A DNA stretch of 59,283 nucleotides, the filler included, from Jimgerdemannia flammicorona (Eukaryota): NCBI GenBank assembly GCA_003990765.1. It is 2 parts of 2 records of this genome, joined end to end, with 100 filler letters (N's around TTAATTAATTAA, not from the genome) between each part and the next. Parts side by side here need not be neighbours in the genome. Positions count along the whole stretch, not along the records: positions 29,707 to 59,283 come from RBNJ01000483.1; 1 more part is not named here. The stretch is one strand, 5' to 3'. The stretch's first letter is position 1, and the number at the start of each line of letters is the position of its first letter. Below, piece by piece: positions 1 through 59,283 of the stretch. The notes below the pieces were generated by a model. The model saw only the letters and a list, made by a program, of their open reading frames with translations, was not told the origin of the DNA and did no database searches. Both the position numbers and the translations under genes were made by a program.

Positions 1-603
1 AAAAAAAGATGGTGGAGTATTCGAGTGTGAGGATTGTTTCAATGTTGGTCAGGAGGGAGGAGTGATATAAATGCCTGAACATTGGCTTGATGAATGCGAG
101 GTTTTGGGGGAGTTTTGGAGAGGTATTATGGACAGGGTAGGGCTGGGTGCCAGGGAGGGAGAGGAAGGAGGGAGATGGGGAGAGCTCCGCCAGTAGCTGG
201 TGGGTGGAGTTGGAGACAAATGGCTGACCCTTAGTTGGGCTTTGGCTATGTGGGTTGGACTGGCTGGGCATTGGGTTTATGTATTTGAGGAAGGACGCTG
301 GGTCAGGGTTGGTGACAAGATGGTCCAGTGGGAATGGTTGATGTTGGATATTTTAAATAGCTGGTGGCAGGGTTGGGGGATAGGTGGGGGGTACTGCAGG
401 GGTCTGGTGCAGCATATCATCCAGAAGAGTGGTGGGAGGGTTCGGGTAGTGGATAATTGGGTGGTGCTCGGGCAGGGGAAGGATAAGGGAGAGGGTTTGG
501 GCCCCTGGGGCATTGGTTGAGGATAGGGGTGATATTGTATTGTTTACATTATAGACTTCAGTAATAAAGAGCAGTCCAAGGGACTATAAAAAAAAAAAAA
601 AAA
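1..603 (+). mobile_element. 3' end of a non-LTR retrotransposon (L1/Tx1-like LINE) with poly(A) tail, inserted in gypsy pol
   Basis: A CCHC-type C-terminal motif (CEDCF...PEHWLDEC) lies at ~25-100. The 3' terminus 'ggtgatattgtat...gtaataaa...agtccaag(g/t)gactata(A)n' matches the reverse complement of the LINE end at 33453-33580. Poly(A) runs ~589-603. Confidence 0.85.
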
Positions 604-2999
604 GTACTTGCTATAGACTTCAGAGATATCTATAATCAAGAATCCAAGTACTACTATGAAGTTGATACTAGTGATACCAAGCCCATCTATCAGAAAGCCA
701 GACTCATACCACCTGCCTATAGAGAATGACTGTAAGCAGAACTCAAGAAAATAGAAGAAGCCAGTATCATCAAGCAAGCTATTAGCCCCTGGGCTTCACC
801 CATTGTCCTTGCCTCAAAGAAAGAAAGCAAGTCTGGAGAATTTGCTCTAAGTCTCTGTATTGATTACAAAAAGCTCAATACAATTACCAAGAAGAATAGG
901 CAGCTCTTACATATTTAAGAAATCCTTATCACCCTTAGAAGCAAAGCCAAATACTATACTATCTTGGATCTATTCTCAGACTTTTATCAGATTGGTCTCA
1001 CTCAAGAAGCCAGTGAGAAATTAGTCTTCATCATATCTGATACCACTTATATCTACCTATGAATACTATTTAGAATGTACAATACCCCAGTAAGTTTTTA
1101 GCAAATGATAAATAGAGTCTTCAGCAATAAAATTGGAAAATGGCTCTTTGTCTATATTCATGATGTGATCATCTTCAGCATCACTATATGAGATTATATC
1201 AACTATATACAGCTATCTCTCAAAAAGCTTAAGGAGTATAGCCTCTATATTAAGTCTAAGAAGTATAAGTTTGTAGCTCCTACCTAGGATACATATCAAT
1301 TAGACTGGAATTCACATAGATCCTATAAAGATTGAGACTGTCACAGCCTACCCAAGATCTAGAACAACTATAGAAGTCCATGCCTTCCTTAGACTAGCCT
1401 CTTACTATAGAAGATTCATCAAAGAATACTCCAATATTATAGCACCTATCTATGAGCTACTGAAGAAGAAGATCAAATTCAAATAGACCAAAGAATATCA
1501 AGAAACCTTCAATGAACTCAAGATCAGATTGACCCAAGCACCTATCCTCAGAAGCTCAGATTGAAACCTAGAGTTCATCCTACAGACAGATATAAGTGCT
1601 ATAGAACTTAGAGCAGTGCTAACTCAGAAGAAAGATGAATATAAATATGTCATCTCTTATATAAGCCAAGATATCTGTAGAGTAGAACAGAATTATAAGT
1701 CATGCAATCTTAAATATTTAACAGTAGTATGGATAGTAGACAAGTTCCACTACTATCTAGCTAAGAAATACTTCACTATTCAAACAGACTATTCTGCTCT
1801 TATCTGGCTATTCCACACTCTAAACCATAAAGAAATATATTCCAGATAGATCTACAGACTGTAAGAGTATAACTACACTGTCAAACACTACTCTGAAAGA
1901 ACCAATACTAATGCTGATGCACTTTCAAGAATACTCTGAAACACCCTCATTAAGACTATTCAACATGAATAAGAAGCTATACGATAGATTAATCAGCTAT
2001 TTTAGACAGTGAAAGATACTTAACTATATTGAACCCTGGACTATTACTATTATTAACCAGACTTAGAAACAATTTAAACTAGACAACACTATACTCAGAA
2101 AAGGAGGAAAACTTGTCATACCCAAATATAAGAAGTATCAAGTAATGAAGGAAGTATATGAACAAGGATACTTAAGAAGAACCAATACATATGATAAGGT
2201 AAGAAGAACTATGTGGTGGCCTAAGATGGAAGAAGACTTGTGCCAATTTGTCAAAGAGTATGACAAGTACCAAAAATAGAAATAAGACCAATAAGATCAG
2301 ACATCTGAGTCATCAAGAATTGAGTCCATCTCCTTCCACCACATCACAATAGATATCATTGGACCACTATCAATAACTCTATTAGGAAACCACTATATTA
2401 TAGTTATTATAGATCTTTTTACTAAATGAATAGAAGTAGGAGTATTACAAGAAGCCAATGCTCTCTTTATTACTAACTTCCTACACTGAGATATTATCTA
2501 CTACTATAAGATACTGAGACAAATTACTACAGACTACAGTATAGAATTTATCAACAGATTCTATGAGATAATATATCAAAAATACAAGATTCAGTATATA
2601 AAGACTACTGTATATCACTCTCAAGGAAATAAACAGATAGAAAGAATCAATAAGACTCTTAAGAACATTCTGACCAAGATCTCAGATATATATGAAAATT
2701 GGGATAACTATCTCTCAACTGCCCTCTCTATCTTACAAGACATATGGTCACAGAGTATACACTTTATCCTAAGAGAACTGCTCTTTAGAAAAGAAGATTC
2801 TGATAAACCTCAGCCACAAATCTAGATCTAACTTAGTAATAGATTGACTCAGAAATCCAGAGACTATATCAAATCAGAAAGAAGGCAGAAGATTATTTTA
2901 TTAAGTCATAAGTACTAATAAGAAAGAATGTAGACCCATTTAAATCAGAGAAAAGATTCTACTATATTGAAATATGGTAGAAGCCTTGTGGTTACAAAA
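604..2999 (+). pseudogene. Degenerate Ty3/gypsy pol (RT, RNase H, integrase)
   Basis: Translated motifs include SPWASPIVL (~784), CIDYKKLN (~857), LDLFSDFYQ (~964), VYIHDVIIF (mutated YxDD, ~1150) and FILQTD (RNase H, ~1575), followed by integrase Zn-finger and core remnants. There are many in-frame stops. Confidence 0.9.
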
Positions 3000-4498
3000 T
3001 GTAAGAGGGTTACTTTTTAGGGTAACTGTTATATAGTTCTGGAAGGGTTTTCTGGAAGTTCTGGATATTCTGGAAGACTATTTTCTTAAGGTCAAGTTCA
3101 ATTTCATATGGAGTATATCCTCTATACTTATTGATTTCAAGATTAGATTGATGTCTCAACTAAACTTCTTTTTCAGACTAGTTCTAGATGTTCAGAATTT
3201 TCTATATTTCAGAAAGTTTAAGAAACTAAGACCAGTTTAGTTGAATTGGTGTATTACTGCAGACAATACCCAATTAAAAAATTTCATGATGGGGTTAGGA
3301 GTGGGACCTAACAGGGAGTGGATTTACTTAAGAGTGGTTTGTGGGTTATTAAATAGATTTATTTGCTATTCATGATATTGCTATTCTAGAAGTAGTTGTG
3401 TGAAGGAATATTGTGGGAAAGTATTCAGGAATGTTCTGGTGTGTTTTTATCTTTAAGTCTGAGATTCTGAGGTCTGGGGGAGGGGGTATTTATACTAGTG
3501 AGGGGCTATCTGAACTATGCTGAATATGGATGTAGTACTTAGTGTCTTGCTGAGTTGGAATGCAGTCACATAGTACAAGTGTGATCTGATATATCAAGGG
3601 ATTGTCTGACTGCTGAGTCAGTTCACAGTCACATTGTATAAGGCCAATCTAACTATACTATGACTGCTAAGCTATTTATAGCTTTAGATACTATCTGGGT
3701 AGTCTTTGATGATATCTCTATTGATGACATCATCTCTGGCAAAGTTTGAGCAGTTTTCTGACTTCTGATATCATTAGTTTCCAAGGTGTTGTTACTTCTA
3801 TCTCTTGCAAGATTAGGACTATTTTTGGTAGCAATAGTTATACAAGGATAATAGGTCTTAGTTCTCTTTTTTTTTTGGACTTCTGGTGTATTTGCGAGGA
3901 CTGGCCATTCTTGTCTAGGATGAGGGCTCTTAATGTTATGGCTGAGGGTTTGAGCCTCTTAGAAATAATATTTTCTATAATTCAAGGTAATTTCTAATAG
4001 TAATATCTGTCATGTGGATGGCTTGAGATTGGTTTCAATGATGTTAGCTTTCTTGATTCAGATGAAGTATCCATCACTCTCTAATAATGGTGATACAGAT
4101 AGAGCAAATAGAGTTGTTCAAATGCATTTTGCTTCTACTAAGTAATGAGGTCTTATATAGTTATAGTGTATTTTGGTCTTGAGTTGATAAGTGCAGTTTA
4201 TGAACCTTTGATAGATGAGATAGAGTTCTTCTTATCTCAGTTTGAGTTTGGTACTTTTAGTTTTCTTTTATAATAGTACAGTATATCAAACTAGCTATAG
4301 AGGTTCAGAGTCAGTCTTATAGTTATAGTACTTCTTCTGGTATTCTTGTATCTTGGCAGTAGGTTCTTGTGCTTGCTGGTATATTTTGTGTAACCAGATG
4401 ATCTCTTCAGTAACTTGTTTTGTAGTCTCACATGTGGTTTCCAAATTGGTTCTGAGGATGACATGTGATTTTGGTGACTTAGAGATTGTGCACTTACA
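3000..4498 (-). repeat. 3' LTR of family A element
   Basis: Begins tgtaagaggg and ends cacttaca (TG...CA). It is a direct repeat of 7891-9391. Confidence 0.92.
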
Positions 4499-4899
4499 AC
4501 TCTTCCCTTTTTAGCTTTCAATGTCCTTGTTGAGACCTTCTAATTTGATCTAGTGTTGTTGTACTATTTGGATGGTTCTTGTGGCTGTATTTGTTAAGGA
4601 TTTGTTCAACTTTGTATTCTTCTAGGTCATTAATAATGACAGGTGCAGGTGATTTTGTAGTTTGGTTTAGAAATATATCTCAGACTTTCTAGGACAAGAG
4701 TCTAACATAGCTGTCAACTTTGGAAAAGTCTTCTTCAGAGTTCTCAGGTTCTTCTTTGGATGGGCAGATGGAGATAGCAAAGAGAGGACATTTCTTAGCC
4801 AATTTCTTGAGTTGTAACTTGTTGATGTGGGTGATCTTTGGTCTAGAGTCACTAGAGCTGAGTGGGTTCTTTTTGCCTTGTAGTTTGAAGTTGTAGTGT

Positions 4900-5250
4900 C
4901 CTTTCTTGATGGTCAGAGAATGGTTTATCCAATCGATCCTGAGGTTCTCTTGTTTCAATCATGGGGTTCCAAGAATAATTTCATTGTCAGGAAGTGGTAC
5001 AATCTGGAGGATAACATATACTCAATAGTTACTAATTTGGAAGGGCAGGTTGCAGACTTCCTTGCTAATGATATGTGAGGTTCCATCAGCTATAGCAACT
5101 GCTTGAGTTTATTGTATCAGAGAGGTAAAGATCTTGAGTCTGTTGGCTGTTTCTTCATTAATAAAGTTGTCTAAGGCACTACTGTCTATCATAATCTTGA
5201 CAGGTGCTCAGTTGACAAAAGCTTGAAGTGTAAGTAATTTGTCTGATCCA
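4900..5250 (-). pseudogene. Retropepsin (aspartic protease) domain of family A
   Basis: The minus strand reads VKIMIDSSALDNFIN (decayed D-S-G-A active site), followed by an IILGTPW-like C-terminal motif. Confidence 0.75.
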
Positions 5251-5456
5251 ATGGTGGTAATTTCAGTTATAGGAGCTTTCCTTCTGTTGGTTCTTCTTTG
5301 AGCCAGTTCATTGATATAAGAGAAGCAATCATTGATTATTTGAGAAGAGTACATTCTAATACTATGAGGGCATCAGCCACTTGGTACATATCCATTTTTA
5401 ATTTTCTTATAAAATTGTTCTTCTTTGTTCATGGTAGGTTGGGCTGGGGCCTTGTT

Positions 5457-5865
5457 TGATATGCCAAACCCTTTGGATCCTCAGATGGTAGGCAGTAGTT
5501 CAGAGACTTCTTTGACTGTCAGAGTTGTTTCAATTTTCTCAAATAGGATCTAGATAATACAGAAATCAATGGGGATCTTAAAGAGTGTCCAACTATGGTT
5601 TCAGATGAGGATAATAATTTTGCCTGTATAATCTTCATCAATGACTCCTCCTTTTACTGAGAGTCCTTTCAATGTTAAGCTGCTGTGATAGTATATTTTT
5701 CCAATATATCCTTCAGGGATTTGGATGCTGATTCCTGTATAGACTTGCTTGACTTCTCAGTTGGAAACTGTAGCTTCTTCAGCTGCATACAGGTCATATC
5801 CAGCTGCCTTTTGACTTTCTTTGCTTGGGGTCTTGGCAGTTTGTCTTAACTTGATAAAATCCAGT
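5457..5865 (-). pseudogene. Trimeric-type dUTPase domain of family A
   Basis: The minus strand reads AAGYDLYA (motif I), GKIY..SSL (II), GGVIDEDYTG (III) and *GSKGFG (V), with a few stops. Confidence 0.9.
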
Positions 5866-5939
5866 GTTCTGGTGGTCAGGTTTTTGAGGTGATGCAGAGT
5901 AGTAATAGTTGCTCATATTGCTGTTCAGGGTTTTCGGTT

Positions 5940-6928
5940 GGGGCAGACACCGGCCATGTGTCCTGTCTTTCAGCAATAGAAGCATACTCTACTTCTTCAA
6001 AGTTCATTTCTTTCTCCTTCAGTGAGTTTCTTGAAGGTACTCAGCTAAGTGGGTTCATGATTTCTGGGTATCCATGAGGTGGATATTGAGGGAGCTCAGG
6101 ATGCTTCATGCTTGGGTTCTTTTTTCTTAGTCCAAGTCTTTTTCTTATTGTTGAATTGTCTTCAGGACAGAATTGGTCCAGCTGTTAGGATTCACTTGAC
6201 CATAGTCTTAATTCTTGCTAAGTACCAGTATTGGTGATCACAACTAACTGGGCATCCTTGTTCTCAGATCTTTCTTGTAAGCCATTCAGGTAGTGCATCA
6301 AATAGATGGTCTGCTCTTGTACCATTTTGTACTTCATCATTAGTAATATATCCTAGATCAACAGTGTTCAAGAGTGACTTGAGTTTTGTATGGAAAGTTT
6401 TGAATTCTTCCTTGCCATATACATCAAATTTGAGTTGCAGAGTTTTACTCAATATTTGGCAATTATAGTTTTGCTGCAGTATTGAGCAATCATGAGTTGT
6501 TTCAGTCTAGGGACTGCAGGATGGGCTTTATATCCTGGGGCATTGTTTGCTACATTCTGAGTAACTACTGCAGGTCAGGTGTCCCATGTGAGGGGTTTTT
6601 CAGAAAGGGTTCACCACCATTCTTTGGTAGGTCCTCAGAAGAATGTAACAACTTGGTGGATATAGGCTGTAGTTATAGTGAAGAGTTGTTCCAGAGTGTG
6701 GTCTTGATTATTTGTCAGAAGGCAATCAGCAACTCGCTCATTGGTCTATTGATTGGCTTCAAAGTTGATATCAACTATACTAATGAAGTTTTGGACTTCT
6801 TGTACAGTACTATTGAAGGTAGGTAGGCTCAGATTTTTGGTAGGTTGGGTCTGTTCAGCTAAGGCAGTAATAGTTGCTGCCATTATTGCTATCTGGGCTG
6901 TAAGGTCTAGAATCTGTTGGTTTGCCAT
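5940..6928 (-). pseudogene. gag of family A with CCHC zinc knuckle
   Basis: Starts MANQQILDLTAQ...LPTFNST (capsid N-terminal-like). A knuckle CFYC*KTGHMAGVC lies at ~5944-5985. Confidence 0.75.
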
Positions 6929-7890
6929 ATTGTTTGCTAGAGGCAGTTGGACTGCTAATAGTAATATTACTGGTACTACTTGAGGTACTAGTACAGAGTG
7001 TGATAGAGTTCTATGAGTCTATGTAAGTTGCTGGAGTAATAGTTATAGATCTGGAGTGAGGGCTTGATAGATAGCTATCTGTTGCTATGTAGGTGTATTC
7101 TGTCCTGATAGAGGTACATCTTCTTCTATAGTATATCCAGAATTGAATTCACTGAGATACTCCTTCTCCTCTTTGGCTTGATCTCTGTGTAGTTGAGTTT
7201 GCTCAGTATTAAAGTAGATAGAATTAGTTATATATCTGATTTCAGAAGGACTTAATTCAAAGTCAAGTTCTGGTTCAGTATTGGTTTCAGTTCAGGTAGA
7301 GCTATAGCAGGGCCTGCTTCTGGTTCAGGGTCAGATTGTTGATGAAGGGTTTCTCTTACTTCTTCCTTAAGAATATGGTGGGCCTTGCTGTTCTAGAAAC
7401 AGTAATATAATGCAGTCTTGGTCCTAGTATGGTGAAAGTTGGTAGAGTTGAGCCACTTGGCTACAGAGGCTTGGGCTTTATGAGGAACTAAGACTAGAAA
7501 GACTGCTGATTATTGTCCTAGATCACTCAGATTCATGAAGCTGACAAAACTCTTATTGAGAAGAGTAAAGAAGACTTCTATAAGACCTTCTTCATCTTGA
7601 CTTACTGGGTGTAGTGCAAGAAGTTCAGTGTATAGGGTTTCACCTATCTGTTGATTTAACTGGAGTATTTCTTTCTTTGAATGAAGTTTGTTCCACTTAT
7701 TGCAAATATAGAGGTCAAATTGTCCTTATATATCAGGTTCAATTCTCTCCAGATTGTTAGATAGTTCAGGATAAATTCCAGTTCAGAGGTTAGGCTTTAT
7801 ACCAACTTGTAGGAATTCTCAGAGGGGTTTTGTAGTAGGGTGAGGAAGTATCTTGAAGCAGAATTGGATTATAAACTACTGCTACTAAGT

Positions 7891-9391
7891 TGTAAGAGGG
7901 TTACTTTTTAGAATAACTGTTATATAGTTCTGAAAGGGTTTTCTGAAAGTTCTGGATATTCTGAAAGACTGTTTTCTTAAGGTCAAGATCAATTTTGTAT
8001 AGAGTATGTCCTCTATGCTTATTAATTTCAAGATTGGGTTGATATCTCAACCAAAGTCCTTTTTCGGACTAGTTCTAGATATTCCAAATTTTCCATATTT
8101 CAGAAAGTTCAAGAAACTAAGACCAGCTTAGTTGAATTGGTGTATTGCTGCAGACAATACCCAATTAGGAAATTTCGTAATGGAGTTAGAAGTGGGACCT
8201 AACAGAGAGTAGATTTACTTAAGAGTAGTTTGTGGGTTATTAAATAGGTTTATTTGCTATTCATGATATTGCTATTCTAGGAGTAGTTGTATAAAGGGAT
8301 ATTGTGGAGAAGTATTCAGGAATGTTCTGGTGTATTTTTATCTTTAAGTCTGAGATTCTGAGATCTGGAGAGAGGGGGTATTTATACTAGTGAGGGGCTA
8401 TCTGGACTATACTGAATATGGATATAATACTTAGTGCCTTGCTGAGTTAGAATGCAGTCATGTAGTACAAGTGTGATCTGATATATCAAAGAATTGTCTA
8501 ACTGCTGAGTCAGTTCACAGTCACATAATATAAGGCCAATCTAACTATACTATAACTACTAAGCTATTTATAGCTTTAGACACTATCTGGGTAGTCTTTG
8601 ATGACATCACTATTGATGACATCATCTCTGACAAAGTCTGAGCAGTTTTCTGACTTCTGACATCATCAGTTTCCAAGATGTCATTACTTCTATCTCTTGT
8701 AAGATTAAGACTGTTCTTGGTGGTGGTGGTTGTACAAAGATAACAGGTCTTAGTTCTCTTTTTTTTTTGAACTTCTGGTGTATTTGTGAGGACTGGCCAT
8801 CCTTGTCTAGGGTGAAGGCTCCCAATGTCATGGCTGGGGGTTCAAATCTCTTAGAAATACTATTTTCTATAATCTGAGGCAATTTCTAGTAGTAATATCT
8901 ATTACATAGATGGCTTGAGATTGGTTTCGATGATGTCAGCTTTCTTAAGTTCAGATGAAGTGTCCATCACTCTCTAACAGAGGTGACACAGATAGAGTGA
9001 ACAGAGTTATTCAAATATATTTTGCTTCTACTAAGTAATGAGGTCTTGTATAGTTGTAGTATATTTTGGTCTTGAGTTGATAAGTACAGTTCATAAACCT
9101 TTGATAGATGAGATAGGGTTCTTCTTGTCTTAGTTTGAGTTTGGTACTTTCAGTTTCCTTTTGTAATAATACAGTATACCAAACTAGCTATAGAGGTTCA
9201 GAGTCAGTCTTATGGTTGTAGTACTTCTTCTGGTATTCTTGTGTCTTGGTGGTAGGTTCTCATGCTTGCTGGCATATTTTGTATAACCAGATAATCTCTT
9301 CAGTAACTTGTTTTGTAGTCTTGCATATAGTTTTCAAATTGGTTCTGAGGATGACATGTGATTTTGGTAACTTGGAGATTGTGTGCTTATA
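7891..9391 (-). repeat. 5' LTR of family A element
   Basis: Begins tgtaagaggg, ends tgcttata (decayed ...ca) and is followed by the TSD caaaa. Confidence 0.92.
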
Positions 9392-9396
9392 CAAAA

Positions 9397-10779
9397 ACTG
9401 GAGCCCAAATAGGAAGAACTCTTCTATATATAAGTTATCAAAGAAACTACCTTCTGACTTTGAAAACTCTCAAGGACCATATTACCTACTACAGTATATA
9501 GGAATAGACTCAAGAAGTACTATGAACCTATATAAGAGAAATAAAATGTAATAACTGCCCATGAGGTTCTAATCTGCAAATCATAATAGTATGTCTTGTG
9601 ACTAGCAAGCAATCTGTCTGGACCATTCTCTAAGAGATATAGTACCAAAAACTACTCATCTATAAGACTTTTGAAGTCAGAGAAGTTCAAACCATCAACT
9701 GATTGGTTAAGATCAAAATCAGGCCTTTGCTCTATATGAAGAGAGCAACCCTTCACCATTATACCAAAATATATAAGAAAGATGCTAACTCATAAATACT
9801 ACTTTTTGATCCCCTGCTAGAGATTATAGGATCAGCAAATTTTTTAGACTAGATCAATGAACAAGAATGTTTAAGAGAAGATTCTTATTCAGAAAGAAGA
9901 TATAACAGTAACCTCAGAATAGTGATATCATCACAGAAGATAGCCTTTCCTTACAAGCCACCAGATCAGAGTATAAGAAGATTATACAATATAACTCACC
10001 CAGGCTACAAGATGAGCAATGATAACTGACCATGAGTCATCATAACTATAAGATAGATATCTCAAGGAATATAAAAGAAGAACTAAGAAATCATAACAGC
10101 AGTAACTCAAACAAGATTCACAAAATCCCAAAATAGTTCAAAGACTCACTATAAACAAAATACCTGCTGTCCACTAAACCTTAAGGTCCAGAAACCACCA
10201 AGGCTTCTTAGTTCAAAAAAGAATATTCTAAGATATCAGGAGAGCTATGAGGACCTATAATAGAAGGACTTCTAGCCTCAATCTGGATACTGGTGACCCC
10301 TATCACTTTATCCTCTACTACTATAAAATGGAAACAAGAATCACTATCACTATTGAATACCTCTGAATATAGTAGGAATACAAAATAAGAAATCTTCTCT
10401 ACTAGGAATTCTCTTAGACCAGTTCCAAAGAGATACAAAATACTACTCTTATAGATATATACAAATTGAGGGTAGCCAAAAAGATCCATTAGGTCTTCAG
10501 ACATATACCTTGGTCAATTCCCAACTTAGAGTATATCAGAGTCTCAGACTTCAAGGAATTATTAGTCTGTCATACAGATGCACTAGAGGTCATAGTGGCC
10601 ACTGAAGCCTAATCTACCATTACTCTCAAAAGTAGTAAGGTAGAAGAGTTCTAGAATTCCATCCTTGAGGACAACTCAGATCAATTCCTATAAGGATTAA
10701 TCTCAGTATTTCAAGGCCCCAGTATCCAGGTTCAACTCTCTCAAGATCCCACCTTTGTTCTCTATTTTATGGAGGAAAA
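9397..10779 (+). mobile_element. Continuation of the host gypsy element: integrase C-terminus, ~1.3 kb extra region and PPT
   Basis: LEPK(W)E..Y resumes after the TSD. A purine tract ggaggaaaa (10771-10779) lies just before the LTR. Confidence 0.7.
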
Positions 10780-11521
10780 TGTCATAGATTAGAGAACCTC
10801 TGATCTTCTTGCTTCCCCCACTACTGCCAAATATGATGATGTCATCAGTGATGACATCATCCCACTGATTGATATATGTGAAACATATGATATATATAAA
10901 ATATATAAAATAGATAAAATATTCACTGACCTCATTTCCTTCAAAGACATCCTGTCCCCAACCTCTAGCCTTGATGAAAGTGATAAAGCTGAAGTTCTCA
11001 GGATTCTAAACATTCTGCTCTGAGTTCTTTATATAACTGTTGAAAATTCTTCTGGTATTCTGATCTTATATAACTGTCAGAAATTATTCCAGCATTCTGA
11101 TCTTATATAACCAATTGTACAGACACTTGAATTTGTACTTACAACCAAAGTTTTCTGTGTTCAAGTATCTCATTTTTTGGTTATTGGAATTTATATTTAG
11201 TTTTATAACTTAGCAACCATTGAATTATATTTTGTATAAATACCCCTCTCATTTCTTTTGAAATAAAGTCAGTAGTTAAGTATTCAAACACTTCAAGTCC
11301 CCAACTACTCAAGAGCACAGAAGTTCCAGTCCTCTACTCAATTCCAAGCAAGTAAATCTAGGAGACAACAGAACAGTTTAAAGATAAGAAGTTTGAGGAC
11401 TATAAGACCTTGGGAAGGCACTCCAATAGAGCTTACTTATAATAAACTTGTAGTTGGTCTAAGAGATACACCTTGAAGAGAATCTGATGTACTTGGAGAA
11501 CTTAGTGCCCACTACGTGACA
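10780..11521 (+). repeat. Probable 3' LTR of the host gypsy element (742 bp)
   Basis: Inverted termini tgtca...tgaca. It follows the PPT and contains ~36-bp internal repeats (11030-11110) and AATAAA. The CpG-poor zone ends at its right edge. The partner LTR is not in the window. Confidence 0.7.
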
Positions 11522-12635
11522 ACATATATCTGTGACGCAGTTACCTATCACAAACAGAGGCGAGAAATCACGACTCTGGCCTCCGTCCCAGAACGACACC
11601 TACTTCGCGTAGAGTTTTAAAAACGGTATCGTCAAAACAGATTGCTGGCGTCATCGGTGATTTATGTGATTATATTACCGTTCTGGCTAAGTACTACGGT
11701 AAATAATGTCGAGTTTTTAAAGGCACCCATTTTCTGGCACTCTGCGTGTTGCCTTTATAAAAATATTAAACTCCACAATCCACTGACTTCATCATTTGGC
11801 GTCTTTTTTACAATTATATACACTTATAATGGTGCTTCCAAATGTATTTTACATTGACATTATGGATCTGAGACGACATTGGGGTTCGGAGTACAAATTC
11901 AAAAATAGTTTTTATTATCAATGCAAGTTGTAAGCAAGATCGATTGAAATTATTATAATTTACGTCGAACTGACGTGAAGGTTAAATAGCATGTTACCTC
12001 GCAAATCGGGGTGCTCGACGACAAAACGCGTAGGGATGCGAATGTGTTCCTACTTATCTTACTAAATTGTTTGTTGAGTGCAAGTTAAATATTTTGGGAT
12101 TGTATCCGTAGAGTATCAGGATCCTCAAGTCCGAAAGACAAGCAACGTGCACCTTCCACGCTTCTGACATATTACTTCTCAGATGAATGATCCGGACCAA
12201 ATAGCCATCAATTGTTTAGGTGGTAGATGAAAGTAAATGTGACCAAGGAATTCTTCAGCGGCAACACGGGTGTGGACTTACATCCAAAGTGACAATGACG
12301 TGTGCCGCGGACGATGCCGTGTGTCATGGGACGCGATCTAGGCCGTCATTGACGGGAAGGCCCTAAAAATATTTCAGGTATACACTGTGATTATATAACG
12401 TTCGGCTAGCTTATTACCACAGCACTGTTGGGGCAACAACGTCCGAGGGAATATATGAACTTAGCATGTTTCGTTAAAAAAATGAGCTCAATTCATACAG
12501 ATAGACAAATGACTATAACTATTCCAAATTCTTAGCAAATAATAATTTCCGCAGAGTTTTGTGCGTTTTGCAGCCGTTCCGACAGAATGTCTGCATTATC
12601 AGCAAAATTTTAAATAGCAGCTAATTAGAGCACAA

Positions 12636-12682
12636 TTTTTTTTTTTTTTTAATATTTAAAAATTAAAAAAAAGAAAAAAAAA

Positions 12683-12721
<39 letters not shown>

Positions 12722-12800
12722 AAAAATAAAAATAAAAATAAAACGGTTTGGAATGATAGAAAAATAAGTAAATAAAATAAAATAAAATAGAAATAAAAGG
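12636..12800. repeat. Poly(T)/poly(A) tracts and (AAAAT)n microsatellite downstream of the BTB gene
   Basis: Seen directly in the sequence. Confidence 0.9.
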
Positions 12801-12877
12801 TAAATTTTATCAGATATCAGAAATGCTTTATGCAAACAAATCCATCAATACATGCCAAACAGTAAGGAATGAAGAAA

Positions 12878-14380
12878 TTAAATACGATCTTTTATCCGAT
12901 ACTTAGATTTAGCCCTCAAAGTCACAGCGGGGTACACCTTGTCCGGAAGGTCGGTCCATGCAATCCCCCAGTTAATTCCATTAACTGAAAGGGCGCAAGT
13001 ATGTTCACCATTATCCAGATGGATAGTCACCACATCGCGATGACGAAGAGGGGCACCATATTCACGGGCCTTTCCCGCCCCACATACTATATGCTGAGTA
13101 TCCGTACTCTGGAATGTCCACGCCGATACCTTGTTCCACATGAAGGAATCGAAGGTAGTGAACTCCTCGCCCACCAACCCAATCTCGCTGTAGGAACTCC
13201 GGCTATACGATGCATCGGACTCGATCATTATGTCCCATTCGCACAGCCCCTCCGGAGTCGTCGTCCCGGGGACGCAGATCCGTGCCGTCTGCCTTATGGA
13301 TGCCTCAGTCCCAACAGAAAGCTTCAAAAACTTGCCGTCGTCTGAGACAACAACGCGCGAACCGATCTTCGACCGATCCCACTGGAGATCCTTACGATTT
13401 TGACATTGTCGATGCCCGGACAGGTAGGGCACGATGTTCTTGCACGCGCGGTGACAAAAGGCCATGTAGTGCGGAGACCTTTCCGCAAACCCGTCGACCG
13501 CCTTCGTCAGGTTCTTCAGGCGAAGCGGACACACACGGGTGAAATCCACATGCTTCATCATTTTTAGCAACACCGAGATATTTTCTAGTCGAATTTTACC
13601 ATCGCATCCCGAAACCATATTAGTGACATCACGCAAAACACCGTGACGCTCCACATCCACGACATTGGGTTCAGACTCTTCGGCAAACGCCCAAACCCAG
13701 TCGACGATACATAACAGCAGGTCGTATTCGGGAGTGACGAAGGAAGTCGCGTTGCGTTCTGCGAGGAACATCTCGACAGCCTCTTCGGAGAGGCCTGCCA
13801 GCTCTCCAAAGGCGAGTATACGAGTATGGAAGGGCTTCAGGAGTACGTCGTAGAGGTCCTTACTAGCCTCACTCCGGGGGATAGAGGCGGCGGCTTCGTT
13901 GAGGAGGGATTTGAGGATGTCAAAGTCGAGAATATGTTGCACACGTTCTAGTACCATCGCCATGAGCTTTTGGAGGAGAAAGAAACTTGCTGCGCGGTAA
14001 ACGTCCACGGCGATGGTGACGGTGGTGTCGTCGATTGATTCGGTGTAGATGAAGCCTAGGATAACGTTGAGCTCTGCAGAGTTGAAGCCGTGGAGGACGA
14101 CTCGCTGCGAGATACTCTCTTGCATAATTCCGTACAGCATTGCTTTAAATACGGGGCACCTTTGCAACCATATGACATTAATGAATATGAGATGGATCTA
14201 CAAAAACCACGAGAAGCAATCAAAAAACCATCAAACACACCTGGCGGCCAGCACAGCACGACAAGCGCCAAGTTCGACGCCATCGGCGCAGACAATGGTT
14301 ACATCATGGTAGGTGGTGTCCGTCCATATGGAGGCGATGTCGGCCTTGAGACTAAGACCACTCTCGGATTGCACGTTCAT
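12878..14380 (-). CDS. BTB/POZ - helical linker - SPRY (B30.2/ConA-like) protein, 2 exons (14380-14241, 14159-12878), 473 aa
   Basis: Exon 1 MNVQ...YHDVTIVCADGVELGACRAVLAAR joins CPVFKAMLYG...LGFIYT (BTB) across an 81-bp GT..AAG intron. The C-terminus has SPRY motifs (CEWDI, IGLV, DVVTIHLD, VYPAVTL). The spliced length of 1422 nt is in frame. Confidence 0.88.
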
Positions 14381-14420
14381 GTTTAGCGTTTGATTGCGGC
14401 TTTTTTGGGGTTACGGATTC

Positions 14421-14484
14421 AAGATATGGCGCAGTGAAGATATGGCGCAGTGAAGATATGGCGCAGTGAAGATATGGCGCAGTG
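14421..14484. repeat. Perfect 16-bp tandem repeat (aagatatggcgcagtg) x4, ~40 bp upstream of the BTB-SPRY start codon
   Basis: Seen directly in the sequence. Confidence 0.95.
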
Positions 14485-15910
14485 AATTAACGATACGTTG
14501 ACCGATGGTACCTTCCCGTCGTTACACAAACATCGCCAAGTCGCGAGATAGTCGAAGTCTATCTCTGTCTTGTTCGATAATACAGCCTAAAATTGTTGGA
14601 TTTAGGATGACGCGGTTACTAAGGATTCCACTATGGGAAACGTCGTAGAGCCACCGGGAAAGCCTGAAAATGACTTAGCATGCGCAGTATGACGTTCCTG
14701 GTAATAGATGTATAAAAAGGAGAATTTACATTTGACGAATATCATGGGCAGCGACTCTCTATGTAAAATACTGGCAATAAGAATGTCGTAATGAAGAATA
14801 ATTTGGTGCTCAGGTCTTTTAGAAGATTTAACGAGGAGCCGTACAATATTATTTATTGGCGTCATCCATAGTTCTCGGCTATAAAAGTCAAACACAAATA
14901 TGTCATGTCCGTTTTCGACCAATAAAAACATTCTCGATCCAACTAGCGACACTAATGCAATGCACCGCGGGATATAATTGATCGTTTTTAATTCAATAGA
15001 GCAGCATCTTACCGCAATGATCAGAGGATCTAGCTCCGAAGAGTATCAAGATCTTCAAATCCGGGCAAACGGGATCACCTTCCACACATCCGACACATTT
15101 CTTCTCAGAGGAATAATCCGGACAGATTTTTTATATGGTAGGTGAAAGCAAAATGTGGCCGAGATCAGGCAGCACCGCCAAAATGAAAATTTGAATTCAT
15201 CGGCGGCTACATGGATGTGGACTTAAATCCAAGAGGACGATAACGTGTGTCGTGGACGATGGCGAGCTGCCCCTCATTGACAAGAATGGACCATATCACG
15301 TTCGACTAGCTTATTACCACAGTACGGTTGTGGCAACAATGTGCGAGAGTATATATTAAATTAGCTTGTTCAGTCGACTTCCATGTTGAGATAAAAAAGT
15401 GGGGCTAATTCATATAGACAAATGAGTATATGTAACATTTACAGCCTTGGCCGCAAATTTTTCACGAATAAAAATATCCGCTTTGTGCCGTTCAGCGGAA
15501 TGTCTGCGTTATCACTGATCAAATAGCGAATTTAAAAAGCAGCTAATTCATAGCAAAAAAAAAAAAGAAAAAGAAACGTAAACTAGAATCTTATTGTTTT
15601 TTAATGAAGGAAATATACATATACCCCTTAGTTCGTTGTCACAACATGCAAACTTGCATGCTTATATACATGATAATGGTTTTATATTATGAAAAAATTC
15701 TTTAATGTTGCAGGATTTTATTTTATTTTATTTTATTTTTATAAATTCAAAATTTTTTACAATTAACTTTATGTTTCATTCATATTTAAATGTAAAAATA
15801 TCTAAGGGATATATTTATAACATGATAGCTTTTTATCAGATAGTAAAAAAAAAAAATAGGTTATACAAACAAATCCCTCAATATATGCCAAACTGTAAGG
15901 AGTGGAGAAT

Positions 15911-17374
15911 TTAAATACGATCTTTTATCCGATGCCCTCAAAGTCACAGCGGGATACACCTTGTCCAGAAGGTCGGTCTATGCAATCCCCTGCCTAAGTC
16001 CATTGATTGAAAGGGCGCAAGTATGTTTACCATTATCCAAATGGATAGTCACCACATCGCGACGACGAAGAGGGCCACCATATTCATGGGCCTTTCCCGA
16101 CCCACATACCATATATCGATTAATCGTACACTGGAATGCCCACGCCGATGGCTTATTCCACACCAAGGAATCGAAGGTAGTGAACTCCTCGCCCACCAAC
16201 CCAATCTCGCTATAGGCACTCCGGCTATATAATCTTCGGACTCGACCAATATGTCCCATTCACACAGCCCCTCGTCCCGGGGACGCAGATCCGTGCCGTC
16301 TGCCTTGTGGAAGCCTCGGTCCCAACAGAAAGCTCCATGACCTTGCCGTCGTCTAAGACAACAACGCGCGAACCGACCTTTGACCGATCCCACTGGAGAT
16401 CCTTACGATTTTGACATTCTCGATGTCGGAATAGGTAGGGCACAATGTTCTTGCACGCGCGGTGACAAAAGGCCATGTAGTGCGGAGATGTCTCCGCAAA
16501 CTCGTCGACCGCCTTGGTCAGGCTCTTTAGGCGATGCGGGGGTGAAATCCACATGCTTCATGTTCAGCAACATCGAGATATTTTGCAGTCGAATTTTACC
16601 ATCGTATCCCGGAATCATATTAGCGACATTACGTAAGATATCACGACGTTCCTCATCATTGGGTCCAGGCTCTTCGGCAAGCGACCAAGCCAAGTCGACG
16701 ATGCATACCAGTAGGTCGTATTCGGGAGTGACGAAGGTGGTCGCATTAATTTCTGCGAGGAGCAGCTCGATAGCCTCTTCCGAGATATCTGCCAGTTCTC
16801 CAATGGCGAGCAAGCGATTAGAGAAGGGCTTGAGTGGCACGGCGTAGATGTCCTTGCTAGCTTCACTCGGAGGGATGGAGGCGACAGCTTCGTCGAGGAG
16901 GGATTTGGAGACGCCAAAGTCGGAAATATGTTGCACACGTTCCAGCACCATCGCCACGAGTTTTGGGAGGAGAAGGAAACTTTCTGCGCGGTATCGTCCA
17001 CGGCGGCAGTGACGGGTAGTGTCATCGATTGATTCAGTGTGGATGAAGCCTAGGACAACGGTGAGCTCTGCGGAGTTGATGTCGTGGAGGACGACTCGCT
17101 GCGAAATGCTCTTTTGCATGACTCCGTACAGCATTGCCTTAAAGAAAGGACACCTTTGGAAATATATGGAATTAATTAATATGGGATAGATCTACAAAAA
17201 CCACGAGACGCAATCAAGAAATCATCAAGCACACCTGGCGGCCAGCACAGCGCGACAAGCGCCAAGTTCGACGCCATCGGCGCAGACAATGGTTACATCA
17301 TGGTAGGTGATGTCCGTCCATATGGAGGAGATGTCGGCCTTGAGACTAAGACCACTCTCGGATTGTACGTCCAT
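15911..17374 (-). pseudogene. Tandem paralog of the BTB-SPRY gene, frameshifted
   Basis: Colinear with 12878-14380, including the intron. Indels near 15933, 16270, 16535 and 17000 split the protein over several ORFs. Confidence 0.88.
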
Positions 17375-18974
17375 GTTTTAGTGTTTGATCACGTGTTACG
17401 GATGGAAACATTGACTGCGTCCTACATTACAAGCTTAATTTTGCATATACCAATTCTCGAAACAAGGAGTTGCAGTTAATAATCATTACGTATTTGTGGT
17501 TCGAATAAGTTCAAAAAAGAGGTGGGGGTAAAATGGTAGAAAGTGTCGTTGTCTCTAAAATATGGACACGGAGAAAACTTGTCACCCCATCCCACACATC
17601 TCTGATCGGTGTGGTACGAGGAATTTCATCCTTGGGACTTTCGGACACCCCGCCTCACTCTCGCGTGCCAAAGTCATTTCTCTAATGGCAAACTGCCGAA
17701 ATAATCCCCCTCCCACCCCACCCCAACTACGAACTCAACGGCTACCCTACACACTCCCGCAATGACGAGCCGCCAAAATTGCTCGGTAATTACATGTACA
17801 CCACGTCCCCTTTCGCGTCTTTGGGCTTCTCGACATCTTTCTTGCGGACATTACGTCGACAAGGGAAATGGAGAGGCTTCTGGCATTAACGTAGTTGGTG
17901 GCAGCACACAGGACGAAATGGACGGGAAGGTTACGAAGGTGAAGGTGCCGGTGCTGTCGAGGACTGTGACGTCATCAGAATTTTGTAACCATCAAGGTGT
18001 CAGTCTATCCACTCCGCAATCTATTGTCCATCAGCAACTCAGCGCTCTGCAATACATTGTCCAACAGCATCTCATCGCTCCGGAATTCATCATTGTTCAG
18101 TCAATTATTGCGTAAACATCTATCCGCTTAAATTTACACTCAAATATATTGCTTTATTTGAAAGTATATTTATGTGGAAAATTTAAAAATAGGAAAATCA
18201 ATGTTTGCGATAGCGCTCTAAATGGGACGTAAGTTTCAGTACAAATTATACCAATGCATTGGTCGGAGTCGTAATGTTGGTGTTTCGCGTGTCCATGACA
18301 GTTCCAAAAGACACTCGACAACGCTGCTACGTACCTCGTACCACTATACTCCACTCATCCACATTTAGGAAGAGGATTGCACATTCGAAGTCTCGTTGGG
18401 CAATCCTACGGTCGAGGTATATACATATGCCCATAACTTCGAAGTGATTTTCATCAAGCAATATTTTGCGGGTGCCAGGAGAATGTCATCATATAACCCG
18501 GGTATTGAAGCAAGGAACAAAGACTTGTCTCATGCACACCATTAAAGGCATCGCTAGTCGGCGTTAGCTGAGAGGGCGGTCGGGCCGGTTCGGTCTAGTT
18601 GCTTGGCAGGTCGATCATCGGCTTGCCATGCAGTATCAGTCTTTAAATAGCTTAGACCTGTGTCTACGAAATACCGTTGGGATTCGGTTTATTAAAGGGT
18701 TCGTTCTGACAGATAGAATCGGCCGGTGAGCGTTCTTGAGCAAACATGCAAAGGTGACGGAACCCATTACGAAGTTACAGACAATGGTTCACATAGTTCT
18801 AATGTGGATCGTGCAGTTCTCTAAACAGGAGGGGCCGACGGGGTCAGGTTCCGCAGGCAACGGACCTCCAAGGACTTAGTAGCATTGGATTTTGGATGTG
18901 AGGAGAAACAGTGAGTCAATATTGGACCACACTTTTCCCGCTTTTCGTGTCGTCCATCATTCCTGATCCACAGC

Positions 18975-19115
18975 ACAGTACCGAATTTGGAGATACAACC
19001 GGGCGAGTGATCAGGTCGTCACGCGCACCGCCAAGGTGTTCGTTCTTCGCACCCTCTCCGGGCAGCTCTAAACCATGATCGTGGGGGATATAGTCCACCT
19101 CAGGAGTGACGAGTA
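18975..19115 (+). pseudogene. Possible degenerate P4-type ATPase (flippase) exon fragment
   Basis: One frame reads IWRYNRASDQVVTRTAKVFVL...MIVGDIVHLRSDE, resembling the actuator-domain VGDIV motif. It is short and contains stops. Confidence 0.3.
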
Positions 19116-20239
19116 ATAAATTTGCAATTACTCCTTGGTTTTGGTGCATTTCGCGAATTTTTATAAACTGCCCCATAGATAATATTTTTACTCCATATTT
19201 CATCAGCGTGAATAGTGGCTCACTTGATATTAAGGGAATTTTGTTTTATTCAACGTCAATGGGTATTATTTTATTCAATGCATGAAGCATATGATAGTAT
19301 AAAGTTCGGTTCGGTTCGGTTCCAACAAGTATATATAACATTACTCTATTCCATTCGGATCGAACCAGACCTGAGGTTTGGTTCGGTTTGGTCCTGTCCC
19401 TTAACCGACCAGAGTTTGGGATGGCATGACCCAATCACCGAAAGTTATTGTCATACCACCTCCAGATTTTCGAACGTGGTGCGGGCTTTGGCAAATGCTA
19501 GGAAGTGGCAGAGCCGCAATAACATCTTCGTCGTCGACACCAAAGTAGTCGGAGAATTTGCCGCTGGTGGCGTTTTTCGTTAAACGTTTTTTGATTCCAT
19601 GCTGGCCAACGCAAATAAGTAATGATTGGTATGTTCATTTTAAGCTTTTTGATCCTTGAGATTCCGAAATTCTTTTTCCAAAGGCATCGTTCTTTAGGTC
19701 AGTAGTTATATCAATAAAAAATAAAATAAAACAAAACATATATGAGCAATGGGAGTCATGAAGGGCAGGGCATAGTTGTAGCTTACCTATTTTATGCTCC
19801 AGTCAGTTAGTTGCGTGTGAGAGAAAGAGATTGTGTCACGGTGATGATGTCCTCAACGTCACGCGCACGGACAACCTTTCCTTTTGCAGGAGCGGATGTG
19901 ACTATAGATATAGTTGTAGGTGCAGATACGAATACAACTTCAGATTTTAAGGTCCAGGTTCGGCTCATGACTACATATGCAGCTGATGTAAAATATATTG
20001 TCTCGCGACAAGACACTTCAAGATGAACGGGAACGCAAACACCACGACTGGATAGCACTGTATGAGAAAGGGATCGCTTGTTAAGGAGAGAGTTGTAAAG
20101 GGACAGGATCTCGAGTGCATTCCATATTATAGAGCTATTCTAGGCGAACATGGCCGATGAAGAGGAAAACGGTTGACAAAATGGAACTAGTCAAATGATA
20201 AATCGAACTATTTCTGACAGAAGAATACATAAATCGTTT

Positions 20240-20447
20240 TCAGCAAAAAATAGCAAGCTCCCTTCTTGCCAGGGGTTATTGCCTACAAAAGAACACAAAT
20301 TCATACGCGGGAATGTCAGCTGGATCACTAAAAAAAAATGTAATGCGCTTGGTTCCCACATACAACAAAGATCCAGGCTTTGCAGACTCGTGTTCATTTT
20401 CAGCGCTTCAGCTAGTGCGCTGGCTCCCTTCTCGCCAATGTCATTCC
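20240..20447 (-). pseudogene. Orphan ribonuclease-inhibitor-type LRR exon (20447-20364, 84 nt) plus a degenerate following exon
   Basis: The exon reads tag|G-NDIGEKGASALAEALKMNTSLQSLDLC|gtatgt, exactly 28 codons. The next acceptor at 20283 leads into a broken GNN... repeat. Confidence 0.75.
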
Positions 20448-20498
20448 CTATAGAGGAACACATAGGCTAAAACACTAAAAAAACAAATACAAAAATAA

Positions 20499-20882
20499 TT
20501 GAATCCAGGATATTATATGCCAATATTCTCAGCTATATTAATTCTGTCACGTGACATTCAAATAAAAATGTACAGGGCATTGTTGCCATGATACGTGATA
20601 GTCAAGAACAGACCCCTCATTGTTGATGGCAACCCTTGCGCGTCACGTCGGATCGTTTCGATACTAACTGAATTCTCTGCCTTACTGCAGATTACCTCGA
20701 GCACACCTAATCCGCCCCTACGCCTTGACCAATTGACATTATTTACATTGATACAAAAAAGCAAATTGAAAGGTTTCGGCCATCGACAGACGAAAGAATT
20801 CGAGACATCAATGCGCGCAGTCCGAGGGTTCGCGGAAATAGGTCCGAAGCAAATGCCTGCTCGGGAAGACTTTTACCGTGGT
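20499..20882 (+). repeat. Direct repeat copy 1, upstream of the Cys-rich gene
   Basis: Shares blocks ttgaatccaggata, aaaaatgtac..ttgccatgata, cattgttgatggcaacccttgc and gctcgggaagacttttaccgtggt with 22443-23121. Confidence 0.85.
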
Positions 20883-21159
20883 TCGTGCCCCTAAAGGTGC
20901 ACGATCGTGACGAAACCGAATGTAGATGTTCTGATTTGTGTATTTCGTACCGCAATATTTAGTACGAGCAGTTTGTACATTATGTCAACGATTGAGCATT
21001 TGTCGAACTAAACTGACAAAATTGCTTACTTCGAAAACTGAAATCTCAATAAAGATTCGTATACGCCAAAGCTGATTTATGGTGATATATACAAAACTAC
21101 TGACGTAGTGACAAACCAAATATATCGATTACTCTGTCTTCTTCTGGTCGGAAGAAACA

Positions 21160-21166
21160 TATAAAA
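21160..21166 (+). promoter_or_regulatory. Putative TATA box (TATAAAA) of the Cys-rich gene
   Basis: Lies ~160 bp upstream of ATG 21321 and is followed by a CA-rich 5'UTR-like stretch. AATAAA at 22369-22374 lies downstream of the stop. Confidence 0.5.
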
Positions 21167-21320
21167 GAGTATATCCGCACCACTTCTTAACCTTCAGCTC
21201 ATTCTCACAGCGACAAAGCAAGCAAAGCATTCATATCCACAGCTCAATTCGGCTCATTCAATCAACACAATCATTTTTCTATCCACACTTAACCAAACCC
21301 ACACCACCACTAAATGCAAA

Positions 21321-22257
21321 ATGGCCAAGCAATCCGCTGTCTTCCTCCTCCTAGCCGCCTAGACCCTCCTCGGTCACCTCGGCGCTGCCAATCCTATCAC
21401 CAACCCTAGCACTGAGCACCAAGAACGCGACTTTGCCGCTCTAGGCTTCGGCGGTGGCTGCGGCCAACCGTATGCAGCCCTCGGTGGGTGTGCGACACCG
21501 TGCGCTGAGAACTACAACACGGCGTGCAACGATGCGAACCAGTGCGGCCGCAACGTGGCGTACGAAAATCATGGGCACGTCTGAGCAAGGCCAAACGTGA
21601 TGCCGATGACGAGGTCGAAAAGCGGTGCAAGACCCCTGCGGGCTCGGTGCCTACCATGACTTTGGCGCATGCGGCTCCCCCGGTGGCTTTAGTGCGTGCG
21701 ACTGTGGCTGTGGTGGTTGCAAAACCTTCGGTCCCTGCAATGACTTCGGCGCATGCGGCTCTTCCTGTAGTTTTGGTGCGTGCAGCTATGGCTGTGGTGG
21801 TTGCGAGGCTTTTGGTACCTATGGTCTCGGCGTCTGGGGTTTGCCTTATGGCTTCGGCGCAAGCGGTCTTCCCTGCGATGATACTTGCGGTGGCGGCTGC
21901 GATGTTTTGGGCTACGACTGCTTCAAAAGGCGTGACCTCTCCAAGGAAAAGCGATGCGACACCCCCTACGGTTTTGGCTACCCTTACGGCTACGGTGCTT
22001 CATACGGCTATGGTGTTCCATGCGGCGTGTATGGTTCCTGCGGTTTCTGTGGCCCATGCGTGGTGAGCTCCAACACTGTATGCAACAACGCCGACCAGCG
22101 CTGCAACAACGTGGCGTACGAGAACTGCAATCACGTTTCCTGCAACGTGTGCAAGGACTGCGACACAGCGTGTTGCGCAAACAAGAACGCCCGCCGTAAC
22201 GATTGTGCGGCTAATCGCTTTCTTAAAGCGGTTGAAGAGTGTTGGCTGTGTAAATAG
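21321..22257 (+). pseudogene. Secreted Cys/Gly-rich multi-module precursor with Kex2-type (KR/RR) sites, disrupted
   Basis: The signal peptide MAKQSAVFLLLAA*TLLGHLGAA has a TAG at 21360, and there are frameshifts near 21581 and 21636. Spacers LSKAKRDADDEVEKR and KRRDLSKEKR precede CxTP modules, and the motif NVAYEN occurs twice. Confidence 0.78.
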
Positions 22258-22442
22258 AACCAAGTTCGTCTGTACACGTTTTCAGAGTGGTAGTCTGTAC
22301 ATATGTTCATATTGATATATACTGTTCATAGCATTATAACCGAACAAAAACTCAATCTCAAAGTAGTGAATAAAGTCATGCCAATCCCAGTGACACTTCT
22401 CAAGCATCACTTATTTTGTCCATCAAAATTGTCGTGAAAATA

Positions 22443-23121
22443 TTGAATCCAGGATAATATATTCTCATATTCTCAATGTTTACATGTTGTCAAGTTGTTT
22501 ACATATTCTCAAGTTGTTTGCATATTCTCGAGTTGTTTAAATATTCTCAAGTCGTTTGCATATTCTCAAGTTGTTTGCATATTCTCAAGTTGTTTGCATA
22601 TTCTCAAGTTGTTTGCATATTCTCAAGTTGTTTTCATATTCTCAAGTTGTTTGCATATTCTCAAGTTGTTTGCATATTCTCAAGTTGTTTGCATATTCTC
22701 TGCTATCCGCCATTCCTTAATCGTATTTCAAGACATTCACTTTAGCCTTCAAATATAAAAATGTACACGGTATCTGTTGCCATGATATGTGATTGTCAAG
22801 AGCAGACCCCATTGTTGATGGCAACCCTTGCTCTTCACGTCGGGAATTACTGAATTCACAGCCTTGCCGCTGATTATCCCGAGCACACCAATCCCGCCAT
22901 ACACCTCGACCAATTAACTCCATTTAGGTTGAATGTATAGCCTGCAAGTTTAGTCCACCACAAAACACAAACCGTTTCTCTTAACCACGTTGACAGTCAA
23001 AATCGGACATACGGCATTCGACCCTCAAAGTGGGATATTCTGGGAACGGATGCACGCTGTCCTAGGGTTCGCGGATATAGATCCGAAGAGAAAGCCCGCT
23101 CGGGAAGACTTTTACCGTGGT
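22443..23121 (+). repeat. Direct repeat copy 2, downstream of the Cys-rich gene, with minisatellite expansion
   Basis: Homologous to 20499-20882. Confidence 0.85.
22465..22700. repeat. 19-bp minisatellite (catattctcaagttgtttg), about 12 copies
   Basis: Seen directly in the sequence. It gives a 19-aa periodicity in the overlapping spurious ORFs. Confidence 0.95.
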
Positions 23122-23977
23122 CTAGAAGAGGGATCACCGGTTAGATTTGGAAGTCAGAGATTTGATATATTAAATTATTTTTTTCTCTAAACAGGAATCG
23201 ACAAAGCCCCAAGTATGTCTTGCACTAGTTACCCATTAAACGTATTGTATGTTACATATCAGGATTTAGCGCGAATGGCCAAGCGCAACGTCATAGGCAA
23301 AAATACAATAGTCACGTGTGGCGAAGGGGCTTGGGCTAAGTTATAAGGGATACAGGATAGTGTGAAATACGATATCGTCGGATAGCTCCATAGGGGTCGT
23401 TCCGTGTCGGGGTTTGTATATAGTTATGGAAGGCTAAATATACGGGGGTGCCTTATTACGTTCATATAAGGAAGTTACATTAATAAAAATGAAGGCGCGA
23501 AGGCCTATTAAGGGACGCGTAGAGGACGATTCCGGTTGCCAGACTATCTTACGTAATAGCGTGATTTCAATCTTCATTATGGCCGATATTGGGGGCCATC
23601 ATTAGCGAGGAAATACATTGTCTCATGGAAGCGAAGGTAGAAACGATCGTGCGAGAAATAATGGCACGGCGGTAATGTGGCCGCGTCCGGCTATCAGCTT
23701 AGGCGGTATGCATTTTTTTATTTTATATTTTTATTCTGGTAATGACCCACATCTGGCTATCGGCCTGGACGGAATGAATTATTACCATTCATTTAATTGT
23801 GTATTTGCATCAGTTTAATATCTTGGGAAACCTTCGCGGAGGCAAATAGCTCAGATTTCAGGCTATAACTTTATCAAAGGTAATAACACAATAAATATAC
23901 AATTTATTCCCTAGAATAATTTCGGATGATAATTTCGTTCGTACATTGCCAATTCGTCTTTCAGCCATTCAACTTTT

Positions 23978-24373
23978 CTAATAGCTCGCTCCCAATTTCT
24001 TGGCTACCTTATCAGTCCAGTCGTGGAGAACATCGCACGGGTTGCTGGATGATTTATTGAGCTGGTGGCAGTAGACTTTCACTTGGTCTGTGGGAATGCA
24101 CAGCAACCGGGAAGCAAATAATAATAATAAAAAGTCAGACCCAAAAACCAGAGTATTTCATTAGACTGTCCATCCGTACTTACTGGTTCTCCATTTCTCG
24201 CAAAGCTCAGTACCCTTTCCTTTAGACACGTTTTTGCACGCCGTGCCAAATTTTTTGCAAAAATCGGTTTGCGTTTCCTTGCAGGGGATAGTGTACGTCA
24301 AGCGGAAATCGCAGCCGCAGACAAGGGCAGTGAGGGAGAGAAGAGTGACGATGAAGAAGAGAGTCGGGCGCAT
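23978..24373 (-). CDS. Small secreted cysteine-rich protein, 99 aa, 2 exons (24373-24184, 24087-23978)
   Basis: Signal peptide MRPTLFFIVTLLSLTALVCG. The intron gtaagt...cacag is 96 bp, and the spliced CDS is exactly 300 nt ending in TAG. TATAAA lies ~55 bp upstream. Confidence 0.85.
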
Positions 24374-25712
24374 GATGATATTTGAGTAGTTTTTTGGAAG
24401 AGAGAGTGGAGTAAAATGGAGGGATTTATAACAATTATTGGCTGGCGCTTCGCTCCTGACACTCAATTATAAGTGACTGTTTTGATCAAGTTCGTCTTCC
24501 TAGATAGCTCTAAATTCTAAATTTAAACTTGACACCAAGTTTTCCTATCTAAAAATATTGTTTTTCTATTTTTAGTTGAATACCTCTAAATTAGACTTGC
24601 TATTTAATTATTATTGCTGTCCCTTGACATGGCGCAACAACCTCTTGGCAATCTTTGACAAGGTGAGTTAGCGCAGGGTAAACGTACTTCCTTGCGGAGC
24701 TTATTTCTTATCCATAATTAATTAGTATGTCAGTACCACGCACCCCATTATTGGCTGGCGATGACTTTCACTTCACGCCTATCCCATCACGAGTGGTGTG
24801 AACCGGCCAGAAAAGGAACGAGACGACGAGGAAGTAGCGGGGGCCGGCGGTAAAGTGTTGACTGTCAAGAGAGAGGGGAGACTGTTTTATCACCCTCACG
24901 GATTTCATTATAGGTGCCCGAACTCGACCCATCCGCTCTTGCAATTAACGTAAGTGTTCACAACGCCTAGCTCAAGCCCCACAACCCTACAATTGCTGCC
25001 ACCTCCCTGCATTTCTAATTCTCTTTCATTCGCCACAGCCATCGGTTTTAGGTGTGAATGCGAAAAGGTAAATGGCGAGCATGTGAATGGCAAGCAGGTG
25101 AACGGCCCAGTTGTAGCCCTGAGTCGTTGAGCGAATTGAATAACAATTGGTCGTGGAGTAAATAAGAATTTTTGAAACGACTCACGCACCTGACGTCTCC
25201 CCAACGATCAAGATTCCCATTGCATACCACATCTGTCGAACATACTAAATTCTCCACTTTACCCCAATCCTTCAAAATCCAACTTACGTGCCCGGTCTCT
25301 TCAAATAATACCCCAGAGTAGGATACTCCGAGGAGGTCGATATCAGCTATCTACCCGGAGACCCTTTCTGTGGATGAAAAGAACAGATTGGAGCAAACAA
25401 AATAGAAAGCGGTCGCGGATCATAAGTATCACATAAAACATAATTGAGCACCCTAAATGACTACGAGAAAGTACCGAATTACCATATGCTAGGTAGTAAT
25501 TTCTCGGAGCAACGCCTGGTCACTTATGAATTGAACACATGAACGGTACTTAGTCAATTTGTGGTTTAGCTAACTGTTAACAGCTGAGGACGATAGACTA
25601 TGGAATGAAGAAGTGGTGGACCGTAGAACCACAGGATACGTCTGTTTTCATTAAACCCAGGGTCACGTGTTATCATTCGCTTCACTTTTTCTTTTATTTA
25701 TTTTATATATAT

Positions 25713-28385
25713 TGTGACAAACCAAAACATACCACCCGAATTAGTAACTTAGCCAGATGACATGAACACATAGTAACCAGACACAGCAACCATTGCTGCG
25801 GAAAACTGTATAAATAGCCAGACTACCAGATAAGGTACATCTGTGCAGGACCTGCACACCTGTGCCAAACCAGCACAATTGCCATAAGTAGCAAATCTAT
25901 AGTTAGCCACATAGCAACCAGATAGCAACCACAATGTATAAAATACCCCAGAGACAAGAGTGAATAAACCTCAGTCTGAAAAGTTGAAGCAAACCAAAGA
26001 AGCCTCTAAAGATTGAGCATTGGTCCCTTTTCCCTACTCTGGTCCACTTTCTGATATAAAGCCTTGGTTCGCTTGCCAGATAAGCCTGAAGTTTGCCACC
26101 AAGTTCAAGGAAGAACTTCGCCGCTATTTGAGAAATCTGCCACTTAAGGAATAAGTCGCTACGTTTTTGGTTTGCTTGCCAGATAAGCCTGAAGAATCCT
26201 AGTTAACTGCGTTCCCAGAGAGCTGCCGATTCAGGAAGAATCCGCGTCAGCCACCATTTTCAAGTTATTTGCCGCATTCTCAGAAGAACCCCGCCGATTC
26301 AGGAAGGATCCGTGACATCTGAGTTACCCGAGCTATCTGCACCATCCGAGTCACTAGTTTGTTCCCAGTGAGCCCAAGTTATTGAGTCATCTGCCGCCAG
26401 TATTATTCCCAGTAAGCCGCCGATTCAGGAAGAGTCTGCGCCATCCTTTATTCCCAAACCACCATTCCAGGAGAATCCGTGCCAAATTAAGTTATCTGCC
26501 AAAACCGCATAAGGAACCTGCCGCGCTTTACAAGATCGTTATGCAGAAATCGCATACTTTTGGAGATCGTCATGCTACACAGAGATCGTCATGCAGAAAT
26601 CACATACTTTTGGAACCAAGATCATCACGCCGAGATTGTCGTACTACACAGAGAAATCGCCTGCTACTCAAGAAGGAGAACTGCCAAATTGCCAGACCGT
26701 CACGCATAAGGAACGCTCGTGCCACATACACAAATTGCTGCTATACCCAGAGAACCGTCCCAATAAGGAAATCGCTCACAGATATCCAGCTTTGACCATT
26801 ATACCATTAAACACCAAGGACCTTAGGAATCTTAGAACATTTTGTTGCTTTTTGACAAAGTAACTGGGGGCTCAAGCCAAACTACATCAACCCCCAACCT
26901 TATAATTTGCCTCCATTGAGCCAGGCATGTTACATTTGGGGACTCAACTGAGAATAATTTCAAAATCAACATGACTTTTCAGCTCACAAGAACCCACAGT
27001 CAAACTGGATATATTTGATATAACACCAATCTCTGCCACCATAGGAGAACCAGTCATCACCAGTATTTAGATAGGAAGAGAAGTAATAACCTCAAGACTT
27101 GCCAACTACCCAGTATCAGAAGGATCCCAACCAGAACCAGAAGCCAATACAGTCAGAGATTCCCAAGCAGATCAACCAGACAACACAGGTGGCCCTGCTG
27201 GACAACTTGAAGAACTTGCACAAGATCTTACAGCCAGATACCCCATATCAGTCCCACCAATCTCACCCATTGAACCTTTACCACCAGTGCTTGCAGAATT
27301 GGAAGTAGCTCCTACAAGAATACCTAGGCTCATTCTACTTTGTCTAAGATCCAGAACACTATCCTCAAGATACCCAAGCACCCTCATCTCCAGTAATAGT
27401 TCAGAAAGTAAATCAGAGTCAGAATCTGAATCAGAATCCAGACCAGAATCAGAATCAGAAGAAAGTGATGATAAAATGGCCACCTCACAACTAACTTTTA
27501 CAGGATATTTGGAGGAGGACCCCAGAGAATTCCTTGATGAAATTGAAGGAATCACAGCTTGGAGAAATCTCTCAGATGAAAGGAAAATTGCCATCCATAA
27601 GGCCTAGCTCAGAGAATCAGCCAGAGGAATTTTCCACCAAACAACAAATGACATATATTCAGAACTAGCAAGATAGATATAAGCAGTAGTATCTTATGAG
27701 CTAAAATATATAGCCATGGTCCACTAGCTCATCAAAAAATATGCAAGAAACAAAACCTGCCACAAGGCTCAAGAATCCATCATAGAGATGAAGATAAATC
27801 TTAGAGAATTGTCCAGAGCCTTCTTTATAAGAATCCAGAAGAGAATGCATGCTGTTGGGTTCAATGCCACCAACTAAGACATCATAGGTCCAATGACCTT
27901 CATGAATGGGATTCCTCTAAACATTACCCAGTATGTCTGCACTCTAGATACCAGAAGGTCTGAAGAGCAAGTAGATATAGCCCAAGGATTCTTTGATGTC
28001 AGATAAGGAACTATCTAGAGTGATCATGATAAGAAAGAAGATAAAGAAGACATCCTGATCAAAGCCCTACAGGGACTTCTTCAAGGACAAGAGAGATCTA
28101 AGAAAAGAAGGCCAGCTAAAGAAGAGAAGAAGGACAGGAGTAAAATCCAAGATCTTAGCTCTAAATTGGACTGATTGGTTGAGCAGATTGAAAACTCACT
28201 ATATACAAAAATTGAAGTTACCAAGATATCCTCCACAAAGGAGCCAAGGTTATCTACTAAGAGATAACAGAAGCTACCAGTAAGAGAAAAGAAGGTACTC
28301 TGTCTGAGATAGAGCCCAAGTCCAATGCTTCCACTGTAGACAATTCGAATACTATGCCACTGAATGTGATAACAAAAGAAGTGAC
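25713..28385 (+). mobile_element. Family B LTR element copy 1 (5' LTR 25713-26934, PBS, gag to zinc knuckle), truncated
   Basis: The LTR tgtgacaaac...catgttaca is homologous to 41918, 47828 and 53414. It carries gag MATSQLTFTGYLEEDPREFLDEIEG and a CFHC...C knuckle at ~28325. Confidence 0.85.
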
Positions 28386-29606
28386 TGGGGTCCCCAGGGT
28401 GGACAGTGTCACCATCTGGTGGAAGGAATCTGTAAACAGAGTAGTGGGTGGATGGAGATGGTGCTTGATAAAGTGGTCTTTCATCAAGAGAGAGTGGGCA
28501 AGTACTCTTTCTCCACTACCTTACCAGTCACAAGGTTTGGTAGGTGATCTTCTGAGTCCTCTTTCCCCTATTATTACCCCCTCTACCTCAGGTTGGTTTG
28601 CTATGCCTGTATGAGTATAGTGGGAGGAGGGCAATGGTGATGAGTTGCCTCTTTATCAGTGTCAGATTGGTGTTTTCTCCACTTTTTTGCAGTTTCTGGT
28701 GCCTTCAGCTGTGTCTGGAGTGCATCCGTTTTAGTGCAGTGCCTTCTTCCTTTTGCTGTCACCAACAAGATGCTGTCTTGGTGTATCTCGGGCTATATAG
28801 GGAGTCAGCTGACCTTGGGCATTAAGTGCTCAGTATAGGTTACCTGCAGGTCCTCAGTGCCTGTGGTGGGGCCCTCTGGCTTTGGCGAGCTTCCTGGCAA
28901 GTGCAGTTCTAATATAGGTGACTGCTTTTTGGGTGTTGTCAGGATGGGAGGGGAGATGACCATCACAGATAAGAGGAAGGGCAATAACGGTAGACCAGTA
29001 GGGTGCCAGGCTGAGGGCAGCTGTCAGGGCTGGGGCAGGTACTACTTTGGTGGGGCCTTTTGATTGGTGTGGTGTGGTTAGGTGGTAAGTGTCACTCTCA
29101 GCTTCATTTGGCAGTCAGGCAGGTTAGGCCCCAGTCATCAGGGGGGGTCAGGGGGTCTGGGGCTACCCATTTCAGGCACCTTGGCTATACTCAACTAGAA
29201 CTGAGAGCTGATATGGCAATGTGATTGAGGTCTGCAGGCTTAAGTAGTGGGGTATTGGGGGTCTCCTCCTGCCTCACATATAAGTCCTTTACTCACCTTG
29301 ACTGGGAGAACTAGGCCCTACCCACTATGTTGTACTTTGATGAGGGTTTTTCTTCTGCCTGTCATTCTCTTTGAGATGGCAGGGGCTATTCTATTTGGCT
29401 CAGACATGGCCTTATACATACGTTGGGTTCTCAGGCATATGCTTTTGGTCATTGACATATGGCTGGGTTTTTCCTGATGGTAGGGAGAACATGGTGTGCA
29501 GAATGAGGTGTGGGCCTTCTTTGGCCCTGCTGTGCCTGGTATGGTTGAGCTACTGGACAATAGCTAGCCTAAGTTAATGGGGGGGCAGTGCTTGGTGGGT
29601 GGTGGG
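28386..29606. mobile_element. GC-rich, CpG-poor insert replacing the rest of copy 1, probably a decayed retroelement fragment
   Basis: Homology to family B is lost abruptly at ~28386. The composition resembles the LINEs, but no diagnostic motif could be read with confidence. Confidence 0.3.
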
Positions 29607-29706
29607 NNNNNNNNNNNNNNNNNNNNNNNNNNNNNNNNNNNNNNNNNNNNTTAATTAATTAANNNNNNNNNNNNNNNNNNNNNNNNNNNNNNNNNNNNNN
29701 NNNNNN
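29607..29706. other. Assembly gap with artificial six-frame-stop linker TTAATTAATTAA (29651-29662)
   Basis: 44 N, the 12-nt linker and 44 N total exactly 100 bp. Confidence 0.95.
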
Positions 29707-29908
29707 TGTCTAAAATTTAGACAATGTCTAAGAAATTAGACAATGTCGAAATCGAGGACTGCTAACTATGATGCTATACTACTTTGGGAATGGGTGCGAT
29801 CAAGTGTCTATTCCCTATTTCCTTCTTCCAAATCTGGCTGTACCATCACAATATATATAATAAGAAATACTGATGGTATAAAATGATTAAAATCTGTATA
29901 TATTATGC

Positions 29909-30750
29909 TATAATATATCAGCTCAATAGAGGTAAATTATAAGATTAGAAATACTATATAGTAGACTTGAATGCTCAGTTACTTTTTCAAAAAGCAATAA
30001 AATGTTCTGTAATTTCCAATATTAGTATTTAGCAGTATAATAGTCAAATCAGTATAAAATGGTCAATTCTAATGATTTTTTAATTTAGATAGTTCTTAGA
30101 TATATAGGAAATTTATAAACAATATAAGTAGTTTTCTTATCCAATTTCTACATAATGATCTCTGCATAATATGAGTAAATTTCTTTTGTGATTTCTATAT
30201 AATAATCATTTCTCTCAAAAGTATATATTTTCTAATGTAATGGTCTCAGTATAATATAGCAAATTTGGCAGAATTTTTTAATAAGTAGTAAGTTGGTAAT
30301 TTTGATAGATAACTTAGTTTGATATAGATTCTTGAACAAAGTTATATCAAAGATTGGCTTCATATATACAAGATTATATTGAGAGACTAACTTTACTATA
30401 ATATTGCATCAGATAGACTGGCTTGTATTGAAAATACTGGGAGACTTTTTTTTAAATAGAAATAGATTTCACTTTTTGACAAAGTTGTGTCAAAGACTAC
30501 TTCATATATATGTAGTTATATTGAGAGACTAACTTTACTACAAAAGATATATCAGATAGACTGACTTTGTAGTAAGATATAAACAGACTTTGAAAATAGT
30601 AACTCTTCTCTTCTTTGTATTAAAAAGTGAACCATAGTGCAAATCAGATATCAAGCTCATAATTTCTTAAAAGTGACTTTAGAGTGGGTATTTCTTCTAA
30701 TTGTTGTGACTTTTTTCTTTAAGATCAAGTGGCTTTTATGAGTAACTATA
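29909..30750 (-). repeat. Old, heavily mutated family B LTR relic
   Basis: The reverse complement reads cttataatttacctctattgagctgatatattata (compare cttgtaatttgcctccattgagccaggcatgttaca) and gaagccaatctttgatataactttg. The right boundary is approximate. Confidence 0.65.
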
Positions 30751-33450
30751 TTATGCTAAGTATTTACATTATCTAGCAATACTATATTATTCACTTAATA
30801 CATTAATCTCTACTAAAGAATAGTCTATCCTCAGGCTGTTCTTTAGTCATTATTATAGTATTCATAAGTATCTTCAGTATCTATATCTATGTAATTATCT
30901 TCTTCGGTATCAGAATCACTTCATTCTAGTAATTTATCTTCTTTCTAAGGAAACAGAACATTAAATACTCAGAGAGTTAAGTATGGTCATCTTTTTGAAG
31001 TTGTTTAGAGTAAACTGGAACTAGATCAATACTCTAACATTCTGTTTATAGATTATATTAAGTCTGTCTGCAGCAATAGTATTTCTCTGGAATAGACTAG
31101 CGTGTTATAGATGTTGATCTGTTCTGAGACTAGAAGGTTATACTATGATTAATCAATTATATATATAGTAAGTCTGCAGTAAATAAATCTGTAGTAGATA
31201 TTCTGCCAGATTAAGGTTTTTTTGGTATATCTAATCTGTTAAAGATAGGTTCTATTTGTTTCTTAAAACTTGGGCAAGGCAACTGATAGAGCTTAGAAGA
31301 AACTGAGGACTAGGATCTGAAGGCACTGATCAATTCTCAGATTTATAGTATAAAGAGAGATATAGCTTGAGATAATTAATATATACTATATAGTGTCTTC
31401 AGAGTTTGCCTAACTATACTTCTTAAATAGATGCTAGTTTCTCTGATAATATATACAAGATAAGATTCTTCCTATTTGAGCTTCAGTTTAGCAGCAATAT
31501 TTATTTCTATTTTGCTTTTCTAAACTAGTGCTTGATCTCTAATTCTGATCTTCTATTCCTTCTGCTTCTGGTCATAGTACTTTTATTGTCTATCTTAGAC
31601 TTTGATTATCTGAGCTTGGGCTTAATTGTGTAATTGTTCTATCTTTTTAAGAAGGTCTCTAAGATTCTTATAATTAGGAGTTCTGATTCTTTTGACTAAC
31701 ATTATTTTGTTTGATAGAGGTAGCAGGGGTATTCTAAATTTTCTATAAGATTTCTGATAAGCAGAGATCCTAGTTAGTAGAATTGATTGAGATAAGTTCT
31801 TTCTTAATAATCTATTCATTCTATCATATCATTAGTTTGGTAGTAGTATTATGTCATTATTTGAGGTAGATCTTGAGAATTCAGACATAACTTATTGATA
31901 AATTCTATATCTCAGTCAGAAATAAGTTCTTCTGAGAGTTCATATCTGAGTGTAAGGCTATAGAAGAGACCAATAATTATCAAGGTATAAGCAATTTCTA
32001 TTGAGAAAGATTCATGTCATTTAGTCAGATATTCTAAAAATACTAGAATATACTTATTTCTTCTGATATAACTGGCAGAAGTTTAATAATATCTACTTCT
32101 CATCTCTGAAAGATATTATCTGATGGTAGAATTGGTTATAGTAGTGCTTGAGAGTTCTTCTTCTCTTAGTACTTCCGACAGATATCACATTTTTTGAATA
32201 TATCTCTTACTTGTGTTTTGATATTTAAAGGAGCTTTCTTTAGAGTATAGTTTCTTAGCACAGCCTTCTCTTGGTATATTAGAGTTGGTAGAAAAGTATA
32301 TCAATATTATTGTGAGCTTTTTCTGCATTATAAATAATGGTAATTTTGTAATTCTATAGAATAAGAATTCAGTGTCCAAGGATTCCAGTAGGTCTCTTAA
32401 GTTAAATAACTATTTGAGGATAGTAAGATCAGTTATTAGAGTGAATTTTTTTCTAATAAGATAGTACTTAAACAGAGTAACTGCTTATATGACTGTAAGA
32501 TATTTCAGTTTAGGATTACTATAATTGATTTACTGCTAGTTAGTGGCTCAGCTTATATAAGCTATCATATAGTACTATTGATCAGATCTTCTTGGACTAG
32601 AACTGCTCTAAAACTATTTTTAAAAGTATTTATATAAGATGAATAGCTTCTGTAGATTGGGCTGTATAAGGATTAGTACTATAGTTATACAGTACGTGAG
32701 CCTTTTAAAGACTAGTTCATGTGATTTCATTTATTTGTATAAATCTCTTTCTTAAGAAAAGTTTAGATTTGAGTGCTGATTTGGACAAAGTTCTAAATAA
32801 ATCTTCTATAGTAGGACACTAATATCAGAAATAATAGTGTAGATCTTAAGTATTGTCCAGTTGTTAATCTTCTCAGTTTTCTTTGGATCTATATGAGTTT
32901 CTTCTTTTGAAACTTAAATTTAAGGAATTTAAGTTTCTGTTTTTCAAAGTAGCTATTGTAAATATAGAGTAGATATTAGAGAAAGAGAGAAGAGCAAAAG
33001 AGTATTTGTTTATTATTTCAGATAGTATATATTTATATATTAAGTAATAATACTGAAAGATAATATATTTATAAATATATATATATATGTAAGTCATATT
33101 ATCAAGATGTTAAAATAATAGAAATTTCAATACTTCTACTTAATGAGATAATATACAAGAATATAATATAAGCAGAAATATAATATAACTAAGTAATAAT
33201 TATAAAATAACTATGAATATAGTAAATGAATACTATCTATCTATACTAAATATAAAAGAAATAGTAGTGAAAATGAAAAATGGAGATAAATCTCAATTGT
33301 AGAAAATCTCAGATATAGAAAAAGAAAGAAATAATATTGCATTATAATGCTTAAAGAGAGAGAGGTATAGAAAGATATATTGTATTATTTCTCTACTTCC
33401 TTTTTATTATAAAATATTCTGTGATTATTGATTTCTTATTACTGACATAT

Positions 33451-33452
<2 letters not shown>
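30750..33452. mobile_element. Very AT-rich decayed TE sequence, including the probable 3' end/LTR of the copia element (~33108-33452)
   Basis: CpG is almost absent and TpA is abundant. The region 33108-33400 resembles 52500-52750, and the sequence joins the copia RNase H end once the LINE is removed. Confidence 0.4.
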
Positions 33453-33522
<70 letters not shown>

Positions 33523-36500
33523 GTCACTTGGACTTTGCCATTTATTACCAATCTATAAAGTATACAATATCACCTCCCACTATCCGATCTCCATGGGGGG
33601 GCCTTCCCCTGCATCATTACTAATAAAGGCCACCTTCTCACCTATTACTCCAACTCTTCCCCCACTCTGCCTACAAATCTTCTCCACTAAGCAATATCTT
33701 TGCCCATCCTACAACCTCCAACCAAGCCACTAGCCTGTCAGGGTGTCTTCCACAAGTCTATACTAGTACAGCATCCGATCTCCCAGGCTCAGTTATCTCC
33801 CAACTTTAAAAACAAACAACCAGTGACTGGCCAGCCCTACCCAAATTGCCAAAGCCCAACCTAATGTAAGCTACTCCTTCTCCATCCCACCCACCAATCT
33901 ATCCCTCAAGTCCTCCTACTGGCCCCATGTTCCACTTCCCCTACATGCTACCCCCAAATAATCTCCAACAACTCTTCAAAAGTCACCAAGAACCTTGCAC
34001 TCTCCTAGTCAATGTTCAGGCATCTGCATATATCCTCCAACCTGCTCTACATTGTGGCACTCCTTATAGTTAAAGCAATCCCCGTTGACTAGGTGACCCG
34101 AGCAGAAGTTGAGCATGACATTCCTCCTCAATATGTGTCACCAGATTATCTAATACTTTGGTGGCATCTACCTCCTCACCTCAGCACTCTAGGCCCAAAC
34201 ACTATATCTGTCCCACTCCTTGCCAATACCCACCCCCTGCCATCCACTAGACCACAGATCCTGGCCTGGTCCTCTTTGGCAATCTATTCCATCACTAATG
34301 TCAAACTCAGTTAAGAGTATACCTCCCAGCAACACTTAGTCCCATCTCTATATTGCCAGGTCCCAAGCCTCTTTTCCTTCATTTCCTTGCCAATGAATTC
34401 CAATATGGTGTGCCCCCTCTACTACTCCCCATAAGAAGCCTTTGTAATGCAATTGAGCAATGTTTGGAAGCCCAACCAATGATAGGAGGTCTCCTATTGA
34501 GCCTCTTGGTGAAGACCTCAACTCCCAAACTTTCTGTAAGAGTGGAACCCAACTGCCCCCTCTCAGCTCTATTGCTCTCTTCATCCACCATGCTCTCAGG
34601 CAGTGTAGCTTCTTCGGGAAGTCAACCAGTCTAAGGCCTCCTCTTTTCACTGGTAAGGACAAGACCTCCCAACTGATCTGACTCTGTCTCCTAGCCCATA
34701 TCCACCCTTTGGTTAGCTTCAATAGTTTTTTCACTACCCAGGGTGGGAAGTCCAAATGATAAGCCAGGTACCACAACTTCAGTAGCCAATAGATATTCAA
34801 AACTGAGACATGATCTGCCAGAGATATGTGGCAAACTCCCCAGCTCTGCAGGGCCTCCCCCCAGACTCCTATTCTCTGCTCCCACCAGTGTATGGGAAGT
34901 ACTGATCCATATACTGACAAATAAATGCCCAAGTACTGCACCACCTCACCAGTAGGGATAGTTGTTCCAATAATGTCTCCTCTCACCAGACCATTGCCTA
35001 ATACTATTTTTTCACACTTATGTCAATTGAGTTTAGCCCCAGAGTTCATCTTATACCACTTCACTGTCCTCCTTAGCTCTTCAACATCAGTGATAGATCC
35101 CAGGCCAACCACTATATCATCTGCAAAGGCCCCAACTTTCCACCCAATTTCAAAGCTGGTGAGCCCTTTTATCTTCCTTTGAATACTATTCATTAGGGGT
35201 TCCAGTAAAAGAGCATACAGAATGGGGGACAGTGGGTCCCCCTGTGGAACACCCCTTCTCAGGGGGAATGATACTCCTCTATACTCATTACAAATGAGTA
35301 CAGCCCAACTCCCTTCCAATAGACTGATCATTGCTGACTGGAACTGGTGTAGAACCCCAGTTCTCTCCAATACTTTTGCTAGCCAGACTCACCACACCTA
35401 GTCATAAGCCTTCTTCTGATCCAAGAAGACCAGTCTCCCATCCAGTCCATAAGCTTGTGTCCCTTCGATAAAACCATACACCCAGGCCATGCCATCCCTA
35501 ATGAGCTAGCTGCCTACAAAGCCCCTCTGCTCAATACTTAAAACTTGCTGTGCCATCTTCTGAAGCCTTGTGACCACCACCTTCATAACCAATTTTCTGT
35601 CTATATCCAGCAGCATAATCAGCAACCAGTTCTTCCAGTCCTCTCACCTTCCTTTGTTCTTGTAAAGCAATGTCACCAGCCCAAGATCCTGCTCCCCCCC
35701 CCATCTCCCTGTCTGTAGGATAAAATCACACAGTGCTGTCATCTTACCTAGTACTCCAGGCACTTCCACTATTTTCTTCCAGAAGTCCCAGGGCAGACCA
35801 TCCTCTCCAGGTACAGTATCCTGCATTGTTGCCACAAGGATCTGACAGATCTCTTCTTCTTGAATCAGCAACACCAAGTCCTCCAGCCCATCTACTTGTG
35901 AGGGGTACCAATCCTCCAATATCCAATCAATAGTACCAGTGTCAGCTCCACTCTCCTCCTTACTCCACAATTCACTCCACTACTCCTTAAGCAATCCAAG
36001 AATGTCTTATATATCATGCACCAGTATACCCTCTGAGTTAATCACCCCCTTCCACCATTACTGAACCCTTCTTGCCTGAAGGGCTCTTGTGAGATACTTT
36101 GAGGGCCTCTCTCCTTCCTCCAAACCCTGCCAATGAAGCTATGCCACCAAGCTCTGCACCCTTGCCTCCTCTTCTTCCTGCAATACCTGTTGTAATTCAC
36201 TGACCTCCATTTTAGCCCTCCTCAGCCTCCAATCCTCACCTCTCTCTAATATTACTAGTCCTGCTCAATTCTCTAAGAGTCTAGACAGTCTACCAGTAGC
36301 CCATCTCACCTGCTGCCTCCTCTGCTTCCCCACTCCTTGCCAGCCTCACTCCAGTAGGCCCTTTCCCTCTCTTCCAATCTCATCTACTGAATACCAACTG
36401 AGACACCTTCCTGTCTCCAGCTTACCACCCTCAGTTATATGTCTTCAGCCCACTCATCCCACCAGATCCCATCATCTAAAAAAGAGGCATTGAGGCACCA

Positions 36501-39369
36501 ATATCTAGGCCCATCCCCACTCCCCCTGAAATATCCCCATCCTAGCAACCCACAATGATCCGACCATAGACACCATTCTATCTCCAGCAATTTTCAAACA
36601 TCCAAGCCCCAGCAGCTAGCTGTCATAATTCAGTCAATCTTTGTTCCCAGACCCCCTGCCCAATGTGTGTACACTCTCCTATCTCCCCAATACTCCCTAC
36701 CCACATCCACCAGAGCACTAAGCCTTTCCACTTCTTCCCATGCCACCAGCCCTCCACTCCTAGTCTCAGCTCCCTAGCCACCATCTATTCTATTCAACCA
36801 CACATTCTGGACTATATTGAAATCACCACCAAGTATATCCACTCCAGCTTCTGCAAGAACCCCACTTTCCTAGAGACCCCTCACCCAATCCATATACTCA
36901 CCCTATACTACAGAGCAGTAACAGGAGTCCACCATGATCAGCTCCCAACCTGTATGTATCTATTTACCCCAGACCAGTCTATCCCCCCAGCTCCTCACAT
37001 CCCATATCTCCCCTCTGCCTTTCCAGACCAGAATTCCCACCTTGCTCTTCCAAACTACCTCTCCTCCCCATTCCTTCATCCAATCTAGACTATCCAAGTC
37101 AACTTCACACCAGACATCCTGCAATAGAAAGAGATTGGCCTCCAATCCCTTCAGCTAAGTAAAAATATTCTTATATCAAAAAGTACTCCTCAGCCCATTC
37201 ATGTTTAAAAAAAAATGTTGGTTGTACTATTCATAATAAAGTATGATATGTTATCCAGTCCATTCCTACTGCTCTATGTTTCTCTCTTTCTGTGCCAAGT
37301 TCAGATGATGTTCTGCAGTCACCTCCTCCTCCTCAGCTCTCTGAGCCTCCAATCCAGCCAACAGCTTATTCATCTCCCCATCTGCCTTCTTCTCAAACTC
37401 TTCCAAGTACTCCAGGCAGGCCTCCTGCCAGGACTGCAATCCATGACATTTGGTCCAGCAGTATTCAGCCCTTTTGCCAGCAATGCCTGCCAATTCTATC
37501 TCTCGCTCCTCATCTACCTCATACCCTTCCTCATCCAAATATACTACAAGAATTTCTGTCTTCAATGCCAACACCACTCCATCCCCTACAGGATGCTTGC
37601 CCAATGCTCATCACTCATTACTCTCAGGTCCATCTTCCCCAACTTGTCAGCTACTAGGTTATTCATCATTTGACATATCCAAAGTAGGTTCCCCTCCTCC
37701 TTCCCTCCAGGAGTTGCTGGCCTCCCTCCATCCAGCATTGTGGTATCAGCTCCAGTACTTGCAGACTCATCCCACACCTCAGGGACATCCACCAGGTCCT
37801 CCTCTCCAACTGCCACCCCTTGGCCCCCGTTCACCACCTCTGGAACTCCAAATTGAACTCACTGGGCCCCCCACATAGGCACATCCTCCTCCACCCTGCT
37901 TCAGGAAGCTGGACCACATCTGATAAGTGGGGTAGGGGTAGGTGAGGCTTCCCCATCCTCCTCCCAGACCTCAAATATACCATCAGCATAAAGGTTATTG
38001 CTAGTTACCTCCCTGTCCTCTCCAGTCCCCTTCTCAGTGCTCCCACCACCCTCATCTGTCCAGACACTTGCTTTAGTACCTGCCATCTCTACCATCCCTC
38101 TTGCATTCTTCTGGGGCTTCCCCTCCAGCTTTGCCAGCAGCTCCTTCTGTCTCTTGCAACCCTGAGCCCTTTCCCACTGCCCCTTATCTACATGAATCTG
38201 CTTCCCATCCACTACCTCCAGGTGTATGGACTCTACAAATGCATTCTAAACCTTTGCCCTCCATTCTACAGTATCACTCAGCTCTTCCAGTGCCTCCAAT
38301 AAGTCCTCTTCCTCCTCCTTACTCCACTTTACCCTCATCACCTTGCACAAGATCACCCCCCAGACCATCACTGAAGGCCAGTCCCTCACCTTCCAGGTAG
38401 CCTCCTTCCCTGCCAGCTGAATCCTCACATCAACATCCCCAGTCTGGAGTAAGGTCCCTTCCCAGACTCTAAAGCCAATGTCCACTACATCACCATACTC
38501 AGCCATAACCTCTTCTACTCTCCTTCTCATCTCTACTGCTGTCACCATAGGCACTCCTTTCACCAGCAATTGTATCACCCTGGGGTCTTACCTCAGACAA
38601 TGCATCATCAGAACACACACCTCCCCAATAGTCAATTTAATCTTCAGTGTCTCCTCCAAAGGCTCAGCCTCCTCAAAGCCCACCTCCACTCCCTCCAATT
38701 TCTTCAGAAGCTTTATGGATGTGCTCTAGCCACCTGTTTAATAATGAGTCCCAGCACCATTTTCACCATCACTGTTAGCCCCAGAAATACAGAGTAACCA
38801 CAAATGCTGAGATTGATTTTTTGAATAACAGAGTCACCACCAGGCCCATCATACTATCTGTCAAATCTCCTGATCTTTCAAGCCCTTGTCTCTCAGCCAT
38901 GCCATCAGCAGTCACATCTGGATTTTTTTCCAGATTGGCAGTCCCATCACCATCAGCCATCATACTCACCCCAGCTACTACACCCCCAGGTCCACTGCCC
39001 CCATCACTAAGGGCTACTCCCCTCTGTACTGCCATCTTCCCCACCTCCTTGCCTCTCCTCAGCCATCCCTCCAGCCCAGATACCTGCTGTCTCCCCTTCA
39101 CCATCTCTGTGAAGCTGGCCTTTCCAAACCTCTGTCTCCCACCACTTCTCTCTCCTATACTGTGTCCTCTTGCCAGCAACCCCCTCATACTTCTCTCCAG
39201 CCCAGGGCCTTATCCCACCTACTGCTAGTTGAACACACTTGGGCCCCCCTGCTCAGTATATACCTCATATTACCTGTCAGTCATCATGTTGCTAGTCACT
39301 TTCTCCAATAAACAATGTTGTAAGTACTTTCCAAAGATTGTGTAATCTGAATGGTACTGGAGAGAGGTG
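33453..39369 (-). mobile_element. Full-length L1/Tx1-like LINE (ORF1; ORF2 APE-RT-CCHC; poly(A)), degenerate
   Basis: A 14-bp TSD TTACTGACATATAG lies at 33439-33452 and 39370-39383, with poly(T) at 33453-33519. Motifs are APE NMNGLR (~37200), RT RRGVPQGDPLSPILY and AFADD (35100-35260), YLGI, and a Cys/His motif at ~34000-34080. Confidence 0.92.
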
Positions 39370-39383
39370 TTACTGACATATAG

Positions 39384-41917
39384 TTTACTATAAGACTTAT
39401 TTCTTTAGTGCATTGTTTGAATTTATATTCTAAAAGTGCTTTAGAGAGTGAATCTGTAATTATATACTCTAGAGAGAGATATTCCAAGTATATAGTCCCA
39501 TTTTCTATACACTCTCTTATATAATAGTATATACTATGTTTTGGAGTAATATATAGGATTCTTTACTATAGCAAATATTTTAATCATTCTGATAGATATA
39601 TATAGAGTTTTCTTTCTGATCAAAGTCTGGCTTCTTTAGTAATTTTTATAGTTAAAGAACTTTCTTTATTATAGTAAAAAGAGGTTTATATTCAGCCTGA
39701 GTAAAATAAGTTACTATAGAGAACTGTATATACTTATCATGAAACAATAAACTTATTGTCAATATGAAAAAGGTTTTCAGTTATATATTGATAATTATCT
39801 AAGTCTCTAGTCTAATTAGTATTGTATTTACTGAATAGTTATATACTATTATTCTTATTATTACTGATTCTGCTCAATCTGTCAAAGTTGAGTATATAGT
39901 ATGCTATATTTTTAAGATTTTAGAAATTCTTTAAATAGTACTCTAATATAAATTATTATAGAATAATAAGTACTATACTATCTTATTTTTAGTATATGAA
40001 ATATTAGGTCTCATTTCTAATATAAGATATATAAGAGAACTAACTGCTTATTAATAGGAAATATTAGTTTAGTTTTTCTCTTATATATAGTATCAGACTT
40101 CCTTAACTCTATCAAGTTTCTATATAGGTGTTTAGTGACTTATATTTACTTATATTAAATTATTTGAAGATAACTTATATATAAGCTAACTGTAAGAGAT
40201 ATATAGTAGATATATCTAATAAATATCCTCAAAAGAAAATATATATCCTCTATATTGTTCATCTTAAATTTCTTATACAGGTCTTTTTTAACTCTACTAA
40301 GTCTGCTCTTTATTATAATAATAATTATATTATCAATTCAAATATCAATAAAAATCATTCTATTGGTATAATATTGAATATATATATAGTTATCTGCTTC
40401 ACAATATATAAAGCTATTGTTAAGGAGATATTTATCAATTTTCAGTTCTATAAATAGACTACTTGCCTAATATTAGATAATTTTTTATATAGTTTACATA
40501 CTAGGTTATTCTGGCTATCATATCCTTGTAGCTGATAAATTATAACTCTATATCTATATTACTATTGAGAAAAGTTATCTTTACATCTATCTGATGGATC
40601 TTCAGATTTTATATAAAGCTAATTGCAAAAAGTATTCTTAGCAATATAAGCTTAAATATGGGTATAAATATCTTATTATAGTTAATACTATAATCTTGCA
40701 AATAACTTTTAGGAATGAAATATACTTTATATTACTATATAATCTATTGTTCATATGCTTAATCATATATACCCAATATGATCTAATTGCTTGATGGTTT
40801 GACAGAAGAGGTACTAGATCATATATATTAATCTCAATAAGTAAATTATACTATTTATCTTAGCTTACTTCCATCTCTTATTATCAGAAGTTATTATTTC
40901 ATTATATATGCTTGACTCATTAGAAGTTATAATAAAAATATACTTATATATCTTAGTATAGCTCATATAGTTCTTATTTGAGATAATTTTGGTATGTATT
41001 AATAACTTTTTAAATGGATATGAGTTTCTGTGAATATTGAATTACTTTTACTTACTCTTTATAGAGAACTTCTCATTATAGTTAAAGGTCTCACCATTCT
41101 TGATTTTCATTATTCTTGGCTCAGAAAACTCTGGTTTATATAGTAGATAATTTTCAACTAACTATATTTGAAAAATATTTTTCTTTATTTCTAGAGAGAT
41201 TAGTACTGATTGCTATATTAGTGCTAGCTGAGATATTGAAGTAGAGGTTCTAATAGATACATCTATGATAGGTTTCTAATTTCCTTTTTTATTAAACTAT
41301 ATATCAATAAGATTACTATATAATGTTTACATCAATCTCAAAATTGAAGTAAGTTATAAATGAAGTTCAAACTACAGCAAAGTGGTATGAACTATACAAT
41401 ATTCATTTCAGTAATACAGTCTTGCAATTTACCATAGCAATATTCATTTCAGGAGCACAGTTATACAATTCACCCTAGCTCAGTTTCACTCATAGGCTTT
41501 GCTCCCCTTTCAGTCTAATTTAGTCCAGTTTCAATAGATCAGTTTCACCAGCTTGAACACACTTCCTTTCTTCAGTACTCATTACTTTATCTTCAAGCAT
41601 ACTCTTCATTAAGTAGATATTTCTATTATATTTTTATATCTTCAATCGATTTTTACACATCTCTTTCACCCATCTCTTTTGGAATAAATAGGTAAATGGC
41701 CCCTTCACATATATATGCAAATGGTAGACCTTAAAAAGCCCAAACTGATATCTGGTCTTTTTGTATTCTGGTTTTTGCTTAATATTTTCAATTACTCCTT
41801 TTCACTATACTTTCATTTATTTTATAATCCATATACCATATATTTACTCTATATACTCTGCAAACTCTCACATATAAGATACTTTATATATATTGCTGAA
41901 ATATTAATAAAATATAT
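39384..41917 (-). pseudogene. Heavily mutated Ty1/copia RT-RNase H
   Basis: The minus strand shows ...ITDSLSKAL (ADxLTKxL) at ~39440 and a decayed YVDD-type motif at ~40330. The sequence is continuous with 49266+ across the family B insertion. Confidence 0.65.
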
Positions 41918-44900
41918 TGTGACAAACTAAAATGTATCTCCTAAATTATAACTTAGCCAGATGAAATGAACAATTAGTATCTTAGTCAGATGATGTGAAC
42001 ACATAGTATAGTAATCAGATACAGCAACCATTGCCACAAAAAACTGTATAAATAGCCAGACTACCAGATAAGATATATCTATGTAAGATCTGTACATATA
42101 TACTAGACTTGAACACCTACCATAGATAGCAATCTATAATTAGCAATATAGTAACCAGATAGCAACTACAACTGTATGAAATACTTCAGAGATAAGAGTG
42201 AATAAACCTCAGTTCTGAAAAACAAAGCAAAAGACAAGTCTACCTACTATACTTTGAGAGATATGTCTGCCAAAAGACACTTAATCCTGGAAGGATTGCA
42301 ACACTTAAGAGAAATGCCTGCTCTACAGCCATTACTAGGAGATTGTGAGCCTTACCCCTTTCCCACTCTAGTCTACTTTCTGATATAAAGCCTTTGTTTA
42401 CTTGCCAGACTAAGCCTGAAGAATCTGAGTTTATCACCAAGTTTAAGGAAGAACTTTGCCATCTTTTGAGAAGTCTGCCACTTAAAGAATAAGCCACTAT
42501 GTTAGATAAGCCTGAAGAAATACACCAAGTTCAAGGAAGACTTTGTCACCTTTTGAGTTATTCACTGCCTTTTGAAGAGAAACCCACGTTCCCAGAGAGC
42601 CCTATTCTTACCACAAGCCAGTCTGTTGATGCAACTTTGCAGTAGAGCTAGTCTATTGATATAACTCTATACAAATAAAGCCAGTCTTGATGTAACTTGC
42701 CAAGAACCTGAGTTATTATTCCCAGCAAGTCAATTTAGGAAGAATCTGTACTATTCAAGTTATTTTCCAGAAGCCAGCTGATTCAGGAAGAGTTTGTATT
42801 ATCTGTCATTTTTAAGTCATCTGTATTCCTAGAGAACCACTGATTCAGGAAGAATCTACAACAACTGAGTTATTAGTTTATTCTCAGTGAGCCTGAAACA
42901 GACTAGTATAATTCCCAGTAAGCTGCCATTTCAGGGAAGCCATATTATACAAGATGGTTACACCAGAAATTATATACTCTTAGAGATCATCATGCTATAC
43001 AGAGATCACCATACTATACAAGATTGTTACATCAGAAATCACATACTTTTGGCAACTGCTCAAACTATATACGAAATTCTACCAATTCCCAGTTGACACA
43101 AGAAGGAAACCCATTCACACACAAATCACCACTATATCCAGAGAACCATCCCAATAAGGAAATCCAGTGAAATCGACCATTGTATCCAGAACTTGACTAT
43201 TATATCACTAAACACCAACAAGGAACTCAGGAATCTTGGAACATTTTATTGCTTTTTGATAAAGTAACTGGGGGCTCAAGCCAAACTACACCAACCCCCA
43301 ACCTTGTAATTTGCCTCCATTGAGCCAGGCATATTATATTTAGGGGTTTAACTGGGAAAGGTTCTTAATATTGATGTGACTTTTCAGCTCACATAAACCC
43401 ACAGTCAAACTGGATATATTTAATACAATACCAATCTCTGTCACCACAAGAGAACAAGTTATCACCAGCATTTGGATAGGAAGAGAAGTAATTACCTCAA
43501 GACTTACTAACTACCCAGTATCATAAGAATCCCAACCAGAAACTAGAACAGCCCAAAATTCTCAACTAGAGTAACTAGATAATACAGGTGGCCCTGTTGG
43601 ACAACTTGAAGAACTTGTACAAGAACTAGAAGATCTTATTACATAAGCCCAAGATCTTACAGCCAGACATCCCATATCAGTCCCACTAATCTCATCTATA
43701 GAACCTTTACCACTAGCTCTTGCAGAATTGGAAGTAGCTCCTACAAGAATACCTAGACTCATTTCACTTTATCTAATGTCCAGAACACCATCCTGAAGAT
43801 ACCCAAGCACTCCCATCTCTAGTGACAGTTCAGAAAGTAAATCAGAGTCAGAATCCGGATCAGTATCCAGACCAGAACCAGAATTAGCAGAAAGTGATAA
43901 TGAAATGGCCACATCACTGCCAACTTTTGCAGGATATCTGGAGGAAGACTCTAGGGAATTCCTTGATGGGATTGAAGGAATTGCAGCCCTGAGGAATCTC
44001 TTGGATAAAAGAAAAATTGACATCTACAAGGCCCAGCTTAAAGAAACAGTCAGAGGAATTTTCCACTGAATAGCAAATGACCCACATTCAGAACTGATGA
44101 GACAGATACAAGCAGCAGCATCTTATAAGCTAGAATATATAACCATGGTCCACTGGCTCATTGAAAAATATGCAGGAATGAAACCTGCCAAAAGCCTCAA
44201 GAATCCATCATGGAGATGAAGATAAATCTTGGAGAATTGCCCAGAGCTTTCTTCACAAGAATCCAGAAGTGAATGCATGCTGCTAGGTTTAATGCCACCA
44301 ACCAAGACATCATAGGACCAATGACCTTCATGAATGGGATTCCCCTGAATATTGCCCAGCATGTCCACACTCTAGGCATCAGAAGGTCTGAAGAGCAAGT
44401 AGATGTAGCCCAAGAATTCTTTAATATCAGACAAGGAACTATCTGGAGTGATCATGATATGAAAGAAGATAAAGAAGACAATCTGGTCAAAGCCACAAGG
44501 ACTCCTTCAAGGACAAGAGGGATCCAAAGAAAGAAGGCCAGCCAAAGAAGGAAATTAGGACAGGAGTGAAATACAAGACCACAGCTCCAAATTGGACTAA
44601 TTGGTTGGACAGATTGAAAATCTCACTACATGTAAAAATTGGAGTTACTAAGACAACAGAGGATACCAACCACAGAGGAGTCAAGGTTATCTACCAAGAG
44701 ATAATAGGAACTATTAGCAAGAAGAAAGAAGATACTCTGTCCAAGACAGAGCCCAAGTCCAATGCTTCCACTGTAGACAATTTGGACACTATGCTACTGA
44801 ATGTAACAACAAAGTAACCAAAGGGATTCAGAACCATCAAACTGAAGAAATGACACTCAGTACAAGAAGACTGAAGGTCATCCTGTTGAGGATTTCAAGA

Positions 44901-47900
44901 AAGAAAGCAGCAGTGAAGACTATAGTGATCTAGACTTATACCCTACCAAGGTTACTATCCAAAAAACAGTTTACCCAGTAGAGAAGAGGAAGAGACCTGT
45001 ATGAAGGCCATCCAGGAACACCAGCAGACGAATCATCTAAGAAGAAGATGAAGAATATGAAGAAGAGCAAGTAGAAACACCTCCCCAGACTCCTTCACCT
45101 TTTGTTCCTAAGACAAATGAGTTACCACCAGAGGATGAAGAAATGGAACAAGAAAAACGGAAACCTGCTGCCCCAAAGCCCAAGAAGATGTACACCCCAA
45201 AGACCATACCTAGAGACATCTACAATGAAGCCTGGCAGAAGATTCAAGAAGCCAAGATGGAGGTCTCCCTTCTGCAGTTCCTACAACTGATATCAGCAGG
45301 AGTCTGAAACAAATTATAGAGGACCACCAGGTCTAGCACTGGCTGAGTTCCAATCCTACTGCAAGAGCCAGCTCCCATAGCTATTCAGACTACAGAGAGA
45401 TATGTCAGTACCTACATACATAGAGACATCAGAGGACAAAAGGAGAATATCCTTATAGATACAGGAGCAGCTGTCTGTATTATTGCCAAATAATTCCTGG
45501 ACACCCTCCAATGGCCCATTGATGGACCATCCAACCTCAGCATCATAGTAGCAGATAGAGCCTGAACTCAACCCCTTGGAGAAGTATGAAACATCACTAT
45601 CTCTCTCAGACATATTCAGTTCTCCATCCTGAAAGCTATTGTCACTAAAGCTGTCACCTATGATATAATTCTTGGTACCAACTGAAAGAAGGAAATGAAT
45701 GCAGTTGTTGATATTGGTCAACAAGTACTCAAGTTTGGCTACCAAGGTAAGAAGTACAGAGTTAAGATGACTAGTTATGAGCAATCAAAGAAGAAGAAGA
45801 AGGTTATCATCCAGGAGAAATATGCCAGCAGTGAAGAATCCACTATAGAAGAAGAAGAAGAATCTGAAGATAGAAATGATCCCAGACTCAATCCCCAAAT
45901 TAACCTAGTAGATGACAGACCAGAAGACAATGTATGGGCCAAGAACACTATCTCCATTACCATTGGAGCTATTGCAGGAGAAATCAAAGGTTGCCCCACC
46001 TGCCTTAAGAGACACAAGTGCCCTGAGCACTCCTCCAAGATCATTGAGACAAGATATTCGCCTGACACAGCCTACCCTAAGTGCAGAAGAAAGAAGAAGA
46101 AATGCAGAAATATTTCAGAAACACCTGCAGCTGAAACTGCAGAAGTACAAGCAATTTGGAGTCAAGAATTATCTGAGAAAGAAGAAGCTCTAGACCAAGA
46201 AGTTGCTGAACAAGAAGTACCTGAAGAAGAAGATGTCTCCAAACTCATTCTATAGAATAACCCTCACTAGACACCACCTGAAGATAATGACCCTTGGAAT
46301 ATGGAAAAAGGACCCAGCACAATCTCCATTATTTCCAAGAAAGAAACTCACCAAGAAAGGACTTTTTGGCTAGGAAGATGTCCACACCAAATGATCTTCC
46401 ACTCTTCCCAAGACTACTGCTATCAGTGCCATCTATGAGACCAATAGGAGATACAGAGACCCCAGAGACCAGAACTCCGAAATATAGTCACACAGTCAAC
46501 TACCTTTCAAGAGGTTACCACCAAGTTGCAAAGTCAATTCAGAGGACAAGATCTCTTCACCCAAACTGAAGTATACCTCTTATCTACTCTTCTCCTAACT
46601 TATAACCAAGATGGATACTAATTCCCAAGATAACAAGAAATCAACAATAAGGAAAATCATTTCCAAGCAATGGAATATTGTAACTATAAAAGACACCCAG
46701 ATTGGTAAGACTGCAGATATCAGAAGATCCACCTCAGTCCTGATGTTGCAATCTACACATTGAAGAGAGAAGATAATAGAGGCCAGATCTGAAAAAGCCA
46801 GACCAAGAAGCCAGAAAGAAGGACACTCAAGATCTACAATTTAGGTGAAGACATCCTAGCTCTCATCAGACATACCACCTGCCAAGGATGGGCAGAAGAT
46901 GTCACCAACTGCATGGAAACCCTAGACCTTACAGGAAGAAGAGGAATCAACTATTTCCAAGATCTCTCTACTGGATCCAGATGGCTACACCTCAATCTCA
47001 GAACCTGGAGACTCTCTACTAGTAGAGCTTCAGCCCAAGAACAGCCTGAACTCAGTAAGAATATTGCTCAGTATGCCCTGCTACATCCCAAGGCCAAACC
47101 CCCAACCAAAGCTCTCCCAGATGATATAGGATATAATCTTCACAGTCTAGAGGATAAATCCATCAAGTATGGAAAAACATTTATGATCAGAATGAGGCTA
47201 GCCATACAGCCACCTCAAGGAACCTACATATAATTGACCTCAAGGTCTGGACTTGCCAGATAAGGAATAACTGTAGAAGGAGGAACTATTGGCCCAGGAT
47301 ATATGTGTAAAATCAAGGTCATCCTACACAATAGCAGTGTAGAATGGCACTGAAGCATTAGGGACAGACGATTGCCCAAGCAGTCTTCATGAAGGTCAAA
47401 ATCCCACAATTATAAGAAGTCTCCAAACTGACTGAAGGAACAAGACAAGCCAAAGAATTTGGAAGTTGAGATAAGAGAGAAGTATATCTCCTTCAAGTCA
47501 ACCACCTTAAGAGGAATGTCCCCCAGCAGGTATACTGCCAACCAGTCAAACTATACAAGAACCTCATCCTGGAACCTGGAGAACAAACCACCTTTAGAAT
47601 CTTTGCATCACCCAACCCTAGAAATCTCTTCTTTGAACCCAATGAAGATATCACACACCTGGACATAGAAGGACACACCTTTCTTAATAAGATGAACTTA
47701 GTGCACTCCTGAGCAACCACAGATGATGAAGATGATAGAACAGATATTGATGCAGAGGATGCTTACCCACACTGGGATGATGACTAAAGGACAGTCTGAG
47801 GACAGACCATCTTTTAGTGGGAGCTGATGTGATAAACCAAAATGTGCCACCTGAATTATAACTTAGCCAGATAATATGAACAATTAGTAAATTAGCCAGA

Positions 47901-49265
47901 TGATGTGAACACATAGCATAGTAACCAGACACAGCTACCATTGCTGTGGAAATCTGTATAAATAGCCTGACTATCAGATAAGGTATATCCATGTAAGACC
48001 TGCACACCTATGCTAAACTTGCACACCTGTACTAGACTTGCACACCTGTGCTAGACTTGCATACCTGCCATAGATAATAACTATATAAAATACCCCAGAG
48101 ACAAGAGTGAATAAACCTCAGTTCTGAAATACAAAGCTAAAGACAAGTCTGCCTACTATACTTTGAGAGATATGCCTGCCAAAAGCCACTAAATCCAAGA
48201 AGGATTACAATACTTAGAAGAAATTCTTGCTCTATAGCTACTACTAGGAGATTGTGAGCTTTGCCCCTTTTCCACTCTGGTCTACTTTCTGATACAAAGC
48301 CTTGGTTTACTTGCCAGACTAAGCCCAAAGAATCCGAGTTTACCACTAAGTTTAAGGAAGAACTTTGCTGTCTTTTGAGAAGTCGACTACTTAAGAAATA
48401 AGCTGTTACATTTTTGGTTCACTTGCCAGATAAGCCTGAAGAAATCTGCCAAGTTCCAGAAAGAACTTCACTGCCTTTTGAGTTATTCACCACTTTAAAG
48501 AGTAACCCACATTCTCAGAGAGCTCTATTCTTGCCACAAGTGAGTATATTGACACAACTTTGCAATAGAGCCAGTCTAACAATATAACTCCACACAAATG
48601 AAGCCAGTCTTGATATAACTTGCCAAGAACCTGAGTCATAATTCCCAGCAAGCCAATTCAGGAAGAATCCACACTATCCAAGTTATTTCCCATAAGTCTG
48701 CTGATTCAGGAAGAGTCTACATCATCCACTGTTTTCAAGTTATCTGCATTCTTAGAGAACCACTGATTCATGAAGAATCCGTGACATCTGAGTTATTCAT
48801 TTGTTCCCAGTAAGCCTGGAACAGATAAATCTACTGCCAGTATAATTTTCAGTTAGCTTCTGTTACAAGGAAGCCATACTATATAAGATCAGAAATTGCA
48901 TACTTTTGGAAATTGTTATGCTACACAGAGATCACCATACTACACAAGAATGTCACACTAGAAATCACATACTTTTGGCAACTGCTCATGCTACAAATGA
49001 AATTCTACCAATTCTCAGTTGACCCAAGAAGGAAACTCATTTATATACAAATTGCCACTATATCCAGAGAACTATCCCAATAAGGAAACTCAGTGAAATC
49101 GACCATTGTATCCAGAACTTGACTATTATACCACTAAATACCAATAAGGACCTCAGAAATCTTGGAACATTTGGTTACTTTTTTGGCAAAGTAACTGGGG
49201 GCTGAAGCCAAACTACACTAATCCCCAACCTTGTAATTTGCCTCCATTGAGCCTGGCACATTATA
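41918..49265 (+). mobile_element. Family B LTR element copy 2, complete and non-autonomous (LTR-gag-protease-Cys/acidic region-dUTPase-LTR)
   Basis: LTRs at 41918-43338 and 47828-49265, with a probable 4-bp TSD ATAT. It has a knuckle QCFHCRQFGHYATEC (~44760), protease ILIDTGAAVC (~45450), dUTPase and a PPT agtgggagctga. No RT, RNase H or integrase motifs were found. Confidence 0.9.
47069..47466 (+). pseudogene. dUTPase domain of family B copy 2
   Basis: Reads DIGYNLHS, TSRSGLA, EGGTIGPGY.C.IKVILHN, IAQAVF and RQAK.FG, matching motifs I-V. Confidence 0.9.
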
Positions 49266-49596
49266 ATATACTTGCTGGCTTTTGGCTTGAACTTCTACAG
49301 ATTGATAATATTTTATTGAGAATATATATATCATAATTATCTAAATATATGAATGCAATATATCAGACTTTATTCTATTTCGTAACTCTTTTGAAATAAG
49401 ATTATGATTATTTCTGGAATACTTATTATCATTATCAGATTTCTTACTTAATGCTTAAGATATATATTAGTTGCATATATATATCATTATACTGATGGCT
49501 TTAGCTCAATAAGAATATGATAATCTAGCCACATTATATCATTTTTACCATTTCCATAGCTATATAGTTAAATTGCTTAGTTATATCATTCTGCTA
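49266..49596 (-). pseudogene. Ty1/copia integrase core and downstream SH3-like remnant
   Basis: The minus strand reads QNDITKQFN (decayed QNGxAERxN) and KFKPKASK (KLxPKA motif), which continues on the other side of the family B copy. Confidence 0.6.
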
Positions 49597-49678
49597 TAGC
49601 AAAGTGTCCTGCGCATGAGGAGGCTAATGTAAGATGAATAGTGTTCTATATAAAATGAATCTAATGTGAGACATTGGT

Positions 49679-50956
49679 TTAGCTCAAAGGAAGCATATGC
49701 TTCTGAAGGCCTGCCAATTGCATTCGTATACAAAGAGGCCCTAGTAGTGAATGAGCATTGTGGTAAGACCGAGGACGTGGCCGACGAGCCTGATGAGGTA
49801 TTACAAGCCAGTCTGTGAGCAGAGAGAGGATGTGTGTACGTTTTTCGAGTGGGAGGCTGATTGTCATGTTGGGGGCATCGAGGAGAAAGCCCATGTACTT
49901 GATAGTTGGTGTGGGAGGTATATCCTTGACTGCTTTGAGGGGAAGACCAAAGCGAGCAGCGACCGAGTGAAACCGCAAATATGTAGACTGAGCAGTAGAG
50001 GGTGATGCAATATAGATAAAGTCATCCACGAAGTAGCCCAAATTGGGAAGATTATACTGCTGAATACAAATCCACATGAACAAATCCATCAGAGATATGA
50101 ATATTAATGGTGCCAAGCAAAGACCGAATGGAAGGAATATGTCAAGGAAGAAAAGGCCGAGCCAGCAGATGCCTTTCATAGCCCAGTCAGACTGGTGGAC
50201 GGGGATTGTGCGAAAGGCTTCAGCAACATCTGCCTTCCAAAATAGAGCTGTGGTGCCAAGTGCGAGGAGTAGCTGGAGGATGGACTGGATCGACTGGTAC
50301 TGAATTGAAAACTCCTCTGGGTTGATGCCATCATTTATAGAGACTCCCTCTGGAAAGGACAGGTGTTGAATGGTACGAAGTTTGGTAGAGTTCTTTTTTG
50401 GGACAACTCCTAGGGGAGCATTGCGAAAGGGATGAAACTCAGTTGGTAATGCAGAGAGAGATGAAAAGGGTCCTAAGTAGTGACCGGCTTGAAGTTCGGC
50501 AAGAATGTTGGCAGAAAGGATGTTGTGATGTTGGTAAGCTGATGCCAGATTGTCAGATATATAGTCGATATGAAGCTCAGGATGGGAGTGATTGCCGTGA
50601 AGGTAACCCTGACATAGGCCTGTTAAGTGGTACTGAATGAGAAGTTGGTCTGGATGAGTGTGAAGTGCTTGTTGCCACTCCCCAAGGTGGTATGGACACA
50701 CTGGGGGGTCAGACGGGGGTGGGGTCATGAGATTAGCCATGGTGAATAGAGCACTCTGTGCCTGGATGAGAGCTATAGCAGAACAAGCAGACATGGGGGT
50801 GGCCACAATTGCTGTAGCAGCCAGAGCTATTGTAGTTGCGACAGATAGAACTGGCTGCACTGTCTGAGGAGAGAGTATCATCCAGTTTGATGGGGAATGT
50901 AGGTCACGTGAGAGGGGTTTGGGTGCAAGAGGTCGACGCATGCCCCCGCACCCCAC
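49679..50956 (-). CDS. DIRS/Ngaro-like reverse transcriptase, open reading frame truncated before RNase H
   Basis: Motifs PLGVVPKK...KLRTIQHLSFP..SINDGI, KADVAEAFR, LPFGL..AP.IF, YFVDDF and YMGFLLD. The start codon is uncertain. Confidence 0.85.
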   Translation of the reverse strand: MGCGGMRRPLAPKPLSRDLHSPSNWMILSPQTVQPVLSVATTIALAATAIVATPMSACSAIALIQAQSALFTMANLMTPPPSDPPVCPYHLGEWQQALHTHPDQLLIQYHLTGLCQGYLHGNHSHPELHIDYISDNLASAYQHHNILSANILAELQAGHYLGPFSSLSALPTEFHPFRNAPLGVVPKKNSTKLRTIQHLSFPEGVSINDGINPEEFSIQYQSIQSILQLLLALGTTALFWKADVAEAFRTIPVHQSDWAMKGICWLGLFFLDIFLPFGLCLAPLIFISLMDLFMWICIQQYNLPNLGYFVDDFIYIASPSTAQSTYLRFHSVAARFGLPLKAVKDIPPTPTIKYMGFLLDAPNMTISLPLEKRTHILSLLTDWLVIPHQARRPRPRSYHNAHSLLGPLCIRMQLAGLQKHMLPLS

Positions 50957-51799
50957 ACCGAAAGCATAAAAGGGGGCGTGATGAGGTCATTCTGGGACTT
51001 CCTATTGAGGAGGTCATTGTCTATATGGGCCAATGTGTTGGTTGGTAGGCAAGCAGTGCTGATGCCGGCTGGCTGATGATGGTTTGAAACATGCACCAGA
51101 CAGTATCTGGGTTGCCAATATCCAGCTCCGGAAAGGATGCTTTAAGTGTGCGAACTTGTCGGTCAAACTGCTGAAGGGCAGCTCAGTCATAATGGTCATT
51201 GATGGCCTTGATGATAAAGATGATATGTGCAAGTAGCTGTGCAGTAAGTGCAGTGTCAGGGGTAGTCCGAGTAGTGCCCAGAGACAGCAATACACCCCGA
51301 ATGTTGAAGATGGCTTCAAGCCAGAGTGGTAGGTCGAGATCGCGGTCTGGTGGATGTGAATCAGGTTTTTGCCAATTGCTTGGATGTGATAGCAAGACGT
51401 TGCCTGTCTATTTGGCCAGTATTTGGTATTCCCCTGCCTCAAGTGAGGTCAGCAGCTCCGATAGAACCCAATCACGACATAGAATGGCATCAGAGATGAA
51501 TGGGGGGTTAGATGACTCACCATTTAAAGGGTTTGAAAACCATGCTGGTAAGGGTGCCAATGGGGTTGGCTGTGGTAAAAGTGAAGGAACTGCCAGAGAG
51601 GTGAAGGTAGCTGGAAGAGAGAGTACTGGTGGTAAGCTGGGTGGTAGGACTGGAGGGGGGTTGGTGTTGGCTAAAGGTCCATGGAGACATGCCGCAAGTG
51701 TGGAAGTAGCTGTTTGATCAATGCATCGACTTCATGACCATCAGGGAGCAGTGCTGGAGCCAGCACCATAAGTTCGGCGACTGGGAAATTGGGGCCAGG

Positions 51800-52003
51800 T
51801 CAATGAGCATCGAGACATGTAACCAGGGTGGCCTTTTGACCATCTATGGAGAGGTCATGTTCACAGCAGAGTGTGATGAGCTGGTCCTTGCGCAACATAC
51901 ATAGGCCAGTTAAGTTGGGAATTGATGGGGGTGTGTGTGGAGCACCAGGTGCTGGAACTGGGGGATCAGATGGTAGGTCTTGAGACCGACAGATAGGTGA
52001 CAT
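51800..52003 (-). pseudogene. SAP DNA-binding domain at the N-terminus of the DIRS-like gag ORF
   Basis: LCMLRKDQLITLCCEHDLSIDGQKATLVTCL fits the SAP consensus LxxLxxxQLxxxCxxxGLxxxGxKxxLxxRL. A Pro-rich and gag-like sequence follows at 51180-51790. Confidence 0.7.
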
Positions 52004-52769
52004 AATGTATCTGAGAGATAGTGCATGAAATCGATTGATATGAATTACTAATGACGATTGCTAGAGTATGTTGAGGGAAATGTGTGACCACTGCCTAACT
52101 CTTGGCCATGCGGTTGGAGCTCGGGCTAGCTAAGGTAGGGTGCAGAAAGCGATTGAAACTGACTAAGCTAAGATGGTGGATTGCATGATTACATTGTATA
52201 AATGTTTAAGCACATGGTAGGGTACAGGAAGCGATTGAAACTGACTAATCTAAGATGGTAGTTACATTGCGTGATGAATGTTAGACGCACAAGTGTTAAG
52301 CGCAATGGCCACTTTGCTGCATTTTGAACTACATTCACAACTATATTATATATAGTACTATTAGTTAAAGAGTTGTAGAATACTTAAAAGACAGGTGAAA
52401 AGAAGCATAATTGTTTATTGATAGCTTATATACTTTTATATATATTGATAATATTTATATAATGATATAGTCAGACTATAACTGTACTACTATATATCAA
52501 GTTACTATAATGAAAATATTTCAATACTTCAGCAAAATGAGATATATGTCTCAGAATATACAAATAAAAGAACTGTGTAAACTAAATATGATGAACTGGA
52601 TGCTAGTAAGATGACTGAAAAAGGCCAAAATTCTCTACTTATAAGTATAAATATAAGTCAAGAATATAGTAGAAGATCAGCAATATAGATTCAGATCTAT
52701 TTATAAATAAAGAGAGGTGGAGGCTTTTCAGTATTTTAAAACTTCCTATTATTGCTTTATTATTATTAT

Positions 52770-53413
52770 TATTATTATTACTTACTATTTGCTAGTATAT
52801 AGTTTCTGTTTACTAGTATAGAATTATTCATAAGTTAAAATTTACCTTTAAATGGCTTTAGTCAATATATCTGTCATCATATACTCTATTCTAGTATATT
52901 CTGAGTATATAGTGCTGTTTTCTATATATTTTTATATAAAATAATATTATATATCAATATGTTTAGTCTTTGTATAATATATAGGGTTCTTTGCTATAGC
53001 AGTTATAGATTGATTATCTTGTTGGAGTAGTATAGAGTGGTATTGAATATATTCTAACTCTCTTAGCAGTTTCCATAGCCATATAGCTTTCTTGTTTACT
53101 ATAGATAATATTTGGTACTCAGCTTGTATAGTTGATATTGCTACTGAAGATTGCTTATATATTTGCTATAAAATAGCTCTGTTTTTGATGATTCAAAAGA
53201 GATATTCAGTCCTAGACCATCTGTCATTCATGTTACTAGCCTAATAAGTATTATATATACTAAATAACCTTATAGTACTCCTGCTTGATCTATTATTGCT
53301 TAAATATAGTATATAGTATACTGTATTATTAATGTATCTGAAAATATACTTAATTGTAATCTAATATAAATTATTATAGTAGGATGAGTACTGTATCATA
53401 TTATTAAATGTAT
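52770..53413 (-). pseudogene. Second heavily mutated copia RNase H remnant
   Basis: The minus strand reads KQSSVAISTIQAEY and MMTDILTKAI. Confidence 0.7.
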
Positions 53414-56400
53414 TGTAACAAACCAAAACATACCACCTGAATTAAAACTTAGCCAGATGATGTGAACAATTAGTATACTTACCCAGCATAACATAACTTC
53501 CAGTATATCATAGTTACTCATACCTGCCATACTTATAATTAGCCAGGATACCAGATCAGAGTTGTTTATCTATATCCTGAAGACACATCTGTGTCTGGCA
53601 GACACACTCATGTCCTGCAGACACACTCATATCCTGCAGACACACTCATATCCTGTGGACACACCTGTATCTAGAAGATACACCCAAACATTACCAGAAG
53701 TAGTAAATCTATAGTTAGCCATATAACAACTAGATAGCAACCACAATGTATCAATTACCCCAGAGATAAGAGTAAATAAACCTCAGTCCAAAATACAAAT
53801 ACCAAAGAAGCCTCTAAATATTGAGCATTGGTCCCCTTTCTACTCCAGTCCACTTTCTGATATAAAGCTGAAGATTTGCCACCAAGTTCAAGGAAGAACT
53901 ATGCCACCTTTTGAAGAGAAACCTGCTGCTTAAGGAATAAGCCATGCTTTTGATATGCTTGCCAGACTAAGCCTGAAGAATTCAAGTTTGTCACCTAAGT
54001 TCAAGGAAGAACTTCACCACCTTTGAAATTATTGTTATTAGTACACTTGTCAGATAAGCCTGAAGAACCCAAGTTTCTACCATCCAAGAGAAAGCTGCCT
54101 TGCTCAAGCCAGTTTCTGATGCAACTTCACAGTGACCCATTCATGCAAATGAAGCCAGTCTTTGATGTAACTTTGCCAAGAGACCCTTTCCCAAAAAGCA
54201 GCCAGCATATTTTCCAGTTGAAGCCACCATTTCTGAGTTATCCACATTCCCAACAAACCCTGCTAATTCAGGAAGAATCTGCGACACCTGAGTTATTATT
54301 CCCAGAAGAGTCCAATTCAGAAGAATTTGTATTATCTGAGTTATTTCTCAGAGAGTCACTGGTTAGGAAGAATCTGTAACATCTGAGTTATTTGTTTGTT
54401 CCCAATAAGTCTGGTATAGAAGAATCCACTACCAGTATAATTCCCAGTGATATACAAGAACTCTGCCAATTTAAGAGAATCTGCACTAAATCAAGAAGCC
54501 TGCTAAGATCATCCTACCAGAAATTACATACTTTTGGAAATCAGCATACTACATAGAGATCATTATGCAGAGATCACCCACCACTCAAGAAGGAAAACTA
54601 CTAAATTTCTAGATTATCATATATAAGGAGATCATTGTACTACATATGAAATTCTACTAATTTCCAGTTGATCCAAAAAGGAAACCCATTTACAAATTGC
54701 TACTATATCCAGAGAACAGTCCCAATTAGGAAATTGACACACAAATCACTCACAGATATCCAGATTGACTATTATACCACTAAACACCAAGGACTTCAGG
54801 AATCTTAGAATATTTTGTTGCTTTTTGACAAAGTAACTGGGGGCTCAAGCCAAACTACATTAACCCCCAACCTTGTAATTTGCCTCCATTGAGCCAGGCA
54901 TGTTACATTTGGGGGCTCAACTGGGAAGATTTCAAAATTGACATGACTTTTCAGCTTGCAAGAACCCACTGTCAAACTGGATATATTTGATATAACACCA
55001 ATCTCTGCCACTACAGAAGAACCAGTTATCACCAGTATATAGACAGGAAAAGAAGTAATCACATCAAGACTTACCAATTATCCAGTATCAGAAGAATCCC
55101 AACTAGAACCAGAAGCCAGTACAGCTCGAAATCTCCAACCAGATCAACTAGAAAACACCAGTGACCCTGTTGGAGATTTTGAAGAACTTGTACAAGAACT
55201 AGAAGATCTTATCACACAAGCCCAAGATCTTACAGCCAGATACCCCATACCAGTTCCATCAATCTCACCAATAGAACCTTTACCACAAGCCCTTGCAGAA
55301 TTGGAAGTAGTTCCTGCAAGAATACCTAGACTCATTCCACTTCATCCAAGGTTCAGAATACCATCCTCAGGATACTGAAGCACCCCCATCTCAAGTGACA
55401 GCTCAGAAAGTGAATCAGAATCAGAATCTGAACCAGAACCAGAATTAGAAGAAAGTGACAATGAAATGGCCACCTTATTTCCAACCTTTGCAGGATATCC
55501 AGAGGAAGACACCAGGGAATTCCTTAATAGAATTGAAGGAATTGCAGCTCTGAGGAATCTCTTAGATGAAAGCAAAATCACCATCTATAAAGCTCAGCTC
55601 AGAGCACCAGTCAGAGGAGTTTTCCACTAGACAGCTGATGACCCAAACCCAGAACTAGCAAGACAGATACAAGCAGCAATGTCTTATGAGCTAGAATATG
55701 TAGCTATGGCCCACTAGCTTATTGAAAAGTATGCAGGAAATGAAACCCACCACAAGGCTCAAGAATCCATCATAGGGATGAAGATGAAACTTAGAGAATC
55801 ACCCAGAGCCTTCTTTACAAGATTCCAGAAGAGAATGTATACCACTGGGTTCAATGCTACCAACCAAGACATTATAGGTCCAATGATGTTCATGAATGGA
55901 ATTCCCCCAAACATTGTCCAGCATATCTGCACCCTAGACATCAGATGGTCTGAAGAGCAAGTAGATGCAGCCCAAGAATTCTTTGATATCAGACAAGAAA
56001 CTATCTGGAGTAATCATAATAAGAAAGAAGATAAAGAAGACATCCTGGTCAAAGCCCTACAAGGACTCCTTCAAGGACATTAAAGATCTGAAGAAAGAAG
56101 GCCAGCCAAAGAAGGAAAGAAGGATAGAAATGAATCCAAGACCTTAGCTCCAAGTTGGACCAATTGGTTGGACAGATTGAAAAACTCACTATATGCAAAA
56201 ATCAGAGCTACCAAGATAACAGAGAATACTCACCACAGAGGAGTCAAGGTTATCCACTAAGAGATAACAGGAATTACCAGTAAGAAGAAAGAAGATACCC
56301 TGTCTAAGACAGAGCTCAAGTCCAATGCTTCTACTGTGGACAATTTGAACACTATGCCACTGAATATGACAACAGAAGAAGTGACCAAAGGGACCCAGAA

Positions 56401-59268
56401 CCATCAAACCAAAGAAGTGATACTCAGTATAAGAAGACTGAAGCTCACCTTGTTGAAGATTTTGAGGAGACAAGCAACAGTGAAGACTACAGTGACCTGG
56501 ACTTGTACCCTACCAGGGTTACTACTCGAAAAATAGTCTACTCAGTAGAGAAAAGGAAGAGACCTGTAGGAAGACCATCCCAAAATATCAGCAGAAGAAT
56601 CATCCAAGAGGAAGACAAAGAGCATAAAGAAGAACAAGTAGAGACACCCCTCCAGACTCCTTCACCTTTTGTCCCTGAGACAAATGAGCTACCACCAGAG
56701 GAAAAGGTAATGGAACAAGAAGAATGGAAACCTGCTGCTTAAAAGCCCAAGAAGAAGTATGCCCTGAAGACCATGCCTAGAGACATCTACAATGAAGCCT
56801 GGCAGAAGATTCAAGAGGCAAAGATGGAAGTCCCTATGCTGCAGTTCCTGCAACTGACACCAGTCAGAGTCTGAAACAAATTGCAAAAAACCACCAGGTC
56901 TAGTACTGGTCAGATTCCAATCTCACAGCAAGAATCAGTTCCCATCCCTGTCCAAGCAGCTGAAAGACATGTCAGCACCTACCTATATAGAGATATTGAA
57001 GAACAAAAGGTGAAAATCCTCATAGACATAGGAGCAGCTGTCTGTGTCATTGCCAAACAGTTCCTGGATACCCTCCAATTGCCCATTGATAGACCATTGA
57101 ATCTCAGCATCATAGTAGCAGATGGAGCCCAAACTCAACTCCTTGGAGAAGTACGAAATATCACCATCTCTCTTGGACACATTCAGTTCTCCACCCTGAA
57201 AGCTGTTGTCACCAAAGCTGTCACCTATGACATGATTCTTTATACCAACTGGATGAAGGTAATGAATACAGTTGTTGACATCAGTCAACAGGTACTCAAG
57301 TTCGACTACTGAGGCAAGAAGTACAGAGTTAAGGTGACTAGCTATGATCAATTGAAGAAGAAGAAGAAGAAGGTCACTATTCAGAAGGAATATGCCAGTA
57401 GTGAAGAGTCTACCACAGAGGAGGAAGAAGAATCTGAAGATGGAAATGATCCCAGACTCAACCCCAAAATTAACCTAGTAGATGGTAGACCAGAAGACAA
57501 TGTATGGGCCAAGAACACCATCCCTATTATCATGAGAGCCATTGCAGGAGAAATCAAAGGATGCCCCACCTGCCTCAAGAGACACAAGTATCCCGAGCAT
57601 TTCTCCAAGATCATGGGAACAAGAAAATCACCTGGCACAGCCTGCCCTGAGTGCAGAAAGAAGAAGAAGAAATGCTGACATGCTCCAGAAATACCTGCAG
57701 CCAAAGCTGCAGAAGTGCAAGCAATTTCGGAACAAGAATCATCCAAAGAAGAAGAAGTCTCTGACCAAGAAGTTTCTGAACAAGAAGTTTCTGAACAAGA
57801 AGTATCTGAAGAGAAAGAAGTCCCTGAACTCATTCCCTGGGATGACCCTCTCTGGACACCACCCGAAGACAATGACTCTTGGAATATGGAAAAAGGACCC
57901 AGTACAATCACCATTATCCCCAAGAAAGAAACTCACCAAGAAAAGGATTTTCGGCTAGAAATATGTCCACACCAAATGGTCTTCCACTCTCCCCAAGACT
58001 ACTGCTATCAGTGCCATCTACTAGACCAACAGGAGAGATAGCAACCCCAGAGATCAGAACTCCCAAATTTAGTTGCACAGTCAACTACCTTCCAAGAAGT
58101 TACCATCAAGTTGCAAAGCCAATTCAGAGGACAAGGCCTCTTTACCCAGACAGAAGTATACCCCTTGTCTACTCTTCCACCCACTTATGACCAAGATGGG
58201 TACTGATTCCCAAAACAACAAGAGATCAACAACCAGGAACATTATTTCCAAGTAATGGGATATTGCAACCATAGAAGACACCCAGACCACCAAGACTCCA
58301 GACATCAGAAGATACATCTCAGTCATTATGTTGTAGTTCACACTTTGAAGAGTGGAGATAACTGAAGCCAGATCTGGAAAAGCCAGACCAAAAAGCTAGG
58401 AAGAAGGACCCTCAAGATCTATGATATAGGAGAAGACATCCTAGCTCTCATCAGACATACAACCCACTAAGGATGGGCAGAAGATGCTACCAACTTCATG
58501 GATGCCCTAACCCTACAGGAAGAAGAGGAATCAACTATCTCCAAGACCCCTCTACTGGAGCCAGATGGCCACACCTCAATCTTAGAGTCTGGAGGCTCTC
58601 TTCTAGTGGAGCTTCACCCCTAGAACAGCTCAAACTCAGCAAGGACATTGCCCAGTATGCCCTGCTATATCCTAAGGCCAAACCCCCAACCAAAACCCAC
58701 CTATAAGATGTAGGGTATGATCTTCACAGTCTGAAGGATGAATTTATCAAGTCCGGAAAGACATTCATGATCAGAACCAGACTAGCCATGCAGCCACCTC
58801 CAGGAACTTATATACAACTGACCTCAAGGTCTGGACTTGCCAGATAAGGAATAACTGTAGAAGGAGAAACCATTAACCCAGGATATATAGGTGAAATCAA
58901 GGTCATTCTACACAATAGTAGTACAGAATGGCACTGAATCATTAGAGGACAGAAGATTGCCCAAGCAGTCTTCATAAAGGTCAAGACCCCACAACTATAA
59001 GAAGTTTCTGAACTGATAAAGGAACAAGACAAGCCAAAGGATTTCGGAGCTCAGATAAGAAGAAAGTATATCTCCTTCAAGTCAATCACCTCAAGAGGAA
59101 TGTTCCCCAGCAAGTGTATCACCAACTATTCAAACTGTACAAGAATCTCATTCTGGAGCCAGGAGAACAAACTACCTTCGAAATCTTTGCACCACCCAAC
59201 CCCAGAAACCTTTTCTTTGAACCCAAGGAAGATATCCCCAACCTGGACATAGAGGGATATACATTCCC
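53414..59268 (+). mobile_element. Family B LTR element copy 3 (5' LTR 53414-54907, PBS, gag, protease, dUTPase 58653-59050)
   Basis: Colinear with copy 2 up to ~150 bp before the expected 3' LTR. Motifs ILIDIGAAVC, DVGYDLHS, TSRSGLA and RQAKGFG are present. Confidence 0.9.
54910..54926 (+). promoter_or_regulatory. Primer binding site of family B, probably tRNA-Pro
   Basis: The sequence tgggggctcaactggga lies 2 nt after the LTR and resembles the tRNA-Pro PBS TGGGGGCTCGTCCGGGA after CpG decay. Degenerate versions occur at ~26937 and ~43341. Confidence 0.65.
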
Positions 59269-59283
59269 TTTTTTTTTTTTTTT
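59269..59283 (-). repeat. Poly(T) run interrupting copy 3, possibly the tail of another LINE insertion
   Basis: Absent at the equivalent position of copy 2 (~47680). It is cut by the window edge. Confidence 0.4.

Follow-up and report, generated by a model that had tools for sequence, protein, structure and literature searches.

A dUTPase-bearing LTR retrotransposon of Jimgerdemannia flammicorona without reverse transcriptase or integrase: a probable internal-deletion derivative of a Ty3/gypsy-type family

An LTR element that keeps gag, protease (PR) and dUTPase and has no reverse transcriptase (RT), RNase H (RH) or integrase (IN) may be a plain deletion product, or it may represent a lineage that amplifies in this reduced form. 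The question is raised by copy 2 of an element family, here called family B, in a 59,283-nucleotide stretch of the Jimgerdemannia flammicorona genome (the window; GenBank assembly GCA_003990765.1, two parts joined by 100 filler letters, positions 29,707 to 59,283 from RBNJ01000483.1). A sequence-only reading of this locus had suggested a satellite retroelement that transposes as such, builds its own particle, borrows RT and IN in trans and contributes dUTPase activity. We favor, with a probability of about 55%, the view that copy 2 is a non-autonomous internal-deletion derivative of a full-length Ty3/gypsy-type family, and an ordinary dependent element rather than a new kind. The transposons of the window are nearly CpG-free (observed/expected 0.02-0.1); the ratio is ~1.0 in neighboring genes.

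Table 1. Features of family B copies and of their relative, copy 4, in window coordinates
Feature	Position	Strand	Evidence
Copy 1: 5' LTR to 26934, PBS, part of gag, then truncated	25713..28385	+	LTR/PBS similarity
Copy 4, family-B-type 3' LTR, AT-mutated, same termini	29904..30802	-	blastn, nhmmer vs copy 2 LTRs
Copy 4, interior: RNase H 32392-32831, integrase remnants 31810-32058, pol C-terminus and PPT 30803-30930	30803..32831	-	
Copy 2, 5' LTR	41918..43338	+	direct repeat of 47828-49265
Copy 2, PBS-like site, 18 nt, 2 nt past 5' LTR	43341..43358	+	conserved in copies 1, 2, 3
Copy 2, gag region, CCHC knuckle 44760-44807, decayed	43534..44930	+	zf-CCHC below cut-off; colinear with gag/CCHC part of P0008
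Copy 2, aspartic protease (DTGA)	45425..45682	+	gag-asp_proteas, Asp_protease_2, RVP_2 matches; tblastn
Copy 2, acidic/Cys-rich middle region, no Pfam family, conserved C-H-C-C motif	45801..47030	+	patchy alignment to relatives
Copy 2, dUTPase, frameshift-split at ~47361	47093..47472	+	PF00692; tblastn
Copy 2, conserved post-dUTPase tail, closes with in-frame TGA	47473..47713	+	similarity to P0008, P0017
Copy 2, remnant of full-length element's 3' end (acidic pol C-terminus, stop, PPT)	47722..47827	+	homologous to copy 4 30803-30905/30930
Copy 2, 3' LTR	47828..49265	+	direct repeat of 41918-43338
Copy 3, 5' LTR, rearranged U3 variant	53414..54907	+	LTR similarity
Copy 3, interior: PBS, gag, PR 56995-57240, dUTPase 58683-59048, tail	54910..59269	+	homology to copy 2, Pfam

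Copy 2 occupies 41918-49265, with two 1.4-kb LTRs flanking a 4.49-kb interior. The LTR pair is identical at 1179 of 1411 aligned bases (83.6%) and differs at 16.4% of sites. The LTRs start with TGTGA and end with TTATA in copy 2 and with TTACA in copies 1 and 3. The 18-nt PBS-like site lies 2 bases 3' of the 5' LTR in all three copies (in copy 3 it reads TGGGGGCTCAACTGGGAA), and it is putatively assigned to tRNA-Pro by the 3' end of that tRNA. A weak PPT, the short purine-rich tract AGTGGGAGCTGA, is found just 5' of the 3' LTR and has a counterpart in copy 4. Direct LTRs with TG...CA-type termini and the placement of PBS and PPT are those of an LTR retrotransposon. The candidate target site duplication is ATAT/ATAT, or ATATAT/ATATAC (5/6), within a (TA)-rich flank. 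Each of the three copies has a 5' flank with a TATAT-like end, so that this match is explained equally well by chance or by target preference. The complete structure previously described for copy 2 thus stands with regard to LTRs, PBS, PPT and interior, and its target site duplication is a weak candidate.

We scanned the interior with Pfam in all three forward frames, reading through stops. Against a cut-off of 22 bits, the dUTPase family reached 35 bits for copy 2 and 69.6 for copy 3. The scores of gag-asp_proteas were 25.8 and 29.7 bits, respectively, with a cut-off of 28.2, and zf-CCHC was matched in copy 2 alone, under its cut-off (16.7 bits). The frame of 44570-44811 was set by homology to P0008, and the protease region was matched in tblastn by P0008, P0010, P0011, P0013, P0015, P0017, P0021 and P0040. 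Patches of the Cys-rich region align with residues 609-674 and 840-880 of P0008 and 300-374 of P0011. The post-dUTPase tail shares 36% identity with P0008 1015-1086 and weakly resembles P0017 755-825 (E 0.018), the segment just ahead of the P0017 RT. The order gag-CCHC, aspartic protease, dUTPase is that of dUTPase-bearing Ty3/gypsy elements (Metaviridae). The family B reading frame formerly comprised ~1,350 codons, and every copy is now decayed.

No RVT, RNase H or rve match was obtained in the copy 2 interior (Pfam, three forward frames, E<=1), and tblastn with P0011, P0166, P0165, P0201 and P0171 located no RT, RH or IN inside copy 2. As protease and dUTPase can still be detected, an RT would not have gone unnoticed through decay alone. 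The RT-RH-IN block of Ty3/gypsy elements is consequently missing downstream of dUTPase, as the sequence-only reading had it, and the cis signals are retained, as in a deletion derivative. We placed the deletion junction within 47686-47722. Upstream of the PPT, copy 2 keeps what appear to be the last ~24 codons of pol, and the tail and this acidic C-terminal remnant share one frame with a single TGA between them.

A relative with part of the missing block lies in the same window. Copy 4 shares with copy 2 the final ~105 nt of the interior and, after it, a family-B LTR with matching termini, and it carries remnants of replication-enzyme genes: its RNase H scores 34.9 bits with Pfam RT_RNaseH, P0011 matches its interior in tblastn, and its integrase remnants match the copy 5 integrase in blastp. 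Because copy 4 shares LTR termini and 3' end with copy 2, and copy 2 holds a pol C-terminal remnant, copy 2 is best read as a plain internal-deletion derivative, which speaks against a stand-alone satellite. The partner with shared LTR termini called for earlier thus exists in copy 4, with its RNase H and integrase remnants. This copy lacks its 5' half, including the PBS, as it is interrupted near 33444 by a LINE tail with poly(A). An RT-bearing form with the same gag-PR-dUTPase part is therefore presumed, and copy 4 could belong to a sister subfamily, its LTR being ~60-70% identical to family B LTRs, over aligning stretches only. Copy 5, a colinear relative of copy 4, carries RT-RH-IN; no family-B LTR was found following it (9390-11200), nor any further family-B 5'-half remnant elsewhere in the window. 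Both copies are interrupted by a LINE, and copy 5 also by a family A element (3000-9389), which retains gag, dUTPase and PR, in the order dUTPase then protease, between two intact LTRs and has lost RT and IN. This is the same kind of loss as in family B, indicating that RT-IN deletions recur in this genome. An RT open reading frame located between copies 2 and 3 (minus strand, 49682-50986) was rejected as a partner; it does not resemble Ty3/gypsy RT and is not enclosed by the LTRs.

Among 15 relatives scanned, seven have protease and dUTPase, and two of these seven, P0011 and P0017, carry RVT_1. The latter two are metagenomic proteins with protease, dUTPase, RT and RNase H in one open reading frame, and the C-terminus of P0010 aligns with an RT N-terminus. 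The order PR-dUTPase-RT has been published for basidiomycete and bdelloid rotifer elements (PMC2864245, PMC5408684). Together with P0011 and P0017, it identifies family B as a protease-dUTPase-RT layout minus RT-RH-IN. By their published description, the dUTPase-carrying Ty3/gypsy elements of fungi and bdelloid rotifers (PosPlaTy3-5 of Postia placenta, elements of Phanerochaete chrysosporium, and Juno, Vesta and TelKA) have a CCHC Gag and a protease, then dUTPase before RT, as in family B (PMC2864245, PMC5408684). Compared with these descriptions, copy 2 is devoid of RT, RNase H and integrase, and family B has a 450-residue Cys-rich/acidic spacer between protease and dUTPase. RT-RNase H matches reach at most 44% identity and are spread over plants, insects and Mucoromycota. 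For the BTB-SPRY gene there were three matches, and its atlas rows included Nematoda, Haptophyta and Mucoromycota.

The closest intact homolog is P0008 (1179 amino acids, ~30% identity; its source name is 'dUTP pyrophosphatase'). At 29-36% identity, it aligns colinearly with family B from the C-terminal part of gag through CCHC, protease, Cys motif and dUTPase to the tail. It differs in being intact, in a tail 93 residues longer and in being known from the protein alone; like copy 2, it has no RT domain. A word-based search with P0008 600-1179, within a limited range of protein lengths, gave 53 proteins and no second protein with spacer and tail: except for P0008 itself, they cover the dUTPase part only (16-35% of the query). 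An atlas search with P0008 returned scores of <=0.80, which are leads only, and one metagenome scan for its locus yielded a single dUTPase locus, L001, which is unrelated.

The claim that the RT-less form transposed as such had been drawn from copy 3. Copies 1, 2 and 3 each have a different 5' flank, which confirms separate insertion sites and gives at least three insertions. The copy 3 interior is 84.3% identical to, and colinear with, copy 2 43341-47685. Colinearity stops at 59269 (copy 2 position 47685), where a T-run and the window end follow, ~40 nt short of the deletion junction position. The window therefore gives no view of whether copy 3 has RT, the same layout as in copy 2 extends to this point only, and transposition of the RT-less form is not demonstrated by it. 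A segmental duplication of copies 2 and 3 was considered from two flanking stretches (39420-39987 and 52839-53405, 72-77% identical) and rejected, as their distances from the LTRs differ and their similarity is below that of the copies themselves. By eye, these stretches resemble a copia-type RNase H fragment; Pfam gave no match.

We compared copies 2 and 3 for traces of selection. dN/dS is 0.32-0.50 across the open reading frame versus 0.72-1.41 in shifted frames, it is well under the shifted-frame controls in each of gag, PR, spacer, dUTPase and tail, and the signal persists with a neighbor-base control (CMH p=3e-9). Purifying selection thus acted on the whole frame while the two lineages diverged. 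Neutral evolution of the dUTPase, named earlier as evidence against a satellite, is not what we find (dN/dS 0.41 versus 0.55-0.78 in shifted frames). This selection could have acted in full-length ancestors, and we infer that the signal comes mostly from their replication. Low dN/dS in all segments is, on the other hand, also predicted by the satellite idea, and the suggested contribution of dUTPase in trans is unsupported. Five stops are common to the copies, where independent hits at the 115 codons at risk would give 2.6; this count does not establish an already defective master.

In our preferred reading, family B would be a dead Ty3/gypsy-type family with the full-length order gag(CCHC)-protease-Cys-rich spacer-dUTPase-tail-RT-RNase H-integrase. 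In copy 2, a deletion that begins within the post-dUTPase tail and stops ~24 codons short of the pol terminus has removed all that lay between, and the tail now adjoins the outermost 3' part of the element (pol C-terminus, PPT and 3' LTR). Copy 2 retains all cis signals for reverse transcription and integration (both LTRs with their termini, PBS and PPT). To be copied and inserted, its RNA would depend on RT and integrase from full-length siblings sharing these signals, of the copy 4 type. The deleted form may thus have been mobilized in trans and, if ever mobile, was probably a short-lived passenger rather than a persistent satellite lineage.

Such a lineage, an amplifying RT-less form with its own Gag, protease and dUTPase that packages its own RNA, borrows RT and integrase and has its reading frame under selection, appears unlikely to us. 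It would account for the purifying selection from gag to tail, for a deletion that spared the whole gag-to-dUTPase frame and the PPT, and for family A, which independently kept gag, dUTPase and PR while losing RT and IN. P0008, with the same layout including the tail and without RT, could likewise represent an old RT-less lineage or else a two-ORF design; it may have a pol frame downstream. For E. muscae, an enrichment of the proteome in the Pfam families aspartic protease, dUTPase and zf-CCHC has been reported (10.1101/2023.09.13.557621), which is a lead only. The junction is, however, seen in one copy only, with copy 3 ending before it and copy 1 truncated in gag; the selection signal is not assignable to RT-less ancestors; and the deletion cuts into the conserved tail and hence looks accidental. 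We likewise regard as doubtful the wider proposal that families A and B are coding satellite retroelements that stayed under selection for Gag, protease and dUTPase while parasitizing full-length relatives for polymerase and integrase, with P0008 as a sign that dUTPase-bearing Ty3/gypsy elements include an old and widespread branch without RT.

Copy 2 could also have been inserted at full length and have lost RT-RH-IN later on the chromosome, in which case no RT-less form ever moved and copy 3 would be, or would once have been, a full-length element. The single junction seen, the age of the copies (the LTR divergence of copy 2 leaves ample time for deletions) and the damage to other copies (copy 1 truncated, copies 4 and 5 hit by a LINE and copy 5 by family A) are in line with this scenario. 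We nevertheless give it a low probability: the deletion is clean, with the PPT kept and both coding remnants in one frame, and the parallel RT-IN loss in the LTR-intact family A suggests a recurrent process at replication, neither point being decisive. That copy 2 is an assembly chimera from repeat collapse is very improbable. The region is repeat-dense, with N gaps at 29607-29650 and 29663-29706 and a T-run at the window end, but copy 2 is free of gaps, its junction sequence has its own homolog in copy 4, and its LTRs are closer to each other than to the copy 3 LTR.

Internally deleted, non-autonomous LTR elements moved in trans are known from the deleted forms of HERV-H, from ETn/MusD and from BARE-2. 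Family B shares with them an intact LTR-PBS-PPT frame, lost replication enzymes and co-resident full-length relatives with matching LTRs. It differs in keeping a long gag-protease-dUTPase frame with past purifying selection, and its deleted form is seen once here. LARD and TRIM elements likewise have no RT or integrase, but they have no coding capacity, so that the gag, protease and dUTPase remnants of family B with their signature of past selection rule out membership. In the betaretroviral pro reading frame, dUTPase is joined to a retroviral-type aspartic protease, separate from RT. There, dUTPase comes first, as it does in family A, whereas in family B the protease comes first, ~450 residues ahead of dUTPase. 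We ruled out a betaretrovirus-like endogenous retrovirus by this reversed order and by a protease of the gag-asp_proteas/RVP_2 type without an RVP (PF00077) match.

If the ordinary reading is true, the value of the locus lies in annotation: it adds a dUTPase-bearing Ty3/gypsy family whose Cys-rich spacer is unusually long and documents a deleted derivative, plus a second family with the same loss in the window. If the deleted forms were amplifying lineages under selection, they would represent a natural division of labor among retroelements, in which structural and nucleotide-sanitizing genes are kept and the polymerase is borrowed.

A self-comparison of the window revealed three colinear plus-strand copies of family B, an LTR retrotransposon family with gag, protease and dUTPase. 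Copy 2 is a complete element, as the sequence-only reading had it: its two LTRs are identical at 1179 of 1411 aligned bases, and an 18-nt PBS-like site, which we take to be a tRNA-Pro primer binding site, lies 2 bases past the 5′ LTR and is kept in all three copies. AGTGGGAGCTGA precedes the 3′ LTR of copy 2. Family B LTRs start with TGTGA and end with TTATA in copy 2 and with TTACA in copies 1 and 3. The target site duplication previously judged probable for copy 2 is putatively ATAT, or ATATAT/ATATAC; these bases are present, but the (TA)-rich surroundings make them weak evidence. The 5′ flanks of copies 1, 2 and 3 are all different, so the copies are separate insertions. The U3 of the copy 3 LTR is rearranged, which fits two subfamilies.

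Features located in the window and in two metagenomic relatives of family B
Feature	Position	Strand	Remark
Copy 5, RT-RNase H-integrase fragment	574-2780	plus	better preserved than copy 4 and colinear with it
Family A, complete LTR element	3000-9389	minus	LTRs 3000-4496 and 7891-9389, 89.6% identical
Family A protease	4899-5252	minus	
Family A Cys-His motif	~5100-5400	minus	
Family A dUTPase	5457-5837	minus	86 bits
BTB-SPRY tandem paralogues	12878-14197, 16403-17191	minus	intronless; in a duplicated block 85.5% identical
19-bp tandem array	22439-22757		at least 12 units; adjoins Cys/Gly-rich open frame
Copy 1	25713-28385	plus	LTR and part of gag
Two N runs (assembly gaps)	29607-29650, 29663-29706		between copy 1 and copy 4 LTR
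Copy 4 LTR	30802-29904	minus	AT-mutated; several blocks and the two termini align with family B LTRs
Copy 4 3′ interior end	30803-30930	minus	homologous to last ~105 nt of copy 2 interior, 47722-47827
Copy 4 integrase remnants	31810-32058	minus	
Copy 4 RNase H	within 32392-32831	minus	RT_RNaseH 34.9 bits; tblastn
LINE RT C-terminal ORF	34348-35022	minus	
Two stretches 72-77% alike	39420-39987, 52839-53405	minus (by eye)	resemble a copia-type RNase H end, by eye
Copy 2 5′ LTR	41918-43338	plus	repeated directly as 3′ LTR
Family B Cys-His motif	46300-46470, 57826-58065		
Copy 2 3′ LTR	47828-49265	plus	
Open frame with RT domain	49682-50986	minus	435 codons; RVT_1 26.7 bits, below cut-off 29.6
Copy 3 5′ LTR	53414-54907	plus	interior begins 54910
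P0008 Cys-His motif	644-674		
P0011 Cys-His motif	340-362		

For copies 2 and 3, each of the three plus-strand frames was translated through its stops and compared with Pfam (E ≤ 1). dUTPase scored 35 bits in copy 2 and 69.6 bits in copy 3 (cut-off 22), gag-asp_proteas 25.8 and 29.7 bits (cut-off 28.2) and Asp_protease_2 23.3 and 28.7 bits (cut-off 24.3); zf-CCHC was matched in copy 2 (16.7 bits, cut-off 20.8) and not in copy 3. The scan gave no match to any family of RT, RNase H or integrase, and tblastn with five relatives bearing these enzymes placed the domains elsewhere in the window, with none inside family B. The RT-less state of copy 2, already noticed by eye, is therefore real. The deletion junction, at which the conserved tail following the dUTPase meets a remnant of the pol C-terminus, lies within 47686-47722, inside the tail. 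Copy 3 is colinear with copy 2 through 59269 (47685 in copy 2) and then runs through 14 T residues to the window end, its own junction site falling ~40 nt beyond. The proposal of transposition in the RT-less state thus draws on a single copy, copy 2, where the junction is visible.

Looking for an autonomous-type partner that shares LTR termini with family B, as had been proposed, we found copy 4. The stretch that it shares with copy 2 translates into an acidic C-terminus ending at a stop, with the PPT after it. Because copy 4 joins RNase H and integrase to a family-B 3′ end and LTR, a form with replication-enzyme genes and family-B LTR ends exists; copy 2 still carries the extreme 3′ end of pol. 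Copies 4 and 5 are colinear over ~1.8 kb (27.7% identity over 611 residues, E = 1e-52). They also have the same junction, where the G-rich 3′ end and poly(A) of a LINE abut the RT N-terminus (1-603 and 34086-33444), suggesting either a duplicated composite or a LINE with a preferred insertion site. The body of a LINE whose RT C-terminal ORF lies at 34348-35022 probably makes up the strongly skewed stretch at 34-40 kb. Copy 5 is interrupted within its integrase by family A, the second dUTPase-bearing LTR element, and resumes at 9395-9520.

Copy 2 and copy 3 agree at 3646 of 4326 aligned sites (84.3%) and have diverged from each other about as much as the 5′ and 3′ LTRs of copy 2. Of 12 gaps in the alignment, eight have a length not divisible by three. 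Stops among the 1347 aligned codons number 25 in copy 2 only and 12 in copy 3 only, with 5 more common to both. A defective master of the two copies is not indicated, because the 5 shared stops compare with 2.6 expected from independent events at 115 codon sites one step from a stop. Codon positions 1, 2 and 3 carry 203, 158 and 272 differences, respectively (chi-square p = 1.6e-7), and the third-position excess persists when stratified by neighbouring base (CMH p = 3e-9). After exclusion of stop-containing codon pairs, which made up 42 of 1347 in frame and a larger number in the shifted controls, three methods gave dN/dS values of 0.32-0.50 in frame versus 0.72-1.41 in two shifted frames. The in-frame value is below both shifted frames in six of six segments, among them the tail (0.11 versus 1.23-1.84) and the dUTPase (0.41 versus 0.55-0.78), the latter speaking against neutral dUTPase evolution. 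We read this as a period of divergence between two lineages in which purifying selection acted on the entire ORF, a signal compatible with ancestors with or without RT.

The window is eukaryotic and repeat-dense, with a bimodal CpG observed/expected ratio (0.02-0.11 over transposon-rich parts versus ~1.0 over the gene-bearing 10-25 kb). Within family B, C-to-T differences are common not only at CpG but also at CpA and CpC, and less common at CpT; the AT shift is much stronger in and around copy 4 (GC 0.28). For the BTB-SPRY genes, of which the paralogue at 16403-17191 is the shorter, only 3 related proteins were found (39-44% identity), and a Cys/Gly-rich 215-codon open frame (21610-22257) had no Pfam match. 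The RT between copies 2 and 3, with a CCHC knuckle upstream in another frame, does not resemble Ty3/gypsy RT and is part of a separate retroelement. The two copia-like stretches, one of which abuts the copy 3 5′ LTR, had no Pfam match.

When the protease-to-dUTPase stretch was searched exhaustively with HMMER, 2188 matches passed E ≤ 0.001 and 2 passed E ≤ 1e-30. Among 15 of the longer matches scanned with Pfam, seven combine protease and dUTPase; in two of these seven, the metagenomic proteins P0011 and P0017, RVT_1 follows, with RNase H too in P0011. The C-terminus of another metagenomic relative, P0010, aligns with an RT N-terminus in the window. The protease-dUTPase-RT order is already described for basidiomycete elements and for bdelloid Juno, Vesta and TelKA (PMC2864245, PMC5408684). 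Family B is predicted from its sequence to be a Ty3/gypsy element of this known type. In families A and B, P0008 and P0011, the dUTPase module comes with a conserved Cys-His motif, G-x-C-x-H-x(4-5)-[FY]-[SH]-S-x(3-5)-C-x(2)-C; the motif is found on either side of the dUTPase and covered by no Pfam family.

It is unlikely that RT-less family B represents a selected lineage, amplifying with borrowed RT and integrase while keeping its own Gag, protease and dUTPase. The purifying-selection signal on the copy 2/3 ORF speaks for such a lineage, as does P0008, the best match (1179 aa), which is colinear with family B through gag, CCHC, protease, Cys motif, dUTPase and a 70-residue tail (29-36% identity). 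Pfam detected no RT domain in this protein; a separate downstream pol ORF is possible. Family A offers a parallel: its 3.4-kb interior runs from gag-CCHC through dUTPase, Cys motif and protease to a chromodomain-like end (CCHC knuckle, Cys motif and 3′ end recognized by eye, the last with no Pfam match), and RT and integrase were not found in it. The same loss occurs in two unrelated dUTPase-bearing families within 59 kb. Against an amplifying RT-less lineage, however, only one junction-bearing insertion, copy 2, is visible in the window. We favor the view that copy 2 is an internal-deletion, non-autonomous derivative of a protease-dUTPase-RT element, one whose movement would have required RT and integrase supplied by full-length siblings.
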